From positions 49,588 to 113,587 of the forward strand of contig CAWEMP010000014.1 of the NCBI GenBank assembly GCA_963810205.1: a stretch of DNA of 64,000 bases, written 5' to 3'. The stretch is from an uncultured Acidobacteriota bacterium (GTDB lineage Bacteria > Acidobacteriota > Thermoanaerobaculia > UBA5066 > Gp7-AA6). How positions within the stretch are numbered: position 1 is the stretch's first letter; each line of letters begins with the position of its first letter. The notes beneath the pieces are model-generated. The model ran no database searches. It was not told the DNA's origin and was given only the letters and a program-made list of their open reading frames with translations. The position numbers and the translations under genes were made by a program. Of the stretch, positions 1-64,000 are shown piece by piece.

Positions 1-96
1 ATCCCGGACTCGACTGCCCGGCCGCTGCGAATTCGTGGTCACAGCCTTGGGCGGGACCGTCCATTTCGCCGCGGCCGGCGGTATCCTTCCGCCACG

Positions 97-1230
97 ATGA
101 GCTTCCCGCACGTCGGTGAAGAAGAGCTCGACGGCGAAGGCCTGGAGCTGCCGACGCGCTTCACCGGCGGACTGCCGGGCGGGAAGCCCGGAATCGACCT
201 CGCCGAGCTCGAGAGCATGCCGGCGCCGGCCGAGCGGGTGCCGATCACGTGCATCGACTACGGGCCGGACCGCGTCGAGACGCGCCACGTCACGGACTTC
301 GAGGAGTTCATCCACAGCCGCCGCGCGCCCTGGGTGCGGGTGCGCTGGATCAACGTCGACGGGCTGACGGATCCCCGCGCGATCCGCGCGCTCGCCATCA
401 AGTACGGGCTTCACCCCCTGGCGATCGAAGACGTGATGCAACTCGGGCAGCGGCCCAAGCTCGAGCCCTACGCGTCGGAGGGCGGACGGCCGCCCCACCT
501 CTTCCTGATCGTGCGCATGCTGCAGCACACGAAGGCGGGGCTCGAGAGCGAGCAGATCAGCATGTTCGTCGGCCGCGAGATCGTCATCACGATCCAGGAG
601 TCGCCCGGCGACGTCTGGGACCCCATCCGGGCCCGCATCGAGAAGCCGGGCTCGCGCCTGCGCGAGCTCGACGCGAGCTACCTCGCCTACACGCTGATCG
701 ACGCGATCGTCGACCATTGCTTCCCGGTGCTCGAGCACTACGGCGACCGGCTCGAGGAGCTCGAGGACCTGGTGCTCGACAAACCCACCCGCAGCACCAT
801 CCACGAGGTCCACGCCGTCAAGCGCGAGCTGCTCCTGCTCCGGCGCGCGATCTGGCCGATGCGCGAGGTCGTCAACGGCATGCAGCGCGAGCCCCACGAG
901 TGCATGAGCGAGATCACGCGGACGTACCTGCGCGACGTCTACGACCACCTCATCCAGATCATGGACATCATCGAGACCTACCGCGAGGTCGGAACGAGCC
1001 TGACCGAGACCTACATGACCTCGATGTCCAACCGCATGTCCGAGGTCATGAAGGTGCTGACGATCATCGGCACGATCTTCATTCCGCTGACGTTTCTCGC
1101 CGGGGTGTACGGCATGAACATGCACATCCCCGAGAACCAGTGGATGGGGACGTACCCGATTTTCTGGGGAGTCTGCATCGTGCTGGCCGGCGGCATGCTC
1201 ATGTGGTTCCGCAAGCGAGGGTGGCTGTAG
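97..1230 (+). CDS. corA: Magnesium/cobalt transporter CorA
   Basis: 377 aa; WINVDG, GLHPLAIED, QRPK, YLRDVYDH and the YGMN signature between two C-terminal TM helices. Confidence 0.95.
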   Translation: MSFPHVGEEELDGEGLELPTRFTGGLPGGKPGIDLAELESMPAPAERVPITCIDYGPDRVETRHVTDFEEFIHSRRAPWVRVRWINVDGLTDPRAIRALAIKYGLHPLAIEDVMQLGQRPKLEPYASEGGRPPHLFLIVRMLQHTKAGLESEQISMFVGREIVITIQESPGDVWDPIRARIEKPGSRLRELDASYLAYTLIDAIVDHCFPVLEHYGDRLEELEDLVLDKPTRSTIHEVHAVKRELLLLRRAIWPMREVVNGMQREPHECMSEITRTYLRDVYDHLIQIMDIIETYREVGTSLTETYMTSMSNRMSEVMKVLTIIGTIFIPLTFLAGVYGMNMHIPENQWMGTYPIFWGVCIVLAGGMLMWFRKRGWL

Positions 1231-3256
1231 GTGCGCCTCGTTCGCGCGCTGATCCTGATCCTGGCGGCGATCGAGTCGAGCGCCGCCCTCGCCGCCGACG
1301 CTCCCGACAAGTGGACGCCCCTCGAGACGCTGAAGTACAGGCTCGTCTCCGACGTGCGGGTTTCTCCCGACGGCCGCCGCGCCGCCTGCGTGGTGCGCGA
1401 GTCGGTGATGGAGCCGGACAAGAGCGAGTACCGGACCCAGCTCTGGCTCGCGACGACCGACGGCAAGGAGTCCTGGCAAGCCACCTTCGGCGAAACGTCC
1501 GCGGCGCGCCCGCGCTGGTCGCCCGACGGCACCTCGATCGCCTTTCTCTCCAAGCGCGGCGGGAAAACGGCGAACGTCTGGCTCCTGCCGGCCGCGGGCG
1601 GCGAGGCCGTGCGTCTGACCGACGCGCCGGCCGACGTGACGCAGGCCGTCTGGTCGCCCGACGGAAAGTGGATCGCGTACGTCGCCGCGGACGGGCCCGA
1701 CCCGGACCGCGAGCGCCGCGAAAAGGAAAAGGACGACGCTCGCGTGGTCGGCGAGGACGATCGGCCCGGCCGGCTGTGGGTCATCCCGGCGGCGGCCGAC
1801 GCCACGGGCAAGCGCAAGGGCCGCAAGCTCCTCTCGACGAGCTTCTCGGTGGGCGGCGTGCAGGAGGCGGGACCGGACGCGATCGACTGGTCGCCGGACG
1901 GATCCACGATCGCCATCTCGCACACGGCCCGGCCGGTGGCCGACGACTGGCCGACCGCCAGCATCTCCCTCGTCGACGTCGCGACCGGCGCGCTCCGGCC
2001 GTTGGCGGCGACCGGCGCGGCCGAGACCTCCCCGCGCTTCTCGCCCGACGGCCGCACGCTCGCCTATGTCGCGACGGAGGATCCGCCCCGGTGGCCGCAC
2101 CGGGAGAACATCCGGATCGCCCCGCTCGACGGCGGCGCCGCGCGGACGCTCCCGCCCTCCCCCGACGAGTCGCCGGACATCGCCGGCTGGTCCGCCGACG
2201 GCCGCACGATCTACTTCACGGAGCCGAAAGGCGTCTCCGAGATCGTCTATGCCCAGGACGTCGCGACCGGCGCCCTGCGCGCGCTGACGCCCGGGGACGC
2301 GGTCTCGAACGCCGCGAGCGTCAACCCCCGCGGGACGTGGATCGGCTTCGTCCGCCAGACGCGCGACGGATCCGAGCGAGGCGTGGGCGAGCGCGCTCGC
2401 TCCCTTCGCGCCGGCCCGCATCTCGAGCGTCAACGCCGGCATGCCGAAGCATCCGTTCGGGCAGACGCGGACGATCACGTGGACGGGAGACGGAGGCCGG
2501 ACGATCGAAGGCCTCCTGACGCTGCCCGTCGGGTACGTTCCGGGAAAGCGCTATCCCCTGCTGCTCGTGATCCACGGCGGGCCGGCCGGCGTCTTCCAGC
2601 TCGCCTACACCGCGGCGCCGAGCCCGTACTCGGCCGCCGTCTTCGCCGCGGAAGGCTACGCGGTCCTCCGCGCGAACCCGCGCGGCTCGTCCGGCTACGG
2701 GACCGTGTTTCGACGCGCCAACGAGAAGGACTGGGGCGGAGGCGACTACCGCGACCTCATGGCGGGAGTCGACGCCCTCGTCGCCATGGGAATCGCGGAC
2801 CCCGACCGCCTCGGCGTCATGGGCTGGAGCTACGGCGGGTTCATGACCTCGTGGATCGTGACGCAGACCGACCGCTTCAAGGCGGCCTCGATCGGCGCCC
2901 CCGTCACCGATCTCGTGTCGTTCACCGGCACGGCGGACATTCCCTCCTTCATCCCCGACTATTTCGGCGGCGAGCTCTGGGACCCGAAGATCGCGGAGAC
3001 GTACTGGGCCCACTCGCCGATGGCCTACGTCGGCCGGGTGAAGACGCCCTCGCTCATCCAGCAGGGCGAGTCCGACGTGCGCGTGCCCATCTCGCAGGGC
3101 TACGAGTTCTACAACGCGTTGAAACGGCGGGGCATCCCGGTCCGGATGGTCACCTACCCCCGGCAGCCCCACGGCGTGCGCGAGCCCCGGCTGGTGCGCG
3201 ACCTGGCCGAGCGCAACCTCGCCTGGATGGCGCAATGGCTCGGGGTCAGGCCTTGA
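1231..3256 (+). CDS. S9 family (prolyl oligopeptidase / acylaminoacyl peptidase-like) serine peptidase; one apparent frameshift near 2370
   Basis: Signal peptide and WSPDG propeller repeats in frame 1231. The catalytic domain (IHGGP, NPRGSSGYG, GWSYGG nucleophile, D-x-RVP, HG) is in the frame of ORF 2441..3256, which reads PSEAWASALAPFAPARISSVNAG upstream of 2441. Confidence 0.88.
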
Positions 3257-3306
3257 ACCTGTACTGTCCGGAGGTCGCCAGAGTACAGAATCAAGGCCTG
3301 ACCCCG
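3241..3306. repeat. GGGGTCAGG...CCTGACCCC palindromic element (REP/MITE-like), copy 1
   Basis: Perfect 16-bp inverted repeat CGGGGTCAGGCCTTGA (3241-3256) / TCAAGGCCTGACCCCG (3291-3306) with an inner CTGTACT/AGTACAG stem. The left arm contains the peptidase stop codon. Confidence 0.8.
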
Positions 3307-3367
3307 TGACATAATCCGCGGTTCTCCGGGGCCGGGCCCGGCATCAACAACAAAACGAAGGACCTTC

Positions 3368-4407
3368 ATGAAACGCATAGGCATTCTCTTCGGCCAGGAA
3401 CGCTCTTTTCCCCTCGCTCTCGTCGAGCGCATCAACCGCGAGGGTCGGGACGTGGTCGCCGAGCCGGTGGTCGTCGGAGGCATCAGCCTCGACAGCCCGC
3501 GGCGGTACGACCTGATCCTCGACCGGATCAGCCAGGACATCCCCTTCTACCGGGCGATCCTCAAGAAGGCCGTCGCCGACGGGACGATCGTCGTCAACAA
3601 CCCCTTCTGGTGGTCGGCCGACGACAAGTTCTTCAACAACGTCCTGGCGCGCCGCGTCGGCGTCGCCGTCCCGAAGACGGTGATCCTGCCCTCGAACCAG
3701 CATCCGCCCGACACGACCTCGGAGTCGATGTCGAACCTCGTCTTCCCGCTCGAGTGGGACGAGATGTTCCAGTACATCGGCTTCCCGGCCTACTTCAAGC
3801 CGTACTCCGGCGGCGGATGGAAGAGCGTCTACCGCGTGACCAATCCCGCACGAGTTCTTCGCGGCCTACCAGGAGACCGGGCAGACCGTCATGACGCTCC
3901 AGGAGGAAATCGTCTTCGACCAGTACTTCCGGTGCTACGCGATCGGCCGCAAGTACGTCCACATCATGCGGTACGACCCGCTGCGGCCGCACCACGAGCG
4001 CTACGTCAAGGACGGCTCGCCGATCGATCCGGCGATGCACGAGCGCGTCCACGGCGACAGCCTGAAGCTCATGAACGCGCTCGGCTACGACTTCTGCACG
4101 CTCGAGTTCGCGGTGCGGGATGGCATCCCGTATGCCATCGACTTCCTGAATCCCGCGCCCGACGCGGCCGTCGAGTCGGTCGGCCCGGAGAATTTCACGT
4201 GGGTCGTCGAGCACGCGACGAAATGGCTCATCGACAGGGTCGCAGCAGCCCGCCGAGCCGGCGACCGACTATCGCTGGCAGAGGTACCTCGCGGGAGAGA
4301 ACGCCGTCGCGCCGGCGAAGAAGTCCAACGGCCGGCCGAGAAAGCCCGCCGCCCCGCGCGAGCCCGCCTCCGGGTCTGCCCCGCGCGGTCCCCGCCGCGA
4401 GGCCTGA
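3368..4407 (+). CDS. ATP-grasp peptide ligase (RimK / glutathione synthetase-like); apparent frameshifts near 3849 and 4240
   Basis: N-terminal part (DRIS, NNPFWWSADDKFF, FKPYSGGGWKSVY) in frame 3368. It continues as LQEEI..YFRCY..LEFAVRDGIPYAIDFLNPAPD in frame 3891, and a third-frame tail (ATDYRWQRYL...REA) ends at TGA 4405-4407. Confidence 0.82.
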
Positions 4408-4417
4408 CCGCGTCCCG

Positions 4418-5563
4418 ATGGAAGTCCCGGCCTTCACCCTCGGCGTCGAGGAAGAGTTCCAGATCCTGGATCCCGAGACGCGGGAGCTGCGCTCCCACGT
4501 CCAGGAGATCCTCGACGAGGGCAAGCTCGTCCTCAAGGAGAGGGTGAAGCCCGAGATGCACCAGTCGGTCGTCGAGATCGGCACGGGCATCTGCAAGAAC
4601 ATCGCCGAGGTCCGGCAGGACGTCGGCGAGATGCGAACGGAGATCATCCGCCTCGCCAAGAAGAACGGCATGCGGGTGGCTTCGGCCGGAACGCACCCCT
4701 TCTCCAACTGGGCCGACCAGAAGATCTTTCCCGACCCCCGCTATGACCAGGTCGTCGAGGAGATGCAGCAGCTCGCGCGGGCGAACCTCATCTTCGGCCT
4801 CCACGTCCACGTCGGCATCAAGGACCGCTCGCTCGCGTTCCAGATCATGAACGAGGCGTTGTACTTCCTGCCGCACCTGCTGGCCCTGTCGACCAACTCC
4901 CCGTTCTGGCTCGGCCGCAACACGGGGCTGAAGAGCTTCCGCACGAAGGTCTTCGACCGCTTCCCGCGCACCAGCATGCCCGAGTACTTCGAGACGCCGG
5001 CCGAGTTCGACGAGTTCGTCCGGATCCTGGTGAAGACCAATTCGATCGACAATGGCAAGAAGATCTGGTGGGACGTCCGCCCGCACCCGTTCTTCGAGAC
5101 GATCGAGTTCCGCGTCTGCGACGTGCCCATGCGGCTCGATGAGACCGTCACGCTCGCGGCGCTCTTTCAGGCTATTTGCGTCAAGCTGTACAAGCTGCGC
5201 CTGCAGAACCTGGGCTTCCGGCGCTACCGGCGGGCCCTCATCCTCGAGAACAAGTGGCGCGCCAGCCGCTACGGCATCGCCGGAAAGCTGATCGACTTCG
5301 GCAAGGAAGTCGAGGTCCCCTTCCCCGACCTCATCGCCGAAATGCTGGAGTTCCTGGACGACGTCGTCGACGAACTCGGCTCTCGCCGAGAGGTCTTCGA
5401 CGGAGTAAACTGGATTCTCAAGAATGGATCGGGAGCCGACCGGCAGCTCAGGGTGTACGAGGCCACCGGCGGCGACCTCAAGAAAGTCGTCGATTACATC
5501 TGCGAAGAGACGAACTACGGCCTACCCGTCGAGGCCCCGGCCGAGCGGGCGGCGACCCGCTAG
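4418..5563 (+). CDS. ybdK: Carboxylate-amine ligase (YbdK / glutamate--cysteine ligase 2 family)
   Basis: ATG 4418; FTLGVEEEFQ, AGTHPF, GLHVHVG, STNSPFW, WWDVRP, TIEFRVCD, ENKWRASRYG. Confidence 0.9.
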   Translation: MEVPAFTLGVEEEFQILDPETRELRSHVQEILDEGKLVLKERVKPEMHQSVVEIGTGICKNIAEVRQDVGEMRTEIIRLAKKNGMRVASAGTHPFSNWADQKIFPDPRYDQVVEEMQQLARANLIFGLHVHVGIKDRSLAFQIMNEALYFLPHLLALSTNSPFWLGRNTGLKSFRTKVFDRFPRTSMPEYFETPAEFDEFVRILVKTNSIDNGKKIWWDVRPHPFFETIEFRVCDVPMRLDETVTLAALFQAICVKLYKLRLQNLGFRRYRRALILENKWRASRYGIAGKLIDFGKEVEVPFPDLIAEMLEFLDDVVDELGSRREVFDGVNWILKNGSGADRQLRVYEATGGDLKKVVDYICEETNYGLPVEAPAERAATR

Positions 5564-5601
5564 CCCCCGGCCGCTCTTCGCTCCAGGAGAACGAGTTCAC
5601 G

Positions 5602-6624
5602 ATGTCGCATGAGACGGGAACCCTGACCGCCTACGCCGAGGATCTCATCCCCGGAGCCCGCAACGCCATCCGGACGTGCCTGCGCGTGCTGCCCACCGAG
5701 CGGGTCGCGATCGTCACCGACCGGGAGACCGAAGACATCGCCGCGAGCCTGGCCGACCAGGTGCGCGAGGTCGGCGCGCCGAGCGAGACCCACATCATGG
5801 AGGACTACGGGCCGAGGCCCATGCTCGAGCTCCCGGCGGCGATTCGGGCGGCCCTCGAGCGTGCCGACGTTTCGATCTACGCCGGCCAGCCCAAGCAGGG
5901 CGAGCTCGCCTTCCGCCGCGCGCTGACCGAGATCATCGACCGCCGCCAGATCCGCCACGCCCACATGGTGTCGATCTCCCACCGGATCATGACCGAGGCG
6001 ATGCGGGCCAACTTCGACGAGGTCGACGCGATCTCCTGCCGCGTCCTCGAGCGCGCGAAGAAGGCGACGAAGATCGTGGCCACTTCGCCGGCGGGCTCGC
6101 GCATCGAAGCGACCTTCGACCCGTCCATCAAGTGGCTGAAGACCTCGGGCATCATCTCGACCGCCAAGTGGGGCAACCTCCCGGGCGGCGAGGTCCTGAC
6201 CTCTCCGGCGCGCGTCGACGGCATCTACGTCGCGGACGGGGTCGTCGGCGACTGGCTCTGCGCCCGCTACGGCGATCTCCAGAACAACCCGCTCGCGGTC
6301 ACGATCGAGAACAGCCGGATCGTGGACGTCGAATGCGACAACGCCGCCCTCGTCGCCGACTTCCGGGCCTACACCGCGACCGACGAGAACTCCGACCGCG
6401 TCGGCGAGTTCGCCATCGGGACCAACATCGCGGTCTTCGACATCATCGGCAACATCCTGCAGGACGAGAAGCTGCCGACCCTGCACATCGCCTTCGGCCA
6501 TCCCTACGCCGAGCACACCGGCGCGAAGTGGAGGAGCACGACGCACATCGACATCGTCGGCCGCCGCTTCGACATCTGGTTCGACGGCGACCCGGTGATG
6601 AAGGCGGGGCAGTTTCTGATCTGA
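5602..6624 (+). CDS. M29 family (aminopeptidase T-like) metallopeptidase
   Basis: ATG 5602 after AGGAG; NLPGGEV, GEFAIGTN, LQDEK, HIAFG, HIDIV. Confidence 0.88.
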   Translation: MSHETGTLTAYAEDLIPGARNAIRTCLRVLPTERVAIVTDRETEDIAASLADQVREVGAPSETHIMEDYGPRPMLELPAAIRAALERADVSIYAGQPKQGELAFRRALTEIIDRRQIRHAHMVSISHRIMTEAMRANFDEVDAISCRVLERAKKATKIVATSPAGSRIEATFDPSIKWLKTSGIISTAKWGNLPGGEVLTSPARVDGIYVADGVVGDWLCARYGDLQNNPLAVTIENSRIVDVECDNAALVADFRAYTATDENSDRVGEFAIGTNIAVFDIIGNILQDEKLPTLHIAFGHPYAEHTGAKWRSTTHIDIVGRRFDIWFDGDPVMKAGQFLI

Positions 6625-6656
6625 CCGCGTAGCCGCCGCTCCGCGGCGGCGTAGCG

Positions 6657-6757
6657 GTCATCCCGAGGCCGAAGGCCGAGGGATCCCGGACTCGAGGCTC
6701 AAGGGCCCGAGGGATCCCGGACTCGAAGCTCAAGGGCCCGAGGGATCCCGGACTCGA
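6657..6757. repeat. GTCATCCCGAG...GAGGGATCC REP-like palindrome followed by a 31-bp tandem repeat
   Basis: GTCATCCCGAGGCCGAAGGCCGAGGGATCC at 6657. The core CCGAGGGATCCCGGACTCGA recurs at 6676, 6707 and 6738, its tail recurs at window positions 1-14, and a related copy lies at 52181. Confidence 0.8.
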
Positions 6758-6804
6758 CCCGCGACGGCGCTATCCGGCAGGACAATTTCTGTAGACTCCC
6801 GCCG

Positions 6805-7995
6805 ATGATCCCAGAGCTGCGCCGCGCGTACAACGCCGCCTTCACCGACGAGCGCTACCGGGGGTACGTGCGACGCCTCGAGGCGCGCGGAGGGATGGAG
6901 ATCCCGTTTCGTCTCGCCGAGACGCCAGTCTTCGTTCCGCCGGAGCTGCGCAACGAGATGGTCGAGGCGTCGCTCGAGATCTTCCGGCAGCTTTCGACCC
7001 CGGCGCAGCTGTATCGATCGCTCTCGGCCGTGCCGCGCGAGCTCGACGTGCCCGGATGCGACGAGCTTCCCGTCTTCGCCGTCACCGACTTCGCGGTCAC
7101 GCGCGACGCCGGCGGAAGGCTCGCACCGAAGCTGATCGAACTCCAGGCCTTCCCGACGCTCTACGCCTTCCAGGTCGCGCAGTGCGAGGAGCTCGCGCGC
7201 ATGTGCCCCGGCGGCGAGAAGCTCGACTGGTATCTCTCGGGCCTCGACACGCCGGCCTACAAGCGCGTCGTCGGCGAAGCGATCCTTTCGGGACTGGCTC
7301 CCGAGGAGGTCATCCTGCTCGACCTCGATCCGCCTCACCAGAAGACCGCCATCGACTTCGCATTCACGGAGCAGTTCTGGGGTGTCAAGGCGCTCGACCC
7401 GTCGCAGATCGAGAAGCGCGGCCGGGAGCTCTGGTACCGGCAGGACGGCAAGCCGACACGCATCCGCCGAATCTACAACCGCCTCATCTTCGACGAGCTC
7501 GAAGCCAAGGGCGCGAAGCTCCCCTTCGACCTCACCTCCCGGCTCGACGTCTCGTGGGCGGGGCATCCCAACTGGTACTTCCGCTGGAGCAAGCACTGCC
7601 TGCCGCAGCTTCATCACCCGGCCGTGCCCGAGTCCTTCGTCCTGTCGGATCTGCCGGCCGTGCCGGAGGATCTCGAGAACTGGGTCCTGAAGCCCCTCTT
7701 CTCCTTCGCCGGCTCCGGCGTCCAGGTCGATGTCACGGCGGCGGACATCGCGGCCGTCCCCGCCGACCAGCGCCCGCACACGCTCCTCATGCGCAAGATC
7801 GAATACGCGCCCGCGATCGCGACGACGGACGGGAACTTCTCGAAGGTCGAAGTGCGCGTGATGTTCGTCTGGCGGGAAGGCGCGCCCTTTCCCGTCACGA
7901 CCCTCGCAAGACTGTCGCAGGGCAAGATGATGGGCGTCAACTACAACAAGGACAAGACCTGGGTGGGATCGTCCGCCAACCTCTGGCCCGTGTAG
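6805..7995 (+). CDS. Circularly permuted ATP-grasp (glutathionylspermidine synthase-like) protein
   Basis: 396 aa; DFAV..PKLIELQAFP near the N-terminus, RIYNRLIFDEL, WSKHCLP, WVLKPLFSFAGSGV. The metal-binding D and E precede the nucleotide-binding K and Gly loop, which is the permuted order. Confidence 0.65.
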   Translation: MIPELRRAYNAAFTDERYRGYVRRLEARGGMEIPFRLAETPVFVPPELRNEMVEASLEIFRQLSTPAQLYRSLSAVPRELDVPGCDELPVFAVTDFAVTRDAGGRLAPKLIELQAFPTLYAFQVAQCEELARMCPGGEKLDWYLSGLDTPAYKRVVGEAILSGLAPEEVILLDLDPPHQKTAIDFAFTEQFWGVKALDPSQIEKRGRELWYRQDGKPTRIRRIYNRLIFDELEAKGAKLPFDLTSRLDVSWAGHPNWYFRWSKHCLPQLHHPAVPESFVLSDLPAVPEDLENWVLKPLFSFAGSGVQVDVTAADIAAVPADQRPHTLLMRKIEYAPAIATTDGNFSKVEVRVMFVWREGAPFPVTTLARLSQGKMMGVNYNKDKTWVGSSANLWPV

Positions 7996-8001
7996 CGCGA
8001 G

Positions 8002-8716
8002 CTACGGCACGTAGCTGCGGATCTGCGTCTTCCACCACGGCCAGTCGTGGCCGTACGGGGCCTTCCAGACACTGCCGCGGTTGCGGATGCCTTTCGCGTC
8101 GAGGATCCCGAGCATGTTCGTCGTGCCGGACAGGATGTTGTCCGTCTCGCCCGTGACGATCGCGATGTCCATCGAAGAGAGCCGGTTCACCCAGTCGCCG
8201 TCCATGTTGGGGACGTTGGCCGTCGGGCAGTGGAAGTAGCAGAGCTCGTCCCAGTAGCCGTCGAGGAAGTTGTGGATGTCGTACTTGCCGGAGAACGCGA
8301 TGACCTTGTCCACGAGGTCCGGATGGCGAAAGCCGAAGTTGGCCGCGTGATACGCGCCAAACGAGCAGCCGAGCGTCCCGACCCGTCCATCGCCCCGCGC
8401 CTTGCTGCGGACGAACGGCACGATCTCGTTGGCGATGTACGCGTCGTACTGGTCGTGCCTCCGGATGCGCTCGGCCGGATGCTTCGTCTTCGCGTAGAAG
8501 CTCTCCGCATCGACACTGTCCACGCAGGCGATCTGGAGCTTGCCGCCCTCGACGAGATCTCCGACCGCGCGCCACCAGGCCGAAGTCCTCGTTTTGGTAA
8601 AAGCGCCCGACGGACGTCGGGAACCAGATCATGGGCCGGCCCGCGTGGCCGAACCACAGGAGCTCCATCCGGCGGCCCAGCGTGGGCGAGTCCCAGGCGA
8701 TGTATTCGCGGTCCAT
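8002..8716 (-). CDS. Esterase family alpha/beta hydrolase; apparent frameshift near 8570
   Basis: GGAGG then ATG 8716, MDREYIAWDSPTLGRRMELLWFGHAG..FPTS. It joins ORF 8002..8523, which has GCSFGAYHA (nucleophile elbow) and GHDWPWW. Confidence 0.85.
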
Positions 8717-8808
8717 CAGAATCCGCCTCCCTGTCGTCGAGTTTCGAAAAGCGGCGGGATTCTCCCACACTCGGCGCCGCAGCCCGGCGGTGCGATAATC
8801 CCCGCTCA

Positions 8809-8883
8809 CGGGGCGTAGCGCAGCGGTAGCGTATCTGCTTTGGGAGCAGATGGTCGCCGGTTCGATCCCGGCCGCCCCGACCA
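8809..8883 (+). tRNA. tRNA-Pro (anticodon TGG)
   Basis: Cloverleaf: acceptor CGGGGCG/CGCCCCG, anticodon arm TCTGC-TTTGGGA-GCAGA, T arm GCCGG-TTCGATC-CCGGC, encoded CCA. GATAAT lies upstream. Confidence 0.97.
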
Positions 8884-9318
8884 CAGAATCAATCACTTAG
8901 CCAGGACGCGAATCTCGGCTCCCTCCGCTCGCGCACTCCTCGTGCACTCAGTTCCCGGCATGGCCACCTTTCGAAGCGTCTCTCGGATGCGTTCCTGGTC
9001 CGCCTTTGCCGCAAGCTCCTCTCGCTTCCGAAGCGCGCCTGCAATGTCCTTCGCCGTGACCTTCCCGGTGGCGTGGAGCCACCGAAGAGCCGCGTGGGCC
9101 TCCTTCGCTGTGAGGCTCGGGAACCGCTACTTCGTTTCGCCACTTGGCGAGGCCAGAAATCAGCCGCTCGCTTGTCTCGCGCAGCCCTAGTGTGACGGGC
9201 GTCATAGGCGTCCCGTCCTGGCCGGGCCAAGATGGTGCCCATGAGCGGCCCGGTGACGAGGGTCAGGACTGACCCCAAATCGCCCCGTTTCCAGTAGCCA
9301 GTTCAAGCGGAGGAAGAT

Positions 9319-11121
9319 GTGAGGATTAGGACTGCCTGCGTTGCCACTCTCTTTACGTTCCTTTCACCAGGGACACAGGCAGCCGCGGCAACAGCTGCAA
9401 CAAAACCGCCAGAGTCGACGGGAGCAACGTCTGTGGGACGCAAGGGCCTAACGGACGAGATGGTGGAAACCCCTCGGGGGGGGCATTCGCTGGATTTGAT
9501 AGTTCGTTTGGTTGGGGAGACTTCAGCAGAGAGCCTCGGCGCCGAGAGCGAGGTATTCGGATCACCGACCGCCCTCCAGGAAGTGAGGCTCACGGTCTCG
9601 AACAGCTCCGCATCGGTTGCAGTATCCGAAACGGTAGGGGTTGACGCCTTTCTCGATGTACCTCAGGGCTACATGTTTCACGACTACATCGAGACGATTT
9701 TCCGCCACGGCATCACCGGCGGTTGTGGGATCGGCATCTACTGCCCAGACAATTTCATCTCGAGAGCCGAAATGGCGGTGTTTCTGCTGAAGGCGAAGTT
9801 CGGCTCGACCCATGTGCCTCCAGGAGCTACCGGTGCGGTGTTCAACGATGTTCACAAAGGAGACTTTGCAGCTGACTGGATCGAGCAGCTCTACAACGAG
9901 GGCATCACGGGAGGTTGCGGCGGAGGAAAGTATTGTCCGAACGATCCGGTAACGCGTGCGCAAATGGCTGTGTTTCTACTCAAGACTCGTAACGGCTTGT
10001 CGTACGCCTCGCCGACCTGCACAGGGCTTTTCGACGACGTCGAATGTCAGCCAGCACCGGCCTTTGCAGTCGATTGGATCGAGCAGCTCTACAACGAGGG
10101 CATCACGGAAGGTTGCGGGACAAGCCCGCTCATCTACTGTCCGGCGAGCCCGGCCACCCGCGGCCAGATGGCGGTCTTTCTCGTGAAAACGTTCAACCTC
10201 CAATCCGCTCTCGCGCCGCTGCCCTCGATCACGTTCTCGATCTCTCCTTACAGCCACAACATGTCGATCGGAGAGTGCGTCTACTCGGGCACGTTCTGCG
10301 TCCATGCTCAGCAGTGGGGGGCCTACGCCGTCGACACGACCAAATCCAACTGGGCCGTGTCGGGCGGGATGGTCTCGCCGGTCACAAGCAAGACCGGGTC
10401 TTCGTTCCAACCACCGGCCCTCACCAAATGCGCGGGTGACTTTCACCAGTCGGTTCAATCCGTGGCGGCGAGCGCCGGGTCTCCCAAGTGGGTGGTTTCG
10501 ACCATCGGCTCGCTGGGGACGCACTACGCCTGCACTCCGGTGGGGAACCCCTTCAAGGTCCAGGTCTATTCGCTGAGCACCGCGACCGGCCTCAAGTACG
10601 TGGGGCAGGCCTTCGTCGACTCGCTCGGCGACGGCGACGTGATCATCGGAGACACGGCCTACATCGAAAAGGGCAACGGAACGTTCGTCCCGGTCGACCT
10701 GAACAGCTGCTTCAACAACGGCCCGACAAACGGGTGCACGGTCGGCCCTGCCGTCAGCTCCATCCCCGCGCACGCTACGCAGGACGACATCGGCGGCTTT
10801 ACTTACAACCTGACCTCCAACCCGGATCAGAGCTTGAACCTCGTGCGCGACGGCAATCCGGCGAATGCGCCTCCCGTCGCGAGCGCGACCATGACGAACC
10901 TGTCCGCGGCGTCCCGCCAGGGCGCCGAGAAGACGAAGAACTACTTCGGCGACGTCTGGCGGATCCAGGACGGCTCCTCGGCCTTCCCGCCCGTGGACGA
11001 CATCAAGTGGGACATCCATCTTCCCAACGGAACGGTGGCGAACTACTTCGCGGATCCGGCATGGAGCGGTCCTCCGGCCGGCCTTTCGGTGACTCGGGGC
11101 CGATTCTCGGGTCTTTGGTGA
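9319..11121 (+). CDS. S-layer homology (SLH) repeat protein, probably chimeric and truncated at both ends
   Basis: Three SLH-like repeats (F.DV..F..IE.....GITGGC...YCP....RA.MAVFL.K) at about 9650-10200, preceded by a PKD-like tail (VRLTVSNSSAS) and followed by a Cys/Ser/Thr-rich extracellular region. The start and the last codons look fortuitous. Confidence 0.6.
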   Translation: MRIRTACVATLFTFLSPGTQAAAATAATKPPESTGATSVGRKGLTDEMVETPRGGHSLDLIVRLVGETSAESLGAESEVFGSPTALQEVRLTVSNSSASVAVSETVGVDAFLDVPQGYMFHDYIETIFRHGITGGCGIGIYCPDNFISRAEMAVFLLKAKFGSTHVPPGATGAVFNDVHKGDFAADWIEQLYNEGITGGCGGGKYCPNDPVTRAQMAVFLLKTRNGLSYASPTCTGLFDDVECQPAPAFAVDWIEQLYNEGITEGCGTSPLIYCPASPATRGQMAVFLVKTFNLQSALAPLPSITFSISPYSHNMSIGECVYSGTFCVHAQQWGAYAVDTTKSNWAVSGGMVSPVTSKTGSSFQPPALTKCAGDFHQSVQSVAASAGSPKWVVSTIGSLGTHYACTPVGNPFKVQVYSLSTATGLKYVGQAFVDSLGDGDVIIGDTAYIEKGNGTFVPVDLNSCFNNGPTNGCTVGPAVSSIPAHATQDDIGGFTYNLTSNPDQSLNLVRDGNPANAPPVASATMTNLSAASRQGAEKTKNYFGDVWRIQDGSSAFPPVDDIKWDIHLPNGTVANYFADPAWSGPPAGLSVTRGRFSGLW

Positions 11122-11362
11122 TCCCTTGTGTCCCTGTTATGCTCGAACCCGTCGGCACCTGGGCCATGGGCTGATCAGGTCTGACCGGCTTCACCGATAT
11201 CTACCCGTTCGGCGATGACGTAGGATCAGCAGACCGTGATGGGCCTATATGACGAGATGTCGGCCGCAGGTGGCACGCACCCCTCCGCCTACACCAAAGA
11301 CGGTATCCAGTGGCTCGACCGCGCCACGATCGCAGAACACGCGGGCCGACGGCGTCGGGTAC

Positions 11363-11630
11363 ACGGAGCCGGGGACCGTGATGGGGACGTCGGCTACAGC
11401 CGCCGGAGCAGGTGCGTGGCAGCGGTGAACATCGGCGGACATCTTCTCGTCGGTGTGATCCTGTACGAGGTGCAGGCGCGTCAGAGGCCGATCAAACGAG
11501 CCACGGCAGCAGACACGATGTCGGCGATCCTCAAGGAAGAGCCGCCGGAGCTTTCGGAGTCGGGGCGCACTTCGCCCGCGCTCAACAACATCGTCAGGCA
11601 CTGCCTCGAGAAGGACCGGGAGAACCGTTC
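11363..11630 (+). pseudogene. Decayed fragment of a Ser/Thr kinase C-lobe
   Basis: Across several frameshifts it reads TEPGTVMGT / GY / PEQVRG / DIFS / GVILYE...ADTMSAILKEEPPELSE...[13 protein letters not shown], paralogous to the kinase at 58783. Confidence 0.8.
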
Positions 11631-11639
11631 CTTCGTCCT

Positions 11640-12527
11640 TTGATCCTCAAAACGCCGGCGGCGCTTTCTGCTGGTCAGGCGTTCGTGTCCGACAACGCGA
11701 TCGGCATCAGTGTCACCGGCACCATTCCGGGCGGGTTCTTGGTTGTCGTGGACGACCGAAATGCTCCGTTCGTCACCGGCCAACTGCTGTCCTACGGGGA
11801 CGCCGGAACTCCCGGTAATGTTTCAAACCCCGTGCTCGTCGGCTTCGGCGGGTGGTTGGACTTCAAGTTTCTCTTCTCCGGTAGGAACCTCGCCGGCGAG
11901 GACCGCATCTACGCTGTGGACCAAAACGGCCAACTGCTGTCCTACGGGGACGCCGGAACTCTCGGTAATGTTTCCAACCCCGTGGTCGTCGGCTTCGGCG
12001 GGTGGTTGGACTTCAAGTTTCTCTTCTCCGGCAGGAACCTCGCCGGTGAGAACCGCATCTACGCTGTGGACCAAAACGGCCAACTGCTGTCCTACGGGGA
12101 CGCCGGAACTCCCGGCAATGTTTCCAACCCCATGGTCGTCGGCTTCGGCGGGTGGTTGGACTTCAAGTTTCTCTTCTCCGGTGGGAACCTCGCCGGTGAG
12201 AACCGCATCTACGCTGTAGACCAAAACGGCCAACTGCTGTCCTACGGGGACGCCGGAACTCCCGGCAATGTTTCAGACCCCATGGTCGTCGGCTTCGGCG
12301 GGTGGCTGGACTTCAAGTTTCTCTTCTCCGGCAGGAACCTCGCCGGTGAGAACCGCATCTACGCTGTGGACCAAAACGGCCAACTGCTGTCCTACGGGGA
12401 CGCCGGAACTCCCGGTAATGTTTCGAACCCCGTGGTCGTCGGCTTCGGCGGGTGGCTGGGCTTCAAGTTTCTCTTCTCCGGTAGGAACCTCGCCGGTGAG
12501 AACCGCATCTACGCTGTGGTTGCCTGA
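11640..12527 (+). CDS. Tachylectin-like five-bladed beta-propeller lectin domain, probably 5'-truncated
   Basis: Five 50-aa repeats, GQLLSYGDAGTPGNVSNPVVVGFGGWLDFKFLFSGRNLAGENRIYAVDQN. The G.GGW..FKFLF...IYAV pattern resembles tachylectin-2 blades. TTG 11640 has no convincing RBS. Confidence 0.75.
   Translation: MILKTPAALSAGQAFVSDNAIGISVTGTIPGGFLVVVDDRNAPFVTGQLLSYGDAGTPGNVSNPVLVGFGGWLDFKFLFSGRNLAGEDRIYAVDQNGQLLSYGDAGTLGNVSNPVVVGFGGWLDFKFLFSGRNLAGENRIYAVDQNGQLLSYGDAGTPGNVSNPMVVGFGGWLDFKFLFSGGNLAGENRIYAVDQNGQLLSYGDAGTPGNVSDPMVVGFGGWLDFKFLFSGRNLAGENRIYAVDQNGQLLSYGDAGTPGNVSNPVVVGFGGWLGFKFLFSGRNLAGENRIYAVVA
11778..12519 (+). repeat. Five near-identical 150-bp coding tandem repeats
   Basis: Units start at 11778, 11928, 12078, 12228 and 12378 and differ by only a few substitutions. 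Confidence 0.97.
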
Positions 12528-12570
12528 CAACGGCTTCCAGCCGACGCCAAAAACCGGCGCGGCTGTACCA
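12522..12570 (+). mobile_element. Degenerate integron attC-like site
   Basis: GCCTGAC (resembles R'' RYYYAAC, overlapping the stop codon), then AACGGCTTC-CAGCCG-A-CGCC-AAAAACC-GGCG-CGGCTG, a hairpin with an extrahelical base. The R' GTTRRRY box is missing. Confidence 0.5.
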
Positions 12571-13023
12571 AGGCCTCAAGGCCTTTTGGTGGGGGGCACT
12601 GCCGCAGCCGCCGCGGCAAGCAGCTGCTGGAGTTCGAGCCGACGTTGCTCTTCTCGTGGCGAGCCCGGCTACCCCTCGGCCAGGTGTAGCCCTTTCGAAT
12701 GAGGCTGAGCAACGTCGCTTGTCGGGACATGCCGAGCCCTGCTGCGAGAGCTCGGGTGAGGAATGCGCGAGTAGCGCGACGATAGCATTTGCGGAGTATG
12801 ACTTACCGGCACCCGTCATGTTGGCCTGGCCAGGTCCGGCCGGGACCGCTTCGAGCCTTCTCAGAATTGTTCTGAATTCTTTCTAGCCTTTCCAGGTCTG
12901 TCTATCGATTTATCAGAAGGAATGGCCGTCTTCTCGGCGTGAGTCCTTCCTCGCTTGCGCCCGAATCACGGCGGGAGTAGCTCGGCAGCTGCCACCTGGG
13001 CTCGGACATCGCGAGGTGAGACG

Positions 13024-15420
13024 ATGCGAATCAAATCTCTGGCCGTTGTCACCATGGCGGTCTTGTCCCTCCGGGCTGGCGCGGGCGAGGGTCCGCCTGC
13101 CGCGCCGGAGAAGCGGCCGGTCGCGGAGCCGTCGGATATCGCCTTCCGCCGGGCGAAGGCTTTTCACGACATTTATGCGGGCGCGGGGGAATCGCGAGAT
13201 TTGGCCGCGGCCACACGAGCCTACAGCGAGTCCCGGAGAGGGCCCGAGGGTCGTGCGCGGATCGGGCGGCCGCTGCCGATCGACTTTCCGAGCCGGCCTC
13301 TCGATGAGCGGCTCAAGGTCTTGACCGAACGCCGGCCCACGCGGACCTTTCCGGGTTCGACCTTCCGCATGATGCGGCCGGCCGCGCATCCGATTGTGGG
13401 TACGAGTTGGCACAACCTCGGCCCGACCAACCTTGCCGGACGCGTCTCGGCTCTCGCGGTCGATCCGACGAACTCCTCGGTGATTTATCGAGGCACGGCG
13501 GGAGGCGGGCTCTGGAAATCGCAAGACAAAGGCATCAACTGGGTTCCCTTGACCGACAGCCTCGGCAACCTCTCGGTCGGCGCGGTCGCCGTCGCCCCCT
13601 CCAAGCCTCAGACCATCTATGTAGGCACCGGCGAAGGCGCCCTGGGCATCGACGGCATCGACGGCATCGGGTTCATCAAGTCCGCCGACGGAGGAGTGAC
13701 GTGGACGGTGCCCGACTCCGTTCTGGCACCCAAATTCTTCGCGTTGAGCGTGCACCCCACGAAGCCCAAGGAGCTGCTGGCGGCGACCTCGAAGGGAATC
13801 CACAAGTCGACCGACGGCGGCGACACCTGGACGCCGAAGTTTCCGCAGTACGCCGCGACTGAGCTCGTGCGCGTGCCAGGATCGCCGTCGACGATCCTGG
13901 CGAGCATGTGGGACATCCGGACGGCGACCTCCACTTGGAACGGGTATCTCTATCGCTCGACGGACGACGGAGAGACCTGGTCGAAGATCGGCGGAGCCGG
14001 GATTCCCCCTTTCGACGACGACACCGGCCGGCTCTCCCTCGCCGTCGCGGGGTCGAGCCCCTCCACGTTCTACGCCCTCGCGGCGTCCGCCTCAGGCGAC
14101 ATCAAGGGATGCGCGGTGGATCACGTAGACCAGGTCGGGTTCTACCGATCGACGGACGGTGGCACCACGTGGACCTTCCGCTCCAATCCGGTCACCGGGG
14201 GCTGCGACGATTCGGGCTTCGATTCGATCCTGGCGGGTCAAGGCTGGTACGCGAACAGCCTGCGCGTCTCGAGAACGAGTCCGACCACCGTTTTCGCGGG
14301 CGGCCTCGACCTCTGGAAGTCCACGGACGGGGCGGCGACTTGGACCAAGAAGTCCCGCTGGGACCTCAGTCCGTCGAGCAGCACCTACGTCCACGCGGAT
14401 ATCCATGCCCTCGTATGGGCCGGACCGCGCCTGCTCATCGGAGACGACGGTGGCATGAGCCGTACGCTGACCAGTGCGGCGAGCTTCGTCGAGATGAACG
14501 AGGGCGTCGTGACGCGTCAGTACTACTCCGTCGCCGTGTCGCCGACGAATCGCGACCTCGTGATGGGCGGCGCGCAGGATAACGGTACGAACATCCGCAA
14601 CGACACCACGACCACCTACCGAGAAGTGATCGGCGGCGATGGGTTCGGGGTCGCCGTGAATTCGTCGAACCCACAGATTCTGTACGGCACGGTGTACAAC
14701 TCACGGGTCTTTCGCTCCCAGGACGGCGGCACCAACTTCGACGAGATCACTCCCAACTTTGGCCAGAGCGAGAATCTTCCCTTCATCAGCCCTCTCACGA
14801 TGGATCCAAACAATCCCTCCGTGCTCTACACAGCGTCGAATTTTCTCTGGAAGACCACGAACGGCGGGTCGACGTGGCAGAAGACCTCCACGACGGATCT
14901 CGGCGACGGGAGCGACCGAGGTTACGTCACGAAGATCGCCGTCGCCAGGTCGAGCTCGAGCCACGTCCTGACGGCCACCGGCTCTGGAACGATCAGCAAG
15001 TCCGTGGATGGCGGCGTGACGTGGGCGAAGCTCGCGGGCCTGCCGGCGCGCTATGCGACGCACGTCGAGTTCGACCCAGCCAATGCGAGCACGTTCTACG
15101 TTTCCTTCACGACCACCGAGATCAGCGGCCGCGTTTTCAAGACGACCGACGACGGCGGATCGTTCGTCGCGATCGACAACGGGCTTCCGCGCTTTCCGGT
15201 TCACGTGGTCCGAGTGGACCCGGGTGATCCGCAGACTCTGTACGCGGGGACGGACGTCGGGCTCTATCGCTCCGCCGACGGCGGGTCGAGCTGGGCGAGG
15301 TTCGGGACTGATCTGCCTGCGGTCAGCATCTGGGACATCGCGATCCTTCCGGACGGGTCGATGATGCGAATCGCGACGCACGGAAGAGGGTTTTTCGAGC
15401 TCGACATTCCGCATCCGTAA
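13024..15420 (+). CDS. Secreted BNR/Asp-box repeat (VPS10 / sialidase-like) beta-propeller protein
   Basis: GAGGTG RBS, ATG 13024, signal peptide; many S.DGG.TW Asp-boxes, W..LGP...GRV, GTGE, HADIH, GGAQDNG, C-terminal ATHGRG. Confidence 0.88.
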   Translation: MRIKSLAVVTMAVLSLRAGAGEGPPAAPEKRPVAEPSDIAFRRAKAFHDIYAGAGESRDLAAATRAYSESRRGPEGRARIGRPLPIDFPSRPLDERLKVLTERRPTRTFPGSTFRMMRPAAHPIVGTSWHNLGPTNLAGRVSALAVDPTNSSVIYRGTAGGGLWKSQDKGINWVPLTDSLGNLSVGAVAVAPSKPQTIYVGTGEGALGIDGIDGIGFIKSADGGVTWTVPDSVLAPKFFALSVHPTKPKELLAATSKGIHKSTDGGDTWTPKFPQYAATELVRVPGSPSTILASMWDIRTATSTWNGYLYRSTDDGETWSKIGGAGIPPFDDDTGRLSLAVAGSSPSTFYALAASASGDIKGCAVDHVDQVGFYRSTDGGTTWTFRSNPVTGGCDDSGFDSILAGQGWYANSLRVSRTSPTTVFAGGLDLWKSTDGAATWTKKSRWDLSPSSSTYVHADIHALVWAGPRLLIGDDGGMSRTLTSAASFVEMNEGVVTRQYYSVAVSPTNRDLVMGGAQDNGTNIRNDTTTTYREVIGGDGFGVAVNSSNPQILYGTVYNSRVFRSQDGGTNFDEITPNFGQSENLPFISPLTMDPNNPSVLYTASNFLWKTTNGGSTWQKTSTTDLGDGSDRGYVTKIAVARSSSSHVLTATGSGTISKSVDGGVTWAKLAGLPARYATHVEFDPANASTFYVSFTTTEISGRVFKTTDDGGSFVAIDNGLPRFPVHVVRVDPGDPQTLYAGTDVGLYRSADGGSSWARFGTDLPAVSIWDIAILPDGSMMRIATHGRGFFELDIPHP

Positions 15421-15453
15421 GGCGCCGGAAACGGCCGTGCGTTCCGCGAGAGA

Positions 15454-15924
15454 TCACATCGGCAGGGGCCAGCACTCGAGAATCGTCCAGGTCGTCGCCG
15501 ACGGTGTCGGCCGCGGCCGCGACTCGCTCGAGGGACGGGTCCCCCCGCGGGGGCAAGGGTTGTCACGGACGACCGCCTTCCAGGTGTTCGACTCGGCGTC
15601 CCGGCGCAGAGTCAGCGTCCACGAACGCTCGGCGGCATCCCGATAGAGAACGGAGAACTCCGAGAGGTCCTTTTCGCGAACGAGCGGTGCGGGAGGAAGC
15701 GTCAGCTGGAGTCCATCGAGCTCGGGGCGGCCCGCTTCCCGCCAGGCCGTGGAATCGGTCAGCTCCGCGAGACGCTTCGGATCGCGAGACGCGAGGGCGG
15801 CGTCAACGAGCTTCAGGAACGTCTCGCGCGATTCGGGGTCTCGAGACGGATCCGGCGACCCGGCAGACGTCGTGAGCCGGGCAGCCTCGAGGAGGATCAG
15901 GGAGAAGACCAAGATCAGCTGCAT
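15454..15924 (-). CDS. Hypothetical exported protein
   Basis: 156 aa with a hydrophobic N-terminus and plausible codon usage; no recognisable domain. Confidence 0.55.
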   Translation of the reverse strand: MQLILVFSLILLEAARLTTSAGSPDPSRDPESRETFLKLVDAALASRDPKRLAELTDSTAWREAGRPELDGLQLTLPPAPLVREKDLSEFSVLYRDAAERSWTLTLRRDAESNTWKAVVRDNPCPRGGTRPSSESRPRPTPSATTWTILECWPLPM

Positions 15925-16066
15925 CCGTCAGGAGAGAACGCGCCATTCATCGGCTGGAATTCCGGCATCGGAAGGCCACGATTGCATTCGGCCGGACTCT
16001 CGCTATGCCTGAGCCAGAAGATCGAGGGCCGCCCAGAGCCGACCTGGTTCGCAATGACGCTCGCAC

Positions 16067-17131
16067 TCATCTCGCCGTAGCCGGGACGCCCGCTCCGCAG
16101 AGATAGACGGGAAACTCCCGGACGCCGTCGAGGCCGATGAGTTCCTCGATCGCGGAATCCTGGAGCGTGTCGCCGACGAAGGAGCCCAGTCCGCGGGACG
16201 TCGCGAGAAGGCAGAAGGTCTGCGCGAGATGGCCGGCCTCCAGCCAAAGGACGCGGTAAGCGGATTCGATCTGATACTTCCAGAGCGTGCGTTCGAAGAC
16301 GGCGGTCATGACGCAGAGGAAGGCGGCCTGGCCGACCCAGCTCTGACCCGAGGCCGCCCGGACGGCGGCGTTTCGCATCGGTCCCGCCCTGAGCCGCCGC
16401 AGCTCGTCTCCCTCGACCTCGTAGTGATAGAGGCCAGGCGCAAGCCCGCGAACGTTCGACACGAGGGCATAGCACTCGATCGGATGGAGCGCTCCGGCCG
16501 AAGGGCTCGTCTTGGTCGTGAGCTTGCCGAGGTATTCGGTGTCGAGCTCGCCGCTCTTGCCCCAGGTCCCCCGCAGGAGAGCGGCGAAGTCCTCGAGGAG
16601 GACGGGCTGCCGGGCAAACTTCCGCGTCGTGCGGCGCGCGCCCAGAATGTCCTCGAAGTGGAACGCGGCGGCCGAACGCGGCCGCCCCTTCGGCAGCGCC
16701 ACGCGGGGCGCCGCGGGATAGCGCTTGAAACGAGGGGGCCGGCGCCGTGTCGCGACGCGCCCCCGCATGTATCGGTCGAGCTCGGCCGGGCGGACCAGGT
16801 AGCGCGGGTCGCGGCAGGCAACGTGGTACTGCGCCGAAGCGAGATTCTGCTTCCAGGTCCGGAGCCGCGACAGCCGCCGCCGCCCCTCTTTTTCCGGGAG
16901 CAACAGGCCGATCGACGCGAGACGGCGGATGCTCCGGAGAATCGAGGTGCGCTGGTATTCGGGAAGCAGGTCGGCCGCCCCGGCGGGGGTGCGGGGCTTG
17001 CCGAACAGATCCAGGAGCGCGACGATCTCCGGCGAAGAAAAAATCTCGCGCTGCCCGGCGAGATCCTTGACGAACAGCCGCCCCTCGTCCCAGCCGACGA
17101 GAATGTCCGGGCTGCGGAGGAGCCGGCTCAA
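16067..17131 (-). CDS. SagB/ThcOx-type FMN-dependent dehydrogenase (nitroreductase fold) with an N-terminal RRE-like extension
   Basis: RRTTRKF, KTSPSAGALHPIECY, GLYHY, KY...AYR...LEAGHLAQTFCL, GLDG. The first ~80 aa look like three beta strands plus helices ending LASIGLL (wHTH/RRE-like). Confidence 0.88.
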   Translation of the reverse strand: MSRLLRSPDILVGWDEGRLFVKDLAGQREIFSSPEIVALLDLFGKPRTPAGAADLLPEYQRTSILRSIRRLASIGLLLPEKEGRRRLSRLRTWKQNLASAQYHVACRDPRYLVRPAELDRYMRGRVATRRRPPRFKRYPAAPRVALPKGRPRSAAAFHFEDILGARRTTRKFARQPVLLEDFAALLRGTWGKSGELDTEYLGKLTTKTSPSAGALHPIECYALVSNVRGLAPGLYHYEVEGDELRRLRAGPMRNAAVRAASGQSWVGQAAFLCVMTAVFERTLWKYQIESAYRVLWLEAGHLAQTFCLLATSRGLGSFVGDTLQDSAIEELIGLDGVREFPVYLCGAGVPATAR

Positions 17132-17143
17132 GTCGAGGCGGGG

Positions 17144-17272
17144 CTACTTACGCTTCGAGCTGAGCGGATCGCGCAGGGGCTTCCCGCCCCTGGGGCCGTC
17201 AACCGCGCACGAGTCCTTCTTCGGGGCATGAACGCGGCCACCGACCGTCAGCTTGAGCTTCATCTTCTTCAT
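17144..17272 (-). CDS. 42-aa small ORF, candidate RiPP precursor peptide (absent from the ORF track)
   Basis: GAGGAGG RBS, then ATG 17272: MKKMKLKLTVGGRVHAPKKDSCAVDGPRGGKPLRDPLSSKRK, TAG at 17146-17144, 12 nt before the SagB-like TTG start. Confidence 0.72.
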   Translation of the reverse strand: MKKMKLKLTVGGRVHAPKKDSCAVDGPRGGKPLRDPLSSKRK

Positions 17273-17298
17273 GGAACCTCCTCGATACCGTTCGGAAA

Positions 17299-19914
<2,616 letters not shown>

Positions 19915-20399
19915 GGGCCGGCGGGACTCGACCGATCCGGTTGTCATGGAAACTGCGAGACCTTATCGCACCGCGGTTCCGGAGCTGTCAGACCGAGCCC
20001 CCGGCTTCCGGGGAGAGCCGTCAGCCGCTACAGCAAGCGACCCCCAAGGAGTTCGCGCAAAGCTAACTCCTCCCGTGGCGACGATCGATAGATACGTTCG
20101 CATCAATCCTGGCCCAGCTTTCGTCTTCAGCGACCCGGACAAGAAACGGTACCGTCCGCGACGCTCCTCTCTCGCGCCAGGGGCGTAGGTCCCGTCGTGC
20201 CGGCTACGTTCATGAGCGTGAGCGAAGCGCGGGCTCGCGGCTTCGGGACTCCCGCATTCAGTTCTTGCGGATGCTCGGCCCCCCAGGCGCTGAGGGTCTC
20301 GAGTTTTGATAAGCTCGCCCGCCGCGCGACCAGGGCCGCTTCCTTGACGCGGAAGTCTCTCGGCGTGGCTCGATGGACGCGTCGGTCCGGGAGGTTGCA

Positions 20400-21338
20400 A
20401 TGTTCGGACGGCGACATCCACTGGCAATGCTGGTCGCGGCGAGCCTGACCTTCGCCGGAACGCTGGCCGCCCAGGAGGGAGCCGGCGCCGCCGTCGCCGA
20501 GCCTCGATCCGAGGCTCAAGGCGCCGCCTTCCGGTGGACCGACCCCGACGGCAAGCCGCTGCCGTTCCATTCCGACGAAGAGCTGCTCGTGTTCCTGGCC
20601 GCCGCCGACGTGAAGTCGGAAAAGCGCGTCACCGGCGGCGTGACGTTCCCCACCAAGATCCTGCTCGAGAAGGACGGCATCCGCTCCGACGCCATCTTCC
20701 GCGACATCAACGAGGACAGGTCGACACCGACATTCGGCGGCGGCCGGGACGACCTGTATTTCCGCGACAACTACATATACGAGCCCGCGGCCTATCAGCT
20801 GAGCCTTCTCCTGGGCTTCGACAACGTACCGCCCGCGACCCTGCGCAAGATGGACGGCAAGAGCGGGAGCGTGCAGATCTGGGTCGAGAACGCCATGACC
20901 CCGAAATCGATGGCGAAGCAGAACCTCCAGGCGCCCGACCCGGTGCAGTGGAACAAGCAACTGCAGATGATCAACGTCTTCGACGCTCTCATCTACAACA
21001 CCGATCGCAACAGCGGCAACCTTCTCATCACGCCCGACTGGAAGATCTGGATGATCGATCACACCCGGGCTTTCCGCCGTCATCCCCGCCTCCAGAAGCC
21101 CGACTCGCTCAATCAGTGCGAGCGCGGCCTCTACCAGCGGCTCAAGACGCTGGATGAAGCGGTCGTCCGCGAGCGCCTGAAGCCCTATCTCTCGCCCTAC
21201 GAACTGGACGCTCTCCTGGAGCGGCGCAAGCTGATCGTCGAGCGTCTGGACAAGCTCATTGCCGAGCGCGGCGAAGACAAGGTGCTGTACAACTACACTG
21301 CGGCCGTCGCTCCGGCGCAACCCGGGAACCCGCAGTAG
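20400..21338 (+). CDS. Exported atypical kinase-fold protein (PI4K-II / HipA / Fam20-like motifs)
   Basis: GGGAGG RBS, ATG 20400, Sec-type signal ending LAA; GGVT loop, AIFR, YEPAAYQLS, VPP, GSVQIW, NTDRNSGNLL, IDHTRAF. Confidence 0.72.
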   Translation: MFGRRHPLAMLVAASLTFAGTLAAQEGAGAAVAEPRSEAQGAAFRWTDPDGKPLPFHSDEELLVFLAAADVKSEKRVTGGVTFPTKILLEKDGIRSDAIFRDINEDRSTPTFGGGRDDLYFRDNYIYEPAAYQLSLLLGFDNVPPATLRKMDGKSGSVQIWVENAMTPKSMAKQNLQAPDPVQWNKQLQMINVFDALIYNTDRNSGNLLITPDWKIWMIDHTRAFRRHPRLQKPDSLNQCERGLYQRLKTLDEAVVRERLKPYLSPYELDALLERRKLIVERLDKLIAERGEDKVLYNYTAAVAPAQPGNPQ

Positions 21339-21362
21339 GGATCCGCGCCGCGGAGGCGCCGG

Positions 21363-24146
21363 TCAGTCGACCGACGCCGCCAGCTGCCTCTTTGCGGCGC
21401 GCGCCGTCTCGCGCAGGAGCTCGTCCTCGGCATCGAGGCAGGCCTCGACCTGTTCAGCCAGCTCGCGCAGGCCGAGGGCGCCGACGGAGGAGATTCCGCA
21501 GGCCTTGAGCCACGGGTCGTCGCTTTCGACCAGAGCGACCACCAGCTCGCGGGCGGTCGGCTCCTCCGAGCCGGTGCGCCGCAGGATCGGAACGACGCGC
21601 TCGTCCAGAGGCGCGGACGGATCGAGCAGCGACACGAGGGTCTTGCGCAGGTCGCGCTCCAGAGAGAGATCGAGAAACTCGAGGGCGTGGTCGCGGCCCG
21701 TGGGATCGCTCGAGCGCAATCCGTAGTGGGCATTGCGAAAGTCGGTGTCCGGATAGAGGAGGCTCAGGAGCCGGAAGATGCGCTCGATCTCCTGGTCGTG
21801 GCTCGCCTCCAGCCGTCGCTGGACCTCGGTCGGCTGCGCGGCTCCGGGCAGGGAGTCCTTCCCGCGGCCGGCGACGGCCAGGATCTGGTTCGTGCGGCTG
21901 TGGAGCATCATCTCGAAGCCGAGGGCCGCGCGAAGGCGGAGCGGGTCGATCGCGGTGCTCGGGTGCTCCTTGCGGACGTCGTTGAGGGCGCAGATCGTGC
22001 GGAAGCGCATTTCGGGCTGGCTCTCGAGCAGGTTCTCTTCGAGGGCGCTCGCCGCAGCGTGGTTGCCGATGCGCGCCAGGACGGCGGGAATCTCGAGGCG
22101 GCTCGAAAGCGGAGCGTCCCCATCGGTCAGCTGGTCGCGCAGGAGGCCGAGGACCCGGTCGCCCATGGCGACGAGCGCGTCCGCGGCCTCGTCCCGCACT
22201 CGCGCGTCGCTCAACAACCCGATCAGCTTCCCGGCCACCCGCCGCTTGCGCAGCTTCCCGGCCGCGCGGGCCGCCGCCCGCACGACGTCCGGGTCGTCGT
22301 CGGAAAGGAGAGCCTCGAGCTGGTCGTCGAAGCCGTCGCCCAGAATTCCGACCAGGGCCGCGGCTTCGAGCCGCGCGCCTTTGCCCGCCTCCCCGCGCTG
22401 AGCGATCATCCGGTCCATCAGCATCCCCGCCTCCGGGACGCGCTCGCGGTCGCCCGAGCGCGCGAGAAACGTGACGATCCCGGAAGCCACCGACACGTCG
22501 TGAAAATCCTCGAGGTTCTTGATCCGCGTCAGCGGATCCGCGGGTGCATGGTGATCGAGAAAGAGGAGGGCCGCCGAGCGAACGTCTCCGTCCGGATCGC
22601 TCAGCATCTCCTCGACGCGCGGCAGGGCCCAGAGGTCGCCGGCCGCGTCGAGCAGCTCGAGGGCTCGCCGGCGCACCGCGGGCGACTCGTGACCGAGCAG
22701 GTCGCGCACGCCCGGCGGGGCCTGGGGACTCTGCGGGGCGCCGAGGATCTCCAGCGCGTAGAGGATCTGCTTCGGATCCGGGGAGCTCAACTGCGTCGCC
22801 AGGATGTCGGCGGTGGACCGGTCGAGCACCGGGGCCAGTTGCCGCTCGGCGTCGAAGCGCCGCTGACGGATGCTGTCGAGCAGCGTGCCCGCGTAGCGCC
22901 GGCGCGCCACGACGGCGGCCGCGATCCAGCCGCCGACGAAAACGAAGTTGACGAGCGAGACCTTCTGCGCCGACCAGTGGAGCCGGTCGGTGAAGATCGC
23001 GAGCGTGAAACCGGCCAGGCCGTCGCCGAGCCGCCAGATCACGGTGTCGATGGCGGATTTCGCCTGCAGTTTGATGTCCGGGGGTATCGGCAGATAGAGC
23101 AGCTCGACCGACGACTTGTCGAGCGAATAACGCACGACCGAGTCGCCGCCCTTGAGCAGGATCGCCGCCCCGAGCGTGCCGAGAAGCAGAACCGCCATCT
23201 CGCTGCCGAGGAGCCCCAGCGGCACGATGAGCAGGGCCGGCCCGAGGCCGAAGCGGCGCAGGAACCTGGACGTCAGCAGGAGCTGGAGCGCGAGGCAGGC
23301 GAGGCCCGCCCAGAAATTGAACTGCCCGAAGAATGCGGTCAGGGCGTTCTTGTCGGGGTAGGCGGCCTTGGCGATCGCCTTGAACTGCCAGCCGGCGAAG
23401 CAGGTCGCGATCGACGACAGCGTGATCAGGGAAGCGATCGAGATGAGGTACGGGGAGGAGAAGACGACGGCCATCCCCTCCCTCAGGCTCTTCGAGGGCG
23501 GCTCCGCGTGGGGCGTTTCGCCTGCCGGCAGGGACGCCCCCCTCTCGCGCCACAGGACGACGACGAGCGCGGCGCAGCCGACCAGGGCGACGGACATCGC
23601 GAGAAGGACGCTCTCGGTGCCGAGCCCCGGGGTCTTGGCGAGGGTCTCGGCGAGGAGACCCGAGAAAATCCAGCCGGTGATGCCTCCCGCGCCGACGAGG
23701 CCGAAGATGCGCTTGGCCTCGCGAGTCGTGAGCAGATAGTTGGCGAGCGTCCAGACCTGCGTCGGCGCCAGGACGCCGAGAATTCCGACCCAGATGTAGA
23801 ACACCGGGTACTGCCAGGTGAGGTCCGGCCGGAACTTCGCCAGGTACCAGAATCCGACCTGCAGGGCCGCGAAGAGAAGCAGGCAGCCGACGAGCAGGTT
23901 GCGAAGGACGACGCGGCGACCGATCGCCACGTAGGCGGCGATCACCACCCCCACCGACAGGGCGATCGCCATGTCGGCATAGGGGAGCTTCGAGGCCTTG
24001 AATACGCTCAGGAACAGCGCGTCGCGCGCGGTCTTGCCGAGCTGGTAGCAGGTGATGATCATGAAGAGATAGAGGAAGAGCATGGCGCCGCGTCGTCCGT
24101 CGCCACGCTGGAGGTTGAAGAGCCGTGCGAGCGGATTCGACCTCAT
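21363..24146 (-). CDS. Npt1/Npt2 (TLC/NTT) nucleotide transporter fused to HEAT repeats
   Basis: About 12 TM helices with KTARDALFLS, FYIWVG, WTLAN...REAKRIFG, RYSLDKSS.ELLYLP, KSAIDT...RLGD, followed by ~500 aa of HEAT-like repeats. Confidence 0.85.
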   Translation of the reverse strand: MRSNPLARLFNLQRGDGRRGAMLFLYLFMIITCYQLGKTARDALFLSVFKASKLPYADMAIALSVGVVIAAYVAIGRRVVLRNLLVGCLLLFAALQVGFWYLAKFRPDLTWQYPVFYIWVGILGVLAPTQVWTLANYLLTTREAKRIFGLVGAGGITGWIFSGLLAETLAKTPGLGTESVLLAMSVALVGCAALVVVLWRERGASLPAGETPHAEPPSKSLREGMAVVFSSPYLISIASLITLSSIATCFAGWQFKAIAKAAYPDKNALTAFFGQFNFWAGLACLALQLLLTSRFLRRFGLGPALLIVPLGLLGSEMAVLLLGTLGAAILLKGGDSVVRYSLDKSSVELLYLPIPPDIKLQAKSAIDTVIWRLGDGLAGFTLAIFTDRLHWSAQKVSLVNFVFVGGWIAAAVVARRRYAGTLLDSIRQRRFDAERQLAPVLDRSTADILATQLSSPDPKQILYALEILGAPQSPQAPPGVRDLLGHESPAVRRRALELLDAAGDLWALPRVEEMLSDPDGDVRSAALLFLDHHAPADPLTRIKNLEDFHDVSVASGIVTFLARSGDRERVPEAGMLMDRMIAQRGEAGKGARLEAAALVGILGDGFDDQLEALLSDDDPDVVRAAARAAGKLRKRRVAGKLIGLLSDARVRDEAADALVAMGDRVLGLLRDQLTDGDAPLSSRLEIPAVLARIGNHAAASALEENLLESQPEMRFRTICALNDVRKEHPSTAIDPLRLRAALGFEMMLHSRTNQILAVAGRGKDSLPGAAQPTEVQRRLEASHDQEIERIFRLLSLLYPDTDFRNAHYGLRSSDPTGRDHALEFLDLSLERDLRKTLVSLLDPSAPLDERVVPILRRTGSEEPTARELVVALVESDDPWLKACGISSVGALGLRELAEQVEACLDAEDELLRETARAAKRQLAASVD

Positions 24147-25474
24147 CGCGCCGTCCCTCTCACTTCCGCGAGGCCGGGCCGCCGACCTCGCCCGAATGAC
24201 GCGGCGGCCGCCTTCTCATGCGACGGCTGCCAGATCACCCGGCGCGGCTCGCCGGCATAGATCCCGCTCACGACCCCATCGGCGATCTCGAGCGCGGAGC
24301 CCTTGCCCCCGGGGAAGTAGGTCGAGTCGAGCATTCCCGTGTCGATCAGGAAGACGGCGCCGTCGAAACGTGCTCGGATGCGCGCCTGTTTCTGAACCGT
24401 GTGCCCGACCACGAAGCGCTCGACGCCGGCGCCCGTCAGGAGCATCGGCATCTCGGCCTCGCCCTGGGCGTCGTTCCACTCGCTGTATCCCCGGAACCAG
24501 AGGGGCCCGTCGGGGGCGTTCATCGTCCAGCTCGCCCAGTCGAGAAAGTGCTCGTAGACCGCGCGCCGCTCGGCGTCCGCGGCGGGCGGCGTGTAGGTCT
24601 TGCCCGCTCGCTCGGCGGCGGCTTGCGCCGCGGCCCCGGCGGCCGACAGCGCCTCGAGCTCTTCGCGGACCGCTCGCGTCATCTCCCCCAGGTCGTCGAA
24701 AGGCAGGATCAGACCCTCCGCGACGAAGCGCTGCTTGTCGGCGTCGAACCGGGAGAGGTCTTCGTGCACGCGCCGGTCGATCTCCTCGAGCGACGTCCCG
24801 GCGAAAGCCGGCGAGATGCCGCCGTGCAGGAAGGCGGTGTTCTCCGCCACGAAGCAGGCGGACCGTCCGCGCAGCCAGCGACCGTAGGCGCCGTCGGGGC
24901 CGAACGCTGCCTGGTGCTCGAGGAATCCGGGCGGGTGCGCCTGGAGCCAGGCCTCGCGGGCCTGGGGACCGGAAGGGGGCCCCGGCAACCCGAGCCGCCG
25001 GGCGCGCCGCTCCCGCAGATCCAGAACCTGGCGCCAGGCGTCGGCCCGGCGCGTCTCCGATCCGGCGTCCGCGAACTCGGCGTAGTTCGCCGGAACGACG
25101 TAGCGCAGATCGCCGGTCATGTTCATGACCTCGTGGTTGCCGAGCAGCGAAACGACGCGTCCGCCGCGTTTCGCGGCGGTCGTTTCGAGCTCCATGACGA
25201 AATCGAGCGTGCCTCGCATGCTCGGTCCGCGGTCGATGAGGTCGCCCACCTGGACCAGCAGGGTTTCGCCGCCTGCCCAGACGCCCGCCGCGTCGAGAAC
25301 GCCGGCCTCCGTGAGGATCGCTCGGAACCCGGCGAGATCACCGTGGACGTCGCCCACCGCCACGATGCGCGGCGCCGCGGCCGCGGCCGCGGCGAGGCCG
25401 AGCGCGAGGCCGACGGCGAGGGAAATCCCGAGCCCCCGCCGGTGGAGGAAGAATCGGACCCGGGTGGAGCCCAT
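24143..25474 (-). CDS. Exported calcineurin-like metallophosphoesterase (Shewanella-like PPP phosphatase)
   Basis: Signal peptide; GDVHGD, GDLIDRG, GNHE, HGG, GPLWFRG, GHT, IDTG. Its stop overlaps the NTT start (ATGA). Confidence 0.88.
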   Translation of the reverse strand: MGSTRVRFFLHRRGLGISLAVGLALGLAAAAAAAPRIVAVGDVHGDLAGFRAILTEAGVLDAAGVWAGGETLLVQVGDLIDRGPSMRGTLDFVMELETTAAKRGGRVVSLLGNHEVMNMTGDLRYVVPANYAEFADAGSETRRADAWRQVLDLRERRARRLGLPGPPSGPQAREAWLQAHPPGFLEHQAAFGPDGAYGRWLRGRSACFVAENTAFLHGGISPAFAGTSLEEIDRRVHEDLSRFDADKQRFVAEGLILPFDDLGEMTRAVREELEALSAAGAAAQAAAERAGKTYTPPAADAERRAVYEHFLDWASWTMNAPDGPLWFRGYSEWNDAQGEAEMPMLLTGAGVERFVVGHTVQKQARIRARFDGAVFLIDTGMLDSTYFPGGKGSALEIADGVVSGIYAGEPRRVIWQPSHEKAAAASFGRGRRPGLAEVRGTAR

Positions 25475-25598
25475 TGCGGGGAATTCTATCGAGTCTGGCG
25501 ACGCTCGCCACGCCTGAACTCGGAAACATCGCGCTTACGACTGATTTCGGCGGGTACCTCGGCTGGCAGGTCGACATGCCGGTCCAGCCGGCCGAGCG

Positions 25599-26267
25599 TC
25601 ACACCTTCTTGACGTAGATCTCGCCGGCGATCGCGGGATCCACGGCCACGACCGTCTCGCCGAGGGCGAGAACGAAGGCGGGCAACTTCTGGCGCACGCG
25701 CACGTGCGTCCCCGGAACGATCCCGAGGTTCGTCAACTGCGCGAGGCGCTCGCGCTCGCGCGGGACGATGTAGACGATGCGCCCCTCGCCGCCCGCCGGA
25801 AGCCGGTCGAGGGGCTGCACGAGAGGCTCGATCGTCTGCGAAAGCTCGTGACAGCAGGGTCCTTGCGGGATTGGCTTGCCGTGCGGGCAGGAGCGCGGGT
25901 GCCCGAGAAAGGCGCAGATCGCGTCGGCGAGCCCCGCGCCGAGGACGTGCTCCATGACGCAGGCGGTCCGGTTGACGGCCGAGTCGTCGCGGACCTCGAG
26001 GACGGTCGTGAACAGCACCTCCGCCAGCCGATGGCGGCGCACCTGGCGGCTGGCGAGCGCGCGCCCCTCGGAGGTCAGCGCGAATCGGCCCGCCTCCATG
26101 CGCACGAGCCCGCGTCTGGACAGCTCGGCCAGCGCGGAGTCGAGCACGGCCACCTCGCTCGAAGCACGCAGGTCCTCAATGCGGTCGAGGCCCCGCTCGC
26201 CGAGCGTCCAGAGCTCCTCGGCGACCTCCTCGATGTCCTGGTCGGCCAGGTCGGGGTGCAGGATCAT
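25599..26267 (-). CDS. DtxR/MntR-family metal-dependent regulator with a C-terminal FeoA domain
   Basis: ATG 26267; LTSEGR.LA...VRRHRLAE, ACVMEH, LGHPRSCPHGKPIP, then FeoA-like LTNLGIVPG. Confidence 0.9.
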   Translation of the reverse strand: MILHPDLADQDIEEVAEELWTLGERGLDRIEDLRASSEVAVLDSALAELSRRGLVRMEAGRFALTSEGRALASRQVRRHRLAEVLFTTVLEVRDDSAVNRTACVMEHVLGAGLADAICAFLGHPRSCPHGKPIPQGPCCHELSQTIEPLVQPLDRLPAGGEGRIVYIVPRERERLAQLTNLGIVPGTHVRVRQKLPAFVLALGETVVAVDPAIAGEIYVKKV

Positions 26268-26512
26268 GGATGCCTCCGTGCGCGCCAGAGCGCCCGGCGC
26301 AGGAAATCGACGATTCGCGAGGACCTCGGGAACTGGAATCCGCAGTTCGGGCAGCGGACGAGCTCGCAGCCCGTCTGCATCGGGCAGGTGCCGCACACGA
26401 GGCCGCCGTGCGTGAACCGGTTCCCGCAGAGACCGCAAACGAAAGTGCTCGCGTCCCCCGGCGGCGCCGGGTGCGCGGGCAGCGGCGTGAAGGGGGTCTC
26501 CTCGGGCCTCAT
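26264..26512 (-). CDS. Small Cys-rich protein (82 aa), putative Fe-S or Zn-binding Feo accessory
   Basis: MRPEETPF...CGLCGNRF...CGTCPMQTGCELVRCPNCGFQFP; ATGA-type overlaps with both feoB and the regulator. Confidence 0.8.
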   Translation of the reverse strand: MRPEETPFTPLPAHPAPPGDASTFVCGLCGNRFTHGGLVCGTCPMQTGCELVRCPNCGFQFPRSSRIVDFLRRALWRARRHP

Positions 26513-28483
26513 TGGAGTGGCAGTCGCGCCGCGCGCAGCAGGAGGTTCAACGCGGCTCCCACCGCAATCGCGAAGGGAAAGACGAAGGCGGCGATCGCCC
26601 CGGCCGTCTTCCAGCCGCGCTCCTTGACGATCATGAAGAAGTTGGCGATGCAGGGGAGGAAGAGCGTGATCGTGACCATCGCGACGAGCGACTGAACGGG
26701 GTCGATGCGGCCGTGACGGGCCATGTCGAAGAGACCGGCCGCCCCGAAGTCGCGCCGGAGGAAGCCGACGACGAAGGCGGGCGCCGTCTCGGGCGGCAGA
26801 CCGAGCACGCCGGTCACGACCGGCCGCGCGGCCCGCTCGATCCAGCCGATCAGGCGGAGACGGTCCGCGACGAAGAGGACCGCCGTGCCGAGGACGAAGA
26901 GTGGAACGGCCTCCCGCAAATACCACTCGATACGGGCGAGCGTCTTGACGAGAAGATTGCCGGGCCGGGGCACGCGCAGGGGCGGCAGCTCCAGGACGAA
27001 GTCGCCGCTCTTTCCCGGAAGCACGCGCGCCGCGAGCCTGCCCACCACGAAGAGCACGGCGAGAACCACGAAGGCCCAGATCGCCAGGGCGAGCCCCGAG
27101 AGCCCCCCGAGCATCGCGAGAATGACCGTCAGCTGCGCCGAGCAAGGAACGCCGAGCGCGAGCAGCAGAATGACGATGAGCCTCTCCTTGGGCGTCTCGA
27201 GGATCCGCGTCGTCAGGGTCGCCATCGTGTCGCAGCCGAGCCCGAGCACCATCGGGAGCACGGCCTTGCCGTTCAGGCCCATCGACTTGAAGATGCGATT
27301 GACCATCACGGCCAGGCGCGGCAGGTAGCCCGAATCCTCGAGGATCCCGAAGGCGATGAAGAACGTGCCGACGATCGGCAGGACGAGGGCGAGCGAGTAG
27401 GCGAGCGCCATCGTCACGAGGCCGTAGGGCCCGACGAAGAAGTCCCGCGCGAGCGGCCACGGAACGACCGCGTCGGCGAGCCGGGTCGCCGCCGGGCTGA
27501 CGAGCTTTCCGAAGAAGCCGTTCTCCAGCAGATCCACGAGCGTCTTCGCGCCGAAGACTCCCACGAAGAGATAGGAAAGATAGAGCGCCGCGAGCAGCAC
27601 CGGCACCCCCAGGACGGGATGGGTCGTGGCGACGTCGAGCCAGCGCTGGAGCGGGCGGATCGGCGAGGCGGCCGGTTCGCGCCGCGTCGCGACCTCCCGG
27701 ACGAGCTCCCCGGCCGCGCGTCGGCGGGCGTCCTGCACGACGTAGGCGATGTCTTCGCGGTAGAAGCGGCGCAGCCGCTGCCTGACCTCCTCGAGCCGCG
27801 CGAGCGCGTCGTCGGGCATATGCGCGCGCAGCCAGGGCGTCAGTGTCTGGTCCCCCGCCAGCGCCGCGAGCACCAGCGCCCGCGGGGAGAAGGGCGCCGC
27901 CGGCATCAGGTGCACCGTCGCGTCGACGGCCCGCTCGATCGGATCGGGATAGACGACGCGGAAGGGCGACGGCCGAGCTCGCTCGATCGCCGCGGAGAGT
28001 CGATGAATCCCCTCGTGCCGCACGGCGACCGTCTCGACGACGGCCGCGCCGAGGCGCCCCGCGAGCCGCTCCGCATCGATGGCGAAGCCGCGGGCGCGAG
28101 CCTCGTCCATCATGTTGAGGCAGACGACGAGGGGAAGGCCGGTCTCGGCGACCTCGAGGGCGAGGGCGAGCGCCCGCTCCAGGTTCTTCGCGTCCCCGAC
28201 GAGAACGACCGCCGCGGGTCGCGTCGACAGGAGAATGTCGCGGGTCACGCGCTCGTCTTCCGAGAACGGGAGCAGCGAGGCTGCCCCCGGCGTGTCGCGA
28301 ATGACTGCCTGGCGGCGGCTCCCGACCGCCATCGTGCCCTCCGTCACCTCGACCGTGGTGCCCGGATAGTTCGAAACCGTCACGTACTTGCCCGTCAGCC
28401 CGCCGAAGAGAGCGCTCTTGCCGACGTTCGGATTGCCGACGAGCACGATGCCGCCAGCCTCCGCGCAGGCCGCTCGAGCTCAT
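26509..28483 (-). CDS. feoB: Ferrous iron transporter FeoB; start uncertain (ATG 28483 with a 1-nt indel, or GTG 28446)
   Basis: GNPNVGKS, NYPGTTV, DTPG, NMMDEA, LEDSGYLPR, GLGC, VPCS, LELPP, FLPCIA. Confidence 0.93.
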
Positions 28484-28630
28484 TCGCGCACGATGATCGT
28501 TGGCGCGAGCCGAAGGACGCCCGGCGGCAGGAGCGGCGAAATCACCCGGAGATCGTCGGCGTCGGTACGGCGATCCACACTGCGGCGAGCCGCTGACCGG
28601 GCTCCGTCGGTGTCGAATCCACGCTCGGAC

Positions 28631-29188
28631 CTACAGCCGGCCGGCTCGGGGCTCCGGCTGATCGACCGCCAGGCCCGGCAGCCGCTCGCGGAGGGTGTTC
28701 GAGACGTGGCACTTCCAGCAGACGCGCTGGTGGGTGTTGAGCACACGCCCGAGGTTTTCCGCGGACACGTCGCTCCACTCGATCGTCTCGCGGCCCGGCG
28801 TCAACAGCGCGGGCTTGTGCTCGACCCAGTGGACTTCGCCGATGTTCCGCCCGCAAAGAGCGCACGTCGAGCCGCGGTACCAGTCGACGAGGGTGGTCCG
28901 GACCATGCACTCCGCCGGCGCCGCCGCGACCTCCGACAGGCACTGCTGGCCGCAGTCCCCGCGCTCGGGCCATTCCGAGCACGACCGGATGCGCAGCTCC
29001 GGATCGTTCGCCGCGATGCTCTTCGTCGCGTGGGCGATGTCCAACTTCACGGCCGCCGGGCCTTTCGTCTGAGGGCAGGTCACGACTCGCGTTCCATGGT
29101 GCTTCAACCAGGTCCGCGCTCCGAGCAGTACGAGCGGAATCAGCGAAAGGACGAAGACGATGCCGACGAGGAGGAGGATCGTGCCCAT
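28631..29188 (-). CDS. Membrane-anchored Cys-rich hypothetical protein
   Basis: GAGGTG RBS; N-terminal TM helix, VTCP, CSEWP...CGQQC, CALC, CWKCH. Confidence 0.78.
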   Translation of the reverse strand: MGTILLLVGIVFVLSLIPLVLLGARTWLKHHGTRVVTCPQTKGPAAVKLDIAHATKSIAANDPELRIRSCSEWPERGDCGQQCLSEVAAAPAECMVRTTLVDWYRGSTCALCGRNIGEVHWVEHKPALLTPGRETIEWSDVSAENLGRVLNTHQRVCWKCHVSNTLRERLPGLAVDQPEPRAGRL

Positions 29189-29310
29189 GGGCCACCTCGG
29201 ATCGAGGTTACACGTCCGGCGGCGACCGGCTCATGATGCGTTTGCACCAGGCGCATGGCTCGGACCGCCGCGGTCGTGGTATTTGAGACCGGACGTAGGG
29301 GCGAACGGTC

Positions 29311-30582
29311 ATGGCGACGCGTCCGGAGATCTGGCTGGCGGCGGGGTTGCGAACTCCGTTTCTCCGCGTCGACGGGGCCTTCGCCGGCCGAGACGCGCTG
29401 ACCCTCTCGGTCCCCGTCGTTCGGGCGATGGCGCAGGAAACGGCCGGACCCATCGACTTTGCCATATGGGGCTCCGTGGTGGTCAACCTCGCCTACAGCA
29501 ATCTCGCGCGCGAGGTCTGGCTGGAGGCGGGCCTCGACCCCCACGTCCCGAGCTTCACGACCATCCTCCAATGCAGCACGAGCATGGTGGGCGCCTTCGA
29601 GGCCGCCGGTCTGCTCGCGCTCGGCGGGCATGCGCTGGCGATCGCCGGTGGCGTCGAGAGCATGAGCCGGGTGCAGATCGGCCTCGCGCAAGACCTGTCC
29701 GACGCGCTCCGCCGGCTCGGACAGGCGCGCGGCCTCCAGCGCAGGCTCGGAGTCGTCCGGGGGCTCCGGCTGCGGGACCTCAGGCTCTACGTGCCGGAGG
29801 TCAAGAACCGCGCCACGGGCAGGAGCATGGGAGAGCATTGCGAAGAGATGGCCAGCGCCTGGAAGATCGGGCGCCGCGCGCAGGACGAGCTCGCTCTGAA
29901 GAGCCACCAGAGGACGATCGCCGCCCAGGATGCCGGCTTTTTCGACTCGCTCATCGTGCCGGTCGACGGCGTCTCGCGCGACGCCTTCCCGCGGCGCGAC
30001 ACGTCCATGGAGAAGCTTGCGGCGTTGAAGCCGGCCTTCGACCGGGGCAGCGGCCAGGGCACGCTCACGGCGGGCAACAGCTCGCCGTTGACCGACGGCG
30101 CCGCCGCGCTCTGGGTCGCGACCGAGGATGGGCTCTCGCGTCTGCCCGCGGCGCTGCCGCGCGCCCGGCTCGTCGACTTCGAGATCGCATCGGTCGACCT
30201 GTTTCACGAGGGGCTCCTCATGGCGCCCGTGGCCGCGATTCCGCGAATCCTCGCGCGCCAGGGTCTGCGCTACGCGGACGTCGCGCTGTGGGAGCTCCAC
30301 GAAGCCTTTGCCGCCCAGGTGCTCTGCAACGTCGCCGGTCTCGAGGACCCGGAGTACGTTCGCGAGAAGGCGGGCGTGCCGCACACCTTCGGCCCCTTCC
30401 CCCACGAGCGCGTCAATCCGAGGGGCGGCAGCATCGCGATCGGCCACCCCTTCGGAGCGACCGGCGCCCGGATCCTGAGCCACGCGGTCAAGGAGCTCGC
30501 GGCGATGCCTTCCGGGAGCCGCGCGGTCGTGAGCATCTGCGCGGACGGCGGCGAGGGCACGGTCGCGCTGCTCCAGATCTGA
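29311..30582 (+). CDS. Acetyl-CoA C-acyltransferase (thiolase, FadI-like)
   Basis: RTPF, QCSTS, GGVESMS, TAGNSSPLTDGA, HEAFAAQ, GHPFGATG, CADGG. Confidence 0.93.
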   Translation: MATRPEIWLAAGLRTPFLRVDGAFAGRDALTLSVPVVRAMAQETAGPIDFAIWGSVVVNLAYSNLAREVWLEAGLDPHVPSFTTILQCSTSMVGAFEAAGLLALGGHALAIAGGVESMSRVQIGLAQDLSDALRRLGQARGLQRRLGVVRGLRLRDLRLYVPEVKNRATGRSMGEHCEEMASAWKIGRRAQDELALKSHQRTIAAQDAGFFDSLIVPVDGVSRDAFPRRDTSMEKLAALKPAFDRGSGQGTLTAGNSSPLTDGAAALWVATEDGLSRLPAALPRARLVDFEIASVDLFHEGLLMAPVAAIPRILARQGLRYADVALWELHEAFAAQVLCNVAGLEDPEYVREKAGVPHTFGPFPHERVNPRGGSIAIGHPFGATGARILSHAVKELAAMPSGSRAVVSICADGGEGTVALLQI

Positions 30583-30603
30583 CGCCGCGCCGCTTCGCCG
30601 GCG

Positions 30604-30640
30604 CAAAAGAGAAATCCCGCCGCCCGGTCGGGCGGCGGGA
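30604..30640 (-). terminator. Rho-independent terminator between the convergent thiolase and collagen-like genes
   Basis: 12-bp stem TCCCGCCGCCCG/CGGGCGGCGGGA (30615-30640), followed on the minus strand by TTTCTCTTTTG. Confidence 0.8.
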
Positions 30641-30674
30641 CTGCCGAGACAGGTTTCGCTCTGCGCCCGTTCCG

Positions 30675-32592
30675 TCAGTCGCAGACGAGCGACATCATGA
30701 ACGTGTCGTCGCTGCCCGTCGAGCCCGCAGCGTACGTGAGGCGAAGGTCGAAGAGATCGCCCGCGGTCATCGCCACCGCTCCGTTGCCCGTGCAGCCAGG
30801 CGTGACGCCGTTGATCGTGCACGAGAGAGCCTGGTTGGCCATGTTCGCGAGCGTGGTGCCCGTGCGGAGATTGAACGTGAGGTTGACGGCCGCGTCCAGG
30901 CCCGTGCTGCCGTGGACCGCGATCCGGCTCATCGTGCAGTTTTTCGGGACCACGCCGAGGAGGTCCCAGTCCTCGGTGTCGCTGTTGTCGAGGTGAATCG
31001 CGCTCAGGTACCGGGTGCTGGCTGCGTTGTTGAGGTTGATCACGTGCCGCGAGGCGAACACCCCTCCGGCGCCCGAAGGACCGGCCGGACCCTGAGCACC
31101 CGCCGGACCCTGCGCACCCGCCGGACCCGCCGGACCCTGCGCGCCCTGCGGACCCGAGGGACCCTGCGGGCCAATTCCGCCCGCCGGACCAGCGGCGCCA
31201 TCCGGACCCGCAGGACCCTGCGGACCGATGTCGCCCGTGTCGCCCTTGTCACCCTTCTGGGCGATCAGGCGCCACTGCGCGGGGCTCGAGTCCGGCTGGT
31301 TGCCCGTGTTGTCGTCGACGAGCGAGACCCAGCTCGAGCCGCCGAACTCCACCACATCGAGCGAGGAGTACGTCGTGAAGCCCTCCCACGCGCCGAGGTA
31401 GCTGAGCGTATTACCCTGCAGACCCTGCGGGCCCAGCGCGCCGTCCGGGCCCGCGGGACCCTGCGGACCGATCAGGCCCTGCGGGCCCTGCGGTCCGATC
31501 GCGCCCTGAGGCCCCTCGATGCCCTGCGCGCCCTGAGGACCCTCGATGCCCTGCGCCCATCGGCACCGGTGTCGCCCTTCACGCCCTTCTGGGCGAGAAG
31601 CGCCCACTCCGAGGGGCTCGAGTCCGGAGAGTTGCCCGTGTTCGAGTCGACGAGGGAGACGAAGCTCGACCCGTCGAACGAGACTGTGTCGAGCGCGGCG
31701 TACGTCGTGCCGACAACCCACGGTCCCTGGAAGCTCATCGAGGCGCCCTGGGGACCGAAGGGCCCCCTGAGGCACCCTGCGGGCCGATCGGCCCCTGCGG
31801 ACCCTGCGCGCCCGTGCCTCCCGGCGCACCCGCGGCGCCCTGGGCTCCGGCCGCGCCCTGCGGACCGGCGGGGCCCGCGGGGCCCTGCGGTCCCGGAGGT
31901 CCCGGCACCGAAGAGGCGGTCACCGTCAGCGTGTTGCCCGACGGCGTGATCGTGACGTTGGTGCCGGCCTCGAGCGTGATGTCGCCGTCCAGCCCGTTGA
32001 GCGAGGACACGAGCGTCCCGCCGTAGTAGCCGTTGATGTCGATGATCAGGTCGGTCTGGGCGTTGGAAACGTCGGCGGTGATTTCACCGGTGGCTCCCAG
32101 CGCGACGACCGCGTTGTTCGCGAGAATGTCGCCGGCGTAGTAGTTGAGCGTGGAGTTGCCGGGCCAGGCCTCGCCCTGCGGATAGGTCGCGAGGAAGCCC
32201 GTTCCCATCGTCCCCTGGACCGTGAAGTTGAACGAAACGGCCGCGGCGCCGACGGGAACGCCGCAGTTCCCGGCGACCGGAAAGTCGCGAGCGATTCCCG
32301 GCGACAGGGACGGCGGACCGAACGGCGGCAGGAACCCGTTGCCGCGGGTGTCCGCCAGACGGCAGGGAGTCAGCGCCACGAAGGGCAAGGGCGTGCTGTT
32401 GACGTTGCCCGCTTCCTGCGCCTTCGACGCGAACCGGCCGCCGCTCGCGGCGGGCCGGGCCCCGGGCTGCCAGTACGCCGGCGCGGACCAGTTTCGGAGG
32501 GCGTGGTCCGGCTGCGCGAGCAGCACGCCCGGCATGGCCATGCCGAGAATCAGAACCGGTTTCGCGAGGACTCTTCGAATGCCACCGTTCAT
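30675..32592 (-). CDS. Secreted collagen-like (G-X-Y) protein with two Trp-rich CBM-like inserts; apparent frameshifts near 31780 and 31560
   Basis: AAGGAG RBS and signal peptide; N-domain PCRLADTR...NFTV...STLN...DINGYY; GPQGPAG runs; two inserts (GPW...TY...D.V.F.GSS.VSL...NTGN.P..SP..W.L.AQKG); C-terminal beta domain. Spread over ORFs 31735..32592, 31472..31738 and 30675..31829. Confidence 0.82.
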
Positions 32593-32952
32593 CGAAACTC
32601 CTTCATGAAAGTTCCCGTTTGAGTTTTCGTCCGCCCGAGTTCACGTCGCCCGGCGACGAGCACACCTCTGCCCAACCCGATTCCGATTCGAGGGGACCGG
32701 GGATCCGGACTGCAACGTCCGGACCAAAGGATGAACGCGCGTTTTTGGGAGCAAAAACGACCTTGCGGGTCTCGCTCCGTCAAAAAACGGCCACGCGGAA
32801 AACCCGCGGGGCGCCACTTTTTGGAAGGTGAAGCAGGGCGCTCGGAGGGCCGCCGCTGTGCTCCCGGTCACGACGCCGGGCGCGGCCGCCGGGCTCGTCC
32901 CGCGGGATATCTCGAGGACCCCGCGGGACGGCCAGGCCCGGCGATAACGGAA

Positions 32953-34200
32953 CTAGAGAATCGCGAACACCACTCGCGCGAACTGGATGCTCGGGTCGTT
33001 GGTCACGTTGTCGATCGTCGCGCCGTAGACGATCGCGCTCCCGCTCGAAACGCTGACCTCGATCGATGCGTTGGGTCCGAGGGGCGCGCCGAGGAGCGTC
33101 GCCGCCGGCTGCTGCTCGTAGAAGGTCGGGTCGTACTCCCGGGTGACGATGTTGAGCACGGCGCCGCTCGCGTCGCGGACCCGGAAGGTCACGAAGGCAC
33201 CCGAGAGCAGCGTCCGCACGCCGATGTTGAATCGCAGGGACGTGTTGTTCGGCGGCGCGACGAGCAGCGACGTGGACCCGGCGAAGAGGACCCGGCTGTC
33301 CTGGGAGCCGCTCGGGTCGATCGCCTCCTCCGTGAAGCCCGAAGTCCCCGCGCCGCCGCCGTCGTTGTAGACGCGGGCCACGATGACCGGAAGGTTGGAG
33401 TCGGACGGCACCACGACGTCGAGTGTCCCGAGGCCGCCCTGGCCCATCGTCTGGACCAGGTCGTCGTAGGAGACGGTCGAGCCCGGTGCGACGGTGAAGG
33501 TGAGGCTCGGGTCCGCCGAGGAGCCGGGCACGCCCGCGGGGTGGTAGACGAAACGGCCGGTGACCGTCTCCGTCCACGGATTGGAGAGCTGCACCCCCGT
33601 CCGGAAGAACGAGCCGAAGTTGCCCGGAGTCGAGCCGGCGGCGGGGATCACGCGCGCGATCGATTCCGTCGCGGTACCGGTGGCGCTCACGGCGAGGATC
33701 CCCGGGCCGTCGGAGACGCCGGGGCCCGACATCGCCACCGTGGTGTTCACGTCGCCGGTGTAGCTCAGGTAGCCCTCGGACACGATCCCGGTGAGCGTGC
33801 CGGCGTTCCCGCAGTTGGCGACGCGGGCGATGCCGAGCAGGTCACCCTGCTCGACGTCGATCGCGGGCGACAGGGTGACGGTCTCCGGGCTGGCCGTCAC
33901 GTTGAAGGGACCCCGCTCCGCCACGAACGCGAGCGAGCTGCCGTGGCGCCGGAAAACCTTGATCTTCACGGCGGAGACGCAAGGCGTGGCCGACCACGCG
34001 AAAGTCGCGGAGTTGATCGTCCCGGTCGCCGTCGCCGGCCGGACGAGGTCGACGTCGGTGCGGATGTCGCTCGGGGAAAGATCGTCCGCATTCGGACTGG
34101 CCACGGAATTGCCCATGTCGAGCACCTGGGCAGCGGCGGTAGCGGAGAGGGCCGAGAAACCGGCGAACGCGAGAAGCCAGAGATTCCGGTACGAACGCAT
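32953..34200 (-). CDS. Hypothetical secreted beta-rich protein
   Basis: GGAGGTGG RBS, ATG 34200, signal peptide; IPAAGSTPGNFGSFFRT, ARVYND, RFNIG, YGATIDNVTNDP. Confidence 0.8.
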   Translation of the reverse strand: MRSYRNLWLLAFAGFSALSATAAAQVLDMGNSVASPNADDLSPSDIRTDVDLVRPATATGTINSATFAWSATPCVSAVKIKVFRRHGSSLAFVAERGPFNVTASPETVTLSPAIDVEQGDLLGIARVANCGNAGTLTGIVSEGYLSYTGDVNTTVAMSGPGVSDGPGILAVSATGTATESIARVIPAAGSTPGNFGSFFRTGVQLSNPWTETVTGRFVYHPAGVPGSSADPSLTFTVAPGSTVSYDDLVQTMGQGGLGTLDVVVPSDSNLPVIVARVYNDGGGAGTSGFTEEAIDPSGSQDSRVLFAGSTSLLVAPPNNTSLRFNIGVRTLLSGAFVTFRVRDASGAVLNIVTREYDPTFYEQQPAATLLGAPLGPNASIEVSVSSGSAIVYGATIDNVTNDPSIQFARVVFAIL

Positions 34201-34281
34201 TTCCACCTCCAGAAAAGTTGTGCCTCCCATGGGCACTCTCATTCTGCCAGCAAAAGACAGGCCGGCGATGCCCGGGTCGCG

Positions 34282-36531
34282 CTACCGCAACCCTCCCGGC
34301 CACCAGTTCCAGCGTCCCGCCAGGCGCAGCAAAGCCGGACCGATCACCATGCGCACGGCGACTGCGTCGACGAGGACGGCGACGGAGAGGGCGAAGCCGA
34401 GCATCTTGATCGGCAGGAAATCGCCCAGGGTGAACCCGGCGAAGACGACGATCATGATGGCGGCGGCATTGGTGATCACGGTCGCGCTGCGGGCGAGGCC
34501 CTCGGCGATGGCGGGAGACTCCTCGAAGCCCGACCGCCGCGCTTCGGCGATGCGAGCGACGAGAATGACCTCGTAGTCCATCGACAGGCCGAAGACGATG
34601 CAGAAGACGATGACCGGGATGATCGGGAAGACGCTGCCCGTGGGTTCGGCCAGGCCGAAGAGGCTCGATCCGAAGCCGTCCTGGAAGACGAGGACGAGGG
34701 CTCCGAAGGCCGCCCCGACGGAGAGCAGGTTCAGCAGCACCGCCTTGATCGCGATCATCAGCGAACGGAAGCCCGCGAAGAGGGCGACGAACGTACAGCC
34801 GATGACGAGCCCGACCACCATGCGGAAGTGTTCGGCGACGGTGTCCTCGTAGTCGGCGTCGAAGGCCGGCTGCCCCCCGACGCGCATCACGGCGTCCGGA
34901 AGGCCGGTCACCTGCGACCCGTTCCAGGTGCGCAGATCCCGGGCGAACGCGACCTGGTCGGCCGGCGTGAGGCTCGTGGCCGGAATGACCTCGAAGAGCG
35001 CGGCGGTTCCGTCCTCCGCGCCGAGCGACCGCCGGATGCCCGGCGAGAGCATAGCCAGGTACGTCGGGTCGCGCCCCTTGAGGACCCCGGGCAGGCTCTC
35101 CACGCGCTCGGCCTCGCTCTCCGCGGAGAGCTTCTCGTGGAGCTTCGTCGCCGCCGCCCACCCCGCCTCGCTCTCGAGCGTCACGCCCGGGGGGAAATCG
35201 AGGATCACCCGGATCGCATGGACGATGTTGGCCCGGCCCATCACGCCCAGGCGGTGATAGGCCTCGACCGCCTCCGTCCCGCGGGGAAGCCAGTCGCCGC
35301 GCGGCATGGTCGTGTCGATCCGCCGGCCCTGGGACGCGAGGACGAGCAGCGGAGCGGTCGTGACGCAGAGCGCGAGCAGGGGCCGCGACGTCACGCGCCG
35401 GCCCCACCGGCGCCAGCCTTCGGAGCCCTCGGCGGCCGCGCCCGGGCGCTCCGGCCGGACGCGGAACCGGTCGATGTGCCGGCCGAGAAGCGAGAGCACC
35501 GCGGGCAGGAGCGTCACGGAGAGGGCCCAGGCGAAGAGCGTCACGAGGAGACCCGCGATGCCGATCGAGCGCTGCTCCGACAGCGGGATCATCAGCAGCG
35601 CGGCGAAGCTGATCGAGACGGGAAACGCGGAGAGAAAAATCGTCCAGCCCGCCTTGCGCGCCGCCTCCTCGGCCGCGGCGCTCGTGTCCAGACCGGTGGC
35701 GAGCGCCTCCCGGAACCGGCTGACCATCAGCAGCGCGTAGTCGATCCCGAGCCCGAGGCCGATCATGGACGCCAGCGTCTGGATGAGGATCGAGATCGTG
35801 AAGAAGTGCGCGAGCCATGCCGCGACGCCGAGCGACAGCGCGATCGAGAGGATGCCGATCGAAAGCGGAAGGATCGAGGCCACGACCGTCCCGAAGGCGA
35901 AGAGCAGCAGGAGAAGGGTCAGCGGCAGGACACGCGCCTCGGCGCGGCGCGCGTCGGCGGCGCTCGCGCGGCGGAGGTCGACGTTGAGCGGGGCCTCGCC
36001 GGTCCACCCGAGCCACGCCGCGGGGTAGGTCCGGCGGAGCTGGACGAGAAGCTCGGACGTCTTCTCGCGCAGACGCGGAAGCAGCGACTCGACCGGAGCC
36101 GCCCCCGCCTCGAGACCGACGACCACGAGGAACCCTCCGTTCTTGCCGATGAAGATGGGGTTGTTGGTGTCGAGGGCGGAGAGCGTCCCGGCGACACCGG
36201 GAAGATTGCGGATCGACCCGACGATCTGCTCCAGCACGCGGCGGCCCCCGGGTGCGTGGAGCCCCGGCAGACCCTCGGCGACGAGCAGCACGCGGTCGGT
36301 GAACGGAGACCGAAACCGATCCTCCAGCTCGTCGCGGACCGCCTGCGCCTGCCGCGACGGCATGCGCGCCGCCACTTCGAGTCGGTCTTCGACCCGGCGA
36401 GCGGCCGGCACGAGGAAGGCGGCGACGAGGGCCCAGGCGGCGACGATCGGCCACCGGTGGCGCACGATGGCGGCGGGCAGGCGGTGAAGCGCCGCCCGCC
36501 AGGCGGAGATCGGCGCGGGCCCGGTCGTCAC
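34282..36531 (-). CDS. MMPL/RND family transporter
   Basis: GLGLGIDYALL..SRFRE, FGLSMDYEV, VITNAAAIM, WNWWP. Confidence 0.92.
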   Translation of the reverse strand: MTTGPAPISAWRAALHRLPAAIVRHRWPIVAAWALVAAFLVPAARRVEDRLEVAARMPSRQAQAVRDELEDRFRSPFTDRVLLVAEGLPGLHAPGGRRVLEQIVGSIRNLPGVAGTLSALDTNNPIFIGKNGGFLVVVGLEAGAAPVESLLPRLREKTSELLVQLRRTYPAAWLGWTGEAPLNVDLRRASAADARRAEARVLPLTLLLLLFAFGTVVASILPLSIGILSIALSLGVAAWLAHFFTISILIQTLASMIGLGLGIDYALLMVSRFREALATGLDTSAAAEEAARKAGWTIFLSAFPVSISFAALLMIPLSEQRSIGIAGLLVTLFAWALSVTLLPAVLSLLGRHIDRFRVRPERPGAAAEGSEGWRRWGRRVTSRPLLALCVTTAPLLVLASQGRRIDTTMPRGDWLPRGTEAVEAYHRLGVMGRANIVHAIRVILDFPPGVTLESEAGWAAATKLHEKLSAESEAERVESLPGVLKGRDPTYLAMLSPGIRRSLGAEDGTAALFEVIPATSLTPADQVAFARDLRTWNGSQVTGLPDAVMRVGGQPAFDADYEDTVAEHFRMVVGLVIGCTFVALFAGFRSLMIAIKAVLLNLLSVGAAFGALVLVFQDGFGSSLFGLAEPTGSVFPIIPVIVFCIVFGLSMDYEVILVARIAEARRSGFEESPAIAEGLARSATVITNAAAIMIVVFAGFTLGDFLPIKMLGFALSVAVLVDAVAVRMVIGPALLRLAGRWNWWPGGLR

Positions 36532-36678
36532 GCGGGAGTGAAGAGCGCCCCGAGATTCGGTTGCGCCCGGTTCCGATGGTGCGGCGGGGACATTGCGGCG
36601 ATCATGACACGACTGCCCTTCCCTCCGAACCTCCCGTCGGGGCCGCCCGTCCCGCCGCCCGCTGATACATTGCCGGCC

Positions 36679-37851
36679 ATGCCCTCGCGCCGAGCGACGT
36701 CGCTCGCCGTCGCTCTCCTCGTGTTCGGATTCGGCGAGGAGCTCTGGTTCCGATACCTGCCCGAGTATCTCCGAGTCCTCGGCGTCTCTGCACTCGGGCT
36801 GGGACTCTTCGGAACGCTCAAGGACTTCCTCGACGCCGCCTATGCCTTTCCGGGCGGCGCGATCTCCGACCGCATCGGCACGCGCCGGGCCCTGCTCCTC
36901 TTCGGAGGGCTCACCACCGCCGGCTTCGTCCTTCTCTGGGCCTGGCCCGCTCCGGCGGGAGTCTTCGCAGGCCTCGTCCTGGTGATGGCGTGGGCGTCCC
37001 TCGGGCTGCCGGCGACGTTTTCGCTCGTCGGAGAAGAGCTGGAAGGCCGCGGACGGGTCGTGGGCTTCACGGTTCAGTCGATCCTGAAACGCGTTCCCAT
37101 CGTTCTCGCGCCGCCGGTCGGAGGACTCCTCCTCGAGCGTTTCGGCGTGGTCTCCGGAGTGCGCGTCGGCATCGCGGTTTCGATCGTCCTGTCGCTCGCG
37201 ATGCTGGCGTTTCTCTCGCGGGCCCTCCGGGCCGCGCCGGCCGGGCCGACCGTACCGCCGGCCGTCCGGGAAAGGTCCCGGCGGTTACCGGCGGCGCTGC
37301 GGCAGCTCCTCATCGCGGACTGTCTGGTCCGACTCTGCGAGGGACTCCCCGAGGTCTTTCTGGTCGTGTGGGCGATCGAGATCGTGCGCGTCTCGCCGGC
37401 GCAGTTCGGCTTGCTGACCTCCATCCTGATGGCGACCGCGATCGCCTCCTACGTGCCGGCCGCGGCGCTTGCGGGCCGGGCCGAGCGGAAACCCTTCGTG
37501 GTCCTGACGTACGTGTTCTTCACTCTCTTTCCACTCGCGGTCCTGGCATCCGGATCGTTTGCCGCGCTCGCGGCGGCCTTCGCGGTCGGCGGGCTGCGCG
37601 AGATCGGCGAGCCCGCGCGCAAGGCCTTGATCGTGGATCTCGCGCCGCCCGCCGCGCGGGGACGGACCGTCGGAACGTACTACGCGGTCCGGGGCTTTGC
37701 CGTGGCGGGCGCCTCGGCCGTGGGCGGGTTGCTGTGGACGGTCCGCCCGGCATGGACGTTTCTGGCCGCCGGCCTTCTCGGGGCCGCGGGGACCCTCTGG
37801 GCGGTCGTCTTTCTGCCGGCCGCGGCGCCGGCTCGGGAGGAACCGGCATGA
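36679..37851 (+). CDS. MFS transporter
   Basis: ATG 36679; GGAISDRIGTRR (MFS motif A), about 12 TM helices, EPARKALI.D. Confidence 0.88.
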   Translation: MPSRRATSLAVALLVFGFGEELWFRYLPEYLRVLGVSALGLGLFGTLKDFLDAAYAFPGGAISDRIGTRRALLLFGGLTTAGFVLLWAWPAPAGVFAGLVLVMAWASLGLPATFSLVGEELEGRGRVVGFTVQSILKRVPIVLAPPVGGLLLERFGVVSGVRVGIAVSIVLSLAMLAFLSRALRAAPAGPTVPPAVRERSRRLPAALRQLLIADCLVRLCEGLPEVFLVVWAIEIVRVSPAQFGLLTSILMATAIASYVPAAALAGRAERKPFVVLTYVFFTLFPLAVLASGSFAALAAAFAVGGLREIGEPARKALIVDLAPPAARGRTVGTYYAVRGFAVAGASAVGGLLWTVRPAWTFLAAGLLGAAGTLWAVVFLPAAAPAREEPA

Positions 37852-38279
37852 AATGGGTGACGCGGCGGAGCATCCACGTCAACCGCACCGCCACGGGCTG
37901 GCTGATTCGGAGATTCCTGGATCCCTCGGCCGAGATCGTCTTCGTCGAGCCGGACGCGGTCGCCGGAATCCAGGAGCGCGAGGGGGCGATCGGATTCGAT
38001 GCGCCGGGCGCCCGCCATCCGCACAAGGATCAAGCGGGGCGCTGCTCGTTCGAGCAGCTCGTCGCCGAGAGGCTGCCGAACGATCGCGCGCTCGCGCGTC
38101 TCGCCCGCATCGTCCACGGCGCCGACTTTCCCGAGGAGATCGACGCGACGGCCGAGTCCGCCGGCCTCTGGGCGATCAGCCAGGGGTTCACGGACGTCGG
38201 TGCCGACGACCACGAGATCCTCGAGCGCGCGTCGTTCCTGTACGACTCGCTCTACGCGCACCTGCGGCGATTGCCCTAG
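37848..38279 (+). CDS. Chromate resistance ChrB C-terminal-like domain protein
   Basis: MKWVTR...VNR.A..WLIRRFLDP.AE, GFDAPG, CSFE, IVHGAD, LYDSLY; ATGA overlap with the MFS gene. Confidence 0.85.
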   Translation: MKWVTRRSIHVNRTATGWLIRRFLDPSAEIVFVEPDAVAGIQEREGAIGFDAPGARHPHKDQAGRCSFEQLVAERLPNDRALARLARIVHGADFPEEIDATAESAGLWAISQGFTDVGADDHEILERASFLYDSLYAHLRRLP

Positions 38280-38315
38280 AGCGGCGCGACCGTCCGCCGC
38301 GACGATCCGGAAGAC

Positions 38316-38666
38316 CTATGGCCGGCGTCCCCCGGAAGGCGACGGCGAGGAGGGGCGTGCGGGGATCGGGCTCATTCTCGCGCCGGTCTGCGCGGCCGGC
38401 ATCACGCTCGAACCACGTGTGACGACCTGCGTCGAACCATTGCGCCCGGCCGCCGTCACGACGCGGCCGCGCGCGACGCCCGCCGGCCCCGCCGGTGTGC
38501 GCAGATAGAGGCGCCGCAGCCCGGCCGTGTCGTAACCGACGCAGTAGTCGGAGTAGCAATCGAGGAAGTCCGCGCCGCCGCCGCCTCCCCCGCCGGAGGA
38601 GAGCGCGGCGCAGCCGCCGGACGCGAAGAGAAGGACGAGCGGCGCGAAGCGAAGAGAACGCCTCAC
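38316..38666 (-). CDS. Hypothetical small lipoprotein
   Basis: Signal peptide with a lipobox-like SGGC, a Gly linker and CYSDYC; low-complexity tail. Confidence 0.5.
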   Translation of the reverse strand: MRRSLRFAPLVLLFASGGCAALSSGGGGGGGADFLDCYSDYCVGYDTAGLRRLYLRTPAGPAGVARGRVVTAAGRNGSTQVVTRGSSVMPAAQTGARMSPIPARPSSPSPSGGRRP

Positions 38667-38675
38667 GACCGGCCC

Positions 38676-39167
38676 CTACCTGCCGAGCCCTTCCGGCACC
38701 GACGGGACCATCCCTCGAAGGGCCGCGATGTACCAGCGGTCTCCCTTCTTGGCGGCCACGATCGTCGAGAGACCGCTCCGCGCCGACAGCACCTTGCCGC
38801 CGGCATCCTTCATCCCGGTCACGTCGAAGGCGCCGTCGACGATCGCGACGTCCTTGCGCAGGAAGTGGACGGTGGTGACGGTCGGCGCGATCTTCGTCCC
38901 CTTGTAGACACCCGCCCACTGCTGGGCGAACGCCTTCTCGACTTCCGCGCGGCCCCGCGCCGTGCGGCCGGTCGAGCTGACGTAGTCGCCGTCGGTCAGG
39001 AAGAGGTCGCCCATCATCTTCGGGTCCGCCTTGTTCCAGGCGTCCTGAAGCTGGGCGCTGATCGACCGGATGTCCTTCTCGTCCTGGGCGGTGGCCTCTT
39101 GGGCCGAGGCTCTTACGGCGGACACGGAGAGAACGAGCACCAGAGCGATTCTCGGGAAGGTCCTCAT
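38676..39167 (-). CDS. NTF2/SnoaL-like (SgcJ/EcaC, DUF4440) secreted protein
   Basis: AGGAGGTG RBS, signal peptide; AWNKAD....LF..DGDY...G....GR.EV, DVAIVDG, KKGDRWYI. Confidence 0.85.
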   Translation of the reverse strand: MRTFPRIALVLVLSVSAVRASAQEATAQDEKDIRSISAQLQDAWNKADPKMMGDLFLTDGDYVSSTGRTARGRAEVEKAFAQQWAGVYKGTKIAPTVTTVHFLRKDVAIVDGAFDVTGMKDAGGKVLSARSGLSTIVAAKKGDRWYIAALRGMVPSVPEGLGR

Positions 39168-39278
39168 GCCTCACCTCCTTGAGAAGAGGGCCGGGTCGCT
39201 TCGCCTTACGCTCTCGTTCTACGCCCCCATCGTCGGCCCGTCAACCGCGGCCCGGCTTTTGGCCGATAATCTCGCTGA

Positions 39279-39338
<60 letters not shown>

Positions 39339-39356
<18 letters not shown>

Positions 39357-39539
39357 CCTGTCGGCGGTTCGACCCGTCCACCGAAGGCAGACCCCCGGCG
39401 TTAGGGAACGCCGTGCGAAGCACGGCGGTCATCCGCCCGGGCAGGCCAATTCGCAGGTTCGAGCCGCCCACCGGCGGAAGACTTCGAAGCTCCAGGCAAC
39501 GCTGCGCGCAGCGCAGCGTTCATCCTGCCGGGCAGACCA
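39339..39539 (+). repeat. tRNA-linked tandem repeats (~91-92 bp period) carrying copies of the tRNA 3' end
   Basis: ATCCTGCCGGGCAGACCA at 39339 and 39522 (identical) and ATCCGCCCGGGCAGGCCA at 39431. Both spacers contain GGTTCGA and an AACGC... hairpin. Confidence 0.85.
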
Positions 39540-39560
39540 GTCCTTCGCCGCGGCCAACCC

Positions 39561-41075
39561 CTACCCGCCCGCCCGCACCCACCCGTACTGCGTGTTGCTC
39601 GGCGCCGCGAGACCGGACTCGGCGTAGGTCTTCTTGAGGCGATCGACATAGTCGGCCGGGATCGGGCCGACCCGCGTCGCCGGGTCGATGCCGTAGACGC
39701 GCGCGGCGTTGACGCCCAGGATCCGGCGTTTCACGTCCGGCGTCAGGGGCGCGTAGCCGAATCGCTTCGCCAGCGACTCGGGCATCTCGAGGCGCTTGAA
39801 GGCCTCGATCTGCCACTGCGGCGAGCCCCACCAGATCGAGTCGGTGCCCCAGAGAACGTGGTCCGCGCCGAAGGCCGCGATGATCATCCCGAGCATGTGC
39901 GCGGTCAGGAGAGGCATCGTGATCGCAGTCATCCCGAAGGTCGCACCGAGCTCCATGTAGACGTTGCGGACCTGCGGGTGTTTCTTCCTCCACTCGCAGA
40001 GCTCGGACACCCAGGGCACGGCGGAGGACGTGGTAAATCCGGACTCGACCGCCTTCACGAGGGCCTCGTCGATCCCGCGGAACCCGGCGTGGTAGACGAG
40101 GAAGTTGAGGTCCGGGAAATCGAGCGCCGCCTTCATGATGTCCCTGGGATGGCAGTGCTCGGCGGAGAACCCGGGCGCGGGCAGGCCCTTGTGCGCGCAG
40201 ATGTTCTTGATTCCGAGCTTGCGCGAGAGCTCGAGCGCCGGGTAGCCGACCTTCGCGTCGTCCATCCACCACCCCGCGCCCTTCGGGCCGAGGGGCTGGC
40301 CCGGGTATCCCTTCCAGGCCTCGATCTTCAGCGTCTCCGCCTGCGCGCGCATCGCCTCGAACCCGAGCGCGCCGAGCTCCGGCGACATCGTGCCGTGGGC
40401 GACGATGCGGCGCGAGCCCGAGAGCGCGTTGACGGTCTCGCGCGTCTTGACGATCTCCTCGGGGCGGATGATGTAGGTCTCCCGGGTCATCTGCGGCAGG
40501 CCGCTGACGACCGCGACCGCGGTTTCGCTGTCGAGGAAGACCTCCTTGATGAAGTTCAGGCGGTAGAGCTCCTCGATCGACGCCTTGTGGCCGGCGAGCT
40601 TCGGGTTGAGCTTCTCGCCATACTCGCGGACGGCCACCAGGTAGTCGAGGAACTCCTGGTCCGGCGTCGGCGCGCTGCGCCGCGGATCCACGTGGTGGGT
40701 CTGGACGTCGAAGACGAAATACGACGTCTTGTCGCCGGCGAGCGGCTCGGTCAGCTCGGCGGCCTCGACGCGATAGAAGCGCCCGAAGACGGTGTTCATC
40801 GCCGCGAAAGCCGCGGCCATTCCACAGGAGGTCCGGAGAAACTCGCGGCGCCCCAGCCCGAGCCGCCGGCCGCACGCGTCGGCGGTCTCGAGGAGGAGCC
40901 GCTCCACGCGCTTCTGGTCCGGCGTCTGCGCCGGCGGGTCGAACTCTTCGTTGGAGACGATCCGGGTCGGGACCGGCAGGTGCTTTCCGAGGAAGTCGTC
41001 CTCGTCGCACTTTCGCACCCAGCCGCCATGGCGGACGGGCGGCGGAGCGGGGAGCGTGGTCTTGCGGTTCGCCAT
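39561..41075 (-). CDS. Amidohydrolase family (amidohydro_2-like) protein
   Basis: FDVQTHH, WKGYP, ICAHKG, VYHAG, NVY.ELG, WGTDSIW, ILG.NAAR; internal RREFL motif. Confidence 0.88.
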   Translation of the reverse strand: MANRKTTLPAPPPVRHGGWVRKCDEDDFLGKHLPVPTRIVSNEEFDPPAQTPDQKRVERLLLETADACGRRLGLGRREFLRTSCGMAAAFAAMNTVFGRFYRVEAAELTEPLAGDKTSYFVFDVQTHHVDPRRSAPTPDQEFLDYLVAVREYGEKLNPKLAGHKASIEELYRLNFIKEVFLDSETAVAVVSGLPQMTRETYIIRPEEIVKTRETVNALSGSRRIVAHGTMSPELGALGFEAMRAQAETLKIEAWKGYPGQPLGPKGAGWWMDDAKVGYPALELSRKLGIKNICAHKGLPAPGFSAEHCHPRDIMKAALDFPDLNFLVYHAGFRGIDEALVKAVESGFTTSSAVPWVSELCEWRKKHPQVRNVYMELGATFGMTAITMPLLTAHMLGMIIAAFGADHVLWGTDSIWWGSPQWQIEAFKRLEMPESLAKRFGYAPLTPDVKRRILGVNAARVYGIDPATRVGPIPADYVDRLKKTYAESGLAAPSNTQYGWVRAGG

Positions 41076-41120
41076 CGAGAGCCTCGTCGGGTCCTACGGC
41101 GAAACGCTCCGAAAAGTTGG

Positions 41121-41176
41121 GGGTCAGGTCTCGAAATTTCGGCCCAAGAGAAAACCGAAGAATCGAGACCTGACCC
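41121..41176. repeat. GGGTCAGG...CCTGACCC palindromic element, copy 2
   Basis: 14-bp inverted repeat GGGTCAGGTCTCGA / TCGAGACCTGACCC with an inner TTCGG/CCGAA stem; it abuts the stop codon at 41176-41178. Confidence 0.8.
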
Positions 41177-44100
41177 TACTCGATTTCGGTTCCGGCACGC
41201 TCGTCCGAGTCGGGGCTCGTGAGGTCGAGGTCCAGCACGGAGATCCCGGCCCGGCGTGCGTCGTCCTCGAGGGCCTTGCCGGCCGGCAGGAGACGGTCGA
41301 GGCTTGCCCGCGCGCCCGCGAGGGCGTCCTTCTGGATCGAGGTCGGCAGCGTCATCCGCGCCGTCGATGCCCTCGAGCACGGTGCCCAGGCGGCCGTTGA
41401 TCCCGGCGAGGCCGCCCTCGGGGGACCGCTTGCCGGTGGGACCCTCGCCGGTCTCGAGCTCCCGCGCGCGCGCGGCCGCCGAGCGCATCGCGTCCGCGGC
41501 CTTTCCCGAGACACGGGACTGCCGGGCGGCGAGCTCCTTTCGGAGCGCCCGCACGCGGACGAGCGCGTCGTAGGACGCGTTCATCGCCGCGACGACGTCC
41601 TGCTCGAAGGCGAGCCGCTCGGCCAGGGCCTGCGGCGTCGCCCGGACGCGCGGATCCATCGTCAGATCGAGCGGCTGCTCCTGCGCCGCGCCGTCGACCG
41701 TCAGCCGCACGGTGTAGCGGCCGGGCACGGCGAGCGGTCCGCGCGGCGCGACGGGCGTGTCCTCGCCGGCGATGGCGGAGATCATGAAGTCGTAACGGTC
41801 CGACTTCGGGCGCGGATACCGCAGATCCCAGACGAAGCGGTGGTGGCCGGCCGCCGTGGACGGCGGAGCCGCCGGGTGGATGTAGAGGTCGGTGAAGTAG
41901 CGCCGGGCTTCGACCTTCTCGGGCGGATCGTCGCTCGAGAAGGCCCGCACGGTCGCACCCTTCCCGTCGAGCACCTCGATCCGCACGGACTTCGCCGGAG
42001 AGCCGAGGACGTAGTCGAAGACGGCGCCCGGGGGCGGGTTGCGCGCGAAGGGCGTCTCGGGCGGCAGCGGCGTGTCGCGGTTCTCGTTGTTGCGCACGCG
42101 CACCGCGGGCGCCGGAGCGAAGAGCGTGGCGGCAGAGACCTCCGCGGCGGCCGTCACCTGGCGCAGCGGCGTCACGTCGTCGGCGACCCAGAGGCCGCGC
42201 CCCTGCGTCGCGATGACGAGGTCGGCGCCGTGCACCTGGAGGTCCCCGATCCAGCAGGTCGGCAGGTTCTGCTGGAGCGTCTGCCAGTGTGCGCCGTCGT
42301 CGAAGGAGACGAAGGCGCCCGTGTCGGTCCCGGCGTAGAGGAGGCCGCGGCGCACCGTGTCGGCGCGCACGACCATCGCGAAGCCCGGCGACGGCAGGCC
42401 CGTGGAGATCTCCTGCCAGCTCTCGCCCCCGTCGCGGGTGCGGTAGACGTGCGGCGTGAAGTCGTCGCGCCGGTGCGCGTCGACGGCGGCGTAGACCACG
42501 TCGGGCTCGAGCGGCGAAACGTCGAGCGTCGAGATCTTGCTCCAGGCGGGAAGCCCCTTGGGCGTGACGTTCTTCCACGTCCGGCCGCCGTCCTTCGTGC
42601 GGTGGACGAGGCCGTCGTCCGTGCCGACCCAGATTTCCTGCGAGTCGCGCGGCGAGATCTCGATCGTGAAGATGACGCCGTAACCGCAGGGCCGGGCGTT
42701 CTCGACGGTCGCGTCGCCCTCGCAGCCCTTCGCGCCCGGGACGGCGCCCGAGAGGTCCGGGCTCGCCTTCTCCCACGTCGCTCCGTCGTCGAGGGAGCGC
42801 AGCAGATATTGCGCGCCCGCGTAGAGCGCATGCGGCGGGGTCTTCGACATCGCGATCGGGAAGACCCACGACCAGCGGTAGAGGCCGGCGACCGGGCGGC
42901 GCCCGTAGGTGCTCTCCGCGGCGGGCGAGACGTTGCGCACCTGGCCCGTGCGCGTGTCGAAGCGCGTGATCGTTCCGCCGAGCCCCGAGCCGTACACGAT
43001 CTCGGGATCGCGCGGGTCCGGGACGTCCCAGCCGCGCTCCTCGCCGCCGACCGGGTGCCAGTCGCGATACGTCAGCTGGCCGAAGTCGCTCCGCGTCGCG
43101 GCGCCGGCCGTGCCCGAGTCCTGCTGGCCGCTGTAGATCCAGTACGGAAAACGGTCGTCCGCCTCGACGTGGTAGAACTGCCCCGTCGGCTGGTTGTACC
43201 AGTCGCTCCACGACTTCCCGCCGTTGAGCGTCACGATCGTGCCCTGGTCCGCGGCCGTGACCATGCACTCCGGGCGCTTGGGGTTGATCCAGAGGAAGTG
43301 GTAGTCGTCGCCGCCCGGCCCGCCGCGGAAGAACTCGAGCGTCGTTCCCCCGTCCCGCGAGCGTCGGATCGACTGGCCCGACACGTACACGACGTCGCGC
43401 TCGCGCGGATCGGCGGTGAGGCGGTTCATGTAGCTCGACGCGAGGCCCGGCGTCCCGTTGACGCGCGCCCAGTTCGCGCCCCGATCGTCGGAGCGCCAGA
43501 GCCCGGCCACCGGCGACGGCTTGTCGGGCTCGCCCGGGGCGTCGACGAGCGCCCAGACGCGGCCGCCGGACGACGCCGCGAGGCCGACCCGGCCGATCGG
43601 TGTCGCCGGCCAGCCGCCGCCCGAGAGCCGAGCCCACGTGCGCCCGCCGTCGGTCGACTTGTAGACGGCGCTGCCCGGCCCGACCATCGGCTGGAAATAC
43701 GAAAGCCACGGGTAGTTGCGCGCCTGCCAGAGCGACGCGTAGAGGATCGCGGGATTCTCCGGATCGGCCGCGAGGTCCGCGGCCCCCGTGTTCTCGTCGA
43801 CGAAGAGGACATGGCTCCAGGTCTTCCCGCCGTCCTCGGTCCGGAAGAGCCCGCGCTCCCGGTTGGGGCCGAACATGTGGCCGAGCGCCGCGACCAGGGC
43901 GACGTCCGGGTTCTTCGGATCGACCAGGATTCGGCCGACCGCGCGCGAGTCGGTCAGGCCGATCCTTCGCCAGGTCGCGCCGCCGTCGTCGGAGCGATAC
44001 ACGCCGTCGCCCGAGGCGATGTCGTAGCGCGCCTGGATCTGGCCGGTGCCGACGTAAATCACCTTCGGGTTGGACGGCGCGAGCGCCAGCGCCCCCACCG

Positions 44101-44362
44101 AAGCCGACCCGCCGCGCTCGAAGATCGGCGCCCACGTGCGGCCCGCGTCGTCCGTCTTCCACACGCCGCCGGCCGCCGCGCCGAAGTAGTACGTCGTCGG
44201 ATCGTCCGGAATGCCTTCGGCAACGAGCCCCCAGCCGCCGCGAAACGGCCCGATGAGCCGCCAGCGCAGGTCGCCGTAGAGCGCGGGATCGATCGGCTGC
44301 GCTTCGGTCGCCGCCGCGATGGCCGCGGCCAGCCACCAGAGAACGATCGAGGCTCGACGCAT
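41176..44362 (-). CDS. Secreted BNR-repeat (VPS10-like) putative glycosyl hydrolase; apparent frameshift near 41345
   Basis: ATG 44362, signal peptide; WRLIGPFRGG, many S.DGG.TW, QPTGQFYH, QQDSG, ATQGRG, RFVWDLRY, MDPR. The final residues are in the frame ending at 41176. Confidence 0.88.
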
Positions 44363-44400
44363 CGTGGCGCTCCTTCCAAAATTGGATAGATTACGGTCCA

Positions 44401-45462
44401 ATGACTCTACCCACCGAACCGGTCGGAAGTATTCCACGACCGAAGGAGCTGATCGAAGGCATGGCCGCCTTCGGCGCGGGCCGCATCTCCGGCGACGCGC
44501 TGGAGGCGCTCTTCGACGGCGCCGTGCGCGACACGATCCGCCGCTTCGAGGAGACGGGCTCCCCCGTCGTCACCGACGGCGAGCAGCGAAAGCCGAGCTT
44601 CGCGACGTACGCGATCCACGGCGCGAAGAACCTCGCCCCGGGCGGCGTGACGATTCCCTTCGCGGACGGCCACACGAGACAACTGCCGGTGCTCGCGGCG
44701 GGGCCCTTCCGCTACTCGACCTACGCCGCGAGCTACCTCGAGGGCGCCAAGAAGTACGCCACCCGGCCGATGAAGGAGGCCGTCATCGCGGCCTCGGCGC
44801 TGTCGCTGCTCTACCCGGCGGCGGGAATCTCCGGCTACTCGCGCGAGGAATTCCTCGACGACCTCGTGCGCGAAGCGCAGACCGACATCCGCCGCTGTCT
44901 TGCCGCGGGCGCCACCGTCCAGATCGACTTCACCGAGGGCCGCCTCTGCATCAAGCTCGACCCGTCGAAGAAGCTCCTCGACACGTTCGTCGAGCTGAAC
45001 AACCGCGTGCTGGCCGGCTTCTCGGCGGCGGAGAAGACGAAGATCGGCGTCCACACCTGCCCGGGCGGCGACCGGGACTCGACGCACAGCGCCGATGTGG
45101 ACTACGCGGAGCTCCTCCCCGCGCTCTTTCGCCTCGACGTCCACGACTTCTTCGTGCAGCTCGCGAGCGAGCCCGACCGGCCGCGGGTCTTGAAGATCCT
45201 CGGCGCGCACGCGAAAGGCGGCCGCCGAGTCTTCGTCGGCGTCACCGACCCGATCTCGCCGCGCGTCGAGACCGCGGCCGAGGTGCGCGATCGGATCCTC
45301 GAAGCGGCGCGCTTCATCGACCCGGGCGACCTCGGTTCGACCGACGACTGCGGTTTCTCGCCCTTCGGCGACGACGTCTCGACCTCGCGGGAGACCGCCT
45401 TCGCCAAGATCCGCGCGCGCGTCGAGGGCAACGCGATGGCGTCGCGCGAGCTCGGCGTCTAG
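44401..45462 (+). CDS. Cobalamin-independent methionine synthase II family protein (single-barrel, MetE catalytic domain only)
   Basis: VGSIPRP, TDGEQRK, QID, HTC, GV.DP...VET, DCGF; 353 aa with no N-terminal MetE barrel. Confidence 0.85.
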   Translation: MTLPTEPVGSIPRPKELIEGMAAFGAGRISGDALEALFDGAVRDTIRRFEETGSPVVTDGEQRKPSFATYAIHGAKNLAPGGVTIPFADGHTRQLPVLAAGPFRYSTYAASYLEGAKKYATRPMKEAVIAASALSLLYPAAGISGYSREEFLDDLVREAQTDIRRCLAAGATVQIDFTEGRLCIKLDPSKKLLDTFVELNNRVLAGFSAAEKTKIGVHTCPGGDRDSTHSADVDYAELLPALFRLDVHDFFVQLASEPDRPRVLKILGAHAKGGRRVFVGVTDPISPRVETAAEVRDRILEAARFIDPGDLGSTDDCGFSPFGDDVSTSRETAFAKIRARVEGNAMASRELGV

Positions 45463-45465
45463 GAG

Positions 45466-45492
45466 GTCATCCGGAGCCAGGCCCGGGATGAC
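45466..45492. repeat. GTCATCC...GGATGAC hairpin between convergent genes (REP-like or terminator)
   Basis: GTCATCCGG-AGCCAGGC-CCGGGATGAC; same terminal motif as the repeats at 6657 and 52181. Confidence 0.6.
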
Positions 45493-45498
45493 ACGGGA

Positions 45499-47148
45499 CT
45501 ACAGGTCCTCGAGCCGCACAGGCGTGTCGGCGTCCTTCCACGCCGCGTCGAACTGGGCGCGGGTCCAGGCGGCGTCGGCATCCTTCTTCTGGGCCTCGAG
45601 GCTCTTCGACAGGCCGTACAGCGACCGTCCGTTGCGGGGATGCTTGTCGAGATCCGCGCGGAAGACCTTTTCGGCCTCGGCGGCCTGCCCGTCGCGGAGG
45701 AGCGCCGCGCCGAGCGACTCGCGGGTCGGGTAGTACCAGGCGGGCGGCTCGTCGTAGGCGAGGGCGTCCTCGGCCTCCACGGCCTGTCTCCAGAACGCCA
45801 GCGCGGCGAAGCGGTCGCCGTTCGCCTCCGCGATTCGGGCATCGAGCACCGGCGTCGCGACGGAGAGAAGCGCCGCCGCGCTGTTCTGGGGCCCCGCCAT
45901 GCGGCCGGCGGGAATGGCGTCGCGCGCGATCCGGTAGGCGTCGCGCAGCGTTGCGGCGCGCTTCGGATCGCCCTGCGCCGCGGCGGCCATGGCGCGCGCG
46001 TACAGCCAGACGGCCCGCACGAGCGGAAGCGTCGCTCCCGGGTCCGGCATCCGGCGAATGTCGTCCCACTTTCCGAAGCGCAGCGCGACGAAGGCCGGCT
46101 GGCAGAGGAACCCCTCGAGCATCGGGTCCATGGAGACGACCGGCAGGACGCCGTCGAAGAGCTGATCGCCCGCGCGCTTTGCGGCGGCCTGGCGGCCCGC
46201 CATGAGCGCCGCGTACGACTCGAAGTGGACGTTGTGGTTGTAGTACATCACCGGGTACATGCCCTGCGCGCCCGTCTCGCGAATGTAGGCACGGTCCACG
46301 TCGGCCGCCACGGCGTTCGACTTCTCGGCGGCGACGTAGTCGCCCGTGCGGACGTAGACGTGCGCGGGCATGTGGACGAGGTGCCCCGCCGCCGGCACCA
46401 GGGTCTCCAGCCGCGTGGCCGACGGCAGCGCGCGCTCGGGATTCTTCGAGGCCTCGACCGCGTGGATGTAGTAGTGGTTGGCGCCCGGATGGTTCGGGTC
46501 GCGCTTCAAGACCGACTCGATCACGGCGACGATCTCGAGCGTGTTCGCGCCCGGCTCGCCCGCGGGCGTCCACAGCTTCCAGGGCGTGAGGTTCATGAGG
46601 CTCTCGGCGTACAGGGTGGCCGCGTCGAGATCGTCCGGATAGCGCGCGGAGAGGGCCTTCATCGCGGCGGCATAGTCGCGCGCAACCTGGGCCTTGTCGG
46701 ATTTCGCCGGGTCGGCGACGTACCGCGCGGCGAGCGCCTCGGCGTACGCCCGTTCGTTTTCCCTCCCTCCCGCCGACAGGGCGAGGGCCTTCTCGACCTC
46801 GGCGCGCGCCTTGAGCAGTCTTTCGTCGACCGGCGCCGGATCGTTGTAGTTCGCTCCCAGGACGATCGCCATTCCCCAGTGAGGCATGGGGGCCTTCGGA
46901 TCGAGCTCGGCGGCCTTCTCGAACGAACGGAACGCCTCCTCGTGGTTGAAGCCGTACAGAAGCACCATCCCCTGATCGAAGAACTTCTGCGCCTCCGGGC
47001 TCGAGGTCGCGATCGGATGGCGATGGGATCCGACGCCCGAGAGCAGCACCACGGGTTTTGGGGCGCTCGCGGCGCCCGGCATGTCGGCATGCTGCGCCGC
47101 GAGCACGCCGGGGATCGCGGCGGCGAGCAGGAAAATCGGGATCTTCAT
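45499..47148 (-). CDS. Secreted TPR-repeat protein
   Basis: GGAGG RBS, signal peptide; AQKFFDQG...GFNHEEA, HPGANHYYIH, GHLVHMPAH, YDEPP.W, P.NGRSLYG. Confidence 0.85.
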   Translation of the reverse strand: MKIPIFLLAAAIPGVLAAQHADMPGAASAPKPVVLLSGVGSHRHPIATSSPEAQKFFDQGMVLLYGFNHEEAFRSFEKAAELDPKAPMPHWGMAIVLGANYNDPAPVDERLLKARAEVEKALALSAGGRENERAYAEALAARYVADPAKSDKAQVARDYAAAMKALSARYPDDLDAATLYAESLMNLTPWKLWTPAGEPGANTLEIVAVIESVLKRDPNHPGANHYYIHAVEASKNPERALPSATRLETLVPAAGHLVHMPAHVYVRTGDYVAAEKSNAVAADVDRAYIRETGAQGMYPVMYYNHNVHFESYAALMAGRQAAAKRAGDQLFDGVLPVVSMDPMLEGFLCQPAFVALRFGKWDDIRRMPDPGATLPLVRAVWLYARAMAAAAQGDPKRAATLRDAYRIARDAIPAGRMAGPQNSAAALLSVATPVLDARIAEANGDRFAALAFWRQAVEAEDALAYDEPPAWYYPTRESLGAALLRDGQAAEAEKVFRADLDKHPRNGRSLYGLSKSLEAQKKDADAAWTRAQFDAAWKDADTPVRLEDL

Positions 47149-47242
47149 GGAATCCTCCGTCGTCGGAGCCGAATTCTAGTCCGGTCGGCCGCGGCTGGCG
47201 GAGCGCGGGTAGTATTCGGGACGCATCGCCAGGAGGAACAGA

Positions 47243-50000
<2,758 letters not shown>

Positions 50001-50060
50001 CCCCTTCGATCCTCGAGGCGATAAGATCCCGACCCCCGCCGAATCGAAGAGGAGAGGCCG

Positions 50061-52169
50061 ATGACGCTCAAAGCCGCCGCCTTCGCGACTCCGATGCTGG
50101 CGGCGGCGTTGGCGGCGCTCGCCGGCGACGCCGGATCGAAGCCGACTGCAAAGAAGGTGCCCCACATGCAAAAGCTTCACGGAGACGAGCTCGTCGACCC
50201 TTACTTCTGGATGCGGGAGCGCGACAACCCCGAGGTGAAGGCCTACCTGGAGAAAGAAAACGCCTTCGCCGATGCCTTCATGAAACCGACCGAGGCCCTG
50301 CAGAAGGCCCTGTACGACGAGATGCTGGGCCGCATCAAGGAGACCGACCTGTCCGTTCCGTACCGGGACCGCGGCTGGTACTACTACTCGCGGACCGAGA
50401 AGGGCAAGCAGTACGCGATCTACTGCCGGAAGAAGGGGAACCTCGAGTCGCCCGAGGAGATCTACCTCGACGTCAACGAGCTCGCGAAGGGCGAGCGCTT
50501 CATGAACGTCTGGGCGCGCACGGTCTCCGACGACGGGAACCTGCTCGCCTATACGACCGACAGCACGGGCTTTCGCGACTACACGCTGCGAATCAAGAAC
50601 CTGAGCACCGGCCAGCTCCTGCCCGAGAAGGTCGAGCGCGTCGGCTCGGTCGCCTGGGCGCCCGACAACAAGACCCTCTTCTACACGACCACCGATCCGG
50701 CCAAGCGCCCGTACCGCCTCTACCGGCACACGGCCGGGACGGATCCTTCGACCGACGTGCTTCTCTACGAAGAGAAGGACGAGCGCTTCCGCGTGGGAGC
50801 CCATCGCTCGAGGAGCGGCGCCTACATCTTCTTCCCGGTCGCCAGCCACACGACTTCGGAGTGGCGGTACGTGCCGGCCGCGACGCCGGCGGCCGCCCTC
50901 AGGATCGTCGCGCCGCGCGAGCACGAGCACGAGTACTCCGTCGACCACCGCGGCGACCTCTTCTACATCGTGACCAACGACCGCGGCCGCAACAACCGGC
51001 TCGTGTCGGCGCCGGCCGCCGACCCGAGGCGTGAGAACTGGAAGGAGGTCGTCGCCCACCGGGACGACGTCATGCTCGAGGACCTCGATCTCTTCGCGAA
51101 CTGGACCGTTCTCTACGAGCGCCAGGACGCGCTGCCGCGCATCCGCGTCGCCGATGCCGCGGTCGGCAACGGCTACCGCATCGACTTCCCGGAGGCGATC
51201 TATTACGCCGCGGCGGAGAACAACCGCGAGTGGGACACGCAGACGCTCCGCATCGAGTACGAGTCCTTCACGACTCCGCCCTCGGTCTACGACTTCGACA
51301 TGAAGACGAGGGAGCGCAAGCTCCTCAAGCAGCAGGAGGTCCTCGGCGGCTACGACAGCTCCCGATACGCCTCCGAGCGGCGCTACGCCACCGCCTCCGA
51401 CGGAACGAAGATCCCGATCTCGCTCGTCTACCGGAAGGGCTTCGTCGCCGACGGCCGGGCGCCGGCGCTCCTGACCGCGTACGGCTCCTACGGAGCGCCG
51501 AGCGACGCGGGCTTCGACTCGACGCTCGTCAGCCTCCTCGACCGCGGGGTCGTGTACGCGGTGGCGCACATTCGCGGCGGCGGCGATCTCGGGAAGAAGT
51601 GGCACGACCAGGGCCGGATGCTCAAGAAGAAGACCACCTTCACCGATTTCATCGCGTGCGCCGAGGCCCTCGTCGCGGACCGGATCGCGTCGAAGGACCG
51701 GCTGGTGATCGAGGGCGGCTCGGCGGGAGGCCTCCTCATGGGCGCCGTCGTGAACATGCGGCCCGACCTCTTCCGCGCCGTCGTCGCCCGGGTGCCCTTC
51801 GTCGACGTCATCAATTCGATGCTCGACGAGTCGCTGCCGCTGACCGTCGGCGAGTTCGAGGAATGGGGCAACCCGAAGATCCAGGAGCAGTACGAGTACA
51901 TGAAGTCGTACAGCCCCTACGACAACCTCGAGGCCAAGGCCTACCCGGCGATGCTCGTGAAAACGTCCTTCGACGACTCGCAGGTCATGTACTGGGAGCC
52001 CGCGAAGTACGTCGCGAAGCTCCGGACCCTCAAGACCGACCAGAACCCGCTCGTGTTCAAGATCAACATGGCGGGCGGACACGGCGGCTCCTCCGGACGC
52101 TACGACAAGCTGAGGGAAGTCGCCTTCGACTACGCGTTCGAGTTGACGCAGATGGGGATCACGAAGTGA
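50061..52169 (+). CDS. ptrB: Oligopeptidase B (S9A)
   Basis: DPYFWMR, YGSYG, HIRGGG, GGSAGG, VPFVDV, EEWGNP, D.QV.YWEPAK, GHGG.SGR. Confidence 0.93.
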
Positions 52170-52180
52170 TCCCTCATCTG

Positions 52181-52273
52181 CGTCATCCCGAGGCGCAAAG
52201 CGCCGAGGGATCCCGAGCTTGACCCGACGCAGCAGGCCATCGAGCCCAGGGGCCCTCGCTGCGCTCGGCACGA
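52181..52273. repeat. REP-like doublet (CGTCATCCCGAG...GAGGGATCC plus a degenerate inverted copy)
   Basis: CGTCATCCCGAGGCGCAAAGCGCCGAGGGATCC at 52181; the degenerate mirror GGGGCCCTCGCTGCGCTCGGCACGA at 52249 lies inside the next ORF. Confidence 0.65.
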
Positions 52274-52935
52274 TCTTCGCCGTCGCGTCGCTCCTCGCGG
52301 CGCCCGAGCCAGCCCCCCTCCACGCCACCTTCATCGGCAACATGGCCTTCGCCATCACCGACGGGAAGACGACGATCTACACCGACTTTCCGTACGAGCC
52401 GGGGGCGTTCGGCTACATGGCCTACGACTTCGCCGCGGTGCACAAGGCGCCGGGAGCGCTGTGCCTCGTCACGCACGGCCACCGGGACCATTTCGACGCG
52501 CTCCTCTTCGCGAAGATGGACGCCATGCTCATCGCGCCGCCGTCGGTCGAGGCGGGGGTGGCGAAGGCGAGGACGATCCCGTTCGCGCCGAGGATGCGAT
52601 ATCGCGACATCGAGATCGAGCCGCTGGCGACGCCGCACGGAAAGATCGAGCACACCTCCTATCTCGTCACGTGGCACGGCCTGAGGCTCTACTTCACGGG
52701 CGACACCGACAGTGCCGACCGCCTTCTCGCGATGAAGAACCTCGATGTCGCGTTCGTTTCGCCGTGGCTGATCGAGGCGGTCGCCGCCAGGAAGGGACGG
52801 ATCGACGCGCGCCAGGTCGTCTGCTACCACCATCAGACGGGCGAGAAGGTGCCCGCCTTCCAGAACCGGATCGTCCCGGCGCAGGGCGAGACGCTGACTC
52901 TTTCGGCCGCTACCGCAGCGTCCGCCCCTCGCTGA
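52219..52935 (+). CDS. Metallo-beta-lactamase fold hydrolase, exported
   Basis: THGHRDHFD (HxHxDH), TPH, FTGDT, C-terminal YHH; start uncertain. Confidence 0.8.
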   Translation: MTRRSRPSSPGALAALGTIFAVASLLAAPEPAPLHATFIGNMAFAITDGKTTIYTDFPYEPGAFGYMAYDFAAVHKAPGALCLVTHGHRDHFDALLFAKMDAMLIAPPSVEAGVAKARTIPFAPRMRYRDIEIEPLATPHGKIEHTSYLVTWHGLRLYFTGDTDSADRLLAMKNLDVAFVSPWLIEAVAARKGRIDARQVVCYHHQTGEKVPAFQNRIVPAQGETLTLSAATAASAPR

Positions 52936-53767
52936 CGGCTCCCGAGTCCGCCGGACGCTGGCGCAAGTACTCCCGGATCTCCTGGATCCGCGTCTCGGGC
53001 AGCGGATGCGAGGACAGCCATTCCGGCGGGCGCTGGCCGCCGCTCGCCTGCGCCAGGATCTCCATCACCTCGAGCATCGCCTTCGGGTCGTATCCCGCGG
53101 CCGCCATCGCGTCGATCCCGTAGCGGTCCGACTCCGACTCGTCGGCGCGCCCGTACTTCATCTGCACCATCTGGTTGACCATCGCCGCGATCATGGCGGC
53201 GCGCTGGCCGCCGTCCGATCCGTCGGAGGCCGCTACGCCGACCGCCTGGGACAGCGTCTGGCCGAGCTGGCCCGTGGCCATCTGCTCGGCTGAATGCCGG
53301 TGAATCACGTGGCCGACCTCGTGGCCCAGAACGCCGGCGAGCTCCGCCTCGGTCTGGAGCCGTTCGAGGAGCCCGCGCGTGATGAAGATCTGTCCGCCCG
53401 GCAGGGCGAACGCGTTCACGGTCTCCGGGTCGGCGAGGAGGTGGAACCGGAAGTTGCCGGCATAGGGACTCGTGCCCGCGTTGCTGCGGGCGACGACGCG
53501 CCCGCCCACCTCTTCCACCAGGCGCGCCTGGGGATCGCTCGGGTCGACGTCGCCGCCCATCTTGTGTGCCATCTCCGGCGCGGCCTCGAGGCCGAGGACC
53601 TTTTCCTGATCGACGGACAGAGCAACGTGCTGTTTCTCGCCCGTCACGGGATTGACCTCGGTGCGGCTCATGTAGGCGATGATGCCGACCGCTGCGATCA
53701 CCAGGGCGATGAGCAGCCGGCTGCAGCCGCGGTTGCGAACCAATCCTCCGCCGCCTCCGTCTTCCAT
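52910..53767 (-). CDS. M48 family zinc metallopeptidase
   Basis: GAGGTG RBS, ATG 53767; NAFALPGG, HEVGH (HEXXH), ESESD, LSSHP. Confidence 0.92.
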   Translation of the reverse strand: MEDGGGGGLVRNRGCSRLLIALVIAAVGIIAYMSRTEVNPVTGEKQHVALSVDQEKVLGLEAAPEMAHKMGGDVDPSDPQARLVEEVGGRVVARSNAGTSPYAGNFRFHLLADPETVNAFALPGGQIFITRGLLERLQTEAELAGVLGHEVGHVIHRHSAEQMATGQLGQTLSQAVGVAASDGSDGGQRAAMIAAMVNQMVQMKYGRADESESDRYGIDAMAAAGYDPKAMLEVMEILAQASGGQRPPEWLSSHPLPETRIQEIREYLRQRPADSGAVSEGRTLR

Positions 53768-53813
53768 GGGCTCACCTCGTGCCGTGGGATTATCTCCCCG
53801 GAGGTTACCGCCG

Positions 53814-55181
53814 ATGGGATTCCGTCCGATGCTCCTCGCCGCTGCCGTGGCTTTCGCCGCCGGCCGGCTTCCGGCCGCCGAGCTTGCGCCCTCCGAGTTC
53901 GCAGCCCGGCGCGCCGAGGCGATGCGGCGCATGGCGGACGGCGTCCTGCTCCTGCCCTCCGCCTCTCTCGGAGAGGCGAACCTCCCGCTGTACGGTTACC
54001 TGCAGGACCCCAACTTCTTCTACTTCACCAACCTCGCCAGCGCCGCGGGTACGGTTCTCGCGCTCGACGGGGCGGCGAAGGAGACGTGGCTCTTCGTTCC
54101 CGAGAAGCTTCCGGGCCTGGCCGGTTTCATCCCGCGGCTCCTCGTCGCCCCGGGCCCCGATTCGCAGAAGACGCTCGGCCTCGACCACGTCGTCTCGCGC
54201 AAGGGGCTCCCGGCCTTCCTCACGCGCCGCCAGGAGTCCCCCGGCGTCGTTCTCTACACGGTCGGCGCCGTCGAGCCTCACGGATTCCCGCTCGACATCG
54301 CCCTCGACGACCCGCTCGCGGCCTGGAACCACGCGATCGAAGAGCTCTGGCCCGCCGACCGCCTCAAGCCCGCCGATGCGATCCTCGCCGAGATGCGTGC
54401 GATCAAGTCGCCGCCCGAGATCGATGTCCTGCGTCGCGTCGGTCTCGCGAGCGCGCAGGCGCTCTCGGCCGGGATGTCGAGCGTGCGCCCGGGACGGCGG
54501 CAACGGGAGGCGGAGGCCGCGGTCATCTCGGCCTGCATCGACGCCGGCGCCGAGGGTCCGTCGTTTTGGCCGTGGACGATGGCCGGGCCGACGAGCGCGT
54601 TCCCCGCGCCTTTCGAGTCGCTCGCCGACTACCGGCACCTGAACCGCGCGATGCAGGACGGCGAAGTGGTTCGAGTCGACGTCGGCTGCGACGTGGACCA
54701 CTACCGCGGCGACGTCGGACGCACCGTTCCGGTCTCGGGGCGCTTCGACGCAGGCCAGCGCGAGACGTGGGAGCTGCTCGTCGCGGCGTACCGCGCGGGC
54801 CTGCGAAAGTTCCGGGACGGGGTGAAACGCGATGACGTCTTTGCCGCCAGCCTCGCCGAGGTCCGGCGCCTCCAGCCCGCGGCGTCGACACCGCTCGGGA
54901 AGAAGGCAGCCGGGCTGCTTCTGGCGCCAGGCGGCCTGAAGTTCTGGGAGGTGCACGGCGTGGGGCTCGAGGCCGCCGAGGGATTGCCGGAGGTCCTGCG
55001 CGCCGGTATGGTCCTCGCCTTCGAGCCGATCTTCTCGGTGGACGGCCAGGGCTTCTATCTCGAGGACATGGTCCTCGTGACGAAAGACGGCCACGAGATC
55101 CTCACGCCGGGCCTGCCCTACTCGGCCGAGGACATCGAGCGCGCCACCCGCCCTCAAAGCAAGGACAAGGCCCGGCCCTAG
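53814..55181 (+). CDS. M24 family Xaa-Pro aminopeptidase, exported
   Basis: GGAGG RBS, ATG 53814; QDPNFFYFT, RAIKSPPEI, DVG....Y.GDVGRT, HGVGL, FEP, EDMVLVT. Confidence 0.9.
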   Translation: MGFRPMLLAAAVAFAAGRLPAAELAPSEFAARRAEAMRRMADGVLLLPSASLGEANLPLYGYLQDPNFFYFTNLASAAGTVLALDGAAKETWLFVPEKLPGLAGFIPRLLVAPGPDSQKTLGLDHVVSRKGLPAFLTRRQESPGVVLYTVGAVEPHGFPLDIALDDPLAAWNHAIEELWPADRLKPADAILAEMRAIKSPPEIDVLRRVGLASAQALSAGMSSVRPGRRQREAEAAVISACIDAGAEGPSFWPWTMAGPTSAFPAPFESLADYRHLNRAMQDGEVVRVDVGCDVDHYRGDVGRTVPVSGRFDAGQRETWELLVAAYRAGLRKFRDGVKRDDVFAASLAEVRRLQPAASTPLGKKAAGLLLAPGGLKFWEVHGVGLEAAEGLPEVLRAGMVLAFEPIFSVDGQGFYLEDMVLVTKDGHEILTPGLPYSAEDIERATRPQSKDKARP

Positions 55182-56011
55182 GGTTTTTTCAGCCGCGCGT
55201 CGAAGAACTCGAGCGTTTCCTTCCAGGTCCGGTCCCACTCCTCGCCCTGCCAGCCGTGCTCGGCGCCGAGGATGAACTCGACGCGGCCGGAAACGCCCGC
55301 GGCGGAGAGCTTCTCCATGAGGGCGAAGGCCTGAGTCGGCGGCACGAGCCTGTCCCGCGCGCCCTGGAAGACGAGCACCGGCGCGTCGCCCGCGTTGACA
55401 TACGTGAGCGGCGAGGCTCTCGCCGCCAACTCGGGCTTCTCCGCCGCCGTCGCTCCGATAAGGCACGCGCTGAAGGCCTTGGCCTCGTCGGAAAAGTCTT
55501 TTGCGGCCAGGTTCGTCGGGCCGAAGAAGTCGACGACCGCCGAGACCCCCTCGTTTCTCGGGACCGCGACGCCGAGCATCAGCGCCAGGTGCCCGCCGGC
55601 CGAGAACCCCATCGCGCCGATGCGCGCGGGGTCGATCTTCAGCGTGCCCGCGTTGGCGCGGAGGAACCGGACCGCGGCCTTCATGTCCTCGAGCTGCGCC
55701 GGAAAGGTTTCCTTGGGGCAGAAGCGATACTGCGGCGAGACGGCCACGTAGCCGCGCCGGGCGAAGTCCGCGATCGCCCGGTGGTTCTCTTCGCGCCCCC
55801 CCTCGCGCCAGGCGCCGCCGTGGATCACGAGAACGGCCGGGAACGGGCCGTCGCCCATCGCCGGCTGCGCGATGTCGAGGCGGAGCTCCTCGCCGGCGAC
55901 CGTGGTGTAGGGGATGTCGTAGCTCGTCGAGACGGAAGGGTCGGCGGCGGAGAGCGTGGCCGAGGATGCCAGAGCGGCGAGCAGGGCGAACGACGCGACG
56001 CGGCGAGTCAT
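55178..56011 (-). CDS. Alpha/beta hydrolase (esterase/lipase, HGG type), exported
   Basis: IHGGAW, GFSAGGHLA, D.LVP, H; signal peptide. Confidence 0.9.
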   Translation of the reverse strand: MTRRVASFALLAALASSATLSAADPSVSTSYDIPYTTVAGEELRLDIAQPAMGDGPFPAVLVIHGGAWREGGREENHRAIADFARRGYVAVSPQYRFCPKETFPAQLEDMKAAVRFLRANAGTLKIDPARIGAMGFSAGGHLALMLGVAVPRNEGVSAVVDFFGPTNLAAKDFSDEAKAFSACLIGATAAEKPELAARASPLTYVNAGDAPVLVFQGARDRLVPPTQAFALMEKLSAAGVSGRVEFILGAEHGWQGEEWDRTWKETLEFFDARLKKP

Positions 56012-56077
56012 GAGGGCCTCCGAAGCCGCGCGCCAGCCTATCAGAGGGGTTCACGGCTAGAATCGGCGGCGCGCCCC

Positions 56078-58735
56078 ATGCCTCTCTCCGTCGGGACACG
56101 CCTCGGCCCCTACGAGATTCTCGCGCCGATCGGCGCGGGCGGGATGGGCGAGGTCTACAAAGCGCGCGACACGCGGCTCGATCGCACGGTCGCTGTCAAG
56201 GTCCTGCCCGAGCAACTCTCGGCCTCGCCGGAATCGCGGCAGCGCTTCGAGCGGGAAGCGAAGACCATCTCGCAGCTCTCCCACCCACACATCTGCGCGC
56301 TCCACGACGTCGGCCGCGAGGGCGACACCGAGTACCTCGTCATGGAGTACCTGGAGGGCGAGACGCTCTCGGAGCGGCTCGCCAAGGGACCGCTCGTGCT
56401 CGAGCAGACGCTGCGATACGGGAGCGAGATCGCCGACGCGCTGGAGAAGGCGCACCGGCAGGGCATCGTTCATCGGGACCTGAAGCCCGGCAACGTCATG
56501 ATCACGAAATCGGGCGTCAAGCTCCTCGACTTCGGACTCGCCAAGGCGATGGCGCCTCCGGCGGCGCCCTCCAGCCTGACGGCCCAGCCCACACAGCAGG
56601 GGCTGACTCAGGAAGGCACCATCCTCGGGACCTTCCAGTACATGGCGCCCGAGCAGCTCGAGGGCAGGGACGCCGACGCGCGCACCGACGTCTTCGCCCT
56701 GGGCGCCACGCTGTACGAGATGGCGACGGGCAGGAAGGCCTTCACGGGCTCCACACAGGCCTCGCTCATCTCGGCGATCCTGCGCGACGATCCCCAGCCG
56801 ATCTCCCAGGTTCTGCCCATGATTCCGCCCGCGCTCGATCGCGTCGTGAAGGCCTGCCTGGCCAAGGACCCCGAGGATCGCTGGCAGTCGGCCGGCGACG
56901 TCGGACGACAGCTCAAGTGGATCTCCGAGGGGTCCGCGGCCGGCGTCGTCGCGCCCGCCGCCGTCGTCTCACGGCGAAGGCTCCGCGAACGCGCCGCGTG
57001 GGCCGCGGCCGCGCTGCTCCTCCTCGCAACGCTCTTTCTCGCCAACGAGATGCGCAAGGCCCGCGGCGCGCGGCGGGAAACCGTGCACTCTTTCCTCCTT
57101 CCGCCGGAGCGGACGGCGTTCCGTCTGACCGGCGACGACGCCGCGCCGGTCACGGTCTCGCCCGACGGAGACCGCGTCGTCTACGGCGCCGGCGGCAAGC
57201 TCTGGGTCCAGGCGCTCCGGACGGGCACCGTGACGCCGCTCGCCGGCTCGGAAGGGGCGCGCTTCCCGTTCTGGTCGCCCGACGGGCGATCGATCGGCTT
57301 CTTCGCGGAAGGCAAGCTCCGCAGGATCGACGCGGCCGGAGGGCCCGTGTCGACGCTCTGCGACGCGCCCAACGCCCGGGGGGGAAGCTGGTCGACCTCG
57401 GGCGACATCGTCTTCACGCCGGACATCCGGACCGGCATCCTCCGCGTGTCCGCCTCGGGCGGCCCGCCCCAGGCGGCGACTCGCGTCGACCCGAAGCTGT
57501 ACACCACCCACCGCTGGCCGAGCTTTCTTCCGGATGGCCGACACTTCATCTACCAGGCCACCAACCACAACGAGCCGCGGTCCGAGCGATCCGGCGTCTA
57601 CGTCGGGTCGCTCGATGGCGGCGAGAGCCGGCGCCTGGTCTCGACCTTTGGCGGCGCGCAATACGGGTCCGGCTGGCTCCTGTACACGGCGGACACGAGC
57701 CTGATGGCCCTCCGTTTCGACGCCGCATCGAACACGGTCTCGGGAGAGCCGCTCCGGGTCTTCGACAACGTCCACTACGACGTCGGAGTCTGGCGCGGGA
57801 ACTTCAGCACGTCGCAGAACGGCATCATCGCCTACCAGGTCGCGCAGGCGGGAGTCGGAGGACAGCTGACGTGGCTCGACCTGTCGGGGCGCGTCCTCGG
57901 GAAAATCGGAGAGAAGAGCGAAGCGTACTCGCCGGAGCTCTCGCCCGACGGGCGCCGAGCCGCGGTCGTCCTGGGCGATCCGGCCAACGACGTCTGGATC
58001 TACGACCTCGAGCGCGGAATCCGCACCCGACTGACCAATGGAGCCGTGGCGACGACGGCTCCCCTGTGGTCCCCCGACGGCTCGGAGGTGCTCTACTCGT
58101 CGCAGGCTCAGGCCGGGAGTTTCGTGCTCAGCGCAGTCCGTTCCGACGGGTCCGCGACGCCGCGCGAGATCTACAGATCCACCGAACGGATCGAACCCAC
58201 CGACTGGTCGCGGGACGGCCGCTACGTCCTCGCGACTCGGGGCCAGATCGGCGCCAGCGACATCTGGGTCGTGCCGCTCGCGGACCCGGCCAAGGCCTCG
58301 CCGTTGGTCGCCTCGCCCGCCCCCCTGGACACCAGCGGCCACTTCTCGCCCGACGGCCGCTGGGTCATCTATCGATCGAACGAATCCGGAAGGACGGAGA
58401 TCTACGCGACGCCCTTTCCGGCGGGAGGCGCGCGCTTTCAGATCTCCGCCAACGGAGGCACACAGCCCCGCTGGAGCGCGGACGGGCGCACGGTCTATTT
58501 CGTCTCCCCGGAAAGCGACCTCGTGGCGGCCTCGATCCGGATCAACGGGTCCCGGCTCGAGGTCGAGGAGACGCGCACCCTGTTTCCGGCCAACTTCTAC
58601 GTCGGCCCCCGCGTCGGTCTGTCGGGCTACGACGTGCGCCGGGACGGCAAGGGCTTCCTCGCGTCGAGCGCGGGCGACGTCGGCGCGCCCCGCGTGGCGC
58701 TCGTCGAGAACTGGGACGCGGGGCTGCCGCGCTGA
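56078..58735 (+). CDS. Transmembrane Ser/Thr protein kinase with a TolB-like beta-propeller
   Basis: ATG 56078 MPLSVGTRLGPYEI; [29 protein letters not shown], a TM helix, (W/F)SPDG repeats. Confidence 0.93.
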   Translation: MPLSVGTRLGPYEILAPIGAGGMGEVYKARDTRLDRTVAVKVLPEQLSASPESRQRFEREAKTISQLSHPHICALHDVGREGDTEYLVMEYLEGETLSERLAKGPLVLEQTLRYGSEIADALEKAHRQGIVHRDLKPGNVMITKSGVKLLDFGLAKAMAPPAAPSSLTAQPTQQGLTQEGTILGTFQYMAPEQLEGRDADARTDVFALGATLYEMATGRKAFTGSTQASLISAILRDDPQPISQVLPMIPPALDRVVKACLAKDPEDRWQSAGDVGRQLKWISEGSAAGVVAPAAVVSRRRLRERAAWAAAALLLLATLFLANEMRKARGARRETVHSFLLPPERTAFRLTGDDAAPVTVSPDGDRVVYGAGGKLWVQALRTGTVTPLAGSEGARFPFWSPDGRSIGFFAEGKLRRIDAAGGPVSTLCDAPNARGGSWSTSGDIVFTPDIRTGILRVSASGGPPQAATRVDPKLYTTHRWPSFLPDGRHFIYQATNHNEPRSERSGVYVGSLDGGESRRLVSTFGGAQYGSGWLLYTADTSLMALRFDAASNTVSGEPLRVFDNVHYDVGVWRGNFSTSQNGIIAYQVAQAGVGGQLTWLDLSGRVLGKIGEKSEAYSPELSPDGRRAAVVLGDPANDVWIYDLERGIRTRLTNGAVATTAPLWSPDGSEVLYSSQAQAGSFVLSAVRSDGSATPREIYRSTERIEPTDWSRDGRYVLATRGQIGASDIWVVPLADPAKASPLVASPAPLDTSGHFSPDGRWVIYRSNESGRTEIYATPFPAGGARFQISANGGTQPRWSADGRTVYFVSPESDLVAASIRINGSRLEVEETRTLFPANFYVGPRVGLSGYDVRRDGKGFLASSAGDVGAPRVALVENWDAGLPR

Positions 58736-58782
58736 GGAGTCCGCGGCCGACGGCCGCCGCTCCAGAATAGAATTCCGGCAAC

Positions 58783-61450
58783 GTGACCCTCGCCGCGGGC
58801 TCCCGTCTCGGCCCCTACGAGATCCTCGGCCAGATCGGCGCCGGGGGGATGGGAGAGGTGTACCGGGCGAAGGACCCGCGCCTCTCGCGCGAGGTGGCGA
58901 TCAAGGTGCTCCCGGCGTCCTTCTCCGCGGACGCCGACCGCCTGCGCCGCTTCGAGCAGGAGGCCAAGGCCGCCGGCGTCCTGAACCATCCCAACATCAC
59001 CGCCGTCTACGACATCGGGGAGGTGGACGGCGCGCCCTACGTCGTCCAGGAGCTCCTCGAGGGCGAGACGCTGCGCTCGGTGCTCGCCGGCGGCCGAATC
59101 GCGCAGCGCAAGGCGATCGACTACGCGACCCAGATCGCGCACGGTCTCGCGGCCGCCCACGAGAAGGGCATCGTCCACCGGGACCTGAAGCCCGAGAACC
59201 TCTTCGTCACGAAGGACGGCCGCGTCAAGATCCTCGACTTCGGCCTCGCCAAGCTGACGCAGGTCGGCGAAGGATCGGGACCTCAGACGAACCTCCCCAC
59301 GGCCGCGGGCACCGAGCCCGGCGTCGTCATGGGAACGCTCGGCTACATGTCGCCCGAACAGGTCAAGGGCAAGCCCGCCGACGCGCGGTCCGACATCTTC
59401 TCGTTCGGAGCGATCCTCTACGAGATGCTCTCGGGCAAGAGAGCGTTCCACGCCGACTCCGCCGGCGAGACGATGGCGGCGATCCTCAAGGAGGACCCGC
59501 CGGATCTCTCCGTCACCAACCAGAACATCTCGCCGGGTCTCGAGCGGATCGTCCGCCACTGCCTCGAGAAGAACCCCGAGCAGCGCTTCCACTCCGCCCA
59601 CGATCTGGGATTCGACCTCGCCGCGCTCTCGGGGACCACCGGACAGATGGCGGCAACGCCCGCCCGCCGCCGACTCCGGCTCATGCCGGCGGCTCTCGTC
59701 GTCCTCGGCGCGCTCGCGGGCGCGGCGGCCGCGTACTTCGCGCTGCGCGGGGCGAAGCCCGCTCAAGGAACCGGGGCGCTCGACGGCGCGACGTTCCGCC
59801 GCCTCACGAACCTCTCCGGCGCCGAGACCTCGCCGACTCTGTCGCCGGACGGCCAGACGGTCGCCTTCACCCACCGCGCCGGCAGCAAAACCGATATCTG
59901 GGTCCAGCGGGCCGGCGGACGGAATCCGATCGACCTGACTCCCGACTGCGATCGCGACAGCTATACCCCGGCCTTCTCGCCGGACGGGAACCTCATCGCC
60001 TACGGCTCGCAATGCGGCGACCGCGGCCTCTTCGTCATGGGCGCCACGGGGGAGAGCGCGAGGCGGCTGACGAACGTCGGCTCGAGCCCGGCCTGGTCGC
60101 CCGACGGAAAGGAGATCGTTTACGCGACCGAGCTCGTCATCCTGCCCTACGGCCGGACGGGGACGAGCCAGCTCTGGTCGATCGACGTCGCCAGCGGCAA
60201 GACGCGCAGGCTTTCCGGCGACGTCGACGCCATTCAGCCGGCCGTTTCGCCCCACGGGCTTCGCATCGCGTACTGGGGCCTGCCTGCCGCCGGCAGCCAG
60301 CGCGACATCTGGACCATGCCGTACAAGGGCCTCGCAACCGGAGAAAAGCCGGTCCCCGTCACGCAGGACCCGGCGATCGACTGGTACCCGACCTGGAGCC
60401 CGAACGGACGGACGCTCTATTTCCTGTCCAATCGAAGCGGCTCGATGAACCTCTGGAAGGTTCCGATCGACGAAGCCACCGGACGGCCGCTCGGCCCGCC
60501 CGAGGCGGAGCTCCTTCCGGCGCGCGAAGTGGGCGGCTTCGCGCTCTCGCGGGACGGGCGCCGCGCGGCCTACGTCGTGCGCGAAAACACCCATTCGATC
60601 GATCGTCTCGTGTTCGATGCCGTCTCGGGGAAGCTCTCGGGCAAGCCCGAGCAGATCCTCGGCGGCTCGCAGGAGATGGCGGACATCGACGTCTCCCCCG
60701 ATGGAAGCGTCATCGCCTTCGACTCCCGCGGCGCCGCCCAGGACGACCTCTTCCTCGTCGAAAGCAACGGCAAGAACCTGCGGCAGATCACCGACGACGT
60801 CCCGAAAGACCGCGGCCCGAGCTTCTCCCCCGACGGAAAGCGCATCGCGTTCCATTCCGACCGCGGCGGCCGCTACCAGATCTGGACGGTCGGGCGCGAC
60901 GGCAGCGGCCTGAAGCCGCTCACGCAGGCGACCGATCTGATCATCGAGGCCGCGTGGTCTCCGGACGGCCGAGCCATTTCTACCAACAGCGGCCACGGCA
61001 GCTCGATCATCCGTTTCGACGACTCGGGCGCCGCCGCGCGCATCGAGGCTATCCCGCCTCCCGCTCCCGAGACGTTTTTCGATCCCCTCGCCTGGTCGCC
61101 CGACGGAAAGACGCTGGCCGGCTCCGTGATCCGGCTCCCGGACCTCGTCAGCCAGTCGCTCGCCGTCTACTCGCCGGGACAGGGAGCCGTCGTTCGCCCC
61201 GTTCACGGAACCGAGTCGATCGGGCGCGTCCGCCGGGCGCGTTTCTCGGAACGCATTTCCTCCTCTACGTGGACCGCGACCTGCACGTCGCGGACCTCGA
61301 CTCGGGGGAGGACCACGTCGTCCTCGAGCGGCCCACGAACGGCGGCTTCCAGGACGTCACGTGCGTTCGGGGGGCGGGCACGTGCTACGTCGAGCGCACG
61401 AGCGACAACGCCGACATCTGGCAGATGACACTGCCGGAGCGCCCAAGTGA
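58783..61450 (+). CDS. Transmembrane Ser/Thr protein kinase with a TolB-like beta-propeller; apparent frameshifts near 61245 and 61443
   Basis: Canonical kinase motifs and SPDG repeats. The C-terminus (FLLYVDRD...[13 protein letters not shown]) is in another frame, with the likely stop TGA at 61448-61450. Confidence 0.88.
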
Positions 61451-61548
61451 CACTCGCCGCCGGCTCGAGGCTCGGTCCGTACGAGATCCTCGGCCTGATC
61501 GGCACCCTGACGAACTCGGACCGCTTCGTCGCCACGGGCCGGAAGTAG
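61447..61548 (+). pseudogene. Internally deleted kinase remnant (33 codons)
   Basis: GTG 61447: [19 protein letters not shown] (18 of 19 residues identical to the start of the 58783 kinase) joined to TLTNSDRFVATGRK-stop, which resembles the C-terminus of this kinase class (compare MYSVSGLK-stop at 17299). Confidence 0.72.
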
Positions 61549-61563
61549 AAGCAGAGGAAGACC

Positions 61564-62969
61564 ATGGCCCTCGAACGCGCCCTCAAGACCAAGGACATCG
61601 TCCTCTTCAACGTCGCCGCGATCGTCGGCATGCGCTGGATCGCGCTGGCGGCGGCCAACGGCCCGTCCTCCCTCCTCCTGTGGGTGCTCGCCGCCGTCGC
61701 GTTCTTCATCCCGCAGGGCTTCGCCGTCACCGCGCTCGCCTCGGCGATCCCGGAGGAGGGCGGGCTCTACGTCTGGACGAAGCGGGCCTTCGGCGAGCGG
61801 CACGGCTTCATGTCGGGCTGGCTCTACTGGGCCAACAACGTCCTCTATTTCCCGACGCTGACGCTGTCGACGGTCGTTTTCGCTCTCTACGCTTTCGGAC
61901 TGCGATTCGCCCACCTGGAGCAGAGCCCCGTGTACGCGGCGGGCGCTTCGCTGGTGCTCCTGACGGTCGCGCTCGTCTTCAACATCGTCGGGATGAAGTC
62001 CGGCCGCTGGGTTCAGAACATCGGCGGGCTCGCGCAATGGATCCCGTCGGCGGCGCTGCTTCTCGTGGGCCTCGTGGCGCTCAGCCGTTTCGGCTCGGCC
62101 ACACCGATCACCGCCGGATCGCTGATGCCGAACTTCGCGAGCCTTCCGACGGTCCTGTTTTTCGCCAATCTCTGTTTCGGATTCGCCGGACTCGAGCTCG
62201 CGCCGATCCTCGCCGGGGAAGTCATCGAGCCGCGCCGGACGTTCCCGCGCGCGATCGTCGTGTCGGGGCTGACCATCGCCGCCTGTTACCTCCTCGGCAC
62301 GATCTCGCTCCTGTGGGCGCTGCCGCCGAGCGAGACTCGATCATCTCGGGCGTCAACCAGGCCGTGACGAAGGCCGGCGCGAAGATCGGCCTGCCCTGGC
62401 TCGGGCCCCCGACCGCGATCCTCATGACGCTCGCCGGCCTCGGCGGCGTCGGCGCGTGGCTGGTGGGCTCCGCGCGGCTGCTCTTCGTCGGGGGCCTCGA
62501 CCGGTATCTTCCCCCGATCTTCGGACGTACGCACCCGAAGTGGAAGACGCCCTGGTTCGCCCTGCTTTTCCAGGCGGGGCTCTCGGCCCTTTTCATCCTC
62601 GCGGCGACGCAGGGCGACACCGTCAAGGGCGCCTATCTGAAGCTCGTCAACGCGACGCTCATCGTCTACTTCCTGCCCTACCTCTACATGTTCGCCGCCG
62701 CGATCAAGCTGCGGCTCGACATCGCCCGAGAGCCCGGCGGCGTGCCCATTCCGGGGGGCGCGACGGGAAGCTACCTGTGGAACGGCCTCGGGTTCGTGAC
62801 GACGATCGTCGCGATCGTGCTGGCGCTCATTCCTCCGGCGGACTCGACGGATCGAACGGGCTTTTTCGTCCAGGTCTCCGTCGGCTCCTTCGGCTTCGTC
62901 GTCGCCGGCTTCGTCCTCTACGCCCTCGCCGAGCGGCGGCGCCGGCGCACCGAGGCCATGGCCGCCTGA
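61564..62969 (+). CDS. APC family amino acid permease; apparent frameshift near 62335
   Basis: AIVGMRWI, PEEGGLYVW...AFG, FGFAGLE, P.RTFPRAI. It continues in the next frame with ARLLF.GG.D..LP..F...HP.W.TP. Confidence 0.88.
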
Positions 62970-63005
62970 CCGGGCGATAGAATCCGGGCCATTCCCGGAG
63001 GGTCA

Positions 63006-64000
63006 TTGAGCCTCGCCATCGGCACCCGCCTCGGCCCGTACGAGATCCTGTCGCCACTCGGCGCAGGCGGGATGGGCGAGGTGTACAAGGCGAAGGACAC
63101 GCGGCTCGACCGAACCGTGGCCGTCAAGGTGCTCAAGCTGGACGTCTCATCGACTCCGGAGGCACACCAGCGCTTCGATCGCGAGGCAAAGACGATCTCG
63201 CAGCTCTCCCATCCGCACATCTGCGCGCTGTACGACGTGGGCCGGGTTGGCGAGACCGAGTACCTGGTCATGGAGCTGCTCGAAGGGGAAACGCTAGCGG
63301 CGCGCCTCACAGGGGGCGCTCTGCCGCTCGATCAGACTCTGCGCTATGGCGTCGAGATTGCCGGAGCGCTCGATCACGCGCACCGTCACGGCATCGTCCA
63401 TCGAGACCTGAAGCCGGGAAACGTAATGCTGACAAAGTCGGGCATCAAGCTCTTGGACTTTGGGCTGGCGAAGCTGCAGGCGCTATCCGGGCCCGTGGAT
63501 TCCTCAGGCTCGCAGCTTGCCACAGCCGGGGCCCCGCTGACGACCGAGGGGACGCTCGTCGGGACCCTCCAGTACATGGCTCCGGAACAACTGGAGGGCG
63601 AGGAGGCCGACGCACGGAGCGATGTTTTCGCCTTCGGAGCGGTGCTCTACGAGATGGCGACTGGACGGAGGGCCTTTTCGGCAGCGAGTCGTGCATCGTT
63701 GATAACGGCGATCATGTCTTCCGATCCAGCGCCGATCTCCACGATCCGCCCGATGACCCCGCCCGCGCTCGACCGCGCAGTAAAGAAGTGTCTCGCCAGG
63801 GACCGGGACGACCGCTGGCAGTCCGCCGCCGACCTGGAGAGCGAGTTGAAATGGATCGGAGAGTCCACGGTGCCGAACGTCGCCCCGGCAGCCCTGGGGC
63901 GGCGCGGCATGCGGAATCGGCTGTCCTGGGCTACGGCGGGTTTCTTTTTTTTCTCCACGCTCGCCCTGACGGTCGCGATCGCCTCCCGGGGTCGTTCTTC
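63006..64000 (+). CDS. Ser/Thr protein kinase, running off the window end
   Basis: GGAGGG RBS, TTG 63006: [51 protein letters not shown], then the start of a TM helix. Confidence 0.9.
   Translation, partial: MSLAIGTRLGPYEILSPLGAGGMGEVYKAKDTRLDRTVAVKVLKLDVSSTPEAHQRFDREAKTISQLSHPHICALYDVGRVGETEYLVMELLEGETLAARLTGGALPLDQTLRYGVEIAGALDHAHRHGIVHRDLKPGNVMLTKSGIKLLDFGLAKLQALSGPVDSSGSQLATAGAPLTTEGTLVGTLQYMAPEQLEGEEADARSDVFAFGAVLYEMATGRRAFSAASRASLITAIMSSDPAPISTIRPMTPPALDRAVKKCLARDRDDRWQSAADLESELKWIGESTVPNVAPAALGRRGMRNRLSWATAGFFFFSTLALTVAIASRGRS

Follow-up and report, generated by a model that had tools for sequence, protein, structure and literature searches.

A receptor kinase, a small basic peptide and a SagB-type dehydrogenase with an RRE-like domain form a conserved three-gene cassette in Acidobacteriota genomes without detected YcaO

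The window, the 64,000-nucleotide stretch of soil Acidobacterium DNA analysed here, carries one copy of a three-gene cassette consisting of a receptor Ser/Thr kinase, a basic Cys-containing peptide and an RRE-SagB dehydrogenase, and three such cassettes are found in this genome. SagB-type dehydrogenases are textbook partners of YcaO; since the cassette recurs in relatives without YcaO, the peptide is probably modified by undescribed chemistry. On balance, and with slightly better than even confidence, we favour the explanation that an RRE-guided FMN dehydrogenase modifies the small peptide without YcaO, with the kinase as its partner. Binding of the peptide by the RRE, the residue that serves as substrate, the chemistry and the role of the kinase are the components of this explanation that we infer. 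The features of the cassette, from 5' to 3' on the minus strand, are as follows.

17299..19947, minus strand: cassette kinase, 882 aa, with a Ser/Thr protein kinase domain, a predicted membrane helix and a TolB-like beta-propeller
17273..17298, minus strand: spacer of 26 nt from the kinase stop to the peptide start, with a GAGGAGG Shine-Dalgarno (SD) sequence 4 nt before the ATG
17144..17272, minus strand: ORF of the 42-aa basic peptide, the presumed substrate (precursor), with an ATG start
17132..17143, minus strand: gap of 12 nt from the peptide stop to the enzyme start, without an SD of its own
16847..17131, minus strand: N-terminal RRE-like (PqqD-type winged-helix) domain of the enzyme, residues 1-95, from a predicted model
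16067..16846, minus strand: helical linker and SagB-type nitroreductase-fold FMN dehydrogenase domain of the enzyme, residues ~96-354

The initial annotation had placed a 42-aa ORF with a GAGGAGG ribosome-binding site 12 nt before a SagB-like ORF, and both its coordinates and its sequence proved exact; CGAGGAGGTTCC lies 5' of the peptide ATG on the minus strand. The SagB-family enzyme ORF (16067..17131, minus strand, 354 aa) begins with TTG, which in the orthologous locus L004 is the sole start codon in the enzyme's open frame. The position of this start 12 nt past the peptide stop, without a separate SD, suggests translational coupling. Family scans found no YcaO, E1-like partner or exporter near the genes, as the initial annotation had reported for the window, and neighbourhood scans found no protease, exporter or immunity gene in the cassette. 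The genes downstream of the cassette are not conserved; a 156-aa ORF (15454-15924) and a BNR protein had no tblastn match in the 53 loci of the database, and are thus not counted as cassette members. A scan of 15300-20500 for promoters and terminators returned no site of either kind, a zero that carries no information.

A bare 42-aa ORF is weak evidence for a gene here, because 10 kb of this GC-rich DNA contains 91 ORFs of at least 30 aa. The peptide start, stop and ribosome-binding site are, however, kept in three orthologous loci, one of which has a 9-nt in-frame deletion in the peptide ORF; the GAGGAGG SD is retained in L004 and L006, and L005 has GGAGGGAG instead. The pN/pS ratio in the peptide frame was 0.50 for class A (off frames 1.46 and 0.60, from only 4 sequences) and 0.51 for class B (off frames 0.96-0.97, 11 sequences). 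In 32 of the 37 related loci examined, the enzyme gene is directly preceded by a small ORF, which bears out the earlier pairing of peptide and RRE-SagB enzyme as real and conserved; 5/37 loci have no convincing small ORF, and in L025 and L026 there is no ORF between the propeller and the enzyme. From these sequence comparisons, the upstream small ORF is best read as a conserved gene in the orthologues and not as a chance frame. The peptide had been called unannotated, which holds insofar as its only label is 'hypothetical protein' and fails in the strict sense because its exact sequence is already present in public gene calls. The window peptide matched no Pfam or NCBIfam family, ten related peptides had no match in either collection at E values up to 10, and none was found for two longer forms.

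The window peptide has a pI of 10.8, with 13 Lys and Arg residues among its 42 aa, and is laid out as an N-terminal strand-like K-L-K-L-T motif, a Pro/Gly/Asp-rich middle with a single Cys (Cys22) and a Lys/Arg tail. A pI of at least 9.9 is seen in 33 of the 35 peptides listed. These peptides are atypical of RiPP precursors, being Lys-rich at both ends without a conserved acidic or hydrophobic leader. At least one Cys is present in all 27 peptides of the Thermoanaerobaculia-type clade, and Cys is absent from the peptides of the Gemmatimonadota-type clade (5 of the 35 listed), so Cys cannot be a universal target. T9, R13 and C22 are invariant in the seven class-A peptides, and within the DSCAVDGP stretch, which had been singled out as a possible site of oxidative chemistry, Cys alone is invariant among the nearest relatives. 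Within peptide classes Cys and Thr are invariant, and the classes track the enzyme clades in a phylogenetic tree (support of 99/99 for class B, 98/95 for five class-A rows and 90/93 for class C). This tree left out 19 of 51 loci, namely L006, L029, L031, L040 and L046, whose frames are interrupted or lengthened, probably through indels in the assembly, L030, which is N-terminally truncated, and L018, L035, L042, L043, L045 and L047-L054, which are mostly partial matches.

Low complexity and hypervariability of the peptides, alternative spacer ORFs in other frames at some loci and the five loci that lack a convincing ORF would all suit a reading in which the small ORF is no functional partner, and is instead a translated leader or spacer by-product beside a stand-alone nitroreductase-fold oxidoreductase whose substrate is a small molecule or some other protein. 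Purifying selection in the peptide frame, indels that stay in frame, the Cys and Thr invariant within classes and the agreement of peptide classes with enzyme clades speak against this reading, which we regard as very improbable.

Nitroreductase was the only Pfam family found in the enzyme (residues 165-348, E 5.8e-22), and TIGR03605, 'SagB family peptide dehydrogenase', matched residues 179-345 with 121 bits relative to a cut-off of 78.4. The enzyme carries the motifs RxTxR (166-170), SPSxG (209-213) and K285-Y286. R166, T168, R170, S209, P210, S211, G213 and Y286, which belong by sequence to FMN-binding and catalytic motifs, do not vary among 46 homologues, at least 90% of which also keep K285; the invariance of these residues argues for a working peptide-directed enzyme. 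K285-Y286 aligns with K201-Y202 of McbC and with FWKY of ThcOx, and the Lys-Tyr pair of McbC is given the role of base in the accessible text of PMC6395948. The whole-length enzyme model matched ThcOx in Foldseek with an E value of 6e-20 over 371 columns. Of 8000 candidates scored, 474 were homologues at E <=1e-10, and the cassette is common in soil metagenomes.

The N-terminal domain of the enzyme lies outside any Pfam match. The domain folded with high confidence (pLDDT 88-90), and an AlphaFold2 model of residues 1-96 had a pLDDT of 89.6, predicting strands at 4-6, 10-15, 18-23 and 28-31 followed by helices at 34-44, 49-54 and 61-73. The top Foldseek matches of this domain in the PDB were TigE, TbiB1, ThcOx, LynD, the PbtF RRE, CteB, MccB and PqqD (E 1e-3 to 1e-1, TMq 0.5-0.74, probability 0.96-1.00). 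The domain is accordingly predicted to have a winged-helix RRE fold, in agreement with the RRE-like N-terminus first noted from the translation. Co-folding of peptide and enzyme, which the initial annotation had suggested, gave a score of 0.44 relative to 0.02 for the best control; this reaches a mark that 58 of 80 solved complexes attained, as did 2 of 110 mismatched pairs, and is weak support, with scores of 0.60 or below accounting for just 7 of the 80 solved complexes and for both of the mismatches that passed. By this calibration, a pass at such a level will be wrong more often than right, except where the two proteins were already likely partners. Contacts agreed at 63% or more between runs, with a partner pLDDT of at least 44, and no interface was reported. 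Both the predicted RRE fold and, weakly, the complex score are further points against the small ORF being unconnected to the enzyme.

A search with the YcaO model PF02624 returned no match in the genome of the window (78.5% complete), a genome-wide check that the initial annotation had called for. None of 25 genomes of the genus yielded YcaO either; the enzyme is encoded in 11 of them, among which one is 98% and one 93% complete. The outcome was the same in two sets of five other genomes with related loci (0/5 and 0/5), ten genomes whose completeness is unreported. Twelve genomes with strong long-form hits were present in a draw of 301 Acidobacteriota genomes; ten of these had no YcaO and two had YcaO that was unlinked. 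The YcaO-adjacent SagB genes of the same draw (in G055, G090 and G181) were short forms with weaker scores. Wherever cassette genomes were searched, YcaO was either missing or unlinked, so a YcaO-made azoline is presumably not the substrate.

These distributions bear directly on whether the cassette is an ordinary azole pathway, in which a cyclodehydratase encoded elsewhere, or one not of the YcaO type, makes a thiazoline at the Cys that the SagB-type enzyme then oxidises to a thiazole. The score above the TIGR03605 cut-off, the azoline-dehydrogenase Lys-Tyr pair that is kept in alignment with McbC and ThcOx, the one invariant Cys in the peptide core and the incompleteness of the window's own genome are all compatible with such a pathway. 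Cyclodehydration without YcaO could conceivably proceed by ATP-dependent activation through the kinase; we know of no protein kinase that catalyses cyclodehydration. The retained Lys-Tyr pair, although the signature of an azoline oxidase, is equally compatible with an unknown cyclodehydratase and with direct dehydrogenation. Given that neither the 25 genus genomes nor the ten further cassette genomes yielded a YcaO, and that the SagB genes adjacent to YcaO are the short, weaker forms while ten of the twelve long-form genomes have none, we consider an ordinary azole pathway unlikely.

The kinase matched Pfam Pkinase with an E value of 3.6e-47, and its kinase domain (residues ~23-287) shows HRD, DFG and APE motifs in the translation, with a hydrophobic stretch past residue 320. 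One membrane helix is predicted, and a TolB propeller model matched residues 677-753. The enzyme had been described as stand-alone and the system as a minimal one of two genes; with this Ser/Thr receptor kinase 26 nt upstream of the peptide, and the kinase and/or its propeller adjacent in 43 of 51 related loci across four phyla, that description does not hold, because the receptor kinase is a conserved third member of the cassette. In loci from Gemmatimonadota, Pseudomonadota and other Acidobacteriota the C-terminal domain of the kinase is a TPR domain and not a propeller. Among the 144 kinase matches of the genome, the second cassette supplies the nearest paralogue of the cassette kinase (749 bits vs 506 for the next), and the kinase was duplicated together with its cassette. 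With about 144 such matches, chance alone would bring a kinase close in some cases, but it would not account for a fixed position and orientation. A literature search found no paper describing a fixed association of SagB with a receptor Ser/Thr kinase across phyla. A kinase beside a Cys-containing peptide might also be read as a lanthipeptide-type system; LanL scored 85.7 bits vs 650 and LanKC 50.3 vs 575, and these matches covered the kinase domain alone. The cassette kinase has a TolB-like propeller at its C-terminus, is of membrane receptor type and has no lyase or cyclase domain, and a class III/IV lanthipeptide reading was rejected on these grounds.

The prominence of the kinase raises the question of whether the cassette is a signalling module and not a natural-product pathway. 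The main role of the basic peptide would then be as substrate or modulator of the receptor kinase, and the flavoenzyme would set the redox or modification state of the peptide or use its winged-helix domain to serve another partner. The periplasmic propeller or TPR domain would sense a signal at the envelope, which the cassette would transduce. Retention of the kinase beside the pair across phyla while its sensor domains differ is in keeping with this, as are the absence of an exporter, protease or immunity gene from the cassette, the unconserved downstream genes, and peptides of cytoplasmic type with a conserved Thr in basic contexts. Kinase/cyclase proteins (TIGR03903, TIGR04510) are described in NCBIfam as partners of SagB-type systems, which counts on the same side. 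The best fold matches of the N-terminal domain, however, are RiPP RREs and not DNA-binding regulators, and the catalytic and FMN-binding residues are invariant. We consider a pure signalling module doubtful; it overlaps with the favoured explanation, which it does not exclude.

Under the favoured explanation, of peptide modification by an RRE-guided FMN dehydrogenase, the three genes would be co-transcribed, and translation of the enzyme would probably be coupled to that of the peptide. The N-terminal RRE would dock the alternating hydrophobic/basic strand motif of the peptide (K-L-K-L-T here), and the nitroreductase-fold domain would then carry out an FMN-dependent two-electron dehydrogenation in the Pro-rich segment that contains the one conserved Cys, with the Lys285-Tyr286 pair serving as base as in McbC. 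Direct oxidation of an unmodified residue is the most likely course, by an alpha,beta-dehydrogenation of the kind that PflD performs with its nitroreductase domain. Two outcomes are plausible, in that the Cys itself may be dehydrogenated or a dehydrogenated neighbour may be captured by the Cys thiol. The kinase would act as a functional partner that either regulates the pair or phosphorylates the peptide.

A more speculative extension, to which we assign a low probability, is that the cassette is a receptor-kinase-coupled peptide-modification circuit forming a RiPP-like class of its own, in which the RRE-guided FMN dehydrogenase directly modifies the conserved Cys of a cationic, Pro-rich peptide or a residue next to it, without prior activation, and the modified peptide is the intracellular output of the kinase, its substrate or, once released, its ligand. 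If so, possible products would be a dehydro-Cys, a thioaldehyde or, where the Cys captures the new dehydroamino acid, a thioether, and in soil Acidobacteriota the entire unit would have undergone duplication and diversification. The cassette could in any case reveal what change a SagB enzyme guided by an RRE makes to a Cys peptide without YcaO, an open point of enzymology, and is small enough for co-expression of two or three genes; its association with a kinase may connect peptide modification to signalling.

The suggestion that the locus defines a new class was too strong, as the enzyme is a sub-threshold relative of TIGR04511 and two 2025 preprints, in their accessible text, contain YcaO-free precedents. 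Chemistry independent of YcaO by RRE-bearing or peptide-directed nitroreductase-fold enzymes is thus already reported, as far as these texts go. A literature search, with the supplements of the tiarin and PflD preprints outside its range, found no paper on YcaO-independent SagB, none naming TIGR04511, TIGR04509, TIGR04510 or SagB_rel_DH_2, and none joining SagB, RiPP, kinase, nitroreductase and RRE. The supplementary precursor and domain lists of the tiarin preprint might include relatives of the cassette enzyme.

The cassette enzyme has the nitroreductase-fold FMN domain and the Lys-Tyr pair in common with ThcOx/CyaGox (PDB 5LQ4, 8PZ5) and McbC (PDB 6GOS), and an N-terminal RRE-type domain in common with ThcOx. 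ThcOx and McbC act on azolines from a YcaO cyclodehydratase, whereas YcaO was not found in the cassette genome and the relatives searched; the model of the cassette enzyme also differs in having one RRE-type domain followed by a helical linker, and its partner is a receptor kinase.

The best full-length model for the enzyme was TIGR04511 (194.5 bits, model positions 77-370 of 380). Its cut-off of 240 bits was reached neither by the enzyme nor by eight relatives (160-193 bits), and none of the 301 Acidobacteriota genomes had a match above it; by sequence score, the enzyme is placed as a sub-threshold relative of this family. TIGR04511 (SagB_rel_DH_2, 'putative peptide maturation dehydrogenase') is an uncharacterised family that we take to form a trio with TIGR04509 (mod_pep_NH_fam) and TIGR04510 (mod_pep_cyc). 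TIGR04509 matched neither the window peptide nor the ten related peptides at E values up to 10 and had no match in the genome at E up to 1, and TIGR04510 had none above its cut-off in the genome (best 57 bits vs 400). The trio, in its presumed content, resembles the cassette in combining a SagB-like enzyme, a small peptide and a signalling-type protein instead of YcaO, and differs in the type of that protein, which in the cassette is a Ser/Thr kinase bearing a propeller or TPR domain.

Two further comparisons rest on published descriptions. In the accessible text of the tiarin preprint, TfxB and TfxC are RRE-bearing FMN dehydrogenases proposed to install a Gln-derived fluorophore as the family-defining modification, and YcaO-like proteins are frequent in tiarin operons without being universal (bioRxiv 10.64898/2025.12.02.691738). 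As described there, TfxB/TfxC resemble the cassette enzyme in being RRE-bearing SagB-type FMN dehydrogenases with a precursor immediately upstream behind a strong SD, and tiarin precursors are likewise highly variable in length and sequence. By the same account, tiarin clusters need the TfxB-TfxC pair and a conserved Gln and often contain an aaRS immunity gene. Membership of the tiarins as so described was rejected for the cassette, which has a single SagB-type gene and a window peptide without Gln; a kinase partner is a further difference.

The portion of the PflD preprint available describes nitroreductases not associated with YcaO as rare and functionally uncharacterised, suggests that others of this kind make dehydroamino acids, and reports that the nitroreductase domain of PflD, from Pseudomonas pfl/pos RiPP clusters, converts Phe to Z-dehydroPhe (-2 Da) without YcaO (bioRxiv 10.1101/2025.10.30.685615). 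According to that text, PflD is fused to an MNIO and clusters with an HEXXH enzyme, a GNAT and transporters, whereas the cassette enzyme has an RRE fusion and a kinase neighbour. Direct dehydrogenation of a peptide residue, as described for PflD, is the chemistry that we deem most likely for the cassette enzyme.

The three genes of the cassette lie on the minus strand, with spacers of 26 nt between kinase and peptide and 12 nt between peptide and enzyme:

17299..19947, minus strand, kinase-propeller ORF, 882 aa (ORF reading with Pfam/NCBIfam profile matches)
17144..17272, minus strand, peptide ORF, 42 aa (ORF reading)
16067..17131, minus strand, SagB-type enzyme ORF, 354 aa (ORF reading with profile matches)

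The 42-aa ORF is preceded by CGAGGAGGTTCC, which contains a GAGGAGG site, and the enzyme starts with TTG and has no Shine-Dalgarno (SD) sequence of its own. On re-reading of the DNA, the peptide sequence, its GAGGAGG site and the spacing of 12 nt reported in the initial annotation were all exact. A family scan of the neighbouring genes found no exporter, protease or E1-like protein near the cassette, in agreement with the earlier remark that exporter and E1-like partner were missing, and the window genes downstream of the cassette were conserved in none of the related loci.

A 42-aa ORF is unremarkable by itself, as 10 kb of this GC-rich window DNA contain 91 ORFs of 30 aa or more. The small ORF is raised above chance by orthologue conservation, pN/pS, recurrence upstream of enzymes and a public gene call. 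Start, stop and SD are kept in three orthologous loci (enzyme identity 86-94%), one with a 9-nt in-frame deletion, and the identical 42-aa peptide is labelled 'hypothetical protein' in public gene calls. pN/pS in the peptide frame was 0.50 for the class containing the window peptide (class A, 4 sequences; off frames 1.46 and 0.60) and 0.51 for a second class (class B, 11 peptides; off frames 0.96-0.97), the smaller class-A set separating the frames less cleanly. Upstream DNA could be read in 37 related loci, and in 32 of them a small ORF stops at the enzyme start or shortly before it, the arrangement anticipated for oxidase homologues by the initial annotation; in the remainder the propeller gene abuts the enzyme (L025, L026) or no ORF was convincing (L028, L031, L035). 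Locus L025 holds two tandem cassettes (3998-9057): in the first, no ORF separates propeller from enzyme and a 65-aa Cys-bearing ORF follows the enzyme (5199-5396); in the second, the enzyme is preceded by a basic, Cys-bearing small protein of 110 aa (8214-8546), so that peptide position and size vary.

The peptides are basic (pI at least 9.9 in 33/35 listed), and all 27 from the Thermoanaerobaculia-type clade have at least one Cys; the five of 35 that lack Cys are three from Gemmatimonadota and those of L038 and L039. Class A (the window peptide, L004-L006, L010, L013 and the own-genome paralogue L003) follows the pattern K-L-[RK]-L-K-L-T, then G-R, then a single Cys, with T9, R13 and C22 invariant and a longer helical N-terminal extension in three members. 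Class B (11 loci) starts with M-P-A-K-K-M-K-[AV]-x-A-K and has a Pro-rich P-x-S-x-P-x-C core, whose Cys is invariant, and a poly-Lys tail. Class C, the Gemmatimonadota type, carries an L-E-L-K-L-K motif and an aromatic C-terminus from which Cys is absent. The conserved motif sought among the homologues is present both class by class and as an alternating hydrophobic/basic, strand-like motif common to the three classes, which we read as the putative docking element. When 35 enzymes were placed in a maximum-likelihood tree, peptide class followed enzyme clade (class B 99/99; five of six class-A rows 98/95; class C 90/93). Because related sequences share labels, this match shows inheritance as a unit and is no proof of co-evolution as such.

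The enzyme matches Pfam Nitroreductase (residues 165-348, E 5.8e-22) and TIGR03605, 'SagB family peptide dehydrogenase' (121 bits, cut-off 78.4). Among full-length models TIGR04511, 'putative peptide maturation dehydrogenase', scores highest, but membership was rejected at 194.5 bits, below the curated cut-off of 240. An AlphaFold2 model from a 46-homologue alignment had a mean pLDDT of 88.4, and its top PDB match was the cyanobactin oxidase ThcOx (371 alignment columns, E 6e-20, TMq 0.69). A separate model of the N-terminal 96 residues (pLDDT 89.6) has four strands and then three helices, and its best PDB fold matches were RRE-bearing proteins (TigE, TbiB1 with leader peptide, ThcOx, LynD, PbtF RRE, CteB, MccB and PqqD), with modest E values of 1e-3 to 1e-1, probabilities of 0.96-1.00 and TMq of 0.5-0.74. 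The RRE-like N-terminus suspected in the initial annotation thus holds at the level of predicted fold. R166, T168, R170, S209, P210, S211, G213 and Y286 do not vary across the 46 homologues, and conservation of K285 reaches at least 90%; a profile-to-PDB alignment places K285-Y286 over K201-Y202 of McbC and over FWKY of ThcOx. In McbC, a Tyr activated by the Lys abstracts the azoline alpha proton, and the beta hydride passes to FMN N5 (PMC6395948); the same Lys-Tyr motif is described for cyclodipeptide oxidase in a preprint. Score and motifs make the enzyme a member of the SagB domain family, but it lacks the YcaO partner that is the family's functional hallmark.

YcaO (PF02624), missing from the window by the first reading, was also absent by profile search from the own genome (78.5% complete) and from all 25 genomes of the genus, 11 of which carry the enzyme, including G011 (98% complete, 2 contigs) and G029 (93%). 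Among 41 relatives, YcaO matches were confined to two enzyme-free genomes of another family. It was likewise not found in five genomes holding related Acidobacteriota loci or in five from other lineages (Pseudomonadota, Gemmatimonadota, Verrucomicrobiota, Luteitalea and another Acidobacteriota), completeness not being reported for either set. In a draw of 301 Acidobacteriota, 24 genomes had a TIGR04511-like match (E <=1e-30), none above the cut-off, 28 had YcaO and five had both: in G055, G090 and G181 YcaO adjoins a short, weakly scoring SagB-like frame, the classical arrangement, and in G066 and G251 the two genes are unlinked. Ten of the 12 genomes with a strong long-form match (E <=2.4e-46) were without YcaO; these tallies take in the unpublished genome G069, on which alone no claim rests. 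We conclude that enzymes of the long-form clade work independently of YcaO, as far as Pfam detection and genome completeness allow this to be judged.

One complex prediction of full enzyme and peptide, both as alignments, scored 0.44 against 0.02 for the best control, supporting the pairing weakly and with no interface reported; in calibration the mark was reached by 58/80 solved complexes and 2/110 mismatched pairs, and scores of 0.60 or less comprised only 7/80 solved complexes and both mismatches that passed. The runs shared at least 63% of contacts, with partner pLDDT of at least 44, and part of the score may reflect likeness to solved leader-RRE complexes.

The minimal two-gene system of the initial annotation, which left the kinase unconnected, did not survive. 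The 882-aa protein has a Ser/Thr kinase domain (Pkinase E 3.6e-47) with intact HRD, DFG and APE, followed by a hydrophobic helix and a TolB-like propeller, an architecture that points to a membrane receptor-type kinase. By tblastn with the window kinase and propeller, one or both were found in 43 of 51 related loci; several of the eight without a kinase (L018, L032, L036, L038, L042, L043, L049, L053) have little flank or an enzyme fragment only. The kinase-propeller gene is directly upstream on the same strand in Thermoanaerobaculia-type loci, and in Luteitalea, a gammaproteobacterial MAG and other Acidobacteriota a same-strand kinase also precedes the enzyme, its C-terminal part being TPR in the two scanned (L039, L047); in Gemmatimonadota it is downstream of the enzyme on the other strand. 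All three enzyme paralogues of the own genome have a kinase upstream, and the nearest relative of the window kinase among 144 genome matches is that of the second cassette (749 bits vs 506 for the next), so the unit duplicated as a whole.

Those 144 matches also mark a very large Ser/Thr kinase expansion, with tandem runs on contigs C11, C18 and C20 and three more kinase genes at the right end of the window (about 56066-57034, 58783-60117 and 63009-63908, plus strand). In the third cassette (L002, C11:1207046-1210543) the small ORF encodes 44 aa, rich in Lys and with Cys as the last residue (2573-2707). Farther upstream are a 112-aa ORF with no Pfam match and the C-terminus of an apparent kinase-TPR protein (read from sequence), and a second kinase-propeller gene converges on the enzyme 3' end. 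Isolated C-terminal enzyme fragments (L042, L053, L054; 58-129 residues, 78-97% identical), one of them immediately behind a kinase fragment, appear to be relics of cassettes that decayed or were rearranged, or else contig artefacts. Elsewhere in the window, 11412-12527 (plus) encodes a 371-aa predicted repeat-rich, lectin-like protein of near-identical ~50-aa repeats (…NRIYAVDQNGQLLSYGDAGT…; Pfam Tachylectin E 4.2e-11), and 12955-15420 (plus) an 821-aa Sortilin/BNR-repeat protein, convergent with the cassette and not conserved beside it elsewhere. A 321-aa protein (20373-21338, plus) with an N-terminal hydrophobic stretch and weak, sub-threshold PI3/PI4-kinase, HipA-like and Fam20C kinase matches may be a secreted atypical kinase-like protein; 21363-24146 (minus) encodes a 927-aa fusion of a TLC ATP/ADP-transporter-like membrane domain and HEAT repeats.

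Given the 26-nt and 12-nt gaps and the enzyme's lack of an SD, the three genes would be co-transcribed and the TTG-initiated enzyme translated by coupling to the peptide ORF. The predicted fold and the shared motif, together with the weak complex score, suggest that the peptide's strand-like motif docks on the RRE, and the conserved catalytic residues that the FMN domain takes two hydrogens from a residue in the peptide's Pro-rich core. This residue would be unactivated rather than an azoline, since YcaO was not found and two precedents exist (PflD and TfxB/TfxC). The invariant Cys could be either the oxidised residue or a nucleophile capturing the new double bond, and the kinase might regulate the pair, phosphorylate the peptide, in which Thr is conserved in basic contexts, or sense the product. 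We lean slightly towards an enzyme that modifies the adjacent peptide without YcaO, with the kinase as functional partner; direct alpha,beta-dehydrogenation is a tentative choice of chemistry, held with roughly half that confidence. This computationally defined cassette is widespread and easily tested, which makes it of genuine interest for the enzymology of RiPPs.

Literature searches returned no paper on a SagB cassette that is linked to a kinase and free of YcaO. A lanthipeptide kinase system was rejected, as LanL and LanKC scores were far below cut-offs and lyase and cyclase domains were absent. The nearest concept is the TIGR04509/TIGR04510/TIGR04511 trio; TIGR04509 and TIGR04510, the partner models of TIGR04511, did not match here. 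A tiarin cluster was also set aside, the window having a single enzyme and a peptide without Gln. In tiarins, the RRE-bearing SagB-type dehydrogenases TfxB/TfxC are proposed to install the family-defining modification, a fluorophore from Gln, and YcaO-like proteins are encoded in some but not all operons (bioRxiv 10.64898/2025.12.02.691738). The nitroreductase domain of PflD converts Phe to Z-dehydroPhe in a RiPP, and its authors suggest other dehydroamino acids from other YcaO-free nitroreductases (bioRxiv 10.1101/2025.10.30.685615). The interpretation in the initial annotation is supported in part: the system is YcaO-free and peptide-directed, but the cassette has three genes rather than two, and PflD and TfxB/TfxC are precedents.
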